A DNA stretch of 27,766 nt. Source: Nitrospirota bacterium (GTDB lineage: Bacteria > Nitrospirota > Thermodesulfovibrionia > Thermodesulfovibrionales > SM23-35). Where the stretch lies: positions 1-27,766 of the forward strand of contig JACUUX010000038.1 in assembly GCA_014859105.1 (NCBI GenBank), written 5' to 3'. Position numbers and translations under genes: made by a program. The notes beneath the pieces were generated by a model, which was given only the letters and a program-made list of their open reading frames with translations, was not told the origin of the DNA and made no database searches. Shown here piece by piece: positions 1 through 27,766 of this stretch (position 1 is its first letter; the number at the start of each line of letters is the position of its first letter).

Positions 1-2
1 AA

Positions 3-77
3 TTGATTTCAAAAGGCGAAAAAATAATAGTAGAGTCTGTTTCAGGATTGAAGGTTAAAGTAAAAAAATCAAGTTAA
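3..77 (+). CDS. 3' end of upstream gene, possibly NfeD-family membrane protein C-terminal beta-barrel segment (partial; start lies outside window)
   Basis: Frame 3 is open from the window edge to TAA at 75-77. The translation LISKGEKIIVESVSGLKVKVKKSS resembles the short C-terminal OB-fold tail of NfeD proteins, which are classically encoded directly upstream of SPFH/stomatin genes. Only 25 codons are visible. Confidence 0.35.
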   Translation: MISKGEKIIVESVSGLKVKVKKSS

Positions 78-183
78 TCGGGTTTCTTGGTTTTACTGAG
101 TTTATACAGTTTATCAGGTCTTTTTAACTCAATCAACACGAGAAACTCAAGTAACCGTACAAACTTTTTAAAAGGAGGTAATT

Positions 184-960
184 ATGCCATATATACCACC
201 ATCTTTCATGGGTTTTCTCTTATTAATCTTTCTTATAGTTTATTTCCTTTCAAGTGCGATAAAAATCTTAAAAGAATATGAGCGTGGGGTTGTATTCAGG
301 CTTGGGAGGATTATTCCTGTTAAGGGCCCGGGTCTGGTCATAATCTGGCCGATAATCGATAAACTTGTCAGGGTAAGCCTCCGTATCGTTACTATGGATG
401 TCCCAGCCCAGGATATTATTACCAAGGACAATATTACAGTAAAAGTAAACGCTGTAATTTATTTCAGGGTAATGGGTCCGATTAAGGCCATAACAGAGGT
501 AGAGGATTTTTACTTTGCGACCTCTCAGATTGCACAGACAACCTTAAGGAGTATTCTTGGCCAGAGTCAGCTCGATGACCTGCTTGCAAAGAGGGAAGAG
601 GTAAACGCTGAACTTCAGAAGGTTATAGATTTTCAGACAGAACCATGGGGGATAAAGGTTACTGCAGTTGAGGTTAAGAATGTTGATCTGCCTGAAGAGA
701 TGCAGAGAGCGATAGCAAAACAGGCAGAAGCAGAACGTGAGAGAAGGGCAAAAGTCATCCATGCAGAAGGAGAATTTCAGGCTGCCCAGAGACTTACTGA
801 TGCCGCAACTATTATCGCAACCTCACCATCCGCACTTCAGCTCAGGTTCCTGCAGACATTAACTGAGATTGCTACAGAGAAAAATTCGACAATAATATTT
901 CCTGTACCGATTGACCTTGTAAAGCCGTTCATGGAGAAATTTGGTAAAGAAGTGAAATAA
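184..960 (+). CDS. SPFH/band-7 (stomatin/prohibitin-like) membrane protein
   Basis: 258 aa ORF with a strong SD (aaaggaggtaatt-ATG). N-terminal TM helix, then a typical SPFH core ([34 protein letters not shown] coiled-coil, C-terminal QLRFLQTL). Confidence 0.9.
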
Positions 961-1092
961 CATCCAGATTATTAAATAGACCTTTATATGAAAGGAGGTA
1001 GGCATCACATGTATCTCTAAACATCCCGGTTTTAAATTTTTGCATTATATTCGCAAGAAATTAAAAGAGGTGGCGTAGCGGAGGAGTAAGTT

Positions 1093-2364
1093 ATGCAAAA
1101 TATGAATAAAGATTCAAGAAAATATGAAAGAAGGCCTTTTTCTCAGATTATCAATTATTCCATCAGTACACTCGATTCCAAAGAACGAAAGTTGCTGAAT
1201 TTAAAGGGAAATACCTTTGACATCAGTGAAACTGGAGTAGGTATCTATACAGACTATCCTCTGGAACCCGGCCATTTGCTCTGGTTCAATGAAGTGATAG
1301 CAGATAAAGCTGGTTTTGTAAAATGGTGTGCAAAGCTTGACGATGGTTATAGAGTTGGAGTTGAGTTAGAAGTAACACAAGTCAAACGCCTTAATGAAGC
1401 AACGGAAATATTCAATCAGAGACTTGAAGAAATAGAAAAAAGATGTCTCGATCCTGAGGAAAATCCGGAAGAACTTTTACAGGCAACAATTAAAGCTATC
1501 GATGAAGTATTGATTTACTGTAAAGAATTCGAGATGGCAGTGAAAGACAAAGAAATAATTCGTGACGCTCGTACACGCTTCAGAGAAAAAACCAACCCAA
1601 TTTTGTCTAAAAGTTATTGTATAAACCGTGCGCGAACATGGCCTCAGGGATACCAGGGGGATTATAAAACACTGGAAACTGGCTATAAGAATAGCCCTCT
1701 ATCTGAAGGCATAGGATATTATCTTGATTTGTATTTACTGAATGCAGATCTTGCTCATGCTGTAAGAAACAGGATAAAAAAGCTCGAAAACATACTAAAA
1801 GATGAACTACAAAAGAGACAACAACCTTCTGTCTTGAATATTGCATGCGGTTCGTGCCGTGAGGTTTCTACATTAGCGCATGATATTGAAAAATCAGGTG
1901 CTAAATTCACATGTATAGATTTGGACAATGATGCCCTTGCTTTTGCTGCAAGCCGTTTATCGTATACTAATATTTCACCTCTTACATCAAATCAGATTGT
2001 ACTTCGTAAGTACAATGCACTCAGGATGTTCGACGATGAGTTAAATATGAATGAATTCGGAAATCAGGACATCATTTATAGTGTCGGGTTTTTTGACTAT
2101 CTGCAATCTGATTTCCTTGCTAATCTTTTAAAGGCCCTTTACAGACTGCTTAAACCCGGAGGGGTATTAATAACTTCCTTTAAGGATGCAGAAAAATACA
2201 GGTATCATGACTACCATTGGATTGTTGACTGGGACGGGTTTTTGCAGCGTACCGAGGCAGATTTCTGGAGAATATTTGAAGATGCTAAAATTCCAATTTA
2301 TTCAATAACCGAGACACGTGAAGATTCAGGGATAATTGTTTTCTACATAATATCTAAACAGTAG
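1093..2364 (+). CDS. PilZ-domain / class I SAM-dependent methyltransferase fusion protein
   Basis: 423 aa ORF with SD (gaggagtaagtt-ATG). The N-terminus carries the two PilZ c-di-GMP-binding motifs (RKYERRPF as RxxxR; DISETGVGI as D/NxSxGG). The C-terminal half has Rossmann MTase motifs (LNIACGSCRE motif I, CIDLD acidic post-I, LKPGGVLITSF motif II/III). Confidence 0.8.
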   Translation: MQNMNKDSRKYERRPFSQIINYSISTLDSKERKLLNLKGNTFDISETGVGIYTDYPLEPGHLLWFNEVIADKAGFVKWCAKLDDGYRVGVELEVTQVKRLNEATEIFNQRLEEIEKRCLDPEENPEELLQATIKAIDEVLIYCKEFEMAVKDKEIIRDARTRFREKTNPILSKSYCINRARTWPQGYQGDYKTLETGYKNSPLSEGIGYYLDLYLLNADLAHAVRNRIKKLENILKDELQKRQQPSVLNIACGSCREVSTLAHDIEKSGAKFTCIDLDNDALAFAASRLSYTNISPLTSNQIVLRKYNALRMFDDELNMNEFGNQDIIYSVGFFDYLQSDFLANLLKALYRLLKPGGVLITSFKDAEKYRYHDYHWIVDWDGFLQRTEADFWRIFEDAKIPIYSITETREDSGIIVFYIISKQ

Positions 2365-2381
2365 TAAGCTTCTGCTCAAGA

Positions 2382-2439
2382 GGCATCTTGCCGGGTCGAT
2401 TTTAAACAGGTCAGGCAAGATGCCTGTCCTGTTTTTGTC
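2382..2439 (+). terminator. Putative rho-independent terminator downstream of PilZ-MTase gene
   Basis: Inverted repeat ggcatcttgcc (2382-2392) and ggcaagatgcc (2414-2424), followed by the T-rich run tgtcctgtttttgtc. The loop is long (about 21 nt), so the hairpin is atypical. Confidence 0.4.
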
Positions 2440-2494
2440 AGGGTTGCGTCATGCTTCCGTGAAACCGCTCAATAACAAAAATGTTTTTTCGAGG

Positions 2495-2862
2495 AATCGG
2501 TTTTCTCAGTCATTCCGGCTTGTCTGGAATCTTTCTTAGAGACAACCCCCTTTTATCCCCTTTAATAAGGGGGAATCAGAAGGATTCCCGACGCACTTCG
2601 CTTGCGGGAATGACGGGTTAACGTATCAACCATTGGAACGGAGTTCGCTATGAATGCCGGACCAGCAATTCTCGATAAAAAAACTGTAAGATTCTTCAGT
2701 CGCTTCGCTCTTTCAGAATGACATTACGAAACCCCTTGTTGTCATTCTGACTCCCTCTCTCTATCATTCCGAACAAAGTGAGGAATCTTTCCTTTCCGTT
2801 CGGGATAAACTCCGCGAGGAATCTCAATGCCTCGCAAACTCACCGGGAATTGCTGATGCCAG
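2495..2862. repeat. Family-A mosaic MITE-like repeat element, copy 1
   Basis: Module order is M1 (gtcattccggcttgtctggaatc hairpin), M2 (ccccttttatcccctttaataagggggaatcagaaggattcccgacgcacttcgcttgcgggaatgacgg), M3 (atcaaccattggaacggagttcgctatgaat), then M4. M4 is bounded by cagcaattc ... gaattgctg inverted ends and contains gtcattc/gaatgac hairpins. The same modules recur at 21536-21818 (reverse), 25285-25686, 23795-23885, 13853-13915 and 27716-27766. Confidence 0.8.
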
Positions 2863-2953
2863 ACAGTAATTGTTGATTTAAAAATAGTTTTCTTATATTA
2901 TTTAATAAATTAGAGTATTCTTTTAAAGTTTTTTATAAGGTTTGTAAATATAA

Positions 2954-4228
2954 ATGAATAGAAATGTTGTAATTACAGGTATTGGGATTCTCTCTTCCAT
3001 AGGAATCGGGAAAGAAAATTTCTGGGATGTACTATTCAAGGGTAAAACAGGTTTTAAAGAAATAACTCTGTTTGATACCTCTGCTTTGAATGTCCATATA
3101 GCAGGAGAAATTAGTGATTTTGACCCCGTTGCCTTTCTGGGCAAAAAAGGACTCCGTACACTTGACAGGAGCACAAGACTTATAAATTCTGCTGCTAAGC
3201 TTGCCATAGAAGATGCAAATCTGCAAATTACAGAAGAGAATGCTCATCTTACGGGTGTCTCTATCGGAACAACCTTTGGAAGTCTCCATAGTATCTCACA
3301 GTTCGACCGTGAAGGGCTCATCGAAGGCCCTAAATATGTAAACCCATCACATTTTCCGAATACAGTTATAAACTCTCCTGCAAGTCAGGTCTCAATACGT
3401 TTTACGATAAAGGGGTTCAATACGACTATATCTACAGGCTTCTGTGCAAGCCTTGATGCCGTTTCATATGCTGCTGATTTTATAAAATTAAACAGGGCGG
3501 ATGTTGTTCTTGCAGGCGGTGTTGAAGAATTATGCGAAGAGACTTTCCTCGGATTTCACAACCTCGGATGTTTATCGGGATTTGATGGTTCAGAACCTCT
3601 TTGCTGTCCATTTGATGCAAGAAGGAACGGTGTAATCCTTTCTGAAGGAGCGGCTGTCCTAATTCTTGAAGATGAAGAACATGCATTAAGAAGAGGTGCA
3701 AGTATTATGGCAAAGATATCAGGTTATGGTAATTCTTTTGATCCATCACCCCCCTTTAATTCCCCCCTTGGTAAGGGGGGATACAGAGGGGTTGAGGAAT
3801 TCATAGTTGATGGAAAAGGATTAAGAAATGCCATTACCCTCGCCTTACAGGATGCATCTCTCCATCCTGAAAATATAGATTATATTTCTGCATCTGCGAA
3901 CTCAACAAAAGTACTTGACAGAATGGAAACAAATGTTATCAAAGAGGTTTTCGGAAATCATGCTTATAATATTCCGGTGAGTTCGATTAAATCGATGGTT
4001 GGTGAGTCTTTTTCTGCTTCAGGAGCATTGGCAATTGTGGCTGCAATAGGTGCGATGCAAAGAGGAATAGTTTTACCTACAGTTAATTACACTGAAAAAG
4101 ACCCTGAATGCGACCTTGATTATGTTCCAAACACAGCAAGACAGAAACATATAAACAATGTGCTTATAATATCATCTGATCCATATGGCAATAATGCAGC
4201 TATAATATTAGGAAAGCACGATGCATGA
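2954..4228 (+). CDS. Beta-ketoacyl-ACP synthase-like protein lacking both catalytic histidines (CLF/KS-beta-like partner), with in-frame GC-rich element insertion
   Basis: 424 aa with a thiolase-fold KAS N-terminus (MNRNVVITGIGILSSIGIG) and KAS C-terminal signature (PTVNYTEKDPECDLDYVPN). The candidate nucleophile Cys is retained (TGFCAS). The HGTGT His position reads SASANST and the GHxxGAAG His position reads GESFSASG. The stop overlaps the start of the downstream fabZ-like gene (ATGCATGA). Confidence 0.8.
   Translation: MNRNVVITGIGILSSIGIGKENFWDVLFKGKTGFKEITLFDTSALNVHIAGEISDFDPVAFLGKKGLRTLDRSTRLINSAAKLAIEDANLQITEENAHLTGVSIGTTFGSLHSISQFDREGLIEGPKYVNPSHFPNTVINSPASQVSIRFTIKGFNTTISTGFCASLDAVSYAADFIKLNRADVVLAGGVEELCEETFLGFHNLGCLSGFDGSEPLCCPFDARRNGVILSEGAAVLILEDEEHALRRGASIMAKISGYGNSFDPSPPFNSPLGKGGYRGVEEFIVDGKGLRNAITLALQDASLHPENIDYISASANSTKVLDRMETNVIKEVFGNHAYNIPVSSIKSMVGESFSASGALAIVAAIGAMQRGIVLPTVNYTEKDPECDLDYVPNTARQKHINNVLIISSDPYGNNAAIILGKHDA
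3745..3798. repeat. Family-B GC-rich palindromic element inserted in-frame in KS-like gene
   Basis: cacccccctttaattccccccttggtaaggggggatacagaggggttgagg is a poly-C/poly-G hairpin (cccccctt-ggtaa-gggggga) embedded in otherwise AT-rich coding sequence. It encodes PSPPFNSPLGKGGYRGVEE, an insertion relative to the KAS fold. Confidence 0.7.
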
Positions 4229-4712
4229 TCCAGGATGCAAGCAACTTGATTTTGAACAAATAAAAAAACTCATCCCTCAACGTTTTCCCTTCATCATGAT
4301 TGATAAGGTTCTTGAAGTTGAACCGGGTAAACATGCAGTCTCAGTTAAAAATGTTTCAGGTAATGACATATTCTTTCTCGGTCATTTCCCTGATATCGCA
4401 ATCATGCCCGGGGTTGCAATTATAGAAGCCATGGCACAGACTGCAATAATTATGTTTGCTGTCGGGCAAAAAGAAAATAATCCTTCCTCACCCCCCTTTA
4501 GCAAACCAATCTATTTTCTCGGATCAGTTAAAGCAAGGTTCTACCATCCGGTAGTCCCTGGAGACCAGTTAAAAATAAACGCGGTGAACGTAAAATCACT
4601 GCCAACCGGTGCTTATGTATCAGCAGAAGCATTTGTTAATGATAAAAAAGTTTCAGAAGCAGAACTTGTTTTTAGTGTCAAGGAGAAAGGTCAATTATTC
4701 CCTCCCCCTTGA
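4221..4712 (+). CDS. fabZ: 3-hydroxyacyl-ACP dehydratase, FabZ-like hotdog-fold protein
   Basis: 163 aa with canonical FabZ motifs (IPQRFPFIMIDKV; LGHFPDIAIMPGVAIIEAMAQ with catalytic His and Glu). It is translationally coupled to the upstream KS-like gene. It contains an extra SSPPFSKP segment encoded by tcaccccccttt (4488-4499). Its last codons (FPPP-stop) lie inside a GC-rich repeat. Confidence 0.85.
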   Translation: MHDPGCKQLDFEQIKKLIPQRFPFIMIDKVLEVEPGKHAVSVKNVSGNDIFFLGHFPDIAIMPGVAIIEAMAQTAIIMFAVGQKENNPSSPPFSKPIYFLGSVKARFYHPVVPGDQLKINAVNVKSLPTGAYVSAEAFVNDKKVSEAELVFSVKEKGQLFPPP

Positions 4713-4768
4713 CGGAGAAGTACATATTAATCCCCTCCCCATTGACGGGGGAGGGTAAGGGTGGGGGT
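4700..4768. repeat. Family-B GC-rich palindromic element at fabZ-like 3' end and intergenic region
   Basis: ccctccccc ttgacgg ... cccctcccc-attgac-gggggagggtaagggtgggggtg. The hairpin cccctcccc/gggggaggg shares the gagggtaagggtg core with the 7096-7156 element. It overlaps the fabZ-like stop codon at 4710-4712. Confidence 0.7.
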
Positions 4769-4818
4769 GACTAATAATTGAACAGGCTGCAAAATATAGC
4801 TAAAAATCTAATGAAGTT

Positions 4819-4847
4819 TTGACAAATAGTGAGGGGGGTAAGATAAA
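4819..4847 (+). promoter_or_regulatory. Candidate sigma70-like promoter for fabF-like gene
   Basis: TTGACA at 4819-4824 and GATAAA at 4842-4847 with 17 nt spacing. An SD (ggag) lies before the ATG at 4881. Weak -10. Confidence 0.25.
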
Positions 4848-4880
4848 TTTCTTTATTAATAATAAGAGTAATGGAGTAAT

Positions 4881-6128
4881 ATGCTCAACAATCATCGTGT
4901 AGTTATAACCGGTCTCGGTGTTATCTCTTCCATCGGTATAGGCTGGGAGGAATTCTGGGACAATCTTCTCAAAGGGAAATCAGGAATAAGTCCTGTGACA
5001 TCTTTTGATACCACTAATCACATTACTCACAACGGCGGCGAAGTTAAAAACTTTAAGCCTGAAGAATTCATTCCAGAAGAAAAAATTAAATTACTTAACA
5101 GATCATCACAACTCGCCTTTGCAGCAGCAAAGCTTGCAATTGAGGATGCTTATTTGTCCCAAGAAAATTACCCCTCCCCCCTCCCCCTCCCTCAAGGGGA
5201 GGGGGCGAGGGGGAGGGTTGGCATCTGTATAGGAACAACTACAGGGTCGATACAGGCTATTGAGCATATTAATGATAGAATAATCAGTAATAAAGAAATA
5301 GGCAAAGAATTAATAAGTCAACTGCCACCTCATACTACTCCTTCAACGATAGCAAGAGAATTTGATTTAAATGGTCCTAATTTTATGTTTTCCACTGCCT
5401 GTGCAGCAGGCAATTATGCTATAGGTTATGGCTTTGATCTTATACGTTCTAAAAGGGCTGACGTTATTATTGCCGGAGGTTCAGACCCTTTCTCACGGAT
5501 ATCTTTCACAGGGTTCAATCAATTTTCTGTATCTGCTCCTGAAAAGTGTCAGCCTTTTGATAAAAACAGAAAAGGTATGATGGTAGCTGAAGGTGCTGGG
5601 ATTCTTGTTCTTGAATTACTGGAAATTGCTATAAGAAGAAATGCACCTATATATGCTGAGATATCAGGTTATGGTCTAAGCTGTGATGCAGAGCATATGA
5701 CGCAACCTTCTGTCGACGGTATTTCGGAATGTATGATAAAAGCAATGCGTGAAGCTAAAATCGAAACAGAAGATGTAGATTATATATGTGCGCATGGAAC
5801 TGGAACAACTTCTAATGATAAAACGGAATGTGCTGCAATTAAAGAGGTCTTTGGACCACTATATAAAAAAATGCCTGTAAGCTCTATAAAATCAATGCTC
5901 GGACATCCAATGGGTGCTGCATCAGCACTTGAGGCAATTGCATGTGCACTTGCAGTAAAAAATGACATTATTCCTCCAACTATAAATTATGAGACACCCG
6001 ACCCCGAATGTGATATAGATTGCGTTCCAAATAAATCAAGGCAACATCCTGTAAATATAGCTTTGAATAATTCTTATGCTTTTGGTGGGAATAATGCTTG
6101 TTTAGTGGTTAAAAAATTTATAGAATAA
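4881..6128 (+). CDS. Beta-ketoacyl-ACP synthase II-like (FabF-type) condensing enzyme with complete Cys-His-His triad, carrying in-frame GC-rich insertion
   Basis: 415 aa. Active-site Cys in FSTACAAGNYAIG, first His in ICAHGTGTTSNDKTE, Lys and second His in IKSMLGHPMGAASALE, and C-terminal NSYAFGGNNACLVV. Confidence 0.85.
   Translation: MLNNHRVVITGLGVISSIGIGWEEFWDNLLKGKSGISPVTSFDTTNHITHNGGEVKNFKPEEFIPEEKIKLLNRSSQLAFAAAKLAIEDAYLSQENYPSPLPLPQGEGARGRVGICIGTTTGSIQAIEHINDRIISNKEIGKELISQLPPHTTPSTIAREFDLNGPNFMFSTACAAGNYAIGYGFDLIRSKRADVIIAGGSDPFSRISFTGFNQFSVSAPEKCQPFDKNRKGMMVAEGAGILVLELLEIAIRRNAPIYAEISGYGLSCDAEHMTQPSVDGISECMIKAMREAKIETEDVDYICAHGTGTTSNDKTECAAIKEVFGPLYKKMPVSSIKSMLGHPMGAASALEAIACALAVKNDIIPPTINYETPDPECDIDCVPNKSRQHPVNIALNNSYAFGGNNACLVVKKFIE
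5170..5217. repeat. Family-B GC-rich palindromic element inserted in-frame in fabF-like gene
   Basis: cccctcccccctccccctccctcaaggggagggggcgagggggaggg is a near-perfect poly-C/poly-G palindrome. It encodes PSPLPLPQGEGARGRVG, which is not part of the conserved KAS fold. Confidence 0.7.
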
Positions 6129-6152
6129 ATTAACAAGGAGAATAACCTTGGA

Positions 6153-6632
6153 ATGGCTGGAAATATTGAAAAAGAAGCATGTAAGAATATAATTATGAAC
6201 AGCTTTAAGACATATAGCCTTACAACTGATGAAAAACAGGAAATAAAACATCTTATAAAGGCGGAATTAGAAAAACATAATGAAATTGCCTTTGCCTATA
6301 TTTATGGTTCATTTATTGAACCCGAGATGCCTTTTTTCAGAGATATAGATATAGGTATTTACCTCATAGATTATAAAGACGCCGATTGTTTGAAATATGA
6401 AATTGAGTTATCCATTGAATTGGAAAAATGTCTCCAGTACAAATATCCAGTTGATTTAAGAGTTATAAATAAATCAGATATTTTATTTGTGCATAATGTT
6501 ATTCAGGGTGAATTGCTTTTTATAAGAGATGAAGATTTATGGACTGATTTCGTAGTATATGTTTCTTTAAAATACAATGATATAGCCTCTGTATTTAATC
6601 ACTACTTCAAGGAGGCTTATATAGAAAGATGA
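6153..6632 (+). CDS. mntA: Nucleotidyltransferase-domain antitoxin (MntA/MNT family)
   Basis: 159 aa with the minimal nucleotidyltransferase motif (YIYGSF ... RDIDIGIY, i.e. GSx(n)DxD). Its stop overlaps the start of the downstream HEPN gene by 4 bp. Confidence 0.75.
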   Translation: MAGNIEKEACKNIIMNSFKTYSLTTDEKQEIKHLIKAELEKHNEIAFAYIYGSFIEPEMPFFRDIDIGIYLIDYKDADCLKYEIELSIELEKCLQYKYPVDLRVINKSDILFVHNVIQGELLFIRDEDLWTDFVVYVSLKYNDIASVFNHYFKEAYIER

Positions 6633-7048
6633 GTTTGGATAAGGTTAAGATAAAAGCAAGATTTGAGGATATACAAAAGGCTATTGATAGACTTTCTGAG
6701 TTTACAAAGATTGACAAAAATTCATTTCTTTCGAATGAGGATTTTATCCATATAGCCCGTTCCCATCTTCTTATTGCTTCGGAAGCATCTATTAACATCT
6801 GCTACCATATTGCAGCAAAAAGGCTAAAAAGGGCACCAGCCGAATACAGTTCGTGTTTTGAATTATTGCAAAGGCATAAGCTTATATCAGAGGAGTTAGC
6901 ACTCCATCTTATCAAACTAATCGGGCTCAGAAACAGAATGGTCCATCGCTATGAAGAGATAGACTACGGTTTCATATATGACAATTTTAAAGAGATTATA
7001 GAAAACTTTAGAAAACTTATTAATGAAGTCTCAAGTTTGATAATTTGA
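6629..7048 (+). CDS. hepT: HepT-like HEPN-domain toxin (DUF86)
   Basis: 139 aa with the Rx4-6HxY HEPN motif (RNRMVHRY) near the C-terminus. Paired with the upstream MNT-type gene. Confidence 0.75.
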   Translation: MSLDKVKIKARFEDIQKAIDRLSEFTKIDKNSFLSNEDFIHIARSHLLIASEASINICYHIAAKRLKRAPAEYSSCFELLQRHKLISEELALHLIKLIGLRNRMVHRYEEIDYGFIYDNFKEIIENFRKLINEVSSLII

Positions 7049-7095
7049 ATTTGAATATTTTGAACTTGTCCAAAAATGTCATTGACCCGAAAATA

Positions 7096-7205
7096 CCCCT
7101 CACCCTCACCCTTACCCTCTCCCACAAGGGGAGAGGGTAAGGGTGAGGGTGAGGGGTGCAGGGGTGTGTACCCATCCCTTGATGGGAGGGGATAAAGGGG
7201 AGGGT
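7096..7205. repeat. Family-B GC-rich palindromic elements (two hairpins), intergenic
   Basis: 7096-7123 (cccctcaccctcacccttaccctctccc) pairs perfectly with 7129-7156 (gggagagggtaagggtgagggtgagggg), giving a roughly 28 bp stem with a 5 nt loop. A second hairpin, cccatccc-ttgat-gggagggg, lies at 7171-7190. Confidence 0.85.
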
Positions 7206-7289
7206 GTTATATTTTCATGTTTCCTTGTGCCACTTGTGGCATGAGGGTTTGTTTAGGATTTAGATATTAGAATTCGGGATTTAAAAGAT

Positions 7290-7392
7290 ATGTATGATGC
7301 TGTAATCATAGGTACGGACATAAGCGGCCTTGTTTGTAGATGTTATCTGGCAAAGGCAGGAAAAATGGGACGTCATGAGCATTTAATACTTG
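7290..7392 (+). pseudogene. Degenerate duplicate of the 5' end of the downstream CrtI-like oxidoreductase gene (gene remnant)
   Basis: atgtatgatgctgtaatcataggtacggacataagcggccttgtttgtagatgttatctggcaaaggcagg is about 80% identical to 8076-8150 (atgtatgacgccataatcataggtgctggcataggaggccttgtatgcggatgttatctcgcaaaggctgg). The translation MYDAVIIGTDISGLVCRCYLAKAG has a ruined GxGxxG and terminates after 34 codons. Confidence 0.7.
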
Positions 7393-7452
7393 TTAATTAA
7401 CATCCAAAATGCTAAGTTATTTTTGAGGAAATCAAGAAGAAGGAGAAGAAAA

Positions 7453-7698
7453 ATGGTCAGCAAAAAAACCTATAAAGAGCGGATAGTAATTGATCCTGAA
7501 ATTCACTTTGGAAAGCCTTGTGTGGCTGGCACACGAATTCCAGTAGAAAATGTGCTTGAATTAGTTCAGGAAAACATTCCTTTTAGCGAAATTGTGGAAA
7601 AATATTATCCCGACCTTGAGATTGAAGATGTTAAAGCTTGTGTTAGATATGCAACAGATTTGGTTTGTTCGGAAGAAATTCATGTTGGAAAAACTTAA
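7453..7698 (+). CDS. DUF433-family small protein (putative antitoxin)
   Basis: Core HFGKPCVAGTRIPVENVLE is typical of DUF433. Likely start is MVSKKTYKE at 7453 after the purine-rich SD gaagaaggagaagaaaa. The six-frame ORF extends upstream to 7390 via TTG. Confidence 0.7.
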   Translation: MVSKKTYKERIVIDPEIHFGKPCVAGTRIPVENVLELVQENIPFSEIVEKYYPDLEIEDVKACVRYATDLVCSEEIHVGKT

Positions 7699-8054
7699 TG
7701 CGTCTACTTACAGATCAGGACGTGTATAAAATAACAGTAGAACAGCTTAAAAAATGGGGCCATGATGCAATAACCGCTAAAGAGCTTGGTATGCAACAAG
7801 CAGCAGATAGAGATTTACTAAAGAAAACTATTGAAACAAATCGGTTGCTTATTACAAGGGATAAGGATTTTGGGGCACTTGTTTTCTTAGAAGAATCATT
7901 AAATACTGGAGTCATTCTTCTAAGAGTTACTCCAATAACTGTTGAAGATGTACATCGGGAACTTTATCGTCTCTTTCAGGAACATACCGAAGAGGAATTA
8001 AAACATTTATTCTGTGTTGTTGAGCCTCATCGGCATCGAATTCGCCGTTTATAG
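7698..8054 (+). CDS. DUF5615-family PIN-like protein (putative toxin partner of DUF433)
   Basis: ATG at 7698 overlaps the upstream stop (TAATG). MRLLTDQDV ... ITRDKDFG matches the N-terminus and acidic core of DUF5615/Mut7-C-like PIN proteins that pair with DUF433. The six-frame ORF starts earlier at 7665. Confidence 0.65.
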   Translation: MRLLTDQDVYKITVEQLKKWGHDAITAKELGMQQAADRDLLKKTIETNRLLITRDKDFGALVFLEESLNTGVILLRVTPITVEDVHRELYRLFQEHTEEELKHLFCVVEPHRHRIRRL

Positions 8055-8075
8055 TATGGTAAAGCGTAATAAAAT

Positions 8076-9497
8076 ATGTATGACGCCATAATCATAGGTG
8101 CTGGCATAGGAGGCCTTGTATGCGGATGTTATCTCGCAAAGGCTGGCATGAAGGTGCTTATCTGCGAGCAGCATTATAAACCGGGAGGTTATTGCACATC
8201 CTTTACAAGACAGGGTTTTACTTTTGATGCTGCTCCTCACTGTTTTGGATCTTACAGAAAAGATGGAATGATGAGAAAAATCCTTCAAGACTTAGAAGTA
8301 GATAAAAAATTAAATATAATAAGACCCGACCCTTCAGATATTATAATGACACCTGATTATGAAGTCATCTTCTGGAATGATTTCGAAAGGACCACAGAGG
8401 GATTTCAAAGAATGTTTCCTGAAGATCGCACTAATATCAGGAATTTCTTCACCCTGTTAATGGATACCGATCCTAACTCCTTCTCTAGAATGAAGAACCG
8501 TACCTTCAAAGAATTATTAGATCAATATTTAACTAATGTAAAGTTGAAGTCGATCCTATCCTTTCCATTTCTGGGAATCGGAGGTTTGCCTTCGTCCATG
8601 ATATCTGCCTTCATAGGAGCAAAACTCTTCTCCGAATTTTTATTTGACGGTGGGTATTATCCCGAAGGTGGCATGCAGGCGCTGCCTGATGCTTTAGCAG
8701 AGAGATTAAAAGAGTTCGGCGGTGAGTTGAGACTCTCCTGTCCTATCAAAAAAATACGAGTAAGAGAGAATAGAGTTACGGGCGTAATCTCAGAAAAAGA
8801 CGGCTTCATGCCTTCAAGATATGTGATTTCGAACTGTGATGCCAGACAGACTTTTTTCAAACTCATAGGCGGGAGAAAGGTTGAGAGAGAGTTCTCTCAG
8901 AGATTAAAGAAGATGGTGCCCTCTATATCGAATTTCATTGTCTATATGGGCATAGACGGTCATTTTGAAACCCTGCCGAGACCAGGAACCACCCTTTCCT
9001 TTTTTAGATACTATGACATAGAGAAGGCATACCGGTCAGTACTAAAAGGCGACTTCGAAGGCTACGGCGGATATATGCTGCGAGCCTCCCGGGATACCCC
9101 GGTTATCATAGCAATCATTCCTGTACCATTTAAAAACAAAACCTATTGGAAGGATCACAAGCAAAGATTATCGGAATATCTAATAGAGAGAATAGAGAGA
9201 GATTTGATTCCGAATCTCACAGCCCATATCGTATATAAAGACGCATCCACTCCATCTACCTTAAACAGATATACTTTAAACTATAAAGGTGCCTCCTTTG
9301 GCTGGGCTGGTATACCTTCGCAATTAGCAGTCCCGGGCCTGAGAAAGTGCTCGTATACAGAGGGGCTCTATTTGACAGGACATTGGACTACACTTGGAGT
9401 AGGAATCTCTGGAGTGGCGTATGTTGGGTATGACACCGCGAAGATTCTTATAAGGAGAGAGGTAAATAGGCAAAACATCTCATTTTTGATAAAATAA
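8076..9497 (+). CDS. NAD(P)/FAD-dependent oxidoreductase, phytoene desaturase (CrtI)/amine-oxidase family
   Basis: 473 aa. N-terminal dinucleotide-binding motif YDAIIIGAGIGGLVCGCYLAKAGMKVLICEQ ... PGG, and a C-terminal FGWAG ... LYLTGHWT motif characteristic of the CrtI-like family. Confidence 0.75.
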   Translation: MYDAIIIGAGIGGLVCGCYLAKAGMKVLICEQHYKPGGYCTSFTRQGFTFDAAPHCFGSYRKDGMMRKILQDLEVDKKLNIIRPDPSDIIMTPDYEVIFWNDFERTTEGFQRMFPEDRTNIRNFFTLLMDTDPNSFSRMKNRTFKELLDQYLTNVKLKSILSFPFLGIGGLPSSMISAFIGAKLFSEFLFDGGYYPEGGMQALPDALAERLKEFGGELRLSCPIKKIRVRENRVTGVISEKDGFMPSRYVISNCDARQTFFKLIGGRKVEREFSQRLKKMVPSISNFIVYMGIDGHFETLPRPGTTLSFFRYYDIEKAYRSVLKGDFEGYGGYMLRASRDTPVIIAIIPVPFKNKTYWKDHKQRLSEYLIERIERDLIPNLTAHIVYKDASTPSTLNRYTLNYKGASFGWAGIPSQLAVPGLRKCSYTEGLYLTGHWTTLGVGISGVAYVGYDTAKILIRREVNRQNISFLIK

Positions 9498-9503
9498 AAA
9501 CTA

Positions 9504-11645
9504 GTGGACAAAGATAAATATATACAGCAGGAGCTATTGGAAACAATCCGGTCGTTCACCGGTTTACTCTTTCTCATCGGTGCCCCAGCAATATTGTTGT
9601 TGAGTCTGCTCGATTATTTTGTGACACCCGAGAATTTTAGAACCTTCCTTGTTTATCGGTTGGTCGCTACCTTACTCTACGTGACATTATATTTCATATT
9701 CAAAAGAGTAAAAAAATATCCCCTCTTCTTCCTCATAATGGGCACCGTCATAGTTTCGTCTATGGTCGAGTTGATGATACTTTCTTTTGGGGGTCATCAG
9801 TCGACCTATTACGCGGGCATGATCATCGTGTTTATCTTCCTCTTCGGATTGCTCCCCTTCTCTCTCAGAATATCCTTACTTCTCGCTTCAATCATCTATG
9901 CTATTTATCTGATTCCTATCTTAGTCTTGGACCAGATCACGAACATGCGCGTCTTTATGAACAATAACATCTTTCTCTTTGCTACCCTCATGAGTGTACT
10001 TATCTGGAGACATATCAATTACAAGATTCACCTCAAAAAGCTTTCCCTCGAATATGACCTTTCCCAAGAACAGAAACAACTTAAAACTTACTCCACCCAG
10101 CTTGAAGAACTTGTCCAACAAAGAACAAAGGAGCTTGCCATCTCAGAAAAATGGCACAGGTCAATTTTTGACAATGCTACCGAAGGAATTATGGTGCTTG
10201 ATAACAACGGTGCGATTGTTAACGTTAATAAAATGGCATGCGACCTACATGGCTTTACCGGAAATGCTTTAGCAGGTGTAAATATCGGGCTTCTTGAAGT
10301 AAAAGCAGACAAGGAAAAAATTAATGAGAGGTTATCGAGAATTTTAAATGGTGAAACGCTTACTTATGAAACAGAACATTATAGAAAAGACGGTGAGAAG
10401 GTTCTTTTAGAAATCAGCTCAAACCGTATAGATAGCGAAGGCCAGACATATATCCAATGCTTCTGCAGGGATATAACTGAAAAGAAGAAGATTCAGGAGC
10501 AGTTGATACATTCACAGAAAATGGAATCAGTCGGCGCACTCGCCGGAGGCATCGCTCATAACTTCAATAATATTTTGACCACGATTCTCGGATATTCAGA
10601 ATTGTTGATTGAATACAGCAATCTTGATGACTCATCAAAACAGAAGGTAGAAAATATTGAGAGTTCTGCAAGAAAGGCAGGAGTAATGGTCTCGAAACTC
10701 CTGGGTTTTGCAAGGAGAGAAAAACATGAAATCCTTCCTTTAAACCTGCATCATGTAATCAATGATTCAGTTAAACTCTTTGAGGGTGTGCTTGACAAGA
10801 AGATAGGATTGAAGATAAATCTGTGCAGTAATAATCCAATTATCGAAGGAGATCCGAATCAGGTCGAGCAGGTTATTATGAACCTCATAGTTAATGCAAA
10901 GGATGCAATGCCTGACGGAGGCCTTATAACAATAAAAACTGACATAATCGAGATTGGAAAGGATAAAACCGATACGCCGGCTTACATAGAACAAGGAAAA
11001 TATGTCGTATTAACCGTGTCTGACACAGGCTGTGGCATACCTAAAAATATAATCAATAAAGTATTTGATCCTTTCTTCACAACTAAAGAGAAAGGGAAAG
11101 GAACAGGCCTTGGACTTGCTATGGTTTACGGGATTGTCAAAGATCACAGAGGCTATATTTCTGTTCAAAGTGAGATAGACAAGGGCACAATTTTTGACAT
11201 ATACCTCCCTGTTTCAGAAAGAGTTGTTCACAGGGTTACAAAACCACAAATCTTTTCGATAGAAGGACATGAAAATATACTTGTAGTCGATGATGATAAA
11301 GACGTATTAAACTTTATTAAGGATATCCTTGAAACGCATGGATATACTGTTACGTCTGCAAATAACTCCCTGACAGCAATTGACATATTCAGGAATCTTT
11401 CCGGAAAAATTTCGCTTGTAATAACAGACGTACTTATGCCACTGATGGAAGGAGGAGAACTAATAAAACAATTGAAAGAAATAAAACCGGATATCAAGAT
11501 AATCATCATTTCCGGCTACAGCGATGAAAAAATTACAAAAGACATGGTCGATGTGTTTATCAGGAAACCTTTTGAAAGTATTGAACTCCTGTCAGCGGTC
11601 AGACGGCTCCTCGATGCACAGGGCAGGAGATCACCACTTTATTAA
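9504..11645 (+). CDS. Hybrid sensor histidine kinase / response regulator with multi-TM N-terminal sensor and PAS domain
   Basis: 713 aa with a GTG start 7 nt after the oxidoreductase stop. About 6 hydrophobic helices in the first 170 aa, then a coiled-coil and PAS (ATEGIMVLDNNGAIVNVN). HisKA H-box (GGIAHNFNNILTTILGYSELL). HATPase_c (IVNAKDAMPDGG, GTGLGLAMVYGIV). C-terminal receiver (ILVVDDDKD ... ITDVLMP ... IIISGY). Confidence 0.85.
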   Translation: MDKDKYIQQELLETIRSFTGLLFLIGAPAILLLSLLDYFVTPENFRTFLVYRLVATLLYVTLYFIFKRVKKYPLFFLIMGTVIVSSMVELMILSFGGHQSTYYAGMIIVFIFLFGLLPFSLRISLLLASIIYAIYLIPILVLDQITNMRVFMNNNIFLFATLMSVLIWRHINYKIHLKKLSLEYDLSQEQKQLKTYSTQLEELVQQRTKELAISEKWHRSIFDNATEGIMVLDNNGAIVNVNKMACDLHGFTGNALAGVNIGLLEVKADKEKINERLSRILNGETLTYETEHYRKDGEKVLLEISSNRIDSEGQTYIQCFCRDITEKKKIQEQLIHSQKMESVGALAGGIAHNFNNILTTILGYSELLIEYSNLDDSSKQKVENIESSARKAGVMVSKLLGFARREKHEILPLNLHHVINDSVKLFEGVLDKKIGLKINLCSNNPIIEGDPNQVEQVIMNLIVNAKDAMPDGGLITIKTDIIEIGKDKTDTPAYIEQGKYVVLTVSDTGCGIPKNIINKVFDPFFTTKEKGKGTGLGLAMVYGIVKDHRGYISVQSEIDKGTIFDIYLPVSERVVHRVTKPQIFSIEGHENILVVDDDKDVLNFIKDILETHGYTVTSANNSLTAIDIFRNLSGKISLVITDVLMPLMEGGELIKQLKEIKPDIKIIIISGYSDEKITKDMVDVFIRKPFESIELLSAVRRLLDAQGRRSPLY

Positions 11646-12626
11646 TACAGAAGACCATGTAAGACCGCCGCCGAATGCCTCAAAAAGAATATAATCTCCA
11701 TTTTTTATCCTTCCGGATATTAAAGCTTCATCCAGGGCAATAGGAATGGAAGCAGCTGAAGTATTCCCATATTTATATAAGTTTACAATAAATTTTGACA
11801 TGGGCAAACCCAACCTTTCGGCAGTTGCCTGTATTATTCTCAGATTCGCCTGATGCAGAACAAGAAGTGAAAGCTGTGAAGGCTTCAACCCCTGTTCCTC
11901 AAGTGTTCGTAATACAAGGTCTTCCAGTGTTCTTACCGCAACTTTAAAAGTTTCATTGCCTTTCATCTTAATGTAATGAAGTCTTTTTTCGACAGTTTCT
12001 GCGGCAGTGGGATTCCTGGAACCACCTCCCGGAATGTGTAAGAGATCCCACATCCTTCCATCAGAATTTATATGCACTGAGAGAATACCTCTGTCTTCGT
12101 CCGTCGGTTCAAGAATTGCAGCACCGGCCCCGTCACCAAAAAGAACACATGTTGTTCTGTCATGCCAGTCCGTAATCTTTGAAAGCACTTCTGTTCCGAC
12201 AACCAGGATTCTTTTATACATTTCTGATTTAATAAAACTGTCTGCAATGCAGAAGCCGTATAGGAATCCTGAACATGCTGCATTTATATCGAACCCAACA
12301 GCATTTGAAGCGCCCAGTTTAGCCTGAAGAAAACATGCTGTTGAAGGGAAAGGCATGTCGCCGGACACCGTTGCAACAATAATCATGTCTATATCTTCCG
12401 GCCTTAATCCAGCTCTATCAAGAGCTACCTTTGATGCTTCATACGCAAGGTCTGATGCAGCCTGACTCTCATCAGCTATTCTTCTTTCCTTAATTCCCGT
12501 CCTTTCTGTAATCCATTCATCAGAGGTATCAAGCATCTTTTCAAGGTCTCGATTCGTAAGAATCTTATCGGGGAGATATGATCCGGTCGCGATTATTCTA
12601 CTTCTTGGCAACTTTAATCCTTTCAT
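11631..12626 (-). CDS. fabH: 3-oxoacyl-ACP synthase III
   Basis: 331 aa. ATGSYLPDKILTNRDLEKMLDTSDEWITERTGI N-terminus, active-site Cys in NAACSGF, and HQAN / GNTSAAS motifs. Confidence 0.9.
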   Translation of the reverse strand: MKGLKLPRSRIIATGSYLPDKILTNRDLEKMLDTSDEWITERTGIKERRIADESQAASDLAYEASKVALDRAGLRPEDIDMIIVATVSGDMPFPSTACFLQAKLGASNAVGFDINAACSGFLYGFCIADSFIKSEMYKRILVVGTEVLSKITDWHDRTTCVLFGDGAGAAILEPTDEDRGILSVHINSDGRMWDLLHIPGGGSRNPTAAETVEKRLHYIKMKGNETFKVAVRTLEDLVLRTLEEQGLKPSQLSLLVLHQANLRIIQATAERLGLPMSKFIVNLYKYGNTSAASIPIALDEALISGRIKNGDYILFEAFGGGLTWSSVLIKW

Positions 12627-13626
12627 GGTGTGATATGTCCTTTTCTATTGCAGATGAAATAATTTCATAGACCTTTTTCTTCGCAAAATCTGCCGCAACC
12701 CTTATGGCATTCCTGATTGCTTTTGCCGTTGATCGCCCATGACTTATTATACATGTCCCGTTAATCCCGAGAAGCGGTGCCCCTCCATATTCATCATAAT
12801 CTGTTTTCTTTTTGAATTTCTTCAAAGCAGGTTTCATTAAAAGATACCCTATACGTCCTGCCGTTAGATTAGCAACCTCTCTCTTGAGCATTTTAATGAG
12901 AGCGTCAGCAAGCCCCTCGCTTGTCTTCAAAATAATATTACCTGTAAATCCATCACATACAATAACATCTGTATCACCTGTAAATATATCTTTACCATCG
13001 ACGTTACCAATAAAATTTATGTCAGCTTCTTTAAGAAGTTTAAAGGTTTCCTTTGTAAGCTCGTTCCCCTTTGTATCCTCTTCTCCGGTGCTAATTAACG
13101 CAATCCTGGGCTCCGGCCTTCCGAGAATAAGCCTGCAATATGTACTGCCCATTAAAGCAAATTGAAGAAGGTTACGAGGGGTACAGTGAAGATTTGCACC
13201 TGCATCGATCAAAACAAAAGGTGACCTCAAAGTCGGCATTATTGCTGCTATAGCTGGCCTATCAACTAAATCTGCTGTGCCAAGCAGTAATAAAGCTGTA
13301 GCCATTACAACACCGGAGTGACCGGCACTTACAAAAGCATCCGCCTCACCGTTTTTTACAAGCTCCATTCCCCTTCTTATAGATGAATCTTTTTTCTTTC
13401 TTATTGCAAAAGAAGGAGATTCATCCATTCTGACAAACTGTGAGGCATGCTTTATTGATATACTCTTGGGAGGATATCTTTTATTGTCAAGGTCTCTTTT
13501 TAGAGTTTGCTCATCACCAACGAGGATAATCTGAGTATCCTCAAAATTGTTAACGGTTTCAACAGCGCCCTCGATATTAACAGCAGGGGCATAATCGCCT
13601 CCCATCGCATCAAGGGCTATTCTCAT
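12598..13626 (-). CDS. plsX: Phosphate acyltransferase PlsX
   Basis: 342 aa. MRIALDAMGGDYAP N-terminus, HGRS motif and CDGFTGN. Sits between rpmF and fabH as in the canonical operon. Confidence 0.9.
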   Translation of the reverse strand: MRIALDAMGGDYAPAVNIEGAVETVNNFEDTQIILVGDEQTLKRDLDNKRYPPKSISIKHASQFVRMDESPSFAIRKKKDSSIRRGMELVKNGEADAFVSAGHSGVVMATALLLLGTADLVDRPAIAAIMPTLRSPFVLIDAGANLHCTPRNLLQFALMGSTYCRLILGRPEPRIALISTGEEDTKGNELTKETFKLLKEADINFIGNVDGKDIFTGDTDVIVCDGFTGNIILKTSEGLADALIKMLKREVANLTAGRIGYLLMKPALKKFKKKTDYDEYGGAPLLGINGTCIISHGRSTAKAIRNAIRVAADFAKKKVYEIISSAIEKDISHHERIKVAKK

Positions 13627-13811
13627 GCTTCTTTTTCAACTACAGACAGTACCTTACGGCCACGATATGCCCCGCAATTCGGACAGACTTTAAATGATAT
13701 CTTTAATTCGTTACAATCAGGACATAAGCTGAGATTGGGTAGCTGTCCTTTCCAGTTGGCTCTTCTTTTATCTCTCCTTGACCTTGTATGTCTATGGGTT
13801 GGATTAGCCAT
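13623..13811 (-). CDS. rpmF: 50S ribosomal protein L32
   Basis: 62 aa MANPTHRHTRSRRDKRRANW ... CPNCG, the classic L32 sequence with a Zn-ribbon. Confidence 0.9.
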   Translation of the reverse strand: MANPTHRHTRSRRDKRRANWKGQLPNLSLCPDCNELKISFKVCPNCGAYRGRKVLSVVEKEA

Positions 13812-13852
13812 TTTTTTCTCCTTTCAAACTAAGTAATATGCTTACAATAAAC

Positions 13853-13915
13853 GCGGAATCCAGTCCTTGATTTCTCTGGATACCTGCTTCCGCAGGAATG
13901 ACAGAATACGCACGC
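13853..13915. repeat. Family-A repeat fragment (M4-like hairpin) in yceD-rpmF spacer
   Basis: gcggaatcc ... cttccgcaggaatgacagaa shares the ggaatc / ggaatgacag hairpin arms with the other family-A copies. Confidence 0.5.
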
Positions 13916-13967
13916 AAGTCTATTTATGGGACAGCACACTAGGTTAAAGCTTTTTTACATATTCCTA

Positions 13968-14471
13968 TTATGCTTCCTTATCCAGCAATTTCTTCAGAAC
14001 CTCAAGCCTTGGATCTGTATCATCCCTGATGCAATTACAGACGCTTTCGTTAAGATCTTCACCACATTTTACGCATATGCCTTTACACAAATCACTGCAA
14101 AGAGGCTTCATTGGTAAATTAAGTATTATCTGCTCATTTATCAGATTTAATAAATCAAGCTCTACACCCGAATAAAAATCCATATCGAGTTCTTCAAACT
14201 TGATTTCGTGCATCTCTTCGTCTTTGAGTTCTTCAACCGGGTGATATACAACATCAATAGGAATAGACATTATTTTACAGAAATCTTTAAGGCACCTGCT
14301 ACACTGAAGCTTTATTTCGACTTCCAGATCACCCTTTATTATAATCTCAGCCCCTGCTTTTTCAATCTTTAATCGTGCTATTATAGGTGTTACAATGGCA
14401 TCAGATTCGATTGACTCCTGTAATTCTAAGTCTAGCCCTTCTTTTGGTATATCAGGAATTAGTACTTTCAT
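13968..14471 (-). CDS. yceD: YceD/DUF177 family protein (large-subunit rRNA accumulation protein)
   Basis: 167 aa acidic protein with CxxC ... CxxC (CSRCLKDF ... CKGICVKCGEDLN). Located immediately upstream of rpmF-plsX-fabH, the conserved position of yceD. Confidence 0.8.
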   Translation of the reverse strand: MKVLIPDIPKEGLDLELQESIESDAIVTPIIARLKIEKAGAEIIIKGDLEVEIKLQCSRCLKDFCKIMSIPIDVVYHPVEELKDEEMHEIKFEELDMDFYSGVELDLLNLINEQIILNLPMKPLCSDLCKGICVKCGEDLNESVCNCIRDDTDPRLEVLKKLLDKEA

Positions 14472-14530
14472 TATTTTTATTATTAAAAGTTTATAATATA
14501 AAATAAATTATAAAAATTGTTATGAAAAAC

Positions 14531-14556
14531 TGTCAAGTTGATGTACTTCCTTGACA
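14531..14556. promoter_or_regulatory. Inverted repeat TGTCAAG-N12-CTTGACA in divergent yceD / gcvH promoter region
   Basis: Perfect 7-bp arms at 14531-14537 and 14550-14556. The right arm doubles as a TTGACA -35-like hexamer 17 nt upstream of TGATAA/GATAAG, ahead of the gcvH SD. Confidence 0.3.
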
Positions 14557-14616
14557 AAGAAGAAAATCCTATGATAAGAAATTTGAACTCAGAAAAATTT
14601 TAAAAAGGAGGGATAA

Positions 14617-15003
14617 ATGGACCCTGATAATCTCAGATATCATAAAGAGCACACATGGGTAAAGGTTTCCGGTAAAAAAGCAATAGTCGGGATTACTGAC
14701 TATGCTCAGATTGCACTCGGTGATATTGTTTATATTGATCTGCCTGATGTTGATATGGATTTAGAAGCTAACAACGAGTTCGGTGAGATAGAATCGACAA
14801 AAACCACTTCATCACTGATCGCTCCTATAAGCGGAAAAGTTATAGAAGTAAATGAAAACCTTTCAGAATCACCGGAGACAATAAATGAAGATCCATATGG
14901 TAAAGGATGGATAGCTGCTATCGAGATTGAAGACATGTCCGAAATTGATGATTTAATGGATGCTTCTGAGTATGCAAAATATGTTGAAGAAGAATCGAAA
15001 TGA
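14617..15003 (+). CDS. gcvH: Glycine cleavage system H protein (lipoyl carrier)
   Basis: 128 aa with SD (aaaggagggataa-ATG). YHKEHTWV, and lipoyl-lysine context EIESTKTTSSLIAPISGKV. Confidence 0.9.
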   Translation: MDPDNLRYHKEHTWVKVSGKKAIVGITDYAQIALGDIVYIDLPDVDMDLEANNEFGEIESTKTTSSLIAPISGKVIEVNENLSESPETINEDPYGKGWIAAIEIEDMSEIDDLMDASEYAKYVEEESK

Positions 15004-16391
15004 AATTAGCTGTACTCGGTGCAGGACCAGGCGGATATGTTGCGGCTATTAAGGCCGCTCAGTTAGGTGCACAAGTAACTGTAATCGAGGAAGAAGAAGT
15101 TGGTGGTACATGTCTTAACTGGGGCTGCATACCTACAAAATCCCTTATTGCATCCTCCGAGATACTAACCAAAACCCGCCATTTGGAAGATTTTGGAATA
15201 GATATCAAAGGTGAAATAATTCCAAATTTTTCAAAAATTATCGAAAGAAAAAATAAAATAGTTAATACCCAGGTAAAAGCTATCAAAAACCTGTTTAAAA
15301 GCTGGGGAATAACACTTAAGGAAGGTAGAGGTTCTCTTAGCTCTCCTGATGATATTACTGTCGTATCCAGGAATGGATCGAAGGAAAAAATTAATGCTTA
15401 CAGAATAATCATAGCAACAGGGTCACGCCCTGCCCTGTTGCCAGAATTCCCTTTTGATGGGGATAGAATAATTTCAAGCGATGATGCTGTACATCTTAGA
15501 AATATACCAAAGAGTCTGGTTATTTTGGGAGCTGGAGCAGTCGGCTGCGAATTTGCCTTTATTTACAGAGCATTCGGATCAGAAATAACAATAATCGAAT
15601 TGCTTCCCAGAGCGGTACCCGAAGAAGATATTGATATATCCAGAATTCTTGAAAAAGAACTCAAGAAAAAAAAGATAAAGCTGTACACAGGAGTTAAGGT
15701 GGAAAAAATGAGCATAAAAAATGATTGCGTACATACTCTTCTTTCAAATGGTGAAGAAATAGTAGCTGAGAAGGTACTTGTATCTGTCGGAAGAACCTTT
15801 AATAGTAATGATATTGGATTGGAGGAAGCAGGAATCGAAACAGGTGATAAAGGCGAGATTGTTGTCAATGATAAAATGGAAACAAATATCCCCGGCGTAT
15901 ATGCTGTCGGGGATGTTAAAGGGGGGTTGCTTCTTGCGCATGTTGCTTCAAGGGAAGGTATTATAGCTGCAAAAAATGCGGTGGATGGGAATGAGAGCAT
16001 AGATTATAATGTTGTGCCCTCCACCATATTTACTTCACCTGAAATAGCTTCTGTAGGTCTTAAGGAATATCAGGCGCAGGAGAAAGGTATTAGTGTCAAA
16101 ACCGGCCATTTTGAGTTCAGGGCACTGGGCAAAGCCCATGCCATCGGAGAAATAGAAGGCCTTATTAAAATAGTATCTGAATCCAAAACAGACAGAATAT
16201 TAGGTGTACACATCATAGGCCCTCATGCATCTGATTTAATTCATGAAGCAGCGATTGCTATAAAAGCAGGTCTAAAAACCAGAGATATTTCCGAAACAAT
16301 TCATGCCCACCCCACACTTTCCGAGGGCTTTAAAGAGGCAGCGGGAGACGTACATAATGAAGCCATCCATAAATTCAGAAGACGATTATAA
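15000..16391 (+). CDS. lpdA: Dihydrolipoyl dehydrogenase
   Basis: 463 aa. FAD-binding GAGPGGY, redox disulfide GGTCLNWGCIPTK, NAD-binding GAGAVGCEFA, and HAHPTLSE in the interface domain. Confidence 0.9.
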   Translation: MKLAVLGAGPGGYVAAIKAAQLGAQVTVIEEEEVGGTCLNWGCIPTKSLIASSEILTKTRHLEDFGIDIKGEIIPNFSKIIERKNKIVNTQVKAIKNLFKSWGITLKEGRGSLSSPDDITVVSRNGSKEKINAYRIIIATGSRPALLPEFPFDGDRIISSDDAVHLRNIPKSLVILGAGAVGCEFAFIYRAFGSEITIIELLPRAVPEEDIDISRILEKELKKKKIKLYTGVKVEKMSIKNDCVHTLLSNGEEIVAEKVLVSVGRTFNSNDIGLEEAGIETGDKGEIVVNDKMETNIPGVYAVGDVKGGLLLAHVASREGIIAAKNAVDGNESIDYNVVPSTIFTSPEIASVGLKEYQAQEKGISVKTGHFEFRALGKAHAIGEIEGLIKIVSESKTDRILGVHIIGPHASDLIHEAAIAIKAGLKTRDISETIHAHPTLSEGFKEAAGDVHNEAIHKFRRRL

Positions 16392-16946
16392 ATGAAGAAG
16401 AACGGGAACTGGGTTTCGGAATCAAAAAGAGAACATAAAAGAATCTATTCAGAACTTGATGCACTGCTCAGGTCGCTCGACAGGTTTTTTTATGCAGAAA
16501 ATCTCCTCATATCCCATGAAGACCTTACAATAAAAAATTTTCATGATGAACTTATTGCAGTGAGGGATGTCATTTTCAGAATCCTCGGCTTACTCGAGGT
16601 TATTATCCCTGAGAGTAAAAAGAATGCATACTTGTTTCAGAAATTTACCGAAACAAAATTCCTAAATGATTATACAAGAGACCTTTTTAAAGAAGGTTTG
16701 TACAGACAGGATACTCCCGGGAAAAGTTTATATCTACTTTATGATGCCTTTATAAACCTTAAAGGTATTGTTACCGACCTTCTCAGGTCTAAAAAAATAT
16801 CATATCTCGGCTATAAAAATATAGGTCAACTTATAAGCAAAGAGATAAGAGAAAACATTTATTTTAATCCCTTCAGAACGGATATCAATCCTGAATTTGA
16901 CATAATCGAAAATCCTCAAATATCAGAAATTGTAAAATCGATATAA
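16392..16946 (+). CDS. Hypothetical protein, no recognisable domain
   Basis: 184 aa ORF whose ATG abuts the lpd stop (TAAATG), implying translational coupling. Predicted all-alpha and basic N-terminus. No motif I can assign. Confidence 0.5.
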   Translation: MKKNGNWVSESKREHKRIYSELDALLRSLDRFFYAENLLISHEDLTIKNFHDELIAVRDVIFRILGLLEVIIPESKKNAYLFQKFTETKFLNDYTRDLFKEGLYRQDTPGKSLYLLYDAFINLKGIVTDLLRSKKISYLGYKNIGQLISKEIRENIYFNPFRTDINPEFDIIENPQISEIVKSI

Positions 16947-17076
16947 AGATAAGGAAATAAAAAGATATATTTCCGTGATATATATTTATCTCTTCAGGTT
17001 TTTAAGGTACTTAAGTCACATTGACATTACATCACAGCATTCTGTTGTCCTTAACTCAGCCTTATCAATTCTCATT

Positions 17077-17748
17077 ATGCTCGGCTCAGAAATAAATATG
17101 TTCCATAATTATATGAAAAGGGCAAGTAAATCAATAAAAGAAGAAAAATTGAAAAACCTTCTGAAATTTATTTCTTATCAATTTTCTATGGAGATAAAGA
17201 GGGTGTATCTCCAGGAATTGAAAGATATAATGCGAAAAAAGGCCCCGCAGCATTTCAGAGGAAAAATAGAAAACAGCTATGGCATTATGAAAAATCTTAT
17301 AGAGCAGAGCATAGTTCAACTCGTACAGTATTTTAACCCTGAAGTTCAGGGTAAAGATATTTTCGACAGCTTTACCACGAGGCTCCATCAATCATTAAAG
17401 TTACGGGAAGATATTTCTGTCCTCCGTATGTTCCTTACACTCCTTGAAGACAAAGCAAATTCACCAGAAGAAAGCACAAATGTTCTTAAATCCTTGAAAA
17501 ATTTTATGCATTATTTTGAAAGTTTCACTTTTAAATTATTAAGATATGATGACTATGATGAATTTTCTGCCTTTTGTAATTATTTTAATTCAGTTAAAGA
17601 ATCAGATATCCAGAAAATCCTTGAAAAAATTCATAATTTTAAGATATTTTTAGATACAACACTTCAACACATGGAAAACAGGGCTGAAATTGCAGACAAG
17701 CCCATAGATAGAGAAAGAACTGAAGAGCTTTTTAAAAAATATTTATAG
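17077..17748 (+). CDS. Hypothetical protein, no recognisable domain (start uncertain)
   Basis: The ORF is open from 16975, but the first approximately 35 codons are low-complexity. In-frame ATGs lie at 17077, 17098 and 17113, none with a good SD. Helical, K/E-rich, with no catalytic motif seen. Confidence 0.45.
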   Translation: MLGSEINMFHNYMKRASKSIKEEKLKNLLKFISYQFSMEIKRVYLQELKDIMRKKAPQHFRGKIENSYGIMKNLIEQSIVQLVQYFNPEVQGKDIFDSFTTRLHQSLKLREDISVLRMFLTLLEDKANSPEESTNVLKSLKNFMHYFESFTFKLLRYDDYDEFSAFCNYFNSVKESDIQKILEKIHNFKIFLDTTLQHMENRAEIADKPIDRERTEELFKKYL

Positions 17749-19034
<1,286 letters not shown>

Positions 19035-19035
<1 letters not shown>

Positions 19036-19361
19036 TGGGTACATCATCGAATCTTTTAAGAAAACAGGTAATATCGGAGATTAGAAAAAGAAGGCTCGTG
19101 CTCTTTACTTTTATCCTTCTGAGTTTCATTTATGTTTCCATAAGCTTGATATTCGGAGACATGGGTTTCCTCAGGCACAGGGAGTTGCATAAAACAAAAA
19201 TTAACCTTGAAAAACAGATAAAAGAGATTGAGAATGAAAATGAGCAGTTAAAAACACAGATTAACTCGCTAGAAGAAGATCCTTTTTATATGGAAAAACA
19301 TGCGAGAGAGGATTTCGGATTAGCCAAGCCTGACGAATATATCTTCCTTTATGACAGATAG
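19035..19361 (+). CDS. ftsB: Septum formation initiator family protein (FtsB/DivIC-like)
   Basis: 108 aa with an N-terminal TM helix, then a coiled-coil (LEKQIKEIENENEQLKTQINSLEEDPFYMEKHARE). The position directly after eno is conserved for ftsB. Confidence 0.75.
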
Positions 19362-21525
19362 GCCTCTTTATATATCATTCCTCTGGCACATGCACCAGCC
19401 TTATTACAAAGATCCGTTTACAGGTGTTTACCGGTTACCATGGGTAAGACTTCATGGTACAAAAGATTACCTCGACATGGTTGAGATCCTTGCCGAATTT
19501 CCTGGGATAAAACAGACATTCAATTTTACCCCCTCTTTACTGGATCAGCTTTTAGATTATACAGAAAACAATGCAAAAGACCACTTTTTAGAGTTAACTC
19601 TTAAAAAGGCATCCGAACTTAATATCCAGGAGCGACAGTTGTTAATCGAGAATTTCTTTCTTGCAAACTGGAATAATATGATAAAACCGTTTCCAAGATA
19701 CTATGAACTTCTCAAGAAGAGAGGATTACATCTCGTTCAAAGCGAGCTTATGAAAGTTGCAAAATATTTCAATGATAGCGATTTTCTTGATTTACAGGTA
19801 CTCTTTAATCTCTGCTGGATAGACCCCTTGTTCAGAGAGAAGGACCCTTTCCTTTCAATGCTTGTTGATAAAGGCAGGGACTTTACAGAAGAGGAAAAAA
19901 ATTTATTGATTTCAAAGCAACTTTCTATTATGAAACAAATAATCCCGCGGTATCGTGAAATAGCAGAAAAAGGTCAGATCGAACTTTCTGTTTCACCATA
20001 TTATCACCCCATCCTTCCCTTACTTTGTGATACAAACATAGCGAAGGTCTCCATGCCTGATATTAAACTCCCTCAAAAAAGATTCTCATATCCTGAAGAT
20101 GCAGAAACCCAGATCAAAATGGGTCTTGATTATTTTGAAAAGATATTCGGATATAGACCAGTTGGCATGTGGCCTTCGGAGGGATCTGTAAGTGAAGACG
20201 TCTTGAGAATTGTCTCAAAAGAAGGTATTAAATGGGTCGGCACTGATGAAGATGTCCTTTCTGTTTCATCAGGTGAACAAATCAGAGACTCCTCAAGAGA
20301 TATTATCGAGCCATCTGTTTTATACAAACCTTATATTTTTGAAAATGTCTCGATTATTTTCCGGGATCATATTCTTTCTGATCTTATCGGGTTTGAATAT
20401 TCAAATTGGGATGCTAAAAAGTCAGCCGAAGACCTTATAAACAGGCTTTTAAAAATCCGTGAAGTTATAGCGGAAGATATGCCTCATCTCGTATCCCTGA
20501 TACTCGATGGAGAAAATGCATGGGAATACTATAAAAATGATGGGAATGACTTTATAAGGTATCTCTACGAAGGACTATCCAGAGAGAAAAGATTAAAGAC
20601 TGTCACTGTTACAGAATATCTTACAGAATTTGATAAAGGGAAACCCTTAACAAGACTTCATCCGGGTTCCTGGATTAACTCAAATTTCAGTGTATGGATT
20701 GGACACGAAGAAGACAACACAGCCTGGGATTATCTGAAAGAGACAAGAGAAGAACTCGAATTATTCCAGAAAATGAGTCCGGAGAAAGACCTTTACGAAG
20801 CATGGAAGGCTATCTACATAGCAGAGGGAAGTGACTGGAACTGGTGGTACGGGGATGAACATACTACTGAAAACCAGAAGGACTTTGATGAACTTTTCAG
20901 ATTAAACCTCATGAAAGTCTATAAAGAGACCGGAAAGGATGTCCCCCGTCATTTGCTTATCCCTGTGCTGAGAGAAGACAGAAGCGTTTCCCCTACAGTT
21001 ACGATAAGAGGTTTTATAGAACCAGAAATCGATGGCGTTGTTACAAGCTACTACGAATGGTATCAGGGTGCATATATAGATATCAAGAAATTCGGCGGAA
21101 GTATGCATAAGGCAGAAAGTATTTTATCAGGTCTATATTATGGCTTTAATAAGGATGAACTCTTTCTGAGATTAGATCCTTTGATACCTTTCGGTGAAAT
21201 AAAGAATGATATAATTTTTTGTATTAATCTAATAAAGCCTTCCCTGCTGAAGGTTATAATTTCTATAAGGCCATCTGTAAAAGCAGAACTTCTCATTAAG
21301 GATACTTCCGGGTGGAAAAAACTAAAGGATATTAATGATGTAGCTATTAAGGATATTTTTGAAATAGCGATGCCATTCAGAGATTTACAGGTTAAGGAAA
21401 AAGATGAAATATACCTGAATGTATCTATTATCAAAAATGGTGAAGAAATCGAGAAGTGCCCTTGCAGGGGATACGTCTCAATAACTGTACCCACACCCGA
21501 TTTCGAGGCCATGATGTGGTATTGA
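19351..21525 (+). CDS. Glycoside hydrolase family 57 protein (alpha-glucan branching/processing enzyme-like) with long C-terminal extension
   Basis: 724 aa. The N-terminal FLWHMHQPYY hallmark of GH57, then the catalytic region (DGENAWEY, EGSDWNWWYGDEH). About 200 residues beyond typical GH57 branching enzymes. Confidence 0.75.
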   Translation: MTDRPLYISFLWHMHQPYYKDPFTGVYRLPWVRLHGTKDYLDMVEILAEFPGIKQTFNFTPSLLDQLLDYTENNAKDHFLELTLKKASELNIQERQLLIENFFLANWNNMIKPFPRYYELLKKRGLHLVQSELMKVAKYFNDSDFLDLQVLFNLCWIDPLFREKDPFLSMLVDKGRDFTEEEKNLLISKQLSIMKQIIPRYREIAEKGQIELSVSPYYHPILPLLCDTNIAKVSMPDIKLPQKRFSYPEDAETQIKMGLDYFEKIFGYRPVGMWPSEGSVSEDVLRIVSKEGIKWVGTDEDVLSVSSGEQIRDSSRDIIEPSVLYKPYIFENVSIIFRDHILSDLIGFEYSNWDAKKSAEDLINRLLKIREVIAEDMPHLVSLILDGENAWEYYKNDGNDFIRYLYEGLSREKRLKTVTVTEYLTEFDKGKPLTRLHPGSWINSNFSVWIGHEEDNTAWDYLKETREELELFQKMSPEKDLYEAWKAIYIAEGSDWNWWYGDEHTTENQKDFDELFRLNLMKVYKETGKDVPRHLLIPVLREDRSVSPTVTIRGFIEPEIDGVVTSYYEWYQGAYIDIKKFGGSMHKAESILSGLYYGFNKDELFLRLDPLIPFGEIKNDIIFCINLIKPSLLKVIISIRPSVKAELLIKDTSGWKKLKDINDVAIKDIFEIAMPFRDLQVKEKDEIYLNVSIIKNGEEIEKCPCRGYVSITVPTPDFEAMMWY

Positions 21526-21535
21526 CCAAGACCCT

Positions 21536-21818
21536 TTTAATTCATAGCGAACTCTGTTCCAATAGTTGATTCATTAGGTTGTCATTCCCGCTTGTCGGGA
21601 ATCCTTCTGTTAACAAAGAAAGATTCTGGACAAGCCAGAATGACAGAATTAAAAATCTTAAACAACTTTTAAGATCTTTGATGATTAATAGCATAGCGAA
21701 AGGTTGCGGCTATCTATAAACCTTACATAATTTGCTCCGAAAATGTCATTCCGAGCGAAGCGAGGAATCTTGTCTTTGAGATTGCTTCAGGCTAAAGCCC
21801 TCGCAATGACATTTTTAT
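21536..21818. repeat. Family-A mosaic repeat, copy 2 (reverse orientation)
   Basis: 21538-21580 is the reverse complement of module M3 (aattcatagcgaactctgttccaat). 21581-21610 is M2rc (gtcattcccgcttgtcgggaatcc). 21612-21650 is M1rc (agattctggacaagccagaatgacagaatt). 21651-21695 is M5rc (cttaaacaacttttaagatctttgatgattaatagc). 21738-21815 is M4 (tgtcattccgagcgaagcgaggaatctt ... ccctcgcaatgaca). Confidence 0.8.
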
Positions 21819-21864
21819 CTTCCTTTATGTCGTATATTCGGCATGAAGGTTTAGTTTAAATTAG

Positions 21865-22308
21865 ATGAAAGCTTTAATCCAGCGAGTTTCGAATGCAAAA
21901 GTAGAAATACAAGATAAAATTTTCTCGGAGATCGGTAAGGGTATGCTCATATTTATCGGTGTTGAAAAAGGTGATACAGAAAAAGATCTTGAATATCTGG
22001 TGAAAAAAGCAGTAAACCTCAGGATATTCGAGGATTCCAATAAAAAAATGAATCTTCCGGTTCAGGAAATTAAAGGTGACATCCTTGTTGTATCTCAATT
22101 TACATTATCTGCTGATTGTAAAAAGGGAAACCGGCCCTCTTTTGATAATGCTGAAGAACCTTTAAGGGCTAAAGAGATGTATCTGAAATTCATTCAAAGA
22201 TTGAAAGAAAACGGACTTGCGGTGGCCACAGGAGATTTTGCATCCTATATGCAGATTTATCTTGTTAATGACGGCCCTGTTACTATAATGCTGGATTCAA
22301 AAAAATAA
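21865..22308 (+). CDS. dtd: D-aminoacyl-tRNA deacylase
   Basis: 147 aa. MKALIQRV ... [17 protein letters not shown] ... NDGPVT, near-identical in pattern to canonical Dtd. Confidence 0.9.
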
Positions 22309-22317
22309 ACTTTTCTC

Positions 22318-23766
22318 TCATTTCTTCCAGAAGTGTGGCATAAATAGAATTAAGACTGTATAGATCTCAAGCCTTCCTGTGATCATACAGAATATAAGTA
22401 TCCATTTCCCGATAAGTGGGATCGATGCATAATTCTCAGTAGGTCCCGCCACACCAAAAGCAGGCCCTACATTTGACATTGCAGATATAACGGTTGTCGA
22501 CGATGTAATAATATCCATTCCTGTTGCTGCCATCCCGATTGTCGCAACAGCGCATATTCCGAGAAACAGAAAAATCAGCCCCCAGATGCTTCCCAGAATT
22601 TCTTTATCGAGAAATTTGTCGTCAAGTTTGACAGCAGTTACAGCCCGTGGGTGAATAAGCTGATAAATCTCTCTGTAACCCTGTTTTATCATTAGAAGAA
22701 TCCTGACCTGTTTAATACCTCCGCCCGTCGAACCTATCATTCCTCCAAAAAACATTAATAATATCAGTATTACCTGTGCCAGGGGAACCCACTTTTCATA
22801 ATCTGCAGTAACATATCCTGTTGTTGTCATAATTGATACTGTCTGAAAAAGAGAATATCTGAATGATTCAATAAGAGACGTGTATGAGGACATCCATAAA
22901 TACACCGTTACAAGTAAGGTAGCAATTGTTGTTATAGCGAGATAAAACCTGAATTCGTTGCTTCTCCATAATTTCGAAAACTTTCCTTTGAAAACATAAA
23001 AATAAAGCGAATAATTTATCCCGGCAAGGAACATAAACAGGCTTGTTATGTATTCAATGGAATGGCTTTTAAAGTGTGCTATACTCTCATTTTTCGTTGA
23101 AAAGCCACCTGTTGCCATAGTAGTGAATGAATGGCAAACAGCATCATATACACTCATTCCTGCAGTATATAGAAGAATAGCATCTGTGGCAGTAAGAGTA
23201 ACGTAGATAATCCATAATGCCTTGGCTGTATCAATAATTCTCGGCCTGAGTTTATCGACACTGATCTCCGGTACTTCTGCTTTGAAAAGCTGCATCCCCC
23301 CGGTTCCCAGGAGAGGAAGGATTGCCAGAGCAAAAACGATAATCCCCATGCCTCCAATCCATTGTGTCATGCTCCTCCAGAAAAGAACACCTTTCGGCAC
23401 AGCCTCTATATTCGTCAAAACAGAAGCGCCTGTTGTTGTAAAACCGGACATTGACTCAAAATATGCATCTGTAAAAGAATTGAAAGTGCCGGTTAAAAGA
23501 AACAGGACAGATCCAAAAAAAGACATTATGACCCATGTTAAAGTCACAATAATGAAGGCTTCCCTGTGTCTGATATCCTCTCTTTTATGTCCTTTAGTGA
23601 AAAGATAAAGAACAGACCCGGAAATTGACGTTATACCAAATGAAGCAATAAGAGGTATAGTATCAGTCTGTCCATAAATAACAGAAACAGCAACAGGAAA
23701 TATCATAAAAAAAGATATAAATATCAGGATAACGCCTATAAAATACAGGATTAATCTTGTGTTCAT
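22318..23766 (-). CDS. trkH: TrkH/KtrB-family potassium uptake membrane protein
   Basis: 482 aa polytopic membrane protein with repeated selectivity-filter-like TTGF/TTGY segments (GFTTTGASV, TGGFSTKN, MTTTGYVTADY, GSTGGG). Confidence 0.85.
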   Translation of the reverse strand: MNTRLILYFIGVILIFISFFMIFPVAVSVIYGQTDTIPLIASFGITSISGSVLYLFTKGHKREDIRHREAFIIVTLTWVIMSFFGSVLFLLTGTFNSFTDAYFESMSGFTTTGASVLTNIEAVPKGVLFWRSMTQWIGGMGIIVFALAILPLLGTGGMQLFKAEVPEISVDKLRPRIIDTAKALWIIYVTLTATDAILLYTAGMSVYDAVCHSFTTMATGGFSTKNESIAHFKSHSIEYITSLFMFLAGINYSLYFYVFKGKFSKLWRSNEFRFYLAITTIATLLVTVYLWMSSYTSLIESFRYSLFQTVSIMTTTGYVTADYEKWVPLAQVILILLMFFGGMIGSTGGGIKQVRILLMIKQGYREIYQLIHPRAVTAVKLDDKFLDKEILGSIWGLIFLFLGICAVATIGMAATGMDIITSSTTVISAMSNVGPAFGVAGPTENYASIPLIGKWILIFCMITGRLEIYTVLILFMPHFWKK

Positions 23767-23794
23767 ATTTAGTGTCTGTTTATAAATTGCTATT

Positions 23795-23885
23795 CAAATA
23801 GTCCGTCACTCCCCGACTTGATCGGGGAATCCGGTATTTTCAATAGGTTCTGGATTGTCCGTTCAAGCCGGACAATGACAGAAGA
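23795..23885. repeat. Family-A repeat, short copy in trkH-trkA spacer
   Basis: cactccccgacttgatcggggaatcc (M2-like hairpin) and gattgtccgttcaagccggacaatgacag (M1-like hairpin). Confidence 0.6.
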
Positions 23886-23921
23886 CTACTTTATGGACAG
23901 ACTGTATTTAAGGTATAAACA

Positions 23922-25259
23922 TCACATGAGGAGTTTCTCTACTTCTTTGATCGATTCCCGAAGTGTAAAGATTATTAATTTATCACCTTCTATAACCCTG
24001 TCGGAACCCGAGGGGATTATTACTTCTTCTCCTCTGATAATAGCTCCTATTATTGATGCTTTTAAATGTGCCTGATCCAGTGTCTTTCCTATGAGTGGTG
24101 AAGTCTTGCCAATTCTCCCCTCGATAATCTCAGCTTTTGCTTCAGCTATAGCCGTTAAGGAAAGTATATCACCCCTCCTGACATATCTCAGGATTGTACT
24201 TGCAGTAATAAGCCTTGGACTGAGAACTGCCTGAAGGCCAAGGCTATGCGCTAGCATCATATAGTCAGTTTTATTTACTACAGCTATATTTTTCTTTGCA
24301 CCCAATTTTTTTGCAAGCAGGGATACCATGATATTTAATTCATCACTGTTTGAAACAGCTATAAAAGCATCCATGTCTCCTATGTTTTCTTCCATGAGCA
24401 TTTTTTGTTCCGTTCCGTCTGCATGAAGTACAAGAGAATTTTTCAGATTTTTGCTGAGGTACTTACACCTGTCGGCATCTTTCTCTATGATTTTCACATC
24501 CGCTCTCTGCTCTATTGAAGAAGCAACATAGTAACCGGTACGGCCTCCACCGAGCAGCATCACCTTCTTTGCGGGTTTTGTAGTCACCCCGATGAGGGCT
24601 AAAATATCCTGAACTTCCTTCTTCCTGACCGGTATATAGATGATATCCCCTGCTTTCAGGGAATCGGTTCCTGAAGGAATGATTGTTTTGTCATCTCTCA
24701 ATATTAAAGCGATAAGTATCTTTCTATGGAGTGTCACACTGAGTTTTTGTAATGTCTTGCCTGATAACAGAGAGCCCTCGATTATCTTTAAACCTATTAC
24801 TTTTACAAGTCCTCCTTCAAACTCTTCAATATCTGTTGCCAGAGGTACCTCTAACAACCTTATAACTGCTTTTGCAAGCTCAAGTTCTGGGTTAATGGCA
24901 GGGTCGATATCAAGATTCTCCCTGCTCAGGAGTTTTTCGTTATTAAAGTATTCAGGATTTCTTATGCGGGCAATCTTCCTGGGTATCCCAAACATTGCCT
25001 TTGCGAGCAGACAGGCTATCATATTGATTTCATCTTTATCGGTAACAGCCAGAAGGATATCTGCCCTGTCAGCTTCTGCTTCCCTGAGTGTGGATGGATC
25101 ACCCCCCTCCCCTTCAACTACGGCTACGTCTATCTCTTCAACAATCCGCTTCAGTTTACTCCGATCCTTGTCTATCACTACTACGTCTATGGACTCGAGT
25201 GAAAGAAATTTTGCTATCTGGTATCCAACCTCACCAGCTCCTACTATTATTATACGCAT
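23922..25259 (-). CDS. trkA: Trk system potassium uptake protein TrkA (tandem RCK/NAD-binding domains)
   Basis: 445 aa. MRIIIVGAGEVG at the N-terminus and a second Rossmann motif VMLLGGGRTGYYVA. The EGEGGDP segment is encoded by a short GC-rich run (25095-25112). Confidence 0.9.
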   Translation of the reverse strand: MRIIIVGAGEVGYQIAKFLSLESIDVVVIDKDRSKLKRIVEEIDVAVVEGEGGDPSTLREAEADRADILLAVTDKDEINMIACLLAKAMFGIPRKIARIRNPEYFNNEKLLSRENLDIDPAINPELELAKAVIRLLEVPLATDIEEFEGGLVKVIGLKIIEGSLLSGKTLQKLSVTLHRKILIALILRDDKTIIPSGTDSLKAGDIIYIPVRKKEVQDILALIGVTTKPAKKVMLLGGGRTGYYVASSIEQRADVKIIEKDADRCKYLSKNLKNSLVLHADGTEQKMLMEENIGDMDAFIAVSNSDELNIMVSLLAKKLGAKKNIAVVNKTDYMMLAHSLGLQAVLSPRLITASTILRYVRRGDILSLTAIAEAKAEIIEGRIGKTSPLIGKTLDQAHLKASIIGAIIRGEEVIIPSGSDRVIEGDKLIIFTLRESIKEVEKLLM

Positions 25260-25284
25260 GGCAAATTATATCATAACCGGGTTA

Positions 25285-25686
25285 AACATCAGCAATTCTT
25301 TGCGAAGAAGAGACAAGATTCCTCAGTCGTCCCGACAGTTGCCGGAACTCCTTCGGAATGACAAAATGAGCCTTCTTCATTGTCATTCCGAGCGAAGCGA
25401 GGAATCTTAAAGCTTTACAAATTAACCGAGAATTGCTGATTAATCATTTGATATCTTGTGAATTATGCAAGACAATAGTTAAAATTTTAAATATGCTATT
25501 AATCTTTAAATATCTTAAGGGTCGTTCAATATCTTCAATTCTGTCATTCTGGCTTGTCCAGAATCTTTCTTCGAACAACCCCCTAACCCCCTTTACTAAG
25601 GGGGATTCAGAAGGATTCCCGATCCGCCTTAGGCGGAGGAATGACGGCTTAACTTATCAAGCATTGGAACGGAGTTCGCTATGAAT
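25285..25686. repeat. Family-A mosaic repeat, copy 3 (M4-M5-M1-M2-M3)
   Basis: 25288-25440 is M4 (atcagcaattc ... tgtcattccgagcgaagcgaggaatctt ... gagaattgctgat). 25495-25537 is M5. 25538-25570 is M1 (aattctgtcattctggcttgtccagaatc). 25578-25645 is M2. 25646-25686 is M3, ending cattggaacggagttcgctATGAAT, and that ATG is the midA-like start. Confidence 0.8.
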
Positions 25687-26799
25687 TCCCTCGAGCAAAA
25701 GATTATTGAAAAAATAAAAAAACAAGGCCCTATTACTTTTAAAACCTTTATGGAAATGGCACTTTATGAGCCGGAGCTTGGTTACTATGCATCAGAGAAG
25801 ACAGGGATTGGTAAGACAGGAGATTTCTATACAAGCCAGCATGTCCATCCTGTGTTCGGTACAATGCTTGGAAAACAGCTTGAAGAGATGTGGAAAATTA
25901 TGAAGAAACCCTCTGATTTCCTTATTATTGAACCCGGGGCAGGTGAAGGGTATATGTGCAAGGATATACTGGACTATCTGAAAAAGTGCGAACTGTCAAA
26001 TTCTTTCATATATATCATAATAGAAAAGAATCCTTTTATGAAGGTCAAGCAAAAGTCATTGCTAAATGACTATGAAGACAAAGTGAGGTGGATATACTCA
26101 TTGGAAGAACTCAGCGATATCACTGGATGTATCCTCTCAAATGAATTGCTTGATTCATTTCCTGTACACATGATAGAAATGGAGGATGAATTGAAGGAGA
26201 TTTACGTAGGTTTAAATAATGGAAGCCTGACAGAAATAAAAGGAAATCCAAGCTCAGATGATTTGAAATATTACCTAAAAGAATTTTCCATAAGTCTATC
26301 CGGTGGATACAGGACAGAAATAAACCTGAGGATAAAAGAATGGCTTAAAACTGTCAGCAAAGTAATTTCAGAGGGATTTATTTTCACGATCGATTATGGC
26401 TATCCCGTCTGGGACTACTACAGCGAGGACAGAAACAGGGGAACACTTCTCTGCTATTATAAGCATCAGGTGAATGAGAATCCTTATAAAAATATAGGAG
26501 GGCAGGACATTACAGCCCATATCAATTTCACTTCTGTAAAAAAATGGGGCGAAGAATATGACTTTAAGACAATTGGTTTCTGTCAGCAGGGAATTTTTTT
26601 TGTTTCCCTCGGTATTGATGAAGTAATACAGGAAATATATGAAAATCACAGTGAGTATTTATTTGAGATCGCAAAGATAAAGAAATTAATTCTCCCGGGC
26701 ACTATTGGAGAAACGCATAAGGTAATGATCCAGTATAAAGGCAGAAAAAATTTCGAACTGAGAGGATTTTCGATAAAAAATCAAAAAGATAAATTATAA
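25681..26799 (+). CDS. Class I SAM-dependent methyltransferase, MidA/NDUFAF7 (DUF185) family
   Basis: 372 aa. N-terminal ITFKTFMEMALYEPELGYYAS ... GDFYTS ... FG pattern typical of MidA. GxG in IIEPGAGEGYM. The SD (ggag) and ATG are contributed by repeat module M3. Confidence 0.75.
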   Translation: MNSLEQKIIEKIKKQGPITFKTFMEMALYEPELGYYASEKTGIGKTGDFYTSQHVHPVFGTMLGKQLEEMWKIMKKPSDFLIIEPGAGEGYMCKDILDYLKKCELSNSFIYIIIEKNPFMKVKQKSLLNDYEDKVRWIYSLEELSDITGCILSNELLDSFPVHMIEMEDELKEIYVGLNNGSLTEIKGNPSSDDLKYYLKEFSISLSGGYRTEINLRIKEWLKTVSKVISEGFIFTIDYGYPVWDYYSEDRNRGTLLCYYKHQVNENPYKNIGGQDITAHINFTSVKKWGEEYDFKTIGFCQQGIFFVSLGIDEVIQEIYENHSEYLFEIAKIKKLILPGTIGETHKVMIQYKGRKNFELRGFSIKNQKDKL

Positions 26800-26813
26800 A
26801 TAGATATGGATAA

Positions 26814-27557
26814 TCATTTTTCGATTAAGGTCTCTTCCTGGCTTTCTAAAATATCCTCTGCTATAAGATATTCAACATAGTCCTTTAAAATCTTTGACTT
26901 CTTATCTGTAATTCGTTTGAATTCTATTGCCATGCCAGGGGGAATCTTGAAAATATCACCAAACAGTCCTTTTGTGTATATAACAACACCTTTTAAATGG
27001 ACTAATCTCCTTCCTTTTAAAGGAATGGTAACATCAACTTCAGCCCCGATGGGGAGCGGTTTTAGTCCCCTTATATAAATTCCTCCCTCAGAAAGTGTTT
27101 CTGCATAAAGTTCATGCCGTTCTTTCTTGTGAGTGACAATTACCTTTCTTATAAATGAAATTCTCAAGTGTTTCCTGTTTTTACCAATCAGGGAAAAAGT
27201 GGATTTCTGTAATACGGTATGCAGCTTTGATATGTTTATAGGTTTTGAAAGGCACGCCAGACATCCCATTTTTGTACATTCTTTTATTGTCTTAGTTGTT
27301 GAATCACTTAAAATCATTATGACCGGGATGTGAGATGTTTGTTTATCTTCTTTTAAACGCTTTAACACAGAAATTCCATCAATTATTGTAAGATAGGTAT
27401 CAAGCATTACAATATCCGGGCCACAAAGCTTCATTAGCTTCAATACCTCTGCCCCGTTCTCGGCAGGAATAACCTTAAAACCCATTCTGGTTAAAAGAAT
27501 ACCTGTGTACATTAAAAATGCCTTGTTGTCGTCAGCTACAAGTATCCTTTTTTTCAT
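26814..27557 (-). CDS. Response-regulator receiver domain fused to C-terminal PilZ domain
   Basis: Likely start MKKRILVADDN at 27557, with SD aagga 5 nt upstream; the ORF extends to a GTG at 27581. REC motifs (ILVADDN, DIVMLD, SKP). The C-terminus carries PilZ motifs (RKHLRISFIRK as RxxxR; LSEGGIYIRG as D/NxSxGG). Confidence 0.75.
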   Translation of the reverse strand: MKKRILVADDNKAFLMYTGILLTRMGFKVIPAENGAEVLKLMKLCGPDIVMLDTYLTIIDGISVLKRLKEDKQTSHIPVIMILSDSTTKTIKECTKMGCLACLSKPINISKLHTVLQKSTFSLIGKNRKHLRISFIRKVIVTHKKERHELYAETLSEGGIYIRGLKPLPIGAEVDVTIPLKGRRLVHLKGVVIYTKGLFGDIFKIPPGMAIEFKRITDKKSKILKDYVEYLIAEDILESQEETLIEK

Positions 27558-27715
27558 TGTGTCCTTATATCCTAAAAGCACATCCGTAAGATATCTCTTT
27601 CTTCATAAGTATAGCCAATAATATTCAAAAAAGGCATGAAAAATATAAAATATTTTTAACAATTAAGAAAAAATACCTAACCCGGATTATTCATAAAATT
27701 ATTGGCAAAACTTAT

Positions 27716-27766
27716 GCTATTAATCATCAAAGATCTTAAAAGTTGTTTAAGTTTTTCAATTCTGTC
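27716..27766. repeat. Family-A repeat, copy 5 (truncated by window end)
   Basis: gctattaatcatcaaagatcttaaaagttgtttaagtttttcaattctgtc is module M5 followed by the first bases of M1. It is the reverse complement of 21640-21693. Confidence 0.7.

Follow-up and report, generated by a model that had tools for sequence, protein, structure and literature searches.

Which molecule is methylated by an enzyme that carries a PilZ domain within the same polypeptide, and is the reaction under the control of c-di-GMP? These questions are raised by a gene in the 27.8-kb stretch of Nitrospirota DNA analysed here as a whole (hereafter the window), which an earlier sequence-only reading had described as a PilZ domain fused to a methyltransferase of unknown substrate. 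As targets of PilZ domains, the PilZ review names cellulose synthase, Alg44, some signalling domains and one kinase, and the sole link with a methyltransferase that it mentions is that of MapZ and CheR, which operates in trans (10.1101/814665); the trans precedent named in the sequence-only reading, MapZ and CheR1, agrees with this. The gene and the signals flanking it are the following:

1093..2364, forward strand: gene for the PilZ / helical lid / predicted class I SAM-methyltransferase protein (open reading frame, 423 aa, ATG start)
1080..1086, forward strand: Shine-Dalgarno-like GGAGGAG, 6 nt 5' of the ATG, seen directly in the sequence
2412..2436, forward strand: terminator-like hairpin and T-run, 48 nt past the methyltransferase stop (consensus scan, pattern match only)

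The protein is a covalent fusion of two genuine domains, as had been claimed. The open reading frame and profile searches confirm both: Methyltransf_12, Methyltransf_25 and Methyltransf_11 all exceed their gathering cut-offs (at aa 247-360), and the PilZ profile (PF07238, cut-off 22.5 bits) yields 26.4 bits (E 8.7e-6) when aa 1-105 are scanned alone, and 22.0 bits, just below that cut-off, in the full-length protein. The AlphaFold model of the full-length protein has a mean pLDDT of 78.9, and 820 homologues were found. Far from being a rarity, the fusion defines a large family of 283 clusters at E<=1e-30, in which PilZ is present in 46 of 48 N-terminally extended representatives, double-PilZ and REC-PilZ variants occur, and members are labelled by automatic pipelines as 'PilZ domain-containing protein' or 'PhcB'. 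The prevalence of PilZ among the extended representatives and the existence of these variants are in line with selection for the fusion. A literature search returned nothing relevant on a PilZ-methyltransferase architecture or on PhcB in Nitrospirota. Past the stop codon, an inverted repeat (2381-2392 / 2414-2425) is found at the putative terminator, and a 590-bp spacer with repeats precedes the ketosynthase gene KS1; owing to the terminator-like hairpin and this repeat-bearing spacer, the methyltransferase may be transcribed apart from the downstream genes. When the intergenic region 2365-2953 was searched, neither a FabG remnant nor a known RNA was found.

The N-terminal domain and its two motifs are located as follows:

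1117..1377, forward strand: PilZ domain, aa 9-95 (profile, motifs, predicted fold)
1117..1131, forward strand: RxxxR motif R9-K-Y-E-R13, the predicted first c-di-GMP-binding motif, both arginines invariant in 31 homologues
1219..1236, forward strand: [D/N]hSxxG motif D43-I-S-E-T-G48, in which G48 never varies and D43 and S45 reach at least 90% conservation

According to the published definition, the second residue of the [D/N]hSxxG motif is hydrophobic and the motif lies 20-30 residues past RxxxR (10.1101/814665). Here 30 residues, counted from R13, separate the two, which is a canonical spacing, and both motifs (RKYER as R9-R13, DISETG as D43-G48) are located where the sequence-only reading had put them. 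Among 48 distant representatives, R13 and R17 (alignment A4 numbering) are invariant or at least 90% conserved. PilZ is also the only profile matched by 22 of 23 family N-termini. From a structural perspective, the AlphaFold models contain six strands (18-92) and a C-terminal helix, that is, the six-stranded PilZ barrel, and the best 17 Foldseek matches in the PDB are all PilZ domains, that of BcsA ranking among the best. Searches of PDB sequences gave chance-level matches only (E ~0.4) for the class-1 PilZ profile and no match at E<=1e-3 for the full-length family profile. Between class-1 PilZ and the zinc-ribbon-class PilZ of the family, hhalign gives a probability <1%, and the two classes connect only via the diverse family profile (98.8% and 99.3%), a link that is partly circular because this profile includes relatives of both.

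Given that both domains are genuine and that the PilZ and methyltransferase motifs are conserved, the earlier proposal of a methyltransferase gated directly by c-di-GMP is a fair reading, and c-di-GMP plausibly controls the activity. A similar principle is found in BcsA and Alg44, where c-di-GMP gates catalysis allosterically via a canonical PilZ incorporated into the biosynthetic machinery; there, however, the enzyme makes an exopolysaccharide and PilZ lies on the C-terminal side of the glycosyltransferase, whereas here PilZ lies N-terminal to what is predicted to be a soluble small-molecule methyltransferase.

The rest of the protein is divided as follows:

1378..1815, forward strand: PilZ C-terminal helix (aa 96-118), then helical lid (aa 125-241) (AlphaFold, alignment with the PhcB lid)
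1627..1665, forward strand: family signature R-A-R-T-W-P-Q-G-Y-Q-G-D-Y, aa 179-191 (conservation, PhcB alignment)
1828..2355, forward strand: predicted Rossmann-fold SAM-methyltransferase core, aa 246-421 (Pfam, invariant columns, Foldseek)

The segment carrying RARTWPQGYQGDY, which had been taken for a helical linker, is indeed helical (AlphaFold helices at aa 96-118, 125-150, 153-171, 175-182, 191-200, 207-216 and 222-241), but it is not a mere linker: aa about 96-241 form a conserved lid segment that belongs to the catalytic module and is common to PhcB. The family signature, in which R179, R181, T182, W183, P184, G186, Q188, G189 and D190 are invariant, has its counterparts in RTFTKPLGYAGDY of PhcB and in KPRGYPGDY of the Omnitrophota relatives, and the low AlphaFold pLDDT (<50) of aa 181-187 is consistent with a mobile loop. 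In the core, strands and helices alternate over aa 246-421, and the methyltransferase motifs are all invariant (motif I LNIACGSCRE, the acidic D276 and motif IV DIIYSVG). Foldseek gave 662 matches to solved methyltransferases at E<=1e-3, the structural neighbours being small-molecule and PKS methyltransferases, with cyclopropane fatty acid (CFA) synthases also present. By profile, fold and motifs, the core is a predicted class I SAM-dependent methyltransferase.

The relationship of this module to PhcB offers an indication of the substrate. In Ralstonia, the SAM-dependent PhcB synthesises the quorum-sensing signals methyl 3-hydroxymyristate and methyl 3-hydroxypalmitate; the roles of PhcB and PhcS and the structure of the phcBSRQ operon have been described (PMC8578825, PMC11960443). 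Identity to PhcB is low (~24%), but over lid and Rossmann core the alignment of the family with PhcB by hhalign reaches a probability of 98.3% (E 1.9e-14, 238 columns); the lid alone reaches 94.5% against the PhcB lid (E 7e-8), and the lid of the diverse PilZ-methyltransferase family 97.8%. BLASTP found a PhcB-like protein of Paraburkholderia (E 3e-16), the gene of which lies within an operon of phcB-phcS-phcR-phcQ order and the close relatives of which, in Cupriavidus, Massilia and Paraburkholderia, are annotated as 'regulatory protein' or '3-hydroxypalmitic acid methyl ester biosynthesis protein'. Independently, the JGI pipeline has given many family members the name of the PhcB orthologue group. 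Judged by these profile comparisons, the lid and Rossmann module is homologous to PhcB and has the R-T-x-x-P-x-G-Y-x-G-D-Y loop in common with it. The description of the substrate as unknown is for this reason incomplete, since a PhcB-like module points to a fatty-acid-derived carboxyl methyl ester.

The likeness does not extend to the N-terminus, which is a canonical PilZ here and a stretch of ~170 aa without detectable PilZ signature in PhcB. This stretch gave a probability <1% against PilZ profiles and no match to Pfam even at E<=10, so that the possibility that it is a degenerate PilZ found no sequence support in these profile comparisons. Other relatives are Methyltransf_20 (PF12147, 'putative methyltransferase'), matched by 24 of the 48 distant representatives, the first with 36.9 bits against a gathering cut-off of 21, whereas the window protein scores only 12.7 bits, and PDB 3ocj, an uncharacterised protein of Bordetella parapertussis that is the top Foldseek match to the full model. 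A literature search gave no paper mentioning PF12147.

The genes that follow the methyltransferase on the same strand include:

2954..4228, forward strand: KS1, FabF-like ketosynthase (Pfam; NCBIfam, below the FabF cut-off; motif check)
4221..4712, forward strand: FabZ-type 3-hydroxyacyl-ACP dehydratase (NCBIfam NF000582, 138 bits, cut-off 113)
4881..6128, forward strand: KS2, FabF-like ketosynthase with the full Cys-His-His triad (Pfam, NCBIfam, motif check)
8076..9497, forward strand: CrtI/phytoene-desaturase-family FAD oxidoreductase (Pfam Amino_oxidase; NCBIfam crtI_fam 169 bits, below the 238 cut-off)
9504..11645, forward strand: PhcS-like hybrid histidine kinase with membrane sensor (weak MASE8), PAS, HisKA, HATPase and REC (Pfam, alignments, synteny)

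KS1 has kept its Cys (TGFCAS), both catalytic His being absent (SANST, KSMVGE), and is probably a non-condensing partner subunit. The linkage to a KS/FabZ/KS module is conserved: of 43 loci, 38 have the KS pair in synteny with the methyltransferase, 31 have FabZ and 28 have the FAD oxidoreductase; many relatives have FabG between the methyltransferase and KS1. Nevertheless, the most constant partner is the sensor kinase rather than the KS genes. Of 43 Nitrospirota loci, 40 have it 3' of the methyltransferase, which it directly adjoins in five Nitrospirota loci without KS genes, and in all five Omnitrophota-type loci examined the methyltransferase, with or without PilZ, has genes for a 7TM kinase and a receiver directly after it. 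The fatty-acid genes would therefore be an add-on and the kinase the constant, given that these five Nitrospirota and five Omnitrophota loci are kinase-paired without KS/FAD genes. In the window, ~7 kb (KS/FabZ/KS, toxin-antitoxin and FAD genes) separate the methyltransferase from the kinase.

This order recalls the phcBSRQ operon of Ralstonia and Cupriavidus, in which a methyltransferase gene likewise lies 5' of a multi-pass membrane histidine kinase on the same strand. Residues 13-206 of the membrane sensor domain here align with residues 14-214 of a PhcS-like kinase (E 1e-10 to 2e-10), both kinases weakly match MASE8, and their kinase cores align at E 1e-25. The differences lie in the hybrid architecture of the kinase here, which has PAS and REC domains of its own and is followed by no separate phcR- or phcQ-type receiver gene in the window, in the KS/FabZ/KS/CrtI-like module that sits between synthase and sensor genes, and in the host, which belongs to Nitrospirota instead of Burkholderiales. 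No phcA-like regulator was found in the window. As regards Omnitrophota, the sensor of the 7TM kinase has no similarity to that of the window kinase or to the PhcS-like sensor, and the upstream receiver proteins have no likeness to PhcQ or PhcR outside the REC domain. Downstream of the window kinase, fabH converges on its 3' end.

From these comparisons we favour, with not quite an even chance of being right, a reading in which the protein is a Phc-type signal synthase, gated allosterically by c-di-GMP and forming one half of a Phc-like cassette, with the KS/FabZ/KS/CrtI-like genes supplying the acyl substrate. The enzyme would O-methylate the carboxyl group of a fatty-acid-derived molecule to give a hydrophobic, diffusible methyl ester, the acyl chain of which would in most Nitrospirota be tailored by KS1/KS2, FabZ, the CrtI-like oxidoreductase and, in many relatives, FabG; the downstream kinase would sense the ester in the membrane. 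Upon c-di-GMP binding, the RxxxR loop would fold onto the PilZ barrel and shift helix 96-118, which could reposition the lid and the GYQGDY loop and thereby open or close the active site, so that signal output would depend on the cellular level of c-di-GMP. Against this reading stand the low identity to PhcB, the extra domains of the kinase and the absence of phcR-, phcQ- and phcA-like genes from the window, the possibly separate transcription of the methyltransferase, the members that have no PilZ, and the different sensor domain of the Omnitrophota kinases. As far as is known, c-di-GMP and quorum sensing are mostly connected at the level of transcription. If the reading is right, a PilZ-fused synthase of the autoinducer type would instead let the c-di-GMP level act at once, and after translation, on how much signal is made; the second messenger would act directly on the synthase, and a small-molecule methyltransferase would join the PilZ-gated enzymes.

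An unlikely alternative use of the same genes would be the tailoring of membrane lipids, in which the methyltransferase and its partners KS1/KS2, FabZ and the CrtI-like flavoenzyme produce a membrane fatty acid of an unusual kind (for example methyl-branched, methyl-esterified or BioC-style 'masked' intermediates), c-di-GMP adjusts membrane composition and the kinase is unrelated or provides feedback. The synteny of the KS pair, FabZ, the FAD oxidoreductase and FabG described above is in line with it, together with weak BioC, CFA-synthase and CMAS matches in the methyltransferase and the CFA synthases among its structural neighbours; moreover, plsX-fabH adjoins the locus, which allows a membrane-lipid role and counts against the Phc-type reading. 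Pairs of a methyltransferase and a FAD enzyme are known to yield 10-methyl and furan fatty acids (BfaB/BfaA, UfaM/UfaD). However, the CMAS profile (PF02353) and NCBIfam CfaB stay far below their cut-offs (15.0 of the required 27 bits and 15.9 of 650 bits, respectively), the lid motif is PhcB-like and not CFA-synthase-like, and the loci in which the kinase adjoins the methyltransferase without KS/FAD genes speak against this reading.

Less probable again is a role of PilZ as an adaptor that, whether or not it binds nucleotide, lets the protein dimerise or dock (to the kinase, an ACP or the membrane), the methyltransferase being constitutive. About 40% of Nitrospirota members have no PilZ, by which c-di-GMP control would be dispensable for the core function, a few members have a changed motif (NLCDAG, and NLGLNG in the zinc-ribbon class), and the C-terminal helix of PilZ is a known protein-interaction surface (10.1101/814665). 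Against this, RxxxR and the G of DhSxxG hardly vary, if at all, among 31 close and 48 distant members, and PilZ domains within fusion proteins are stated invariably to keep c-di-GMP binding (10.1101/814665).

It is improbable that the enzyme instead acts on a protein, methylating the adjacent kinase or receiver under c-di-GMP control in a CheR-like adaptation step, as a covalent counterpart of MapZ-CheR1. The tight coupling of methyltransferase, kinase and receiver genes in three phyla and weak CheR matches in the window protein and the PhcB-like protein would fit, as would the precedent of MapZ (PA4608) in Pseudomonas aeruginosa, a PilZ receptor that controls a SAM-dependent methyltransferase with its C-terminal helix as interface. 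MapZ, however, acts in trans on an MCP methyltransferase, whereas here the fusion is covalent and the CheR profile attains 17.2 bits against a cut-off of 27, over aa 231-292 only, which is the SAM-binding motif; the nearest characterised relative, PhcB, is a small-molecule signal synthase in the literature, and the structural neighbours are of the small-molecule and PKS type.

Finally, the aryl-polyene link suggested in the sequence-only reading is highly improbable and was rejected for lack of its hallmark genes. The set of KS, KS-like, dehydratase and methyltransferase genes resembles aryl-polyene or highly reducing type II PKS clusters superficially, with sub-threshold matches to cispentacin AmcF and AmcE. 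However, the window has no ACP motif in any frame, no starter enzymes of the adenylation or ammonia-lyase kind, no thioesterase, no acyl- or glycosyltransferase and no LolA/MMPL export genes, KS1 keeps the Cys, unlike a classical chain-length factor, and the methyltransferase is PhcB-like.

Returning to the signal synthase, a broader claim, which we hold more doubtfully than its application to this locus, is that PilZ-PhcB-like synthases and membrane kinases form widespread, unrecognised cassettes of the quorum-sensing type in Nitrospirota and Candidatus Omnitrophota, in which c-di-GMP gates a fatty-acid methyl-ester autoinducer. These phyla are poorly cultured and, to our knowledge, essentially no cell-cell signalling has been described in them. 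If the claim holds, Phc-type chemistry would be used well beyond the plant-pathogenic Burkholderiales, and the Phc system, described only for Ralstonia in the literature found, would reach deep-branching, mostly uncultured anaerobes. The family holds its own natural controls in the PilZ-less, double-PilZ, REC-PilZ and zinc-ribbon variants. Near two of the Omnitrophota loci, a GGDEF gene and a GAF-HD_5 gene are also present.

The methyltransferase that is fused to PilZ in this window very probably belongs to the family of PhcB, the enzyme making the quorum-sensing signal methyl 3-hydroxymyristate, whose sensor kinase is PhcS (PMC8578825; PMC11960443). The catalytic domain seen in the sequence-only reading is confirmed, as Methyltransf_12, Methyltransf_25 and Methyltransf_11 all score above the Pfam cut-offs at aa 247-360. 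The AlphaFold2 model (mean pLDDT 78.9 at full length, 70.4 for the N-terminus) has the following layout:

aa 18-92: six predicted strands
aa 96-118: long predicted helix
aa 125-241: predicted helical bundle
aa 246-421: predicted Rossmann core

The helical region had been taken for a mere linker, a view that does not hold, because among 31 homologues the pre-Rossmann region matches the catalytic core in conservation (R179, R181, T182, W183, P184, G186, Q188, G189 and D190 are invariant) and this lid is homologous to that of the PhcB-like family.

Many homologues of the window protein are named by JGI as the KEGG PhcB orthologue group. Among plasmids, tblastn found a 468-aa methyltransferase of Paraburkholderia graminis, whose gene is followed by those for a histidine kinase and two receiver proteins, the same order as in the phcB-phcS-phcR-phcQ operon (PMC8578825). 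Its near relatives in Cupriavidus, Massilia and Paraburkholderia are named "regulatory protein" or "3-hydroxypalmitic acid methyl ester biosynthesis protein". This phcBSRQ-like operon is carried by the conjugative 494-kb plasmid NZ_CP024936 (locus L081, 5518-6924). The window protein aligns to the P. graminis methyltransferase from aa 141 to 380 (E 3e-16), with RTWPQGYQGDY opposite RTFTKPLGYAGDY. In profile-profile comparisons, the window family matches the PhcB-like family at 98.3% (E 1.9e-14, 238 columns), the pre-Rossmann lid alone at 94.5% (E 7e-8) and the lid of the diverse PilZ-methyltransferase family at 97.8% (E 1e-12). Since the lid is absent from generic methyltransferases and still matches when taken alone, the catalytic module is specifically PhcB-like. 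Unlike the window protein, PhcB has its own N-terminal domain without a PilZ signature; the first ~170 aa of the P. graminis protein match no Pfam family and appear strand-rich by eye, and no link to PilZ was found for them.

The kinship extends to the kinase encoded in the same neighbourhood, which is arranged as follows:

184-960: SPFH protein, first in gene order, before the PilZ-methyltransferase
1080-1086: GGAGGAG, 5' of the PilZ-methyltransferase ORF, from sequence reading
1093-2364 (+): PilZ-methyltransferase, 423 aa
between PilZ-methyltransferase and KS1: 590-bp spacer
2954-4228 (+): KS1, FabF-like ketosynthase, Cys kept, both catalytic His lost
between KS1 and KS2: FabZ
after FabZ: KS2, FabF-like ketosynthase, full Cys-His-His triad
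6153-7048 (+): toxin-antitoxin-like pair, nucleotidyltransferase/HepT
7390-8054 (+): toxin-antitoxin-like pair, DUF433/DUF5615
after these pairs, before the kinase: CrtI-family FAD oxidoreductase
9504-11645 (+), after the oxidoreductase: hybrid histidine kinase (membrane domain, PAS, HisKA, HATPase, REC)
after the kinase: fabH and plsX, converging orientation

A PhcS-like kinase aligns over its aa 14-214 to the membrane domain of the window kinase (aa 13-206; E 1e-10 to 2e-10), the kinase cores align at E 1e-25, and weak MASE8 matches are common to both. The window kinase gene (+) and fabH (-) converge and share their last 15 bp (11631-11645). No equivalents of phcR, phcQ or phcA were found in the window. 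The sample comprised 80 species-level genomes, nearly all from Nitrospirota or Thermodesulfovibrionia, and synteny was counted in its 43 loci that are followed by 7.5 kb of sequence or more. This kinase lies downstream on the same strand in 40/43, and in the other three insertions push it past the stretch compared. The suggested link of the methyltransferase to the KS genes holds as synteny, with a KS pair in 38/43 loci; in the five without KS genes the kinase follows the methyltransferase after 13 to about 1200 bp. One distant member has relatives mostly from Candidatus Omnitrophota, named "PilZ domain-containing protein" by NCBI. In all five Omnitrophota-type loci examined, one of them with a PilZ-less member, the order is receiver protein, methyltransferase, 7TM histidine kinase, followed in four by a single-domain receiver; two of the loci have a GGDEF gene and a GAF-HD_5 gene, respectively, close by. 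The 7TM sensor has no detectable similarity to the PhcS-like sensor and is of a different type. The methyltransferase-kinase linkage is conserved across three phyla.

A role in membrane-lipid tailoring is suggested by the fatty-acid genes of the locus together with plsX-fabH, but the CMAS profile fails on the window protein, and the loci where the kinase alone accompanies the methyltransferase speak against it. Tight coupling to a kinase would also fit a CheR-like protein methyltransferase; the CheR match is, however, sub-threshold only, and this reading conflicts with the description of PhcB as a small-molecule synthase. An aryl-polyene-type cluster, considered earlier, was rejected, the hallmark genes being absent from the window.

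The N-terminal PilZ domain stands. It scores 22.0 bits on the full-length protein, slightly below the 22.5-bit cut-off, and 26.4 bits when the N-terminal 105 aa are scanned alone; PilZ is the sole Pfam family matched by 22/23 homologous N-termini. Among the 31 homologues (62-86% identity), R9 and R13 of the RxxxR motif and G48 of the second motif are invariant and D43 and S45 at least 90% conserved, in agreement with the refined motif [D/N]hSxxG (Galperin and Chou, 10.1101/814665). The domain probably binds c-di-GMP; a non-signalling adaptor role is conceivable, though hard to square with binding motifs that do not vary.

In Nitrospirota, 31 loci encode PilZ and core as in the window (424-450 aa), 31 just the core (about 350 aa), in many cases with a FabG gene between methyltransferase and KS1, and 11 another PilZ (40-47 bits), a CxxC...CxxC zinc ribbon, lid and methyltransferase (464-483 aa; L034, L038, L039, L057, L064, L074-L078 and L080, gene at about 8001 in most). 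The second PilZ motif of this last class is often NxGLxG, with Gly in place of Ser. The three architectures are interleaved in a rough neighbour-joining tree, a pattern that fits an old fusion lost more than once, or one gained more than once. At L020 (7881-8981), a close relative whose core is 77% identical has no PilZ part, and its methyltransferase gene is set apart from the SPFH gene by an additional ~1.5 kb, possibly because the PilZ-coding region was recently lost or disrupted. An exhaustive profile search over 1.84 billion representatives returned 283 family clusters at E<=1e-30 and 2225 at E<=1e-10; among representatives with an N-terminal extension, 46/48 have PilZ (best E 3.8e-23), in some cases as two copies or in combination with REC.

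Judged from sequence, the locus would be a Phc-type cassette with c-di-GMP input. As a methyl-ester synthase of PhcB type, the enzyme would make a hydrophobic ester from a fatty-acid-derived acid, the acyl chain being tailored in most Nitrospirota by the inserted KS/FabZ/(FabG)/CrtI-like module, and the membrane kinase would sense the product. By analogy with BcsA, c-di-GMP bound at the RxxxR loop and barrel may shift helix 96-118, repositioning the lid and the mobile GYQGDY loop (pLDDT <50 at aa 181-187, within this region) and so gating catalysis. The full model, from synthesis and tailoring to sensing and gating, is tentative. The architecture is already in databases, because automatic pipelines recognise both domains. 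A PilZ review lists no such fusion (10.1101/814665), and our literature search, which covered few subscription-journal papers, so that absence is not proof, returned no PilZ-methyltransferase fusion, no PhcB relative outside Burkholderiales and nothing on PF12147.

KS1 has lost both catalytic His, since SANST replaces HGTGT and GE replaces GH, and retains its Cys (TGFCAS), unlike the usual chain-length factor, which loses it. The toxin-antitoxin-like pairs between KS2 and the oxidoreductase occur in some relatives only (nucleotidyltransferase/HepT in L003, DUF433/DUF5615 in L016) and are therefore recent insertions into a conserved cluster. A terminator-like hairpin (2412-2426) and the 590-bp spacer part methyltransferase from KS1 in the window, the gap being ~5 bp in several close relatives. 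The spacer holds a dispersed intergenic repeat (2506-2658) that shares a 157-bp stretch at 84% identity with 25540-25689, has a shorter inverted copy at 21540-21647 and recurs as short pieces in L072, L020, L016 and L003; it resembles a miniature mobile or REP-like element. Two adjacent ORFs (+) without a Pfam match, 16392-16946 (184 aa) and 16975-17748 (257 aa), lie between the genes for lipoamide dehydrogenase and enolase. The window also encodes a second PilZ protein, a REC-PilZ fusion at 26814-27581 (-) (PilZ 33.8 bits, Pfam), so the organism has further c-di-GMP effectors.

Follow-up and report, generated by a model that had tools for sequence, protein, structure and literature searches.

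A conserved Nitrospirota gene cluster that joins an anammox Cluster I-like ketosynthase module to PhcB-like and PhcS-like genes

Positions 1093-11645 of the window (the whole 27,766-nucleotide stretch of Nitrospirota DNA that was analyzed) are one copy of a conserved gene cluster that is common in Nitrospirota. Its conserved order is a PilZ-methyltransferase (MT1), a ketoreductase (KR) in some copies, an inactive CLF-like ketosynthase (KS) partner, a FabZ-like dehydratase (DH), an active KS, an ACP, a CrtI-family flavoenzyme (PDH), and a hybrid histidine kinase (HK). With moderate confidence, we lean toward a reading in which a dedicated module supplies short- or medium-chain acyl-ACP to the PhcB-like methyltransferase and the neighboring kinase senses the product. 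No paper describing this cluster family was found in the literature searched, and we know of no product for any of its members or for anammox Cluster I.

Cluster composition and its disruption in the window

The gene order reported in a first-pass annotation of the window, which ran from the methyltransferase to the CrtI-like oxidoreductase, was reproduced, coordinates included, using Pfam and NCBIfam (Table 1). The downstream kinase gene is also part of the conserved unit. Approximately 85 related loci were compared, including 80 metagenome loci that were fetched with the CLF-like protein as the sole query. Among the CLF-query loci, which are partly redundant and so represent fewer independent observations than the counts suggest, a methyltransferase gene lies upstream of the CLF gene in 43 of 43 testable loci, and the dehydratase (53/54), the ACP (44/48), the CrtI-family oxidoreductase (24/29), and the sensor kinase (25/25) were found at the testable loci as indicated, with a ketoreductase in 22/43, or about half of the relatives. 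This linkage is far beyond chance. MT1 is the invariant first gene and the kinase the invariant last gene, and loci L001-L004 and L168 have the order MT-(KR)-CLF-DH-KS-ACP-PDH-HK. Some relatives carry a second methyltransferase or a B12-radical-SAM enzyme, either added or substituted. The cluster occurs in Nitrospirota and in a few other phyla.

Table 1. Features of the window between positions 1093 and 11645
Feature	Position	Strand	Description or basis
MT1	1093..2364	+	PilZ-like beta-barrel, helical linker, PhcB-family class I SAM methyltransferase; Pfam, AF2 model
Repeat-laden spacer	2365..2953	.	Repeat search families D2, D4, D5, D8, D9, I3
CLF-like ketosynthase homologue (amxFabFmut type)	2954..4228	+	PDB match, tree, alignments
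FabZ-like 3-hydroxyacyl-ACP dehydratase (amxFabZ type)	4221..4712	+	Best PDB matches 8ayd, 7qv0 (amxFabZ)
G/C-rich palindromic repeat	4733..4770	.	Between dehydratase and KS genes; repeat search family D1
Active ketosynthase (amxFabF2 type)	4881..6128	+	PDB match, tree, alignments
ACP stub (MAGNIEKE...)	6153..6194	+	Fused in frame to mntA; L096 comparison
MntA-like nucleotidyltransferase antitoxin	6195-6632 (ORF with stub 6153-6632)	+	NCBIfam 54.4 bits, cut-off 60
HepT RNase toxin	6629-7048	+	NCBIfam 87.7 bits, cut-off 60
Two more palindromic G/C-rich repeats	7095..7207	.	Repeat search families D1, I6
Remnant, diverged duplicate of oxidoreductase 5' end	7285..7360 (ORF 7290-7400)	+	76 bp
DUF433	7390-7698, probable start 7453	+	Pfam, sequence
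DUF5615/PIN-like	7665-8054, probable start 7698	+	Pfam; TAATG overlap with DUF433
CrtI-family FAD oxidoreductase (PDH)	8076..9497	+	crtI_fam, AF2 model, synteny
Hybrid sensor histidine kinase	9504..11645	+	Membrane sensor domain, PAS, HisKA, HATPase, REC (Pfam)

The proposal that one functional locus has been split by inserted toxin-antitoxin (TA) cassettes was borne out. In TA-free relatives, which are the comparison that the first-pass annotation had suggested, the oxidoreductase gene follows the FabF-like gene with only an ACP gene (87-88 aa) between them. MntA/HepT is an inserted type VII TA pair, and DUF433/DUF5615 (7453..8054) is a second inserted TA-like pair. Both have the domain content, small size, and overlapping genes of such pairs, but they are passengers here, outside the pathway. 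L096 and L086, the closest relatives, share the MntA/HepT insertion, which is 86% identical in nucleotide sequence between the window and L096, and at the DUF433/DUF5615 position L096 instead has a gene for a 286-aa methyltransferase (MT2).

The TA insertions deleted the cluster's own ACP gene in this genome. Only eight ACP codons are left, captured by the mntA reading frame, with a 15/15-nt stretch matching the ACP 5' end, and the rest of the gene, including the phosphopantetheine serine, is gone; window positions 6122-6193 stand where L096 has its ACP gene (L096 12871-13132). Neither an ACP nor a ketoreductase was found anywhere in the 27.8 kb window, in agreement with the first-pass report that ACP and reductase genes were not seen. 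The system does have an ACP, however: the “missing” gene lay exactly at the KS/TA junction and has been deleted from this copy. The window copy is probably impaired, and unless an ACP from another locus can stand in, its module is probably inactive. Relatives L091, L094, L095, and L098 also lack an ACP, and so this loss need not mean inactivity.

Repeats mark the window copy at several other points. The families in the spacer after MT1 recur at 21540-21840 and 25380-25690, and the stretch does not align with L001, the closest TA-free relative, where the spacer spans ~120 bp. The dehydratase and KS genes overlap in relatives (L001 gene coordinates), unlike in the window. The CLF gene has a window-specific 13-aa in-frame insertion that is a G/C-run palindrome, the KS gene holds a palindromic repeat copy in frame at 5183-5220 (10 aa, PSPLPLPQGEGARG), and one copy within 7095..7207 has perfect 29-nt arms. 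The remnant after hepT is 82% identical to 8071-8146, the oxidoreductase's own 5' end, and has a degenerate FAD motif (GTDISG). The same remnant follows hepT in L096, where it is 83.6% identical to L096 14002-14068.

Relationship of the module to anammox Cluster I

By sequence, no known system is more closely related to the core of anammox Cluster I than the KS/CLF/DH/ACP module. The active KS keeps an intact Cys-His-His triad, and the CLF-like protein has Phe, Asn, and Glu at the aligned positions. Their best PDB matches are 9s5h_B for KS (473 bits, versus 338 for Iga11 and 306 for BsFabF) and 9s5h_C for CLF (394 bits, versus 260 for canonical FabF). When an NJ tree was computed against 20 canonical FabFs, KS grouped with the amxFabF2 clade and CLF with the amxFabFmut clade, each in 200/200 bootstraps, and the two are 55% and 50% identical to the anammox proteins, respectively, versus ~40% to canonical FabF. 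The dehydratase is amx-like at 3/3 amxFabZ signature positions (taken from PMC10139942), with Ile at the tunnel position where canonical FabZ has Gly, and with Tyr 96 and Leu 115 at the two non-basic or hydrophobic positions. The ACPs of relatives have amxACP structures 7qv0_D and 7auf as their best PDB matches, and an anammox locus (L008) contains the same five gene types. The first-pass annotation had noticed condensing enzymes but missed that they are paired as KS and CLF in the manner of anammox Cluster I.

It is very improbable that these are simply housekeeping FabF and FabZ genes located by chance beside an unrelated carotenoid-type desaturase. Profile thresholds would assign those names (NF005589, 391.9 versus 387; NF000582, 138 versus 113), and plsX, fabH, and rpmF lie near the cluster on the opposite strand. 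However, the FabF equivalog cut-off is missed (411 versus 494), the partner ketosynthase lacks the catalytic triad, both ketosynthase clades are separate from the canonical FabFs, a dedicated ACP and the gene order are kept across ~85 loci, and no carotenoid genes are present. Chance adjacency is therefore already contradicted by synteny and phylogeny.

The oxidoreductase scores 169 bits with crtI_fam (cut-off 238) and is 34% identical to kuste3607 and 26% identical to CrtI. Its AF2 model (pLDDT 87) has 4rep and 4dgk as best fold matches. No curated cut-off that would assign it an established function was reached; the first-pass annotation had raised the case of an unrelated one. Orthology with kuste3607 is no more than plausible at 34% identity, and this anammox homologue is without CrtI activity (PMC4790861). 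The protein is a frequent but dispensable tailoring component, absent from 5/29 strictly testable loci (9 by eye). It belongs to the locus, as the first-pass annotation proposed, but as an accessory.

The methyltransferase, the kinase, and the possible product

Profile comparisons indicate that MT1 is homologous to PhcB, a fatty-acid methyl-ester signal synthase. Using hhalign, a KO-annotated PhcB homologue, which sits in an MT-HK-RR-RR operon, was matched with 98.2% probability (E 6.6e-14), versus 23% for a generic methyltransferase used as a control. The likeness reaches upstream of the Rossmann core (motif P-x-G-Y-x-G-D-Y), and many MT1 homologues are named 3-OH-PAME biosynthesis protein by JGI. 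The N-terminus carries the c-di-GMP motifs RKYER and DISETG on a predicted beta-barrel (AF2 model), and its PilZ match (22.0 bits) falls just below the Pfam cut-off of 22.5. Likewise, the membrane sensor domain of the kinase, with four to five predicted TM segments, is homologous to that of PhcS, the kinase for the PhcB signal (BLASTP E 1e-10; hhalign probability 97.6%, E 4.4e-12). Both similarities are remote (~22-27% identity) and refer to KO-annotated Paraburkholderia homologues, not to the Ralstonia proteins themselves. Neither likeness was noted in the first-pass annotation.

PhcB produces and PhcS senses methyl 3-hydroxymyristate or 3-hydroxypalmitate (PMC11960443). The occurrence of a PhcB-like MT1 with a PhcS-like kinase points to a putative signal molecule and not a bulk membrane lipid. 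From the observed linkage and homologies, we infer the following chemistry. The KS/CLF heterodimer would prime by malonyl-ACP decarboxylation and then build up a chain of short or medium length on the cluster's own ACP, the ketoreductase and dehydratase would process this chain, and the CrtI-family flavoenzyme might change its saturation or double-bond geometry. The PhcB-like enzyme would then convert the acyl product into a methyl ester, which, being diffusible, could be detected by the adjoining kinase with its PhcS-like domain in the membrane. Control of synthesis by c-di-GMP would come from the PilZ domain. Because the cluster encodes neither an enoyl reductase nor a thioesterase nor a malonyl transferase, chain length and saturation are not deducible. 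For the anammox homologues, the amxFabF2/amxFabFmut heterodimer decarboxylates malonyl-ACP and favors C6-C8 substrates (bioRxiv 10.64898/2026.05.19.726425), and amxFabZ prefers chains up to C8 (PMC10139942).

These short-chain preferences would also suit a BioC-like logic, which we regard as improbable, in which MT1 methylates malonyl-ACP and the module builds a short precursor (C6-C8), either a dicarboxylate or another of the cofactor type. MT1 does match BioC weakly (E 3e-5), but its score of 23.9 bits is far under the cut-off of 185 and its likeness is specifically to PhcB. Furthermore, bioH, bioF, bioA, and bioD were not found nearby, and this logic would explain neither the PilZ domain nor the presence of an invariant sensor kinase.

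A specialized membrane-lipid pathway is a more serious alternative, although we still consider it rather unlikely. Here, the module and the CrtI-like enzyme would supply membrane lipids with an unusual fatty acid, whether unsaturated, polyene, or methyl-branched, the methyltransferase would modify the chain, and the kinase would be a co-located regulator or membrane-state sensor instead of a product receptor. The polyene or unusual fatty-acid product class proposed in the first-pass annotation found no support of its own and is retained within this alternative. The literature assigns the anammox homologues to membrane-lipid (ladderane) synthesis, there are CrtI-family enzymes whose substrates are fatty acyl chains (UfaD, PMC7380195), and the accessory MT2 has a weak cyclopropane-synthase-family match (25 bits). 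NfeD, Band7, and DedA-type membrane proteins (DedA in relatives) are conserved upstream neighbors, and such membrane-homeostasis genes fit a membrane-lipid role equally well. In contrast, MT1 is specifically PhcB-like and not of the cyclopropane-synthase family (Pfam), the PhcS-like sensor is invariably linked, the oxidoreductase is dispensable in ~1/6 of loci, and the cluster has no acyltransferase to load a product onto glycerol.

Comparison with known systems

Anammox Cluster I (kuste3603-3608) is a putative ladderane cluster, described as exclusive to ladderane producers, that encodes amxACP, amxFabZ, amxFabF2, amxFabFmut, a phytoene-dehydrogenase homologue, and a B12-radical-SAM enzyme. 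Both systems have an active KS encoded next to a partner without the triad, a FabZ with the three amx-like signature positions, a dedicated ACP (in the Nitrospirota relatives, although lost in the window copy), and a CrtI-family flavoenzyme directly downstream. They differ in hosts, which are anammox Planctomycetes for Cluster I, and in order (CLF-DH-KS-ACP-PDH here versus ACP-DH-KS-CLF-PDH-rSAM). The window lacks a B12-radical-SAM gene, and 2/80 relatives have a distant one (29-31% identity). The CLF Cys position is Phe here but Val or Thr in anammox, and the PhcB-like and PhcS-like flanking genes are absent from the anammox locus examined (L008).

Highly reducing type II PKS systems (ishigamide Iga10-16; aryl polyene ApeO/ApeC) likewise have a KS/CLF heterodimer alongside separate KR, DH, and ACP proteins, and their clusters encode no enoyl reductase. 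Among solved structures, Iga11 ranks second as a match to KS, but the anammox proteins are clearly closer, and the window cluster lacks starter-unit, aryl, or amide-forming genes and pigment-type export or attachment genes. By description, the cluster also resembles BfaB/BfaA (10-methyl fatty acids), a methyltransferase and CrtI-family flavoenzyme pair. The same is true of UfaM/UfaD (furan fatty acids; PMC7380195), where a SAM methyltransferase and an amine-oxidase/CrtI-superfamily flavoenzyme are encoded together in a lipid context. However, the methyltransferases of those pairs belong to the cyclopropane-synthase family, to which MT1 does not belong, and act on phospholipid acyl chains, whereas here both enzymes are linked with a dedicated ACP-based module, and the cluster can do without the flavoenzyme.

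The PhcB/PhcS system shares with this cluster a PhcB-family methyltransferase and, encoded in the same direction within the operon, a histidine kinase with a homologous multi-pass membrane sensor domain. The acyl chain for Ralstonia PhcB is presumably drawn from general fatty-acid metabolism, whereas in this cluster the methyltransferase and the kinase are separated by a dedicated KS/CLF/DH/ACP module plus tailoring enzymes. Additional differences are that no PhcR/PhcQ-type response regulator genes adjoin the kinase, that MT1 carries a PilZ domain, and that the kinase is of the hybrid type, having PAS and REC domains where the PhcS homologue has neither.

Gene content and conserved linkage of the cluster

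Open reading frame (ORF) prediction combined with profile searches reproduced exactly the gene order described in the first-pass annotation, which had proposed a specialized-lipid or polyene locus interrupted by toxin-antitoxin (TA) genes. Past the kinase gene, fabH, plsX, rpmF, and yceD are carried on the opposite strand. The whole window was searched for an acyl carrier protein (ACP), a ketoreductase, and a second methyltransferase (MT2) known from relatives, and none of the three was found, in agreement with the earlier remark that the ACP and reductase genes were not seen. Likewise, Rfam models applied at gathering thresholds gave no match anywhere in the window.

Features of the window and of related loci. 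Window genes from Band7 through the histidine kinase, the oxidoreductase gene remnant excepted, are from the ORF list and profile searches.
Locus	Position	Strand	Feature
Window	184-960		Band7 protein
Window	1093-2364		Methyltransferase with N-terminal PilZ-like domain (MT1)
Window	2365-2953		MT1-to-CLF spacer; composite repeats
Window	2954-4228		Ketosynthase-like protein (CLF)
Window	4221-4712		FabZ/FabA-like dehydratase (DH)
Window	4881-6128		FabF-like ketosynthase (KS)
Window	6139-8088		Segment in place of the ACP gene of L001
Window	6153-6632		MntA-like protein
Window	6629-7048		HepT
Window	7285-7360		Oxidoreductase gene remnant
Window	7390-8054		DUF433/DUF5615 pair
Window	8076-9497		CrtI-family FAD oxidoreductase
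Window	9504-11645		Hybrid histidine kinase (membrane domain, PAS, HisKA, HATPase, REC)
Window	11631-13811	-	rpmF-plsX-fabH
Window	16392-17748		Two ORFs (184 and 257 aa) between lpdA and eno
Window	26814-27581	-	Response-regulator receiver domain fused to PilZ
Window	3745-3790, 4470-4490, 4733-4770, 5183-5220, 7095-7207		G/C-run palindromic repeats (C-run, loop, G-run)
Window	21540-21840, 25380-25690, 27713-27766		Further composite repeats
L096	12871-13132		ACP gene
L096	13134-13981		MntA/HepT cassette
L096	14002-14068		Oxidoreductase gene remnant
L168	14319-14941		PhdYeFM/PIN pair between KS and ACP genes
L139	11300-12061		PIN toxin gene and small upstream ORF (VapBC-like) between CLF and DH genes
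L113	11263-11623		23S-rRNA-IVS-family protein, inserted in operon
L160	8273-8627		23S-rRNA-IVS-family protein, inserted in operon
L111	4539-5876		B12-binding and Radical_SAM gene directly 3' of ACP gene
L151	5843-7093		B12-binding and Radical_SAM gene directly 3' of ACP gene
L167	694-3831		Type I PKS matching MT1 (Enterobacter ludwigii plasmid NZ_CP134637.1)

Relatives were gathered in two sets. The first consists of contigs encoding oxidoreductase homologs 58-72% identical to that of the window. All of these loci encode a methyltransferase, (an SDR ketoreductase), a ketosynthase, a dehydratase, a second ketosynthase, an ACP of 87-88 aa, the oxidoreductase, and a PAS histidine kinase, the one exception being a locus (L003) that is missing the dehydratase. 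Collinearity with the closest TA-free relative (L001) extends from the Band7 gene of the window to a glycosyl hydrolase gene far downstream. The two loci differ in few respects: a DedA gene is present in L001 and absent from the window, the spacer between the MT1 and CLF genes is expanded in the window, and the segment that includes the TA genes stands where L001 has its ACP gene. Comparative synteny in TA-free relatives thus upholds the central prediction of the first-pass annotation, that the oxidoreductase gene follows the FabF-like gene once the TA genes are absent, except that it does not follow directly because an ACP gene normally lies between them.

The second set was designed as a synteny test independent of the oxidoreductase. 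It comprises 80 metagenome loci retrieved with the KS-like protein as the only query, and their gene content was scored by tblastn. Among testable loci, the methyltransferase lies upstream in 43 of 43 (a script counted 42, and L139 was added from reading the tblastn table), and the kinase is present in 25 of 25, the dehydratase in 53 of 54, the ACP in 44 of 48, the oxidoreductase in 24 of 29, and the ketoreductase in 22 of 43; some contigs are near-duplicates from related samples, and hence these counts are not all independent. The near-duplicates notwithstanding, the linkage pattern is unambiguous, and chance adjacency was rejected on the strength of it. The oxidoreductase is a common accessory of the cluster and not a constant component, and in nine loci judged by eye the ACP gene leads directly to the kinase gene without it. 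An alternative or extra tailoring gene, encoding the 286-aa methyltransferase MT2 with a weak match to the cyclopropane-synthase family, occurs in L096, L110, L123, L130, L136, and L138.

Several observations concern the surroundings of the cluster. In many bacteria, fabD-fabG-acpP-fabF come after rpmF-plsX-fabH. In the window, rpmF-plsX-fabH lacks these subsequent genes and ends head-to-tail against the sensor kinase gene, and this abutting arrangement is kept in L001 and L168. Between lpdA and eno, the two ORFs are low in GC (0.33-0.36) and have no Pfam or PADLOC match. The syntenic gap of L001 is only 278 bp, and therefore this region is probably another small insertion.

Relationship to anammox Cluster I

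In the CLF, the Cys-His-His residues of the catalytic triad are replaced by Phe, Asn, and Glu; the triad is intact in the KS. Both ketosynthases fall below the cut-off of the FabF equivalog model TIGR03150 (410.9 and 356.1 bits versus 493.75), and this is one of the grounds on which a housekeeping fatty acid synthase was rejected. The best PDB match of the CLF is 9s5h_C at 394 bits (next, a canonical FabF at 260 bits), and that of the KS is 9s5h_B at 473 bits (next, Iga11 at 338 and BsFabF at 306 bits). The 9s5h entries are amxFabF2 and amxFabFmut (bioRxiv 10.64898/2026.05.19.726425) of anammox Cluster I (kuste3603-3608), the putative ladderane cluster. The dehydratase is best matched by 8ayd, 7qv0, and 8ayi, ahead of Pseudomonas aeruginosa FabZ (1u1z) at 102 bits, and the 8ayd/7qv0-type dehydratase entries are amxFabZ (PMC10139942). 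The best matches of the relatives' ACPs are entries 7qv0_D, 7auf, and 9s5i_E, which are amxACP, by a small margin of 59 versus 53 bits.

A neighbor-joining tree was built from window-type KS and CLF sequences, the anammox proteins, and 20 canonical FabFs, without type II PKS KS/CLF sequences. In all 200 bootstraps of this tree, amxFabF2 is joined by the window-type KS and amxFabFmut by the window-type CLF. Identity to the anammox proteins is 55% for KS and 50% for CLF, versus about 40% to canonical FabF. Furthermore, three residues distinguish amxFabZ from canonical FabZ: its tunnel carries Ile instead of Gly, residue 96 is non-basic, and residue 115 is hydrophobic, the latter two being ACP-contact positions (PMC10139942). 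Around these signature positions the DH of the window has the sequences AQTAIIM, ARFYHPV, and VKSLPTG, and it is amx-like at all three, with Ile in the tunnel, Tyr at 96, and Leu at 115. The structure matches, tree clades, and dehydratase signatures together identify the module as the nearest known relative of the Cluster I core.

A scan of a genome collection with the CLF alignment, in which the matches listed were mostly canonical FabF because the patterns were too generic, supplied two further loci. One, from a Planctomycetes MAG (L008), has the complete anammox arrangement of ACP, DH, KS, CLF, oxidoreductase, and radical SAM genes, and the identities to its proteins are 42% (ACP), 44% (DH), 54% (KS), 48% (CLF), and 34% (oxidoreductase). 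The other, from Omnitrophota (L006), has CLF, ketoreductase, and DH genes adjoining riboflavin genes and added little. In the second set of relatives, the B12-binding radical SAM proteins of L111 and L151 are 29-31% identical to kuste3608. With this gene after its ACP gene, L151 has counterparts of all six Cluster I gene types.

The oxidoreductase occupies the same cluster position as kuste3607, the phytoene-dehydrogenase homolog of Cluster I. It is 34% identical to kuste3607, 31% to kuste3336, and 26% to CrtI, with kuste sequences taken from the supplement of PMC4790861. Its predicted structure has a CrtD/CrtI-like fold and gives no pointer as to whether the enzyme is a desaturase, an isomerase, or a reductase. 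It scores below every curated family cut-off, including 169 bits versus 238.1 for TIGR02734, and neither crtB nor crtE was found in the window or in the first set of relatives; a carotenoid pathway was among the readings rejected. Kuste3607 itself fails to complement CrtI (PMC4790861).

Recent structural papers describe Cluster I as confined to ladderane producers, and looser clusters of fatty acid synthase, phytoene-dehydrogenase, and SAM genes were described in some deltaproteobacteria (Rattray et al. 2009). Our literature search found no report linking a ladderane cluster or PhcB to Nitrospirota and no account of a similar cluster that joins a KS/CLF pair to a CrtI-like enzyme.

Inserted cassettes, repeats, and the ACP gene

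The TA genes, previously described as interrupting one locus, are indeed inserted cassettes, and relatives without them show a contiguous cluster. HepT scores 87.7 bits against a cut-off of 60, and MntA is slightly below the same value (54.4 bits). The two genes overlap by 4 nt, and we classify them as a predicted type VII TA pair. PADLOC returned nothing for the window TA genes. In the closest relatives (L096 and L086), whose KS-like proteins are 80-81% identical to that of the window, the order is KS-ACP-MntA-HepT. The retention of the ACP gene beside these genes indicates that the MntA/HepT insertion predates ACP loss.

The ACP gene of L096 is replaced by 72 bp in the window. The ORF at 6153 starts with MAGNIEKE, compared with ACP N termini of LNNNIEKE in L096 and MSQNIEKE in L001; the ACP 5' end is identical to that of L096 at 15 of 15 nucleotides, and this ACP-like start continues in frame into the own start of mntA, MNSFKTY. 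As judged from these alignments, the window ACP is an 8-codon stub only, and all other cluster ORFs are still open. The deletion probably disables the module of the window unless an ACP encoded elsewhere substitutes, which is conceivable because four relatives (L091, L094, L095, and L098) are naturally without an ACP.

The remnant that follows hepT is an 82%-identical copy of the 5' end of the oxidoreductase gene with a degenerate FAD motif. In L096, the same remnant of about 70 bp also follows hepT, and MT2 comes next where the window has the DUF433/DUF5615 pair. Because it is common to both loci ahead of differing cassettes, the remnant marks an old cassette junction, and the duplicated 5' end suggests cassette exchange by recombination at the duplicate. 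Upstream genes of L096 and the window are 77-90% identical versus only 49% for the oxidoreductase, which places a recombination breakpoint at the island. In L086, about 250 codons have been lost from the gene for the active ketosynthase. Further insertions, of PIN-type toxin pairs and 23S-rRNA-IVS-family genes, are present in other relatives (see table), and the operon thus appears to be a recurrent landing site for selfish cassettes that differ by intergenic junction and by relative.

The window also carries two repeat families. The G/C-run palindromic repeats, which translate to PSP...GEG-like peptides, occur both in intergenic DNA and within genes. The copy at 5183-5220 lies in frame within the active ketosynthase gene, adding PSPLPLPQGEGARG, and similar in-frame insertions are present in the CLF and DH genes with reading frames unbroken. 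Alignments revealed none of these insertions in orthologs of the three genes. The second, composite family consists of intergenic segments of 28-80 nt that are 80-100% identical and occur in both orientations. Its copies explain why the MT1-to-CLF spacer is unusually long, and the family may be a MITE-like element.

A PhcB/PhcS-like pair and the possible product

Many close homologs of MT1 found by database search carry the JGI name of the PhcB orthology group. A PDB sequence search with MT1 found no relative among solved structures, and Foldseek against the PDB returned generic methyltransferases only. A tblastn search of plasmids recovered an operon of Paraburkholderia graminis that encodes a 468-aa methyltransferase, a 445-aa kinase, and two response regulators, and the protein clusters of this methyltransferase and kinase have members named PhcB and PhcS by JGI. 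An hhalign comparison of window-type MT1 with the Paraburkholderia PhcB homolog gave 98.2% probability (E 6.6e-14, 220 columns) and took in motifs upstream of the Rossmann core, versus 23% in a control of the same profile with the generic methyltransferase MT2. With this JGI-named homolog as the comparison protein, we assign MT1 as a putative PhcB-family methyltransferase. The N-terminal membrane domain of the kinase aligns with that of the PhcS homolog (BLASTP, 25% identity over 202 residues, E 1e-10; hhalign, 97.6%, E 4.4e-12), and both domains give weak matches to MASE8. These similarities point to a PhcS-type sensor domain in the kinase, which is encoded in the same gene cluster as MT1 and is present in all 25 testable loci. 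The Ralstonia enzyme PhcB produces methyl 3-hydroxymyristate or 3-hydroxypalmitate, which is detected by PhcS, a kinase whose gene shares the operon (PMC11960443).

Two other features of MT1 are relevant. Its N-terminal domain is predicted to fold as a beta-barrel and contains the PilZ c-di-GMP motifs RKYER and DISETG; the Pfam score is marginal. A second c-di-GMP-related protein, the receiver-PilZ fusion, is encoded on the same contig. Moreover, among plasmid sequences MT1 is best matched by a type I PKS, in its C-terminal domain (27% identity over 277 residues), which suggests that the MT1 family may partner with carrier-protein-based assembly lines. This PKS gene lies on an IncFII conjugative plasmid (L167), with a second KS-domain gene upstream.

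We regard the cluster family as a combination of two known kinds of system, with an acyl module of the anammox type set inside a synthase-sensor pair of the Phc type. The anammox KS/CLF heterodimer can initiate synthesis by decarboxylating malonyl-ACP and favors C6-C8 substrates (bioRxiv 10.64898/2026.05.19.726425), and amxFabZ shows a preference for chains no longer than C8 and specificity for its own ACP (PMC10139942). Given the gene composition, conserved linkage, and homologies established for the cluster, the most likely mechanism is that the module would use its own ACP to assemble an acyl chain of short or medium length. A ketoreductase, either cluster-encoded or housekeeping, and the dehydratase would process this chain, and the flavoenzyme, MT2, or a radical SAM enzyme would optionally tailor it. 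MT1 would then form a methyl ester that the neighboring kinase would detect, and c-di-GMP would modulate synthesis through the PilZ domain. The main and still plausible rival to such a signal is a membrane-lipid role in which the kinase is a regulator; it agrees with the membrane proteins encoded nearby (NfeD, Band7, and DedA) and with how the literature views the anammox genes.

We consider it possible, though rather doubtful, that the Cluster I core, comprising the KS/CLF pair, amxFabZ, amxACP, and the CrtI-like enzyme, is not ladderane-specific and belongs to a wider family of dedicated short-chain acyl modules, flanked by PhcB/PhcS-like proteins in Nitrospirota and making new methyl-ester signals. 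If so, the signal class would be tailored fatty acid methyl esters that are desaturated, methylated, or radical-SAM-modified. The anammox core would supply only the short acyl piece, and ladderane-specific chemistry would reside elsewhere, for example in the radical SAM enzymes.

Ladderane biosynthesis is a long-standing open problem, and anammox bacteria are not genetically accessible. Many non-anammox genomes carry close homologs of five of the six Cluster I gene types, and there the genes stand in another setting that is itself informative. These homologs offer a comparative route to tell ladderane-specific features from generic ones, and they suggest a concrete product class that can be tested, namely methyl esters of acyl chains of short or medium length. 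The intact clusters of relatives, such as L001/L104 and L092, the last with a ketoreductase gene, are candidates for heterologous expression, through which the function of the Cluster I core could become experimentally testable outside anammox bacteria. Discussion of PhcB/PhcS-type signaling has so far concerned Ralstonia and its relatives; such a pair may also exist in anaerobic Nitrospirota, where it would have its own acyl-chain factory. The window copy is more ordinary; it is damaged and shows the erosion of an accessory operon by TA cassettes and small repeats; the value of this eroded copy lies in the cluster family to which it points.

Like anammox Cluster I, the window encodes an active amxFabF2-type ketosynthase and an adjacent triad-mutated partner. 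Cluster I also has the dedicated amxACP, whereas the corresponding gene is deleted in the window and kept in most relatives, and it has a kuste3608-type cobalamin-dependent radical SAM enzyme, which was not found in the window. In the PhcB/PhcS system, the separate regulators PhcR and PhcQ are encoded downstream. The window instead has fabH and plsX there, on the opposite strand, and its kinase carries a REC domain of its own.

Follow-up and report, generated by a model that had tools for sequence, protein, structure and literature searches.

Background

The stretch of DNA analysed here (the window) is a whole Nitrospirae MAG contig of 27,766 bp whose end falls inside a repeat, and it raises the question of how six of its intergenic regions came to be filled with the same short sequence modules in differing order. 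A first-pass annotation had named five modules, M1 to M5, and read them as one mosaic MITE-like family whose modules had been shuffled. We conclude that the six blocks are probably pile-ups of three independent, nested repeat classes, namely short oriented hairpins (class A) and two MITEs, designated MITE-A (M5...M3) and MITE-B (M4). The striking repeat density would then be explained as layered colonisation of intergenic DNA and not as the work of one shuffling element. The kinds of repeat are known ones; what is new is the insertion of MITE-A at start codons and an unannotated protein family as its candidate parent.

Several families of short bacterial repeats serve as points of comparison. 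The Correia elements of Neisseria (CREE/NEMIS) are MITEs of about 100-200 bp that insert at TA with duplication of the TA, adjoin genes and can alter their expression, and their parent transposase was long unknown. NIMEs of Neisseria and BIMEs of E. coli are intergenic mosaics of short palindromes and other motifs in variable order. Among autonomous elements, those of the IS630/Tc1-mariner and IS5 groups insert at TA within CTAG/YTAR, produce a duplication of 2-4 bp, have short inverted ends and encode a single ORF.

A further system rests on a nuclease that acts on hairpins. The Neisseria NTS repeat, CGTCATTCCCGCGMAVGCGGGAATCYRG, belongs to a broader class termed "Ssn-related motifs" (SRM); the 94-aa GIY-YIG protein SsnA cuts NTS/SRM as single-stranded DNA, the gene occurs in an IS-like arrangement NTS-ssnA-NTS, and NTS have been likened to BIME/REP (PMC11893778).

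Results and discussion

Gene setting and repeat load of the window

Three Logan contigs from run SRR11917416 are 100% identical to the window, and a 48-kb JGI contig from a sister strain (loci L001 and L003) is about 99% identical. Breaks in the Logan contigs fall at 2480, 21562, 25624 and 27741 of the window; repeats contain all of these but the one at 2480, which is just upstream of the first repeat block. Together with the end of the window, these breaks are an independent sign of multicopy DNA. The window genes have housekeeping functions (fatty-acid synthesis, plsX-rpmF-yceD, glycine cleavage, enolase, GH57, dtd and trkHA). No tRNAs were found in the window, and Pfam searches of all window ORFs returned no transposase domain, RAYT or GIY-YIG gene, in agreement with the original description of the repeats as non-autonomous. 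Rfam searches of the window and 15 loci, at both gathering and E-value thresholds, yielded nothing relevant; the E-value mode returned solely spurious miRNA-like matches, on a G-rich palindrome at 7094-7158.

Recurring repeats were present at all six places where they had been reported. The motif GTCATTCC/GGAATGAC occurs nine times in the window (8/9 intergenic), GTCATTC-N7-32-GAATC is matched 10 times against 0.13 expected from 100 shuffles, and the repeat segments folded as single-strand DNA gave z values of -2.2 to -6.0 relative to shuffles. The repeats sum to about 1.26 kb, or 4.5% of the window, which is below the 1.4 kb first estimated. Contrary to the first description, in which all copies lay between convergent or divergent genes, most blocks have co-directional neighbours: flanking genes are +/+ at spacers 2365-2953 and 21526-21864 and -/- at spacers 13812-13967 (yceD-rpmF) and 23767-23921 (trkH-trkA), and 25260-25680 is the sole divergent repeat-bearing spacer. 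The GH57-dtd spacer is 339 nt long in the window versus 11 nt in an orthologous locus (L265).

Class A hairpins and their relation to Ssn-related motifs

Class A comprises M1, the 3' half of M2, the M4 cores and the blocks at 13876-13902 and 23804-23879. Each unit is an oriented imperfect palindrome of 23-46 nt with the design (N)GTCATTCC-stem-loop-complementary stem-GGAATC(Y)TT, and all 14 units of the window carry (N)GTCATTC/GTCACTC on the 5' side and GAATC on the 3' side. At the first block, M1 (GTCATTCCGGCTTGTCTGGAATC; 2509-2531, + strand, identified by pattern match and folding) has a head-to-head partner at 2583-2614 (- strand, pattern match), and alignment places a C/G hairpin without assigned strand, CCCCTTTAATAAGGGGG (2557-2573), between the two. 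M2, which had been taken for one hairpin module, is thus a composite of this C/G hairpin (its 5' half) and the reverse-oriented GTCATTCC hairpin (its 3' half). The broader proposal that each module is a hairpin on gtcattcc/ggaatgac arms does not extend to M3 and M5, which form the conserved termini of a distinct element.

Hairpins of this class populate the interiors of both MITEs and stand alone at two places. The yceD-rpmF spacer holds a single unit identified by folding (13876-13902, - strand), with the 3' remnant of a + unit ahead of it (~13855-13863). Folding also identified two head-to-head pairs. One, at 21745-21810, consists of a + unit with a GCGAAGC mini-loop (21745-21769) and a - unit of the GTCATTGC variant (21780-21810); the other, at 23804-23879 in the trkH-trkA spacer, consists of a + unit (23804-23834) and a - unit (23850-23879).

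Copies beyond the window, predicted at the outset, were readily found. A scan with GTCATTCNNGCTTGTCNNGAATC in one genome per species matched at least 120 stretches, mostly in Nitrospirota/Thermodesulfovibrionia, and among the matches listed GTCATTCC hairpins also occurred in MAGs of Patescibacteria, Gammaproteobacteria and Gemmatimonadota. The 401 class A units in the fetched loci have 148 distinct interiors. Their stem is extended by at least three pairs in 89% of units versus 9% after shuffling, and compensatory variants (CGG/CCG, CCG/CGG, TGG/CCA and CAG/CTG) are seen at positions left free by the search pattern. Of 194 pairs of adjacent units, 144 are arranged head-to-head (+-), and the gap between neighbours has a median of 18 nt.

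The published SRM pattern, HGTCWYN(0-2)YYVSBRHN(0-5)WNVSBRGN(0-2)RNCYNB, fits one of the 14 window units (23804-23834), against 0.05 expected, and the remaining 13 miss it because their stems are 2 bp shorter. The window units are nevertheless imperfect palindromes within the 20-50 nt range of SRM, and all 14 have the oriented non-palindromic flanks of that class (CGTCA... on the 5' side, GGAATCYRG on the 3' side). They are like Neisseria NTS/dRS3 in combining (C)GTCATTCC at the 5' side with GGAATC(Y) at the 3' side of an oriented imperfect palindrome, in numbering hundreds of intergenic copies, and in flanking small GIY-YIG genes; they differ in their shorter stems, their CTTGTC-type loop and their Nitrospirota host. 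Judged by these sequence features, the window hairpins are a new branch of the NTS/SRM kind and not textbook members.

GIY-YIG proteins of about 100 aa are named from Nitrospirae, Nitrospirales and Dissulfurispiraceae. On a closed Thermodesulfovibrionales chromosome (L266) and in a Nitrospirae MAG (L267), an Ssn-like GIY-YIG gene lies between an upstream + and a downstream - hairpin, and L267 contains GATTCTGGACAAGCCAGAATGAC, identical to the M1 of the window. A decayed copy of a GIY-YIG gene has the same hairpin-bracketed arrangement in L162, a locus found, like L186, by tblastn with GIY-YIG consensus sequences; a regex search of the loci retrieved no GIY-YIG genes. No ssn gene was present on 48 kb of this organism, and clustering of the ORFs of 246 loci revealed no family enriched between hairpins, as would be the case for a partner gene present only once. 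We propose that class A hairpins fold in single-stranded DNA and would be recognised and cleaved, and perhaps spread, by a small GIY-YIG nuclease of Ssn type encoded elsewhere in the genome. The Ssn/NTS hairpin system would thereby extend to Nitrospirota and, in MAGs, to other phyla.

MITE-B, a separate element

MITE-B (M4) is 149-193 bp long and has two copies in the window, 73% identical to each other and without assigned strand. Copy 1 spans 2663-2855 and copy 2 spans 25290-25438. The 9-bp inverted ends first ascribed to M4, CAGCAATTC/GAATTGCTG, are indeed found at 2663-2671/2847-2855 and 25290-25298/25430-25438. Both copies enclose a tail-to-tail class A pair, which consists of units 2690-2722 (-) and 2763-2787 (+, degenerate) in copy 1 and of units 25317-25362 (-) and 25382-25406 (+) in copy 2. 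Outside the ends lie 9-bp flanking repeats, ATGCCGGAC (2654-2662) and ATGCCAGAC (2856-2864) at copy 1 and GTTAAACAT (25281-25289) and ATTAATCAT (25439-25447) at copy 2, which match at 8/9 and 7/9 positions. Copy 2 is present in the ortholog locus L259 and absent in L261, and this difference marks it as an older, separate insertion. A search of 1.58 Mb of fetched loci returned these two sites only, with no further copies and no partner element.

MITE-A: conserved ends and a variable interior

MITE-A is a non-coding element of 109-275 bp with four copies in the window. Alignment of copies indicated that M5 and M3 are its conserved ends and that the interior is variable: unrelated sequence takes its place in L010, and other hairpins do so in L053. 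The left end reads (T)ATG(C/T)TATTAATC...AAAGATCTTAAAAGTTG and the right end ...CCATTGGAAC(A/G)GAGTTCGCTATGAAT. The left end carries TGCT-ATTAATCAT, and full-length copies end in ATGAATAAT-N5, the last 16 nt of which are missing from copy a.

Copy a (25496-25683, + strand) encloses an SRM unit at 25543-25565 (+), a C/G hairpin at 25587-25604 and an SRM unit at 25614-25645 (-). Copy b (21536-21695, - strand, identified by alignment and folding) has M3 at 21540-21564, M5 ending at 21695 and a head-to-head SRM pair at 21581-21603 and 21622-21644. Copy c (27713-27766, + strand) is the 5' part of an element cut by the contig end, and the complete copy lies at about 19953-20149 of L001 in the sister strain. 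Copy d is partial, with the M3 end and without the M5 end (2631-2655, + strand, by alignment); a degenerate long end, interrupted by M4, comes after it. A solo end-like sequence, CTAACCCGGATTATTCATA, of the type found at the left end of the IS-like unit described below, is located at 27677-27695 (+ strand). The class A units inside these copies would be later colonists of the MITE-A interior.

A metagenome scan with M3, using a pattern that required ATGAAT, matched at least 120 stretches, with 118 distinct copies among the matches listed. The sister strain (~99% identity) has an extra MITE-A copy where the KAS gene begins, a site that is empty in the window; its tract there is also recombinant, with 90-93% identity. 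A literature search for the M3 sequence or for MITEs at start codons returned nothing relevant. MITE-A is like the Correia elements in being a short TA-inserting MITE near genes, and unlike them in having unrelated ends, in recreating an ATG at its left junction, in lying often exactly on start codons and in having an identified candidate parent.

Copy a at the methyltransferase start codon

The clearest view of an insertion comes from L259, in which an ortholog with 80% protein identity has the same synteny of trkA, methyltransferase and PilZ regulator. The empty site of L259 reads ...TTTTAATTATGAATTCC, versus ...TTTTAAATATG(188 bp)AATTCC in the window; over a longer range, ...AAAATTTTAATTATGAATTCCCTC in L259 corresponds to ...AAAATTTTAAATATG(CTATTAATC...GAGTTCGCTATG)AATTCCCTC in the window. 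From this comparison, copy a is an insertion of 188 bp that sits on the gene's start codon, with duplication of TATG (or TA); the two TATG direct repeats are at 25492-25495 and 25680-25683. Among orthologs of this Methyltransf_28 gene, 84 of 120 begin with Met-Asn, so the ATGAAT that had been assigned to the repeat is, at copy a, native to the gene.

Conservation among orthologs points to a native promoter-like site, TTGTGA-18-TAAAAT (25456-25485, + strand), whose end is 7 nt upstream of the ATG at the left junction (25493). In orthologs free of the insertion, TTGTGA-17/18-TAAAAT is retained and its end lies 7-9 nt from the ATG, and the sequence suggests that the gene without the insertion is leaderless or nearly so. 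Elsewhere in the window, the promoter scan was uninformative.

A GGAG lies 6 nt before the native ATG at 25681. A stop-free frame of 63 codons (25493-25684, + strand) runs from the recreated ATG through the whole of MITE-A, and its TGA (25682-25684) overlaps the gene ATG (25681-25683) as ATGA. After insertion, the promoter of the gene would thus stay upstream, facing the recreated ATG at 25493, and copy a would serve as a leader of 188 nt, putting GGAG 6 nt ahead of the native ATG. The locus is a clear-cut example of MITE insertion precisely at a start codon, and the gene seems to have been kept intact.

Three other readings of the junction sequences were discarded. The empty site and the N-termini of orthologs exclude M3 as a portable ribosome-binding site and ATG cassette at copy a; a 5-codon mini-ORF, MNNxG*, considered as a leader peptide, is a consequence of the conserved long end; and 25439-25460, considered as a second M5 start, is native sequence that also occurs in L261.

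An IS-like unit shares the ends of MITE-A

The first-pass annotation had recommended a search for target-site duplications and for a partner element with matching ends. Flanking duplications were found for both MITEs, and an autonomous-looking candidate was found for M5...M3. This is an IS-like unit of about 1.75-2.1 kb with a single ORF of about 545 aa, found on contigs of higher GC content. The left end of the unit corresponds to M3 in reverse complement (29 nt shared), and AACAACTTTTAAGAT, just after the stop codon of the ORF, is the reverse complement of M5 (15-nt stretch shared). One protein sequence, P0030 (547 aa), occurs in identical form in at least seven different flanks, always bounded as flank/CTAG-N5-ATTATTCATAGCGAACTCCGTTCCAATGG...ATGAATAAT-N5-CTAG/flank and mostly on contigs of 1.7-3.4 kb, as collapsed multicopy elements are. 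The unit in L254 is bordered by CTAG on its left side and by CTAT on its right, consistent with duplication of TA. MITE-A may be an internally deleted relative of this unit that inserts at TA, its own first bases TG recreating an ATG at the left junction.

The protein has no relative in Pfam, NCBIfam or PDB, and its structure model resembles solely a TBP-like sheet and a winged helix. Neither profiles nor folds of DDE/RNase H, DEDD, HUH or serine/tyrosine recombinase type were recovered for it. Its residues D161, E262 and E344 are invariant. The family is large, with 13,910 representatives at E<=1e-3 and 1,132 at E<=1e-30; none of the latter has a Pfam domain, and members are annotated as "hypothetical" even on RefSeq plasmids. 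A Mycobacterium riyadhense plasmid has four matching places, including two adjacent copies beside IS4 transposase genes. The protein was found in higher-GC organisms only, with none in the Nitrospirota loci searched; the distant homologs P0079 and P0080 are likewise from high-GC sequence and have different ends. From the architecture of the element, we infer that the protein is a candidate transposase. The unit is like IS630/Tc1-mariner and IS5-group elements in its TA/CTAG insertion, its 2-4 bp duplication and its single ORF and, if its outer arms are repeats, in its short inverted ends; it is unlike them in encoding a protein without a match to any transposase model or fold, DDE or other. 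A widespread MITE would in that case have its candidate parent in a large, wholly unannotated protein family with no recognisable transposase fold.

The outer arms of the unit, YTAR-N5-ATTATTCA, can be read either as an inverted repeat or as half of a palindromic target. The 5-6 nt beside CTAG vary among otherwise identical IS copies; this variation of N5, and the fact that copy a ends 16 nt short, favour a target. An inverted repeat is favoured by the M5 end, which carries the motif inside inserted DNA, and by the failure to find an intact palindrome, no uninterrupted ATTATTCATATGAATAAT occurring in 1.58 Mb of loci. If the arms are target, the empty site would be CTAG-N5-ATTATTCA-TA-TGAATAAT-N5-CTAG, and if they are repeat, it would be CTAG or TA alone.

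MITE-A copies at the start codons of other genes

Start-codon positions recur among the 49 copies that have both ends, although these copies share ancestry and come from a scan pattern that required ATGAAT, which limits how the counts are to be read. An ORF of at least 90 codons with a native-looking N-terminus abuts 20/49 of them (~40%); the abutting genes include those for RibD (MNDELYMKRAL) and KAS (MNKRVVITG). A Shine-Dalgarno motif precedes the left-junction ATG in 6/20 gene-abutting copies versus 0/29 of the others. The frame of that ATG is open through the whole element in 29/49 copies, against 1.8 expected from shuffles. In 13/20 gene-abutting copies it stops within 8 nt of the gene ATG, as a TGA/TAA overlap, and in merely two of the 20 is it in frame with the gene. 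The hairpin interior is poor in stops, frames 0, 1 and 2 being open in 33, 21 and 9 of the 49 copies, and M5 itself closes the other two frames.

These figures could be accommodated by an element through which translation passes. The terminal TG would turn the target TA into ATG in a way that keeps the promoter or ribosome-binding site of the gene in use, the stop-free element would be read through, and a TGA/TAA over the original start codon would allow re-initiation. That MITE-A is adapted to land on start codons without silencing them, and that its relative encodes a transposase of new fold, is a tentative proposal that we regard as possible and somewhat doubtful. The methyltransferase case makes both the tolerance of such insertions and the idea of an element built for them directly testable.

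Alternative explanations

The reading that the window was first given, one mosaic MITE family whose internal modules recombine into different orders, starts from real observations: the modules co-occur in the same spacers, the hairpin class is common to all blocks, and the order is M1-M2-M3-M4 in region 1 versus M4-M5-M1-M2-M3 in region 5. The orders differ because M4 is an independent element: in region 1 it inserted downstream of M3, whereas in region 5 its insertion lies upstream of M5. Related loci contradict a single family, as L259 has M4 only, L261 has neither, and L003 has M5...M3 without M4 at 14599-14775. Moreover, M4 and M5...M3 each have their own ends and their own flanking duplication, and the interior of M5...M3 is completely different in L010 and L053. 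We therefore hold a mosaic family to be highly improbable. The MITE-like label itself stands in so far as at least two true MITEs are present; they do not form one family, and the hairpins make up a third class that is far more widespread. The same distinction sets the window apart from NIMEs and BIMEs, since its non-hairpin motifs are the ends of two separate MITEs with insertion footprints. It is also unlikely, if a little less so, that M5...M3 is immobile and serves as the cis-regulatory leader or small structured RNA of a regulon. Such a role would agree with the abutment of 20/49 M5-bearing copies on real gene starts and with the identity of M3 at orthologous genes whose coding identity is 65-90%, which is partly an effect of the search pattern. 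It fits poorly with the lack of an Rfam match at either threshold and with the occurrence of both orientations relative to genes, some copies facing 3' ends (e.g. 21536-21695). The interior is not conserved, the ends match those of the IS-like unit, and the site is empty in a close ortholog.

For the GTCATTCC hairpins, mobilisation as REP/REPIN by a RAYT (an IS200/IS605-type Y1 transposase) in place of an SRM-type origin deserves somewhat more weight, and we still consider it improbable. Head-to-head doublets, hairpin covariation, intergenic sites and mosaic clusters all resemble REPIN/BIME, and REP/REPIN-RAYT systems likewise combine inverted doublets with a gene that occurs once and is bordered by its own repeats. 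The associated gene is different here: what the hairpins flank in L162, L266 and L267 are genes for GIY-YIG nucleases, where a RAYT system would have one for a Y1 (HUH) transposase. The ORFs lying between hairpins in the 246 loci showed no enriched family, and the conserved, oriented GTCATTCC/GGAATC flanks are those of the NTS design. Three layered repeat classes, with hairpins of the NTS/SRM kind as the smallest, remain our preferred reading of the window. There is very little to recommend the idea that the hairpins serve the host chiefly as terminators or as stem-loops stabilising mRNA: their stems are weak and AT-rich, units lie in operon spacers in both orientations and also upstream of start codons, and near-identical sequences across phyla indicate spread and not local evolution. 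Three M1 units were nonetheless called terminator-like, with a 7-bp stem followed by CTTTCTT, and the hairpins may have a secondary terminator or stabilising role.

A candidate autonomous relative of MITE-A

Outside the window, an IS-like unit of ~1.75-2.1 kb, a candidate autonomous relative of the miniature transposon MITE-A, occurs in loci L132, L142, L126, L172, L237 and L246-L255, and encodes one ~545-aa protein. Searches of Pfam, NCBIfam and PDB found no relatives of this protein. Its predicted model combines a TBP-like sheet with a winged helix, and its family comprises 1,132 representatives (E <= 1e-30). Distant homologs, annotated as hypothetical, are carried by plasmids of Mycobacterium, Rhodococcus and Burkholderia.

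MITE-A termini and junctions

Two metagenome loci (L218 and L228) contain a direct junction between M3 and M5, the right and left ends of MITE-A, in which ...GAGTTCGCTA runs directly into TG(C/T)TATTAATC. This is the layout that would be expected of tandem MITE-A copies or of a circle junction. Both at window positions 27677-27712 and in locus L175, AAATTATTG comes after an end-like sequence, YTAR-N5-ATTATTCATA. The two loci are unrelated, and this recurrence hints that another MITE subfamily has the same terminus.

Hairpin repeats

Hairpins of the GGGGAGGG type form a fourth repeat class in the window, at 4733-4770, 7095-7157 and 7170-7207. The member at 7095-7157 is a perfect palindrome with 29-nt arms, and Rfam miRNA matches to it are spurious. 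Related G-rich hairpins adjoin M3 in several metagenome copies.

In the class A hairpins at 21745-21769 and 25382-25406, tandem G-A mismatches flank a GCGAAGC loop. The d(GCGAAGC) sequence forms a DNA mini-hairpin of unusual stability, and a putative role for the two hairpins at the DNA rather than the RNA level would fit this.

Strain divergence and repeats at coding genes

Window positions 4770-10921 are 88-94% identical to the sister-strain locus L003, against ~99% for the two strains overall. This drop in identity, in a tract that includes two toxin-antitoxin-like pairs, Polbeta/HepT (6153-7048) and DUF433/DUF5615 (7390-8054), suggests that the tract is a recombination import. A 76-nt direct repeat (family D3), 82% identical between its copies, occurs at 7285-7360 and 8071-8146. 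The latter copy is the 5' end of an amine-oxidase gene (8076-9497). The former lies upstream of the DUF433 gene and resembles a fragment of a gene start that has been duplicated.

The interior of the fatty-acid synthesis gene KAS (4881-6128) contains a G/C-rich palindromic repeat, CCCTCCCCCCTCCCCCTCCCTCAAGGGGAGGGGGCGAGGGGGAGGG, as an in-frame insertion at 5180-5222. Compared with the sister-strain allele in L003, the window KAS gains PSPLPLPQGEGARGR through this insertion. As an in-frame palindrome within a coding gene, the insertion resembles the Rickettsia palindromic elements, which likewise occur in coding genes.

Follow-up and report, generated by a model that had tools for sequence, protein, structure and literature searches.

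A fatty-acid module in Nitrospirota with a catalytically dead ketosynthase partner, a probable counterpart of anammox Cluster I

Three neighboring genes in the DNA considered here make up a genuine second module for chain building. They encode a working ketosynthase (KS), a partner that is catalytically dead, and a dehydratase for short chains. The window (the whole stretch of 27,766 nt that was analysed) comes from a Nitrospirota genome of the Thermodesulfovibrionales type, not from an anammox bacterium. Judging from sequence comparison, the locus probably (at a probability of roughly 0.8) corresponds in Nitrospirota to the fatty-acid module known as Cluster I in anammox bacteria, and works by a mechanism of the KS/chain-length factor (CLF) type. 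We infer the function in Nitrospirota because identity (44-54%), key residues and gene neighborhood are all conserved. Only for the anammox homologues has it been demonstrated that the heterodimer forms, that malonyl-ACP is decarboxylated, that partner residues influence chain length and that the dehydratase prefers short chains.

Results

The locus is laid out as follows.

1093-2364, + strand: class I SAM-dependent methyltransferase with a weak PilZ-like N-terminus (Pfam Methyltransf_12/25/11); first gene of the cluster, conserved
2365-2953: spacer of 590 nt, packed with short palindromic repeats (families D2, D4, D5, D7, D8)
2954-4228, + strand: triad-less KS-like protein (424 aa), amxFabFmut homologue, CLF-like partner (PDB match, residue mapping)
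4221-4712, + strand: FabZ-type 3-hydroxyacyl-ACP dehydratase (163 aa) of the amxFabZ kind (PDB match, signature residues)
4733-4770: GC-rich palindromic repeat, MITE-like, family D1, at the FabZ/KS junction
4881-6128, + strand: catalytically complete KS (415 aa), amxFabF2 homologue (PDB match, residue mapping)
6153-6194, + strand: what is left of the cluster's ACP gene: its first 14 or so codons (MAGNIEKEACKNII), continuing in frame into the MNT antitoxin gene
6153-7048, + strand: MNT (Polbeta nucleotidyltransferase)/HepT toxin-antitoxin pair within the cluster (Pfam PF18765, PF01934)
7285-7360, + strand: duplicated fragment of the PDH 5' end (repeat D3; 82% identical to 8071-8146)
7390-8054: second inserted toxin-antitoxin pair, DUF433/DUF5615 (Pfam), downstream of the PDH fragment
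8076-9497, + strand: flavoprotein of the CrtI/phytoene-desaturase family, PDH-like (Pfam Amino_oxidase, NAD_binding_8)
9504-11645, + strand: hybrid histidine kinase/response regulator, directly downstream of the cluster and conserved (Pfam PAS/HisKA/HATPase/REC in relatives)
11631-13626, - strand: plsX and fabH

The preliminary description of this DNA, made from the sequence alone, had placed the KS-like, FabZ-like and KS ORFs at 2954-6128 and plsX-fabH on the minus strand. The coordinates agree, as do the domains: both KS-like ORFs match the Pfam ketoacyl-synt domains (N and C), and the ORF between them matches FabA/FabZ. PlsX and FabH both score above their NCBIfam cut-offs. The PilZ match of the methyltransferase (22.0 bits) falls slightly below the cut-off of 22.5, and a search of the PDB found no sequence relative of this protein. 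The flavoprotein, probably a chain-tailoring oxidoreductase, scores 169 bits against NCBIfam crtI_fam, under the cut-off of 238. The histidine kinase may regulate the cluster.

The likeness to anammox bacteria extends over the whole module. Cluster I (kuste3603-3608) consists of amxACP, amxFabZ, the heterodimer of amxFabF2 and amxFabFmut (amxFabFhet; PDB 9S5H/9S5I), PDH, and a B12 radical-SAM enzyme. The same gene families are clustered here, and Cluster I proteins are the best PDB matches of all three window proteins and of the ACP encoded by relatives of the window. The two anammox KS-like proteins co-purify, are active only when co-expressed, and form KS/CLF-like heterodimers in crystal structures (bioRxiv 10.64898/2026.05.19.726425). 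A KS/CLF-type module with its own dehydratase, apart from the housekeeping fab genes, had been proposed beforehand, and the anammox homologues (47-54% identity for the KS pair) provide the evidence for it.

The KS-like protein at 2954-4228 had been thought to keep a nucleophilic Cys (TGFCAS) and to have lost its His residues, the inverse of the usual CLF pattern. The loss of the His residues is confirmed: Ser314 (ISASANST) stands at the first His site and Glu351 (GESFSASG) at the second, while Lys346 is kept. The Cys, however, is off by one residue. When the protein is aligned by HMMER, without gaps, to FabF of Bacillus subtilis (4LS6), FabF of Thermus thermophilus (1J3N) and amxFabFmut of B. 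fulgida (9S5H_C), the catalytic Cys site is filled by Phe163, with Cys164 following at +1; three MAFFT alignments agree. With the Cys site and both His sites replaced, the whole triad is lost, as in a normal CLF. The pattern is that of amxFabFmut (no Cys at the Cys site, no His at the first His site, Glu at the second, Lys kept), except that the Cys site holds Phe rather than the Val, Thr or Ile of anammox proteins. The best PDB match is amxFabFmut itself (9S5H_C, E 6e-117, as against 2.6e-76 for FabF 4LS6 and 1.2e-41 for the actinorhodin CLF, 1TQY_B), and identity to the Brocadia and Scalindua proteins is 47-49%. The tunnel residues Phe134, Thr137 and Val138 are identical to those of Cluster I. 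Mutating the anammox partner residues Phe135/Val139 alters chain-length preference (bioRxiv 10.64898/2026.05.19.726425); the window has the same residues, and neither varies among 121 Nitrospirota and 117 anammox homologues.

The active KS (4881-6128) carries Cys174, His305, Lys337, His342 and the gate Phe401, and so has the full Cys-His-His triad reported for it earlier. Its best PDB match is amxFabF2 (9S5H_B, E 6.2e-141; 53% identity to the anammox proteins), followed by the ishigamide KS Iga11 (6KXD_A, 4.6e-100). The gate Phe, Met337, Phe203 and most metal-site residues of amxFabF2 are conserved. Electrostatic asymmetry has been reported for the anammox dimer, but a simple count of net charge over the interface segments failed to recover it here. 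In neighbor joining trees, the active KS falls into a clade with the partner KSs of anammox bacteria (amxFabF2), Nitrospirota and Omnitrophota (199/200 bootstraps), and all triad-less proteins group together (191/200), though the anammox and Nitrospirota clades of dead KSs are not immediate sisters. Physical pairing is supported by didomain relatives of 700-900 aa, 45 of 49 of which are fusions of an active with a degenerate KS.

The dehydratase (4221-4712) has the catalytic His (LGHFPD) and Glu (IEAMAQ), with Ile in place of the canonical tunnel Gly (QTAIIMF). It matches amxFabZ structures best (8AYD, E 1.8e-36; 7QV0, 1.1e-33) and is 44-48% identical to anammox amxFabZ. The amxFabZ signatures as defined in PMC10139942, read off alignments, are all there: the tunnel Ile, a non-basic residue at position 96 and a hydrophobic one at position 115. 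Its score passes the cut-off of NCBIfam NF000582 (138.4; cut-off 113) and lies below that of TIGR01750 (135.2; cut-off 155.15).

Dozens of related genomes share the order methyltransferase, KR (ketoreductase, not always present), dead KS, FabZ, KS, ACP, CrtI-like oxidoreductase (PDH) and hybrid histidine kinase. Among 35 well-flanked Nitrospirota loci, a KS is found in 34, a methyltransferase homologue upstream of the dead KS in 34, ACP in 33, a histidine kinase downstream of PDH in 33, PDH in 30, FabZ in 30, and KR in 22. The earlier suggestion that the flanking methyltransferase and CrtI-like genes fit the locus is thus borne out, both being conserved members of the cluster.

The ACP is a different matter. 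The preliminary description had found none in the window, and none is found by tblastn with the ACPs of two relatives (nothing at E<=10) or by an HMM built from 57 cluster ACPs (best six-frame E-value 1.7). This is no design feature of the module but a lineage-specific deletion. An amxACP-like gene is present in 44 of the 46 related loci with room for it, the window being one of only two without, and the ACP of syntenic relatives matches amxACP best (7QV0_D at 8.6e-17, 9S5I_E, 7AUF). Two related loci, L006 and L007, have the KS, then an ACP gene (81 aa, starting LNNNIEKEIIKIIS), then MNT of the same MNT/HepT pair. The window shares with them a 15-nt string, AATATTGAAAAAGAA, and then goes directly into the MNT ATG; an internal deletion of about 200 nt has taken the phosphopantetheine Ser with it.

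Other changes have accumulated in the window. Short repeats lie at gene junctions and within the KS coding sequence, and the spacer between methyltransferase and dead KS measures roughly 1-300 nt in relatives; its repeat families have more copies at 21.5-21.8 kb and 25.4-25.7 kb. Translational coupling had been claimed previously for the genes. Only the first two overlap, the FabZ ATG lying at 4221 and the TGA of the dead KS at 4226-4228 (ATGCATGA); FabZ and the active KS lie 169 nt apart with a repeat element between them. The relatives have an 8-nt overlap at this second junction. Comparison of the junction with that of L007 indicates that the D1 repeat replaced the FabZ C-terminus (…KGQLFPPP) and removed the ancestral overlap; the ancestral FabZ start was displaced by a 4-nt duplication. 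A D1 repeat at 5183-5220 gave rise to an in-frame insert of 11 residues in the active KS (PSPLPLPQGEG…), which L006 has in degenerate form. The translation of the fragment at 7285-7360, MYDAVIIGTDISGLVCRCYLAKAG, matches the N-termini of PDH proteins. Nonetheless, dN/dS for the three genes is 0.04-0.15 in comparisons including the window (dead KS 0.09-0.13, FabZ 0.04-0.06), and on the window (plus stem) branch of the dead KS a three-point estimate gives about 0.12, with no sign of relaxation.

Discussion

If the anammox mechanism carries over, the active KS would function solely as a heterodimer with the triad-less protein. The dead partner would perform no chemistry; the Phe134, Thr137 and Val138 of its helix-loop-helix would lie along the active subunit's acyl tunnel and so bias chain length in the manner of a CLF. 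The dimer would decarboxylate malonyl-ACP and condense it onto ACP-bound acyl chains. A ketoreductase would carry out the intermediate step; it is encoded within the cluster at roughly 60% of related loci (22/35), and for the window it must be supplied from elsewhere. FabZ, with its bulky tunnel Ile, would dehydrate short 3-hydroxyacyl-ACPs (about C4-C8), and the conserved methyltransferase and CrtI-like flavoprotein may then tailor the chain into a putative specialised lipid.

The counterpart differs from Cluster I in its host (Nitrospirota rather than Brocadiia) and in gene order: dead KS, FabZ, KS, ACP, PDH in Nitrospirota, but ACP, FabZ, KS, dead KS, PDH, radical-SAM in anammox bacteria. 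The window has no B12 radical-SAM gene, has lost its ACP, has a methyltransferase and a hybrid histidine kinase in addition (as well as KR in many relatives), and has no link to ladderanes. Its PDH is only 31-34% identical to that of Cluster I, and the tailoring genes (PDH, radical-SAM) are at most putative orthologues.

The same logic is seen in the highly reducing type II PKS for ishigamide (Iga11 KS/Iga12 CLF; 6KXD), where KS/CLF, KR, DH and ACP work iteratively on reduced chains. Iga11 is the closest structural homologue of amxFabF2 (bioRxiv 10.64898/2026.05.19.726425); Iga12 was not among the best 60 PDB matches listed for the dead KS. The window has no amide-forming or polyene-specific genes, and its dehydratase is FabZ-type. 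Actinorhodin KS-alpha/KS-beta (1TQY) likewise pairs an active KS with an inactive, tunnel-shaping homologue, encoded by adjacent genes and forming a heterodimer, but its CLF carries Gln, not the Phe of the dead KS, at the Cys site and primes by decarboxylation. It is also distant from the dead KS (146 bits, as against 394 for amxFabFmut), and the window, unlike aromatic type II PKS loci, has a dehydratase and no cyclases or aromatases. The cispentacin (AmcF/AmcG + AmcE) and aryl-polyene (ApeO/ApeC + ApeI/ApeP) systems also combine a heteromer of KS and KS-like protein with a hot-dog-fold partner, but none of their other pathway genes is in the window. NCBIfam matches to AmcF (137 and 213 bits; cut-off 325) and AmcE (93 bits; cut-off 140) are below threshold. 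FabZ homologues at related loci carry precomputed Pfam assignments to ApeI-like and ApeP-like families, some marked weak or faint.

Perhaps the trio is simply the FabF and FabZ of the lineage's housekeeping FAS II, with an extra degenerate paralogue. Folds and chemistry are those of canonical FabF and FabZ, the cluster adjoins plsX-fabH in the window and in nine related loci, FabZ exceeds its NF000582 cut-off, and the KS just passes FabF subfamily NF005589 (391.9; cut-off 387). The same KS nevertheless fails the fabF equivalog TIGR03150 (410.9; cut-off 493.75), and both subunits of the canonical FabF homodimer have an active site. In FabZ, the basic ACP-binding residues are replaced and the tunnel Ile is expected to shut out long chains. 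Moreover, the nearest relatives are anammox-specific paralogues that coexist with canonical FabF and FabZ, one MAG has two paralogous clusters (L015, L031) whose dead KSs are only 71% identical, and deletion of the cluster ACP would be lethal were it the sole ACP of the genome. A housekeeping role is therefore doubtful. Still less probable is that Cys164 serves as a functional nucleophile, so that the His-less protein would hold acyl groups or prime the chain as a transacylase subunit. All of the 121 close homologues of the Nitrospirota type have Cys164, whereas their neighboring first His site is Ser, Cys or Gly; but since these homologues are at least 71% identical, the weight of the invariance is limited. 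Anammox homologues have Thr, Ala or Asn at the equivalent position, and the wider family is variable there (C/S/T/A/N/V). Phe163 occupies the nucleophile position, both His are gone, and the crystal structure of the anammox dimer shows that the dead subunit's tunnel does not lead to a catalytic triad.

A further reading concerns present activity rather than gene identity: the module may be a decaying remnant, currently non-functional in this genome. The truncated ACP gene, the rarity of such a loss (2 of 46 loci), the repeats at the FabZ/KS junction and inside the KS gene, the displaced FabZ start, the two toxin-antitoxin insertions and the duplicated PDH fragment would all fit decay, as would the failure of amxFabZ to act with canonical ACP, the anammox enzymes specifically requiring their amxACP (PMC10139942). 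But every ORF is intact with a usable start, dN/dS is low, the KS insert is evidently tolerated (L006 shares it and keeps its ACP), and another part of the genome could encode a second ACP. Decay is thus unlikely, though to be taken seriously. With its dedicated ACP deleted and its operon invaded by repeats and toxin-antitoxin cassettes, the module must either borrow another ACP or have been switched off recently. That it makes ladderanes is barely credible, even though five of six Cluster I gene families have homologues and a B12-binding radical-SAM gene adjoins PDH at L007 and L039. Such a gene occurs at only 1/35 well-flanked loci (28% identical to the anammox enzyme), the window lacks one, and ladderanes have been reported from anammox bacteria only, not from Nitrospirota.

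The cluster has been called exclusive to ladderane producers. The module described here would probably be its counterpart in Nitrospirota.

The genes of the module and their active sites

The trio of genes recognized in the preliminary description (KS-like, FabZ-like, KS) is borne out by the open reading frames and their Pfam domains, and the plsX-fabH pair does lie elsewhere in the window, on the minus strand:

2954-4228, plus strand: KS-like protein lacking the catalytic triad (dead KS), 424 aa, both Pfam ketoacyl-synthase domains
4221-4712, plus strand: FabZ-like dehydratase, 163 aa, Pfam FabA/FabZ
4881-6128, plus strand: active KS, 415 aa, both Pfam ketoacyl-synthase domains
11631-13626, minus strand: plsX and fabH, above their own NCBIfam cut-offs

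The third gene has, as claimed, the full Cys-His-His triad, placed by alignment at Cys174, His305 and His342, together with Lys337. The dead KS had been thought to keep the nucleophilic Cys while losing both His residues (an "inverse CLF"). A check of the register by alignment upheld the loss of His, with Ser314 at the first site and Glu351 at the second (Lys346 is kept), but not the Cys as nucleophile. HMMER alignments of the dead KS with Bacillus subtilis FabF (4LS6), Thermus thermophilus FabF (1J3N), and the anammox protein amxFabFmut of Brocadia fulgida (9S5H chain C) contain no gap in the stretch of some 100 residues that holds the motif, and all three place Phe163 at the position of the catalytic Cys (TGFCAS vs TACATG and NGVTSS). 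Three independent MAFFT alignments give the same register, with Cys164 at +1. Since the whole triad is lost, the inverse CLF idea falls, and what the window encodes is a pair of clustered FabF homologues, one with an intact triad and the other with its triad fully replaced and only the Lys kept.

Cys164 itself, which adjoins the position of the lost nucleophile, occurs in every one of 121 close Nitrospirota homologues of the dead KS. The equivalent residue is Thr, Ala, or Asn in 117 anammox homologues and varies across the wider family.

The possibility that the dead KS is a pseudogene was considered and rejected: its reading frame is intact, its dN/dS is about 0.1, and hundreds of homologues keep Glu351, Lys346, Phe134, and Thr137 without exception.

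Relationship to anammox Cluster I and to other known systems

Judged by E-values against PDB and by neighbor joining (NJ), both KS proteins lie nearer to the two subunits of the anammox heterodimer amxFabFhet (amxFabF2 and amxFabFmut) than to canonical FabF or the CLFs of PKS. The top PDB match of the dead KS is chain C of 9S5H (E = 6e-117), followed by FabFs at about 1e-76 (2.6e-76 for 4LS6); the actinorhodin CLF (1TQY_B) trails at 1.2e-41 and 146 bits, against 394 bits for amxFabFmut. The active KS finds chain B of the same structure first (6.2e-141) and then the ishigamide KS Iga11 (4.6e-100), and the dehydratase finds 8AYD and 7QV0, both amxFabZ. The KS proteins of the window are 47-54% identical to their anammox counterparts, the corresponding figure between Brocadia and Scalindua being 65-74%.

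The residues lining the acyl tunnel agree with this placement. Phe134, Thr137, and Val138 of the dead KS correspond to Phe135, Thr138, and Val139 of the B. fulgida protein and are invariant in 121 Nitrospirota and 117 anammox homologues; the gate residue Phe401 of the active KS corresponds to B. fulgida Phe394, and further tunnel residues are also kept. The window FabZ has Ile in place of the tunnel Gly (QTAIIMF), Tyr at aligned position 96, and Leu at aligned position 115, so that all the features defining amxFabZ (Ile in the tunnel, position 96 not basic, and position 115 hydrophobic) are present. Simple counting of net charge over the helix-loop-helix and partner-helix segments does not reproduce the electrostatic asymmetry described for the anammox pair.

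The CLF (KS-beta) of type II PKS has Gln at the Cys site, whereas the dead KS has Phe163, and the actinorhodin CLF is a far weaker match to it than amxFabFmut. The active KS scores 410.9 against the fabF equivalog TIGR03150, below the cut-off of 493.75, and 391.9 against the subfamily NF005589, just above 387; the dead KS falls under both cut-offs (356.1 and 335.5) and has no triad. Neither protein, therefore, combines an equivalog-level score with a full triad, as a canonical FabF would. FabZ passes NF000582 (138.4, cut-off 113) and falls short of TIGR01750 (135.2, cut-off 155.15).

In NJ trees of 119 sequences, where canonical KSs were sampled to a limited extent, the triad-less proteins form a single clade in 191 of 200 bootstraps, most of its members with Glu at the second His site, and the partner KSs of Nitrospirota, Omnitrophota, and anammox bacteria form another in 199 of 200. 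Given that sampling, the grouping is supportive, not conclusive. Also, of the best 150 family representatives (P0123-P0270), 49 span 700-900 aa and contain a pair of KS domains, and in 45 of the 49 a KS with intact Cys-His-His precedes a degenerate one. Such natural KS-CLF fusions would be in keeping with a physical association between active and degenerate subunits.

The CrtI/phytoene-dehydrogenase-like flavoprotein (PDH, 8076-9497) matches Amino_oxidase and crtI_fam and shares 31-34% identity with its anammox counterpart; the family matches agree, at an identity that does not prove orthology. The cluster methyltransferase (MTase, 1093-2364) has no sequence relative in PDB, and its equation with the anammox SAM-methyltransferase of published structure was rejected on that ground. 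Its N-terminus (window 1093-1380) gives a borderline match to the c-di-GMP-binding domain PilZ (22.0 bits, cut-off 22.5).

Loss of the ACP gene and changes at gene junctions

The absence of an ACP gene from the window, previously noted, stood up to searching: tblastn and an HMM built from 57 cluster ACPs found no amxACP-like gene anywhere in it. A cobalamin-dependent radical-SAM (rSAM) gene was likewise not found in the window. In the closest related loci, L006 and L007, a gene for an ACP of 81 aa comes directly after the KS gene, with an MNT/HepT toxin-antitoxin pair behind it:

L006, 12944-13189: ACP gene
L007, 3041-3286: ACP gene

In the window, MAGNIEKEACKNII appears 24 nt after the KS gene, fused to the start of MNT and sharing a 15-nt identity with the 5' end of the relatives' ACP genes. 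This remnant (6153-6194) amounts to about 14 N-terminal codons, in frame with the MNT antitoxin; compared with L006 and L007, the remaining 200 nt or so of the gene is missing. An internal deletion has thus removed the cluster ACP gene.

Other junctions have changed as well, some of them through palindromic, GC-rich repeats of one family (CCCTCCCC…GGGGAGGG TAAGGGTGxGGGTGA), which has four copies in the window:

4733-4770: FabZ/KS junction
5183-5220: inside the active KS gene, in frame
7115-7152 and 7170-7207: after HepT

The junction copy altered the C-terminus of FabZ and turned an ancestral 8-nt overlap of FabZ and KS into a 169-nt gap. The copy within the KS gene is an in-frame insert of 11 residues that adds 'PSPLPLPQGEGARG', and L006 has a degenerate version of 8 residues at the same site. 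In this respect the repeat looks like a MITE that may be tolerated in a protein loop. The overlap between the first two genes (ATGCATGA), another claim that proved real, arose when the start of FabZ moved: a 4-nt duplication (GCAA; window 4221-4250) put the ancestral ATG out of frame, and the ORF now starts at 4221, 7 codons upstream of the old start.

The interval between HepT and PDH holds a DUF433/DUF5615 (toxin-antitoxin) pair and, upstream of it, a duplicate of 76 nt from the 5' end of PDH (7285-7360, 82% identical to 8071-8146), which suggests that the cassette may have arrived by recombination at the start of PDH. The window PDH is only 48% identical to those of L006 and L007, although these loci are the closest relatives of the window, against 66-70% for those of the loci L020 and L029.

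The spacer between MTase and dead KS has been enlarged by repeats and now measures 590 nt. Several intergenic regions (2480-2880, 21560-21790, and 25360-25700) are filled with short hairpin repeats in arrays (GTCATTCC…GGAATGAC), and they also share longer blocks, some 150 nt in length and 80-92% identical. An Rfam scan of the whole window at the gathering threshold found nothing, the intergenic repeats matching no RNA family, and a tRNA scan of the whole window was also empty. Between 900 and 9600, neither promoter-like sites (23, against 24.9±4.6 in shuffled sequence) nor terminator-like sites (11, against 6.4±2.6) exceed expectation.

Despite the repeats and the loss of the ACP, dN/dS is low for the dead KS (0.09-0.13), FabZ (0.04-0.06), and the KS (0.09-0.15), and the branch leading to the window shows no relaxation of selection.

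The conserved cluster in related genomes

The dead KS gave no record in a look-up by exact sequence, and it has its nearest homologues, at 71-82% identity, in MAGs of Nitrospirota and Thermodesulfovibrionales. With one genome taken per species, a survey recovered at least 562 stretches that encode a relative, and the best 80 of these are mostly from Nitrospirota, followed by Omnitrophota and uncultured Planctomycetes. When nine query proteins were mapped onto 87 loci, the order in Nitrospirota proved to be MTase, (ketoreductase, KR), dead KS, FabZ, KS, ACP, PDH, and hybrid histidine kinase (HK), with a convergent fabH-plsX after the kinase in the window's subtype. In 35 well-flanked loci, KS and MTase are each present 34 times, ACP and HK 33, PDH and FabZ 30, KR 22, and rSAM once. 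An ACP like amxACP occurs in 44 of 46 related loci, and amxACP is the top match of the relatives' ACP.

The anammox loci fetched for comparison have a different order: ACP, FabZ, KS, dead KS, PDH, B12 radical-SAM. Of the six families in Cluster I, five thus also sit together in Nitrospirota. The sixth, the rSAM enzyme, was seen among the relatives only in L007 and the locus L039, the L007 copy being 28% identical to the anammox enzyme. Altogether, some 60 syntenic Nitrospirota loci and the window make the KS/CLF pair, short-chain FabZ, special ACP, and PDH-like protein a conserved module outside anammox bacteria.

The slot just 5' of PDH varies among the window and its close relatives:

L007, 4285-5595: B12-binding radical-SAM gene
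L039, about 18208-19570: B12-binding radical-SAM gene
L006, 14162-15022: CMAS-like methyltransferase

A hybrid histidine kinase/response regulator directly follows PDH in the window (9504-11645) and in 33 of 35 related loci. It has PAS, HisKA, HATPase, and REC domains and a weak match to the membrane sensor MASE8, and its placement hints at a dedicated regulation of the cluster.

Two versions of the cluster (loci L015 and L031), with dead KSs 71% identical to each other, are found in one Thermodesulfovibrionales MAG (SMAG_U12291). One has a KR gene upstream, and the contig of the other begins just before the dead KS. These are either paralogous clusters in one genome or a mixture made by binning.

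Interpretation

A May 2026 preprint reports that amxFabF2 and amxFabFmut are each inactive alone, that they co-purify when co-expressed and crystallize as a heterodimer, and that together they decarboxylate malonyl-amxACP to yield acetoacetyl-ACP, with chain-length preference modulated by Phe135 and Val139 of amxFabFmut (10.64898/2026.05.19.726425). Pairing of the two subunits, with activity that depends on both, was demonstrated for proteins of K. stuttgartiensis and B. fulgida only (10.64898/2026.05.19.726425). In amxFabZ, Ile in place of the tunnel Gly restricts substrates to about C6-C8 (PMC10139942). By analogy, the module most likely works like amxFabFhet and amxFabZ. There would be a heterodimer with a single active site, in which the inert partner shapes the tunnel, and beside it a dehydratase for short chains; the conserved MTase and PDH-like flavoprotein would do the tailoring. 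Because a specificity for their own ACP is reported of the anammox enzymes (PMC10139942), any activity in this strain would hinge on an ACP from elsewhere.

Perhaps the module is instead the main, housekeeping FAS II of the lineage. This is unlikely, considering that deletion of the ACP is tolerated, that two apparently paralogous clusters (L015 and L031) occur in a single MAG, that the KS falls under the fabF equivalog cut-off (410.9 vs 493.75), and that Ile occupies the FabZ tunnel. A specialized module resembling amxFabFhet and amxFabZ remains the preferred reading. The copy in this genome is eroded and has lost its ACP, which limits the value of the window by itself.

Cluster I has been treated as central to ladderane formation (PMC10139942; 10.64898/2026.05.19.726425), and is said to occur exclusively in ladderane producers (PMC10139942) or to be unique to them (10.64898/2026.05.19.726425). 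In antiSMASH surveys, clusters labelled 'ladderane' turn up in non-anammox phyla but are not analyzed more closely (PMC9902471, PMC11968836). Rattray et al. noted triad-less FabF paralogues and observed that other fatty-acid clusters of anammox bacteria are syntenic with Desulfotalea (PMC2649909). A literature search found no paper describing the Nitrospirota cluster. Outside anammox bacteria the module usually comes without a radical-SAM enzyme, which points to the rSAM step as the ladderane-specific one. A bolder proposal, for now speculative and rather doubtful, is that the core of KS/CLF, FabZ, ACP, and PDH represents an older pathway, widespread in Nitrospirota, Omnitrophota, and other anaerobes and controlled by the sensor kinase, for undescribed short or unsaturated, possibly methylated acyl lipids. 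The B12 rSAM step would then be an anammox addition, and L007 and L039, with rSAM beside PDH, could make related cyclised lipids.

The added value of these observations is moderate and lies in a shared core that is not ladderane-specific, as against the papers that call Cluster I exclusive. The genus Thermodesulfovibrio, to which some of the matches are assigned, has members in culture. Lineages bearing the cluster may be easier to handle than anammox bacteria for testing what the core does.

Follow-up and report, generated by a model that had tools for sequence, protein, structure and literature searches.

A decayed gene-start copy beside a DUF433/DUF5615 toxin–antitoxin cassette in Nitrospirota and its possible origin by insertion-duplication

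How did the start of a coding gene come to stand twice, on either side of two small genes? The question is raised by a 27,766-nt stretch of a Nitrospirota genome (contig JACUUX010000038.1, positions 1 to 27,766; the whole of it is hereafter called the window). Here, a decayed copy of the first codons of a CrtI-like oxidoreductase gene (Crt) and the intact gene enclose a predicted DUF433/DUF5615 toxin–antitoxin (TA) pair. The first-pass annotation had described an about 80% duplicate of the first 25 codons, with a broken GxGxxG motif and an early stop, and had ascribed it either to insertion of a recently mobile cassette with a long target duplication or to the replacement of an older paralogue. 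Our results bear out the description and point to another origin. The features of the locus are as follows:

6153–6179, + strand: acyl carrier protein (ACP) stub of ~9 codons, MAGNIEKE, with ribosome-binding region (ACP of the syntenic relative L001: MSQNIEKE)
6195–6632, + strand: MntA-type nucleotidyltransferase, antitoxin of the MntA/HepT pair (Pfam Polbeta PF18765, 3e-16)
6629–7048, + strand: HepT-like RNase toxin (Pfam HepT-like PF01934, 2.8e-26), overlapping MntA by 4 nt
7095–7207, no strand assigned: GC-rich palindromic repeat elements at the end of the first cassette (repeat families D1 and I6)
7222–7247, + strand: terminator-like hairpin followed by a T-run (consensus scan; putative function)
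7250–7284, + strand: probable native upstream region of a former working Crt start (~30/34 vs. the Crt upstream of L026)
7285–7360, + strand: left repeat copy, decayed first 24–25 codons of the Crt-like gene
7361–7452, + strand: left end of the DUF433/DUF5615 cassette, with promoter-like motif and ribosome-binding site
7453–7698, + strand: DUF433 (COG2442) predicted antitoxin (Pfam PF04255, 9e-22)
7698–8054, + strand: DUF5615 PIN-like predicted toxin (PF18480, 2.1e-21 over residues 1–110 of 118)
8071–8146, + strand: right repeat copy, working start of the Crt-like gene
8076–9497, + strand: intact CrtI-like NAD(P)/FAD-dependent oxidoreductase (Pfam Amino_oxidase, NAD_binding_8)

The duplicated gene start and its neighbours

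Positions 7290–7365 and 8076–8151 are identical at 60 of 76 nt. In the best ungapped register (7285–7360 vs. 8071–8146), which begins 5 nt ahead of both ATGs, the identity rises to 62/76 (82%), and the two copies bracket the DUF433/DUF5615 pair (7453–8054). Among the direct repeats of the window the 76-nt pair is the longest (family D3 of the repeat search), and it was recovered by self-BLAST of the window with E = 1.7e-14. With the remnant as query, the gene start was matched at 75.2 bits (E = 4e-17), the runner-up anywhere in the window reaching 22.9 bits. A nucleotide profile built from 48 orthologous 5′ ends gave matches in the window only at 7293–7364 (the remnant, 50.9 bits in nhmmer) and 8079–8188, and the repeat did not match the other Rossmann genes of the contig, Lpd (15000–16391) and TrkA (23922–25259). 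As both searches find only these two sites, the similarity is specific to the CrtI-like family; with BLAST E values of ~1e-14 to 1e-17 the repeat is real, and chance or generic Rossmann likeness was ruled out.

The remnant forms an ORF of 36 aa (7290–7400), MYDAVIIGTDISGLVCRCYLAKAGKMGRHEHLILVN, in which GAGIGG has become GTDISG, G17 is replaced by R, and the stop follows 11 codons past the end of the similarity, as expected of a dead duplicate. The same structure is present in L007 (JGI 3300076001), a separate assembly of a near-identical strain; since two independent assemblies agree, an assembly artefact was excluded. This open frame has an ATG and lies ahead of the cassette's promoter region, so that it could be taken for a functional leader peptide or a regulatory element of the TA operon. 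Such a role is scarcely credible: in L008, the copy that precedes this cassette has ATA in place of the ATG, repeat insertions break up its counterpart in L010, the ORF is missing from L172 and L174, and the conserved glycines are replaced. We rejected it for this lack of conservation.

Within the cassette the antitoxin gene comes first, both genes are co-oriented, and the DUF433 stop overlaps the DUF5615 start (TAATG, 7696–7700). The pairing recurs in all loci examined, and DUF5615 has 415 homologues at E ≤ 1e-10. DUF433 has been predicted to be a PIN-associated antitoxin, and its pairing with a PIN-like partner has been reported (PMC2701414). Judged by profiles, gene order, overlap and recurrent pairing, DUF433/DUF5615 is predicted to be a type II TA pair. 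A conserved promoter-like motif (TTGTTA, 7390–7395; 17-nt spacer; TAAGTT, 7413–7418), which the consensus scan did not flag, may act as its promoter. L008 has the same remnant/cassette junction and the same motif as the window, with AAAATGCTAAGTTA found also in L011 and L175.

Upstream, the overlapping MntA and HepT genes match nucleotidyltransferase and HEPN-type RNase profiles, respectively. Pfam profiles thus confirm all four genes of the small TA island claimed earlier. The MntA ORF can be called from 6153, yet homology to other cassettes begins at the ATG at 6195, from where the nucleotide identity to L026 is 87%. The ACP stub runs in frame into the MntA ORF as annotated and is spaced from the upstream KAS gene as in L001; the remainder of the ACP gene was not found anywhere in the window. 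ACP directly precedes Crt in ~45 related genomes. In annotation, gene-start remnants are easily taken for small ORFs or for extended N termini; here the annotated start of MntA is an ACP stub. The palindromic elements behind HepT have perfect 29-bp arms (7095–7123/7129–7157) and a second copy (7170–7207); over 6000–8400, Rfam gave no known RNA family and just sub-threshold hairpin noise on the 29-bp palindrome. The Crt-like gene belongs to a KAS-FabA-KAS-(ACP) lipid cluster and has 1579 homologues at E ≤ 1e-30; an exact-sequence look-up of the window's oxidoreductase protein returned no record.

Age and origin of the left copy

The remnant (80% identical to its own gene) stands no nearer to that gene than to foreign orthologues: among 48 orthologous 5′ ends it comes only 5th in likeness to the gene, the mean between real orthologous starts being 77%. 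The window's two copies are 18–20% apart, with 9 of the 14 differences at third codon positions. Pooled over nine remnants, the differences fall 22/12/72 on the three codon positions (p = 4e-13), vs. a third-position share roughly estimated at ~45% for neutral decay of one copy. The 35 nt upstream of the remnant resemble the upstream region of the single functional Crt gene of L026. In turn, the window's working start is 86–91% identical to remnant-type copies in other genomes vs. 77–78% to the working starts of those same genomes, and the remnant/cassette junction is common to L008, whose Crt protein is only 59% identical. These comparisons suggest that the remnant is neither a fresh target duplication nor the rest of a replaced paralogue.

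The first of the two earlier proposals was an insertion in situ, in which a staggered break or a similar lesion would have copied positions −5 to +71 on both sides of the insert and the left copy would then have decayed. As the origin of the window's repeat we consider it unlikely: the remnant is not closest to its own gene, third positions carry too many of the differences (9/14 in the window, 72/106 pooled), the working start looks imported, and a duplication made recently in this genome is contradicted by a junction shared over such a distance. Its general architecture does fit a class of restriction-modification insertions (PMC2853133), so the proposal keeps its precedent and loses the fresh, recipient-derived copy.

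Replacement of an older paralogue, the second proposal, is far less probable still. By this account the remnant would be the rest of an old tandem oxidoreductase gene that the cassette has mostly replaced. Full-length tandem copies do occur 1.4–2 kb upstream in L056, L065, L073, L078 and L088, and the third-position-biased divergence would suit two once-functional genes. These tandem genes are, however, confined to other clades, whereas in ~45 Nitrospirota relatives a single copy follows ACP immediately; the upstream match to the single gene of L026 also speaks against a second gene, as do the same pattern at wzt and a dehydrogenase and an array with six remnants (see below), which would demand six paralogues.

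In L001 and ~45 other genomes the order is KAS-FabA-KAS-ACP-Crt; TA genes are absent and the gene start occurs once. The empty-site comparison proposed in the first-pass annotation thus succeeded in part: single-start sites exist, but the nearest is only ~71% identical at the nucleotide level, and with no closely related empty-site genome the insertion event itself cannot be reconstructed. At four-fold sites the TA genes of five genome pairs are 0.52–0.74 identical vs. 0.31–0.50 for the adjacent Crt genes, and for MntA vs. L026 the value is 0.78 against 0.32. By this measure the cassettes are far younger than the host genes. Neutral sites of the cassette nevertheless differ by ~26% from its nearest foreign copy; of the earlier claim of recent mobility, horizontal movement and youth relative to host divergence stand, recency as such does not. 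The island flanks are mosaic relative to the near-identical strain L007 (57–72% identity), which indicates recombination with very divergent DNA at this locus. Duplication is not obligatory, since in several relatives, L172 and L174 among them, the cassette lies between ACP and Crt and no remnant accompanies it. As for phage or plasmid carriage, we found no relative of the cassette in IMG/VR and no plasmid DNA match.

Cassette arrays at the Crt gene start and at other genes

We refer to a copy of the first 75–110 nt of a Crt gene as F. Window positions 7290–8176 are colinear with 7600–8506 of L008, a distant Nitrospirota genome (82.6% over 918 nt); the colinear stretch takes in both F copies, and the F/cassette junction is the same. 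L008 carries six partial F copies and the real start, which separate a row of small cassettes: DUF2283, DUF433/DUF5615, DUF5678 with an aspartyl-protease-like gene, small membrane ORFs and a radical SAM gene. The window thus holds two cassettes and L008 at least six F-bounded units. Cassette order varies between genomes, being F-MntA/HepT-F-small ORF-Crt in L070, F-BrnT/BrnA-F-Crt in L090 (Omnitrophota) and Asp-protease-F-DUF433/DUF5615-Crt in L010. L008 and L010 share a cassette plus F as far as codon ~36 and then continue into different cassettes; the divergence just after this codon marks F as a recombination joint. The window is one instance of a recurrent cassette array at the start of Crt-like genes.

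The same DUF433/DUF5615 cassette stands also at other genes. In L011 and L092 it is flanked by a duplicated wzt start (41 nt at 100%), and in L106 by a duplicated dehydrogenase start (155 nt at 81%). Flanking direct repeats were found in 17 of 37 independent cassette contexts, above the 99th percentile of the control, and these are of variable length (26–188 bp) and locus-specific sequence. Gene-start duplication around this cassette therefore seems to be a general phenomenon. The variable, locus-specific repeats and the perfect 41-nt duplicate in L011 are what duplication in situ would give, and such a process may well have first created each F. The wzt insertion in L011 looks recent; its best homologue for an empty-site comparison is only 79% identical.

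Arrays of this kind could also be built by a site-specific system, with F as the attachment site of a recombinase encoded elsewhere and the cassettes gathered, integron-like or by accretion, at the 5′ end of the gene. The same repeat bounds arrayed cassettes, its ends fall into discrete classes, cassette order differs among genomes, and one empty F-F pair exists in L090. As all genomes compared are MAG contigs, a recombinase acting in trans is conceivable. We nevertheless hold a site-specific system to be distinctly improbable. The Pfam scan of the window (20 large ORFs) gave no integrase or transposase, no tyrosine or serine recombinase was found in the window or within ~8 kb of the arrays at four loci including L008, and IntI was absent from the window and from the flanks of L008, L010 and L070. 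DNA folds of four F copies on both strands (z = −0.5 to −1.5, no long stem) excluded an attC-like hairpin. Moreover, the occurrence of the same cassette at wzt and dehydrogenase starts means that a single att specificity would be insufficient. For an integrative element of the kind that enters gene 5′ ends the picture is the same: no integrase was seen, and the repeat changes with the target gene. A XerCD/dif-like site in F, considered by eye only, was likewise set aside; the 12-bp palindrome CTATAATTATAG, carried by some copies, consists of AT-rich Ile codons and is not present in the window's copies.

A possible route of insertion and its relation to known systems

We favour, at a probability of roughly 0.55, the reading that the 76-nt copy is a non-functional scar of homology-driven insertion-duplication into a conserved gene start. 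The left copy would be the former working Crt start with its old upstream sequence still attached, and the incoming module would have been the DUF433/DUF5615 cassette with its own F. Recombination inside the highly conserved Rossmann-coding start, possibly dependent on RecA, would have severed the old start at codon ~25. This could have proceeded by a Campbell-type single crossover of a circularised fragment, or by a double crossover with a donor that was already F-cassette-F. Either route would leave F doubled, the gene intact with a donor-derived start and the old start stranded upstream. The MntA/HepT cassette may have come earlier by the same route, with a later deletion removing ACP together with the F that preceded MntA. 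Repeated rounds would line up small cassettes, mostly of TA type, with an F copy at either border of each, and recombination within F would shuffle cassettes between genomes.

Against this model, F is short (75–110 nt) and its copies are only ~80–90% identical, which makes it a poor RecA substrate. At the founding step, when a cassette was first joined to each gene start (Crt, wzt and the dehydrogenase), another process may have acted, a true long target duplication at a break.

Two observations on the arrays also tell against the model. In L090 an F-F pair occurs with no cassette in between, which the insertion-duplication model does not predict. Remnant ends fall at about codon 14–15, 21, 24–25 and 33–36, and discrete classes are expected also from a site-specific system.

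Integron arrays and integrase-less attC clusters are one-orientation rows of small, often TA-type, promoter-poor cassettes. The arrays described here are similar in these respects, and in their recurring 60–120 nt element between cassettes, their variable order and the movement of a cassette with its adjoining repeat. They differ in that no IntI lies nearby and in that the repeat is a coding-gene start which varies with the target gene, not an imperfect palindrome. Elements such as SXT in prfC and the dusA-specific islands integrate at gene 5′ ends and bring a new start with them, and decayed elements accrete in tandem. Here too the incoming DNA provides a 5′ end that keeps the gene whole, the distal boundary bears the partial copy that was pushed aside, and tandem arrays are possible; yet those elements measure tens of kb and have an integrase and a fixed att core, whereas the present units span 0.4–1.4 kb and lack a recombinase. 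Orphan toxin/immunity modules found downstream of rhs and cdiA genes are displaced by successive recombination in a conserved stretch, each retaining a fragment of the conserved sequence as in the present arrays, but there parts of a protein are swapped at the 3′ end, whereas here the 5′ end is affected and the cassettes are unrelated genes. Campbell-type insertion-duplication with a circle carrying a 5′ gene fragment is a known genetic tool. It predicts exactly the product seen, native upstream plus truncated start, insert, and start plus rest of the gene, and we infer that it may be used naturally to spread TA cassettes.

The closest known phenomenon looks to be insertion with long target duplication (Nobusato et al., 2000, Gene 259:99; Furuta, Abe and Kobayashi, 2010, PMC2853133), described for restriction-modification units and ‘other DNAs’. 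Those insertions have direct repeats of 30–420 bp, no mobility genes and a single repeat copy in empty-site genomes (PMC2853133). The present case shares with them a selfish two-gene unit with no transposase or integrase in or beside it, flanking repeats of more than 30 bp (76 nt at 82%) and variable length, and a single copy where the insert is absent, the nearest such genome being ~71% identical. In contrast to them, the insert is a TA cassette, the repeats are old and allelic, not near-identical and recipient-derived, a coding-gene start is duplicated, and reuse of the same piece leads to a cassette array. A full-text literature search found no report of this layout or of long target duplication for type II TA cassettes, and the array form looks new.

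It has long been puzzling how chromosomal TA modules move when no gene for mobility accompanies them. In the cassette family studied here, long duplications of the target flank about half of the independent contexts, and one conserved gene start has come to collect unrelated cassettes, stacked up in at least five lineages from two phyla. A mode of mobility that is poorly understood and so far documented for restriction-modification units would thereby extend to TA systems and could yield integron-like arrays; excision and integration via the repeated gene start is a model open to test. A bolder and rather doubtful idea is that Nitrospirota and Omnitrophota possess an integrase-free capture site, with the conserved opening 25–37 codons of a lipid-cluster housekeeping gene serving as a portable recombination arm, through homology or a trans-acting recombinase still to be discovered. 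If it were true, long gene-start duplication would in general let TA cassettes enter densely packed operons, and the gene start would be a functional analogue of an integron, collecting, stacking and exchanging TA and other small cassettes among very divergent genomes.

The repeated gene start in the window

The gene content around the CrtI-like FAD oxidoreductase gene (Crt) was assigned by Pfam as follows.

2954-4228, KAS
4221-4712, FabA-like
4881-6128, KAS
6153-6632 (ORF as called), MntA-type nucleotidyltransferase
6629-7048, HepT
7453-7698, DUF433
7698-8054, DUF5615
8076-9497, Crt

The first-pass annotation had reported a decayed copy of the Crt 5′ end (the remnant) upstream of the DUF433/DUF5615 cassette, and this repeat was confirmed. 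Positions 7290-7365 and 8076-8151 share 60/76 bases, while the best ungapped register (7285-7360 vs. 8071-8146), starting 5 nt 5′ of each ATG, gives 62/76. It is the longest direct repeat within the 27.8-kb window, itself a complete contig of a Nitrospirae MAG (E = 1.7e-14 in a self-BLAST of the window); with the remnant as a query the match scored 75.2 bits (E = 4e-17), the runner-up anywhere in the window reaching 22.9 bits. A similarity confined to the generic GxGxxG motif can be dismissed, since a nucleotide profile from 48 orthologous 5′ ends matched only the remnant and the Crt start in the window, and the remaining Rossmann genes of the contig (Lpd, TrkA) did not match the repeat. The copy is also degenerate, as had been claimed: it forms a 36-codon ORF (7290-7400) in which GAGIGG is changed to GTDISG and G17 to R, with a stop codon shortly past the end of the similarity. 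Taken on its own, the remnant is unremarkable as a pseudogene fragment. Between it and the MntA/HepT cassette there is a terminator-like hairpin with a T-run (7222-7247).

In a syntenic 338-kb contig of ~71% nt identity (L001) the order is KAS-FabA-KAS-ACP-Crt-histidine kinase, with one Crt start only and without TA genes. The KAS-FabA-KAS-ACP-Crt layout is common to ~45 Nitrospirota genomes, where ACP ends 14-40 nt before the conserved Crt Tyr codon; this TA-free junction, in L001 as in these genomes, is the empty site. ACP is gone from the window contig except for its first ~9 codons (6153-6179; MAGNIEKE, with the spacing after KAS), which are fused in frame to the annotated MntA start (ORF 6153-6632); ATG 6195 is probably the true MntA start. 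A near-identical strain from a separate sample (L007) carries the same TA island and the same remnant, thus the structure is real and older than the split of the two strains. They are ~100% identical except in two blocks adjoining the island, 5031-5630 and 8330-10200, where identity is only 57-72%, equal to the distance of either strain from L001, so that the gap between them matches that to a different genus-level relative. Evidently, this mosaic reflects recombination with very divergent DNA at the island locus.

Cassette arrays at the ACP-Crt junction and at other genes

Window 7290-8176 is colinear with 7600-8506 of L008, a contig of Nitrospirota MAG221 (82.6% over 918 nt), and the common stretch comprises the left repeat, the same repeat-cassette junction, a promoter-like motif, DUF433, DUF5615, and the right repeat. 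In L008, the counterpart of the right repeat is simply the following remnant of an array that occupies 6.5 kb from ACP to Crt. Its units (a PBECR2-like/DUF2283 pair, DUF433/DUF5615, DUF5678 with an aspartyl-protease-like gene, small membrane ORFs, and a radical SAM gene) are parted by six partial Crt starts and the real start. The B12-binding radical SAM gene (L008 10777-12132), which has the last remnant on one side and overlaps the real Crt start on the other, is placed as a cassette would be, though it may be part of the lipid cluster in that clade. Further arrangements were found at the same junction.

Occupants of the ACP-Crt junction in other loci
L070: remnant-MntA/HepT-remnant-small ORF-Crt
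L010: Asp-protease gene-remnant-DUF433/DUF5615-Crt
L090 (Omnitrophota): remnant-BrnT/BrnA-remnant-Crt
L026: ACP-degenerate remnant-MntA/HepT-IS110 transposase-Crt
L031: HicB-like cassette between ACP and Crt

The IS110-family transposase occupies L026 7671-8729, and the L031 insert (8213-8996) consists of a DUF5678-like ORF and a HicB-like (UPF0150) pair. No profile-detectable remnant was found beside these two occupants; in L026 a trace of the repeat, seen by eye, lies only upstream of MntA. The Asp-protease cassette and the next repeat are common to L008 and L010 up to codon ~36, beyond which different cassettes follow, and this divergence marks the repeat as a joint for cassette exchange. 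Remnant ends are of a few types: following GIGGL(V), LAKAG, or EQH, or close to codon 21.

The same pattern was seen at other genes. Two loci (L011, L092) carry the same cassette (81% aa) between wzm and wzt, and ahead of it stands a duplicate of the first ~25 wzt codons (MNNPIIEISGLSKQYRIGTKTPYKTL vs. MNPIISVENLSKQYRIGTKTPYKTL), the final 41 nt of which are identical to wzt. In L106, a 155-nt, 81% copy of a dehydrogenase-like gene start precedes the cassette, and the gene itself starts 3 nt past the toxin stop. In a survey of 63 DUF5615 loci with both flanks available, representing 37 independent contexts, a direct repeat flanked the DUF433/DUF5615 pair above the control threshold (28.3 bits, the 99th percentile of cross-context controls) in 17/37 contexts, in 10 of them at ≥60 bits.

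Two other repeat families were observed. GC-rich palindromic repeats lie at 4733-4770, 5183-5220, 7095-7157, and 7170-7207, the second in frame inside KAS (4881-6128), with ~10 extra residues (PLPQGEGARG) missing in the L007 and L001 orthologues. Short palindromic elements, likewise GC-rich, are inserted in the Crt remnant and DUF5615 of L010 (405-430, ~500-535, ~950-1060), interrupting the toxin ORF. An intergenic family (2506-2660, 21540-21700, 25380-25690, 27713-27766; both orientations; core GTCATTCC-N-GCTTGTC-N-GGAATC; units up to ~150-200 nt), which also adjoins the cassette in L026, looks like a miniature mobile element.

Mobility of the cassette and origin of the remnant

The proposal that the cassette is mobile was borne out at four-fold sites, where the TA genes are far more alike than the host genes. 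In the comparison of the window with L008, the TA genes share 90.5% nt (four-fold sites 71-77%), vs. 67% for Crt (33%), 74% for KAS (44%), and 65% nt for the histidine kinase. Against L172, L174, L175, and L010, four-fold identity is 0.52-0.72 for TA genes and 0.31-0.50 for Crt; window MntA vs. L026 gives 0.78 against 0.32 for the host gene. The closest relatives of the window DUF5615 all lie immediately 5′ of a Crt gene, some without a remnant; in L174, ACP is followed after 12 bp by DUF433-DUF5615, with the toxin stop overlapped by the Crt start. The cassette thus moved repeatedly between genomes of deep divergence into this single junction, the expected product of recombination via conserved flanks. 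No phage or plasmid carrying the cassette was found.

One part of the earlier interpretation that did not hold is a fresh duplication of the adjacent gene. Remnant and resident Crt share 80% of the 69 nt that begin at the Tyr codon, a value that ranks only 5th among 48 orthologous starts, and Crt starts of different genomes share 77% on average (5th-95th percentile 71-84%). Third codon positions hold 9/14 of the differences (p = 0.017); in nine remnants (five lineages) taken together, first, second, and third positions account for 22, 12, and 72 differences (p = 4e-13). Divergence thus mostly arose while both sequences were coding, and the remnant and the resident start come from different alleles. 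The 35-nt stretch that precedes the remnant (7250-7284) matches the sequence directly 5′ of the functional L026 Crt at ~30/34 positions, indicating that the remnant formerly functioned as a gene start in its native surroundings. In turn, the working start (8074-8176) shares 86-91% identity with the remnant-type copies of L008, L070, and L010, but only 77-78% with their working starts.

Possible routes of insertion

The nearest precedent is insertion with long target duplication, described for restriction-modification units without mobility genes that are flanked by variable 30-420 bp duplications, mostly in naturally competent species and by an unknown mechanism (PMC2853133; review PMC3874152). 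Tandem duplication followed by recombination is also discussed (PMC3457768). A TA pair of DUF433 (COG2442) and a PIN-family toxin has been predicted (PMC2701414); in the literature, we found no published case of long target duplication involving TA cassettes or of arrays at the 5′ end of a gene. Entry into each new gene may first have occurred by a true long target duplication, the process suggested for restriction-modification units.

The locus also resembles integrons, 5′-end-targeting integrative elements, and rhs/cdi orphan arrays. For the first two, the recombinase and att features that define them were looked for and not found: there is no integrase or transposase among the large ORFs of the window or within ~8 kb of the arrays, no attC-like fold in the repeat, and no Rfam family match. 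The repeat sequence differs by target gene, which argues against a single att specificity. As the genomes compared are partial, a recombinase may act in trans.

We give roughly even odds to a homology-driven insertion-duplication. A single crossover of a circle bearing the cassette together with the 5′ portion of the gene downstream would yield, in order, native upstream sequence with a truncated start, the insert, and a start with the rest of the gene; a double crossover with a donor already having the repeat on both sides would give the same product. An L174-like donor could supply such fragments, because the cassette adjoins the gene there; the right copy would then start at the cassette/gene junction, just 5′ of the ATG, and the variable left-copy ends would be the fragment end. 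In L090, a second partial Crt start (8892-8945) lies directly against the real one (8984 onward) with no cassette between, a pair unaccounted for by this model.

With a probability of about 0.85, the remnant is the dead scar of a mobile repeat-plus-cassette module. It represents one visible joint in a recombinase-less type of cassette array that recurs at a conserved gene start.

Follow-up and report, generated by a model that had tools for sequence, protein, structure and literature searches.

Repeat-derived DNA in front of a pre-existing midA start codon in a Nitrospirota bacterium

Results

The midA gene and the repeats of the window

The stretch of DNA analysed here (the window; 27 766 nt of contig JACUUX010000038.1 from the Nitrospirota assembly GCA_014859105.1) carries a gene for a SAM-dependent methyltransferase of the MidA family, the ATG of which directly follows a repeat. 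The 25-nt module CATTGGAACGGAGTTCGCTATGAAT has three occurrences in the window, with none expected by chance (100 shuffles), and its matches are the right ends of longer repeats that are found in both orientations and all three finish with ...GGAGTTCGCTATGAAT. The conserved left-end and right-end modules of these repeats are referred to as M1 and M3, respectively.

2506-2658, + strand: longer repeat, copy 1
2506..2649, + strand: element of copy 1, without the M1 left end, followed by ATGAAT at 2650-2655
2631-2655, + strand: 25-nt module of copy 1, exact match
21539-21695, - strand: longer repeat, copy 2
21546..21694, - strand: full element of copy 2, followed by ATGAAT-TAA (21545-21537)
21540-21564, - strand: 25-nt module of copy 2, two mismatches
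25492-25689, + strand: longer repeat, copy 3
25662-25686, + strand: 25-nt module of copy 3, exact match
25681..26799, + strand: gene for the midA-family SAM-dependent methyltransferase, 372 aa
27713-27766: partial copy of the longer repeat, running off the window end
27714..27766, + strand: left end (M1) only of this fourth copy, cut by the window end

Copy 2 lies just past the GH57 stop codon and reads ATGAATTAA. The ATGAAT after copy 1 opens no gene, only an ORF of 23 codons and a stop. An initial annotation had described the threefold module and the 372-aa MidA ORF, both of which stand, and had made three small coordinate slips: the GGAG that it placed 8 nt upstream of the ATG is at 25671-25674 and has a 6-nt spacer; the short ORF of copy 1 does end in TGA, at 2719-2721 rather than, as a 24-codon ORF, at 2722-2724; and the downstream Met of MEMALYEP, given as 25753, starts at 25750.

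The protein encoded at 25681-26799 has both the Pfam domain PF02636 (Methyltransf_28/MidA, E = 7e-63, residues 62-300) and the conserved N-terminal region of the family; its sequence recurs unchanged in a public database entry of 372 aa from a Nitrospirae MAG. Two independent assemblies (L001 and L002) show the midA/repeat junction, which is therefore not an assembly artefact. In the former of these, from another metagenome (960-1000, against 25638-25680 of the window), the MidA protein is identical and the element differs at three positions, at each of which it agrees with copy 1 of the window (2617-2640); this points to gene conversion among the copies or to variation between strains.

Upstream of midA there is an in-frame stop at 25642-25644 and no other start codon between it and 25681. 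Among the 120 closest homologues (63-80% identity), almost every protein has 371-372 aa, about 100 begin with MN.LEQKII at the same position as the MidA of the window, and L4, I8, I9, I12, G16, P17 and F20 are invariant or nearly so in 29 aligned orthologues (65-80% identity). Judged by these alignments, ATG 25681 is the true start of midA, as the initial annotation had it. Translation from Met24 or Met26 (25750/25756), with the repeat merely adjacent, could appeal to the in-frame ATGs at these positions and to a predicted hairpin that could mask the upstream start, but it is extremely improbable because the nearly invariant residues 4-20 would be lost from a protein whose orthologues are almost all equally long.

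Empty and filled sites upstream of midA

The midA loci were fetched from 80 species-level Nitrospirota/Thermodesulfovibrionia genomes, and the start aligns exactly in 50 of them. Module M3 is absent from all 80 fetched loci of other species, and 35 of the 50 repeat-free orthologue loci start with ATGAAT or ATGAAC (Met-Asn), preceded by DNA unrelated to the repeat. The closest relative (L084; 80% MidA identity) is fully syntenic with the window, sharing the gene order GH57, dtd, trkH, trkA, midA and response regulator/PilZ. Its empty site runs from ...TAAAATtttaatT straight into ATGAATtccctc, the DNA upstream of its midA being ...tcTTGTGAatttgtggggcaataatTAAAATtttaatTATGAATtccctc, and the filled site of the window reads ...tcTTGTGA-N18-TAAAATtttaaaT, then 188 bp, then ATGAATtccctc, with the same flanks. 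A further relative (L003; 74% identity) is likewise empty, and both read ...TAAAATttt.a.tATGAAT. For copy 2 no empty site could be defined, the GH57-dtd spacer of L084 being too rearranged.

25456..25485, + strand: native promoter-like TTGTGA-N18-TAAAAT, ending 7 nt before the ATG of the left junction
25493..25680, + strand: inserted element of copy 3, 188 nt, ATGCTATTAATC...GGAGTTCGCT, delimited by aligning the filled site with the empty sites of L084 and L003
25671..25674, + strand: element-borne GGAG, a plausible Shine-Dalgarno sequence 6 nt before the ATG; the family consensus is AGAG
25681..25686, + strand: native ATG-AAT of midA, the target of the element (ATTCAT on the minus strand)

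Both junctions have an ATG, which leaves up to 3 nt of play in where the boundaries of the insert are drawn. A second midA lineage (L083; 66% identity to the protein of the window) has its own diverged copy at the same spot, where gaggtgatgaT is followed by the element, ATGCTATTAATT...GAGTTCGCT, and then by ATGAACgtcctc; the 85%-identical relative of this lineage (L012) is empty and reads gagggactgaTATGAACttcctc.

The start codon, codon 2 and the promoter-like sequence are common to the empty-site relatives and are therefore older than the insertion. On this alignment, the start codon and codon 2 of midA are ancestral, the repeat landed in front of a pre-existing start rather than creating it, and only the 188 bp at 25493-25680, including the GGAG, are repeat-derived. 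The initial annotation, which had the repeat donate the ribosome-binding site, start codon, 5' UTR and promoter of midA, was thus right about the DNA directly upstream of the gene, including the GGAG. The start codon was not donated, given the ATG-AAT/AAC of the 35 repeat-free orthologues and the empty site of the closest relative; where a different native start might have been expected, the repeat-free genes begin at the same codon. Nor is the promoter repeat-derived, since TTGTGA-N17/18-TAAAAT precedes the insert and has been conserved in relatives that lack it.

Structure of the element

Copy 3 displays the following modules and predicted hairpins.

25493..25540, + strand: left-end module M1, from a by-eye alignment of 56 distinct left ends
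25543..25565, + strand: internal REP-like hairpin GTCATTCTGG-CTTGT-CCAGAATC (stem 25546-25564), then CTTTCTT, terminator-like
25587..25604, + strand: internal hairpin CCCCC-TTTACTAA-GGGGG
25616..25645, + strand: internal hairpin TTCC..CCGCC-TTA-GGCGG..GGAATGAC
25659..25680, + strand: right-end module M3, AAGCATTGGAACGGAGTTCGCT, at least 121 metagenomic matches

Across the family, full copies of ~100-260 nt are mosaics of hairpins between conserved ends. The conserved left end of ~45 nt has the M1 consensus ATG[C/T]TATTAATC.TCAAAGATCTTAAAAGTTGTTTAAGATCTTT and holds an 8-12-bp subterminal hairpin ~15 nt from the tip, which is degenerate in copy 3; the right end (M3, ~22 nt) has the consensus AACCATTGGAAC(A/G)GAGTTCGCT, also written CCATTGGAACAGAGTTCGCT. 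Between them stand one to several REP-like hairpins that differ from copy to copy, and the equivalents of the 25616..25645 hairpin in other copies have different but complementary stems. The hairpin adjoining M3 is represented by several different perfect palindromes with a conserved NCAAG loop, in which all seven stem pairs have changed on both sides; these sequences were preselected as paired, so that the 100% pairing is set by construction and only the variety of pair types is informative. Searched over its full length, the window gave no Rfam match at the gathering threshold.

The element has no terminal inverted repeats: its left end, ATGCTATTAATC..., shows no similarity to the reverse complement of its right end, AGCGAACTC.... 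The subterminal hairpins, ~15-26 nt from each end, are dissimilar to each other, and the one on the M3 side varies between copies. ATG is found at both junctions in ~90% of the full copies listed, and the bases 5' of the left and right ATG vary independently across copies. A 4-bp TATG target duplication was considered and rejected, as its first base does not co-vary (in ribD, the native C is on the left and a T at the right junction). A target-site duplication of fixed length and variable sequence is absent, only the near-invariant ATG being repeated.

The window also contains other repeats. A separate family of REP-like palindromes, TGTCATTCCGAGCGAAGCGAGGAATCTT, lies within a ~100-nt inverted repeat at 25310-25410 and again at 2762-2789 and 21744-21771; the copy upstream of midA is also present in L084 and therefore predates the 188-bp insertion. 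A further repeat family, of G/C tracts (CCCTCCCC...GGGGGAGGGTAAGGGTGGGGGTGA), occurs at 4733-4770, 5183-5220, 7115-7152 and 7170-7207 and includes a palindrome (7095-7157) with a perfect 29-nt inverted repeat and a 5-nt loop. The start of the gene at 8076-9497 falls within a 76-nt direct repeat (7285-7360 and 8071-8146, 82% identity); the upstream copy of this repeat is followed by fragmentary ORFs only (7390-7698 and 7665-8054), which suggests a decayed paralogue.

Insertion sites of the family in metagenomes

Public metagenome contigs were scanned for exact patterns of the right-end module without the ATGAAT, which yielded at least 121 copies in at least 120 loci. The seven bases after ...GTTCGC are TATGAAT in 72 of the 121 copies listed and NATGAAY in ~95 (~80%). 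Left of the insert there is almost no information content; on the right-hand side, ATGAAT has high values and the following two As moderate ones. By these counts the family strongly prefers the flank (T)ATGAAT(AA), on one side only, and this preference makes it abut, again and again, the start codons of Met-Asn genes, independently at midA and ribD. Many precise losses of the element, instead of independent gains, may also be envisaged.

In 45 of the 121 copies listed, the ATG opens an ORF that is at least 60 aa long or runs off the contig; ~60% of the copies listed have no gene behind them. The gene-associated copies listed represent roughly two dozen different genes, and nine of the ten element-adjacent ORFs tested match Pfam families (RibD, Peptidase_C26, GDP-sugar epimerase/reductase, acylphosphatase, FabD, NuoF-like, HdrA-like, radical SAM and Usp). 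The Pfam domains begin at residues 2-13, which marks the element-adjacent ATG as the true start of these genes. The initial annotation had a cassette exapted once in the window; the junction is instead a preferred insertion site that recurs at about two dozen other genes and independently in the second midA lineage.

For ribD, both states of the site are available. The empty sites (L207, reading ...tggtatcctatgattC and then ATGAATGATGAG, and L208) and the filled sites (L091, L191 and L209, reading ...tggtatcctatgattC, then ATGCTATTAATC...GTTCGCT, then ATGAATGACGAG) show that filling leaves the native C, which precedes the ATG, at the left junction, and RibD orthologues generally begin with MND. 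Where codon 2 is other than AAT (AGC, AGT, TAT or GAT), it follows the host gene and not the element. SD-like motifs are found in the left flanks of 8 of 32 gene-associated copies as compared with 1 of 27 others, and many gene-associated left flanks have -10-like boxes 6-10 nt before the left junction. As far as these flanks tell, the insert separates native expression signals on its left from native coding sequence on its right.

Some 20 of the metagenomic copies listed (L097, L131, L140, L142, L146, L171, L193 and others) are followed by the unit TATGAATAAnnnGGnTAA/TAG/TGA, which encodes a five-codon mini-ORF, MNNxG*, with a varying type of stop codon. The window itself contains an unoccupied target-like unit, with GTTTTGCCAATAATTT in front of it, that in some metagenomic copies forms the occupied flank:

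27678..27697, - strand: unoccupied target-like unit TATGAATAATCCGGGTTAGG, mini-ORF MNNPG*

The left flank of the mini-ORF unit, TATC[CT]GCCA[AT]TAATTT, is split by the element in L142, L155, L157 and L193.

Public protein entries were also found to carry false N-terminal extensions that end in ...TIGTEFAM (or the variants ...TIGSEFAM and ...TIGTEFTM). They include P0091 (midA), P0121, P0122, P0123, P0126, P0127, P0131, P0143 and P0165 (ribD), as well as locus L083 (184-210). Such extensions arise where gene callers read M3 in frame (ACC ATT GGA ACA GAG TTC GCT ATG) and often begin at the ATG in the AATGAC foot of a hairpin.

Mode of insertion and comparison with known elements

We consider it probable that a small non-autonomous element inserted 5' of the native midA start; that it moved as single-stranded DNA in the manner of IS200/IS605 elements is the less secure part of this reading. 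According to this model, an IS200/IS605-type (HUH/Y1, 'peel-and-paste') enzyme acting in trans would insert the element 3' of ATTCAT on the opposite strand, without target duplication, and the top strand of the element would be the minus strand of the window, with the left end AGCGAAC... and the right end ...TAATAGCAT. The single-strand model fits because the target is one-sided, there are neither inverted termini nor a demonstrable duplication and hairpins lie near both ends.

IS200/IS605 elements and their gene-less derivatives, the PATEs, insert beside a one-sided motif without duplication and excise scarlessly, and the flanking motif of ISGst5, a member of the IS200/IS605 family, is TTCAT (PMC10055086). 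Like PATEs, the element lacks terminal inverted repeats and a demonstrable target duplication, sits beside a short motif on one side only, has hairpins close to both ends and consists of short non-coding copies that far outnumber any autonomous one; the ATGAA at its flank is the reverse complement of the ISGst5 motif. In other respects it departs from this group, in which target motifs usually have 4-5 nt and the two end hairpins, in IS608-type elements, are similar. Its conserved flank is longer, at 6-9 nt (ATTCAT, often TTATTCAT), its end hairpins are unlike each other and the M3-side one is variable, its copies in the window occur in both orientations, its interior is a mosaic of REP-like modules, and its association with start codons is one for which no report was found in the literature. 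No TnpA, TnpB or IscB partner was found in the fetched loci, no transposase with matching ends in ~1 Mb of these loci and no match in viral contigs; the ORFs beside 37 copies without a nearby left end are ordinary host genes, and no autonomous copy was seen. Transposition of a gene-less derivative of IS200/IS605 type thus fits, if less securely than the insertion itself: by its sequence features the element works most like a PATE of this type, but it can be placed there only as a candidate, since no partner enzyme turned up and its end hairpins are atypical.

The same insertion history could have come about by other chemistry, namely by cut-and-paste or by a site-specific enzyme, with the 3-bp ATG as a duplicated target or as the crossover core. 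The frequent ATG at both junctions agrees with this, an invariant 3-bp repeat being indistinguishable from sequence carried by the element, as do the dissimilar end hairpins and a target longer than the typical IS200/IS605 motifs. However, terminal inverted repeats are lacking, the bases that precede the two ATGs vary independently and the target information is strictly one-sided. Such one-sidedness is unusual for DDE transposases, tyrosine recombinases and IS110-type recombinases, and we regard this chemistry as a real but minor possibility.

Other classes of small repeats resemble the element in part. RAYTs are HUH enzymes related to the TnpA of IS200/IS605. As in REP/REPIN sequences, the internal modules are short palindromes (of the GTCATTCC...GGAATGAC type) that also stand alone in the window; in contrast to these, the ends of the moving unit (M1 and M3) are specific and not palindromic, its flank is defined, and no RAYT gene was seen. 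With the BOX/BIME/NIME mosaics it shares conserved end modules, a variable number of internal hairpin modules and a high intergenic copy number. The boxC module of Streptococcus pneumoniae BOX can supply the start codon for ORFs leaving the element (PMC3049150), but there is no sequence relationship to BOX, and the BOX ORFs are hypothetical and without a ribosome-binding site, whereas the genes here are conserved housekeeping genes whose start predates the element. MITEs are defined by terminal inverted repeats and target-site duplication (PMC3049150). Like Correia elements, Nezha or MITEAba12, the element is small, non-coding, structured and repeated, and such elements can rewire the expression of their neighbours; unlike them, it lacks inverted termini, and its only possible duplication is an invariant 3-bp ATG repeat. 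Having neither inverted termini nor a variable duplication, it is, on its sequence, not a MITE in the strict sense. In the literature we found no description of this repeat family, of targeting next to start codons, or one specific to Thermodesulfovibrio repeats.

The reading frame through the element

The left ATG in the window (25493) opens a 63-codon frame whose TGA, at 25682-25684, overlaps the ATG of midA. The frame from the left ATG is free of stops in 27 of 59 distinct copies, as compared with 3.7% of shuffles; in the control, stops are scarce in the variable interior whichever of the three frames is read (30, 28 and 19 of 59). The open frame was therefore not taken as a sign of selection for reading through the element, since the interior is stop-poor in every frame and gene-associated copies are no more often open.

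An element that homes to start codons might, all the same, have evolved to be harmless there. The ATGAAT target would lead it to Met-Asn genes; its own initial ATG would keep a 5'-terminal AUG on leaderless transcripts; its interior is poor in stop codons; an SD-like (A/G)GAG would end 6 nt before the restored start codon; and this start overlaps a stop in each of the other two frames (the TGA and TAA of ATGAATAA), so that ribosomes entering at the old position would either terminate at the true start and reinitiate or read through in frame. We consider such an adaptation, with its coupling or in-frame reading, unlikely.

Promoter, leader and translation of midA

In 18 of the 50 midA orthologues a -10-like hexamer ends 5-11 nt before the ATG, most often 7-9 nt, and an SD-like motif is present in only 5 of the 50 native genes; the layout with a -10-like box near the ATG is also found in L084 and at the left junction of the window. 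In the 30 nt upstream of midA at the orthologue loci L003-L067, a TATAAT-like box often stands 7-9 nt before the ATG. From these upstream regions, midA in this clade looks natively leaderless. A consensus scan detected no outward promoter inside the element, the only + strand matches lying upstream of the insert.

The insertion would have turned a leaderless midA into a gene with a ~188-nt hairpin-rich leader. The old native promoter would transcribe the whole element as this leader, and translation would still start at the same ATG, aided by the GGAG of the element; both the continued use of the old promoter and the role of GGAG as a ribosome-binding site are what we infer from their positions. 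GGAG is the rarer and stronger variant of the AGAG consensus of the family. An excess of GGAG before genes was looked for among the copies listed and dismissed, 4 of 9 GGAG copies abutting genes as against 41 of 112 with AGAG. In the window, a predicted RNA hairpin at 25671-25690 (GGAGUUC-GCUAU-GAAUUCC) pairs the GGAG with codons 2-3 of midA; in copy 3, this GGAGUUC/GAAUUCC hairpin could limit access to the ribosome-binding site.

The 188-nt leader has a predicted folding energy of -62 kcal/mol (z = -2.7 against shuffled sequence) and includes a weak terminator-like hairpin at 25546-25564. Folding better than that of shuffled sequence, hairpins kept beside M3 and a conserved 22-28-nt sequence directly before the starts of some two dozen genes would also be expected of M3 as chiefly a cis-regulatory leader, such as an RNA switch or a binding site, which the repeat would disperse so that many genes come under shared control. 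This we hold to be quite improbable, since most copies listed have no gene behind them, the genes are functionally unrelated, Rfam gave no match, presence and absence differ between close relatives and the internal part is not conserved.

The view of the initial annotation, in which the repeat carries a portable SD-ATG cassette and its ATG, together with its promoter, replaced or created the midA start, is very unlikely. It draws on the common finish of the three window copies, on the ATGAAT that follows M3 in most of the metagenomic copies listed and on the conserved MNNxG* mini-ORF, the varying stop of which could mean that the ATG is used in its own right. It is contradicted by the empty sites and by the repeat-free orthologues that start with ATG-AAT/AAC, as at ribD, by the bases after the ATG, which follow the host gene, and by the promoter-like region, which is conserved and lies outside the insert.

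Implications

Preferring insertion in front of a pre-existing start codon reverses the direction of the inference: the repeat homed to the start codon and did not bring it. If the single-strand model is true, it links an opposite-strand TTCAT motif with insertion adjacent to start codons, of which we found no report. For annotation, the consequence is that gene callers deposit false N-terminal extensions in public protein databases. In Thermodesulfovibrionia-type Nitrospirota, a small mobile family appears to have repeatedly replaced the 5' leaders of intact housekeeping genes (midA, ribD, fabD and the genes for acylphosphatase and a NuoF-like protein, among others) without breaking them, and so offers a natural experiment on how much leader sequence, and which mode of initiation, leaderless or SD-led, a gene tolerates.
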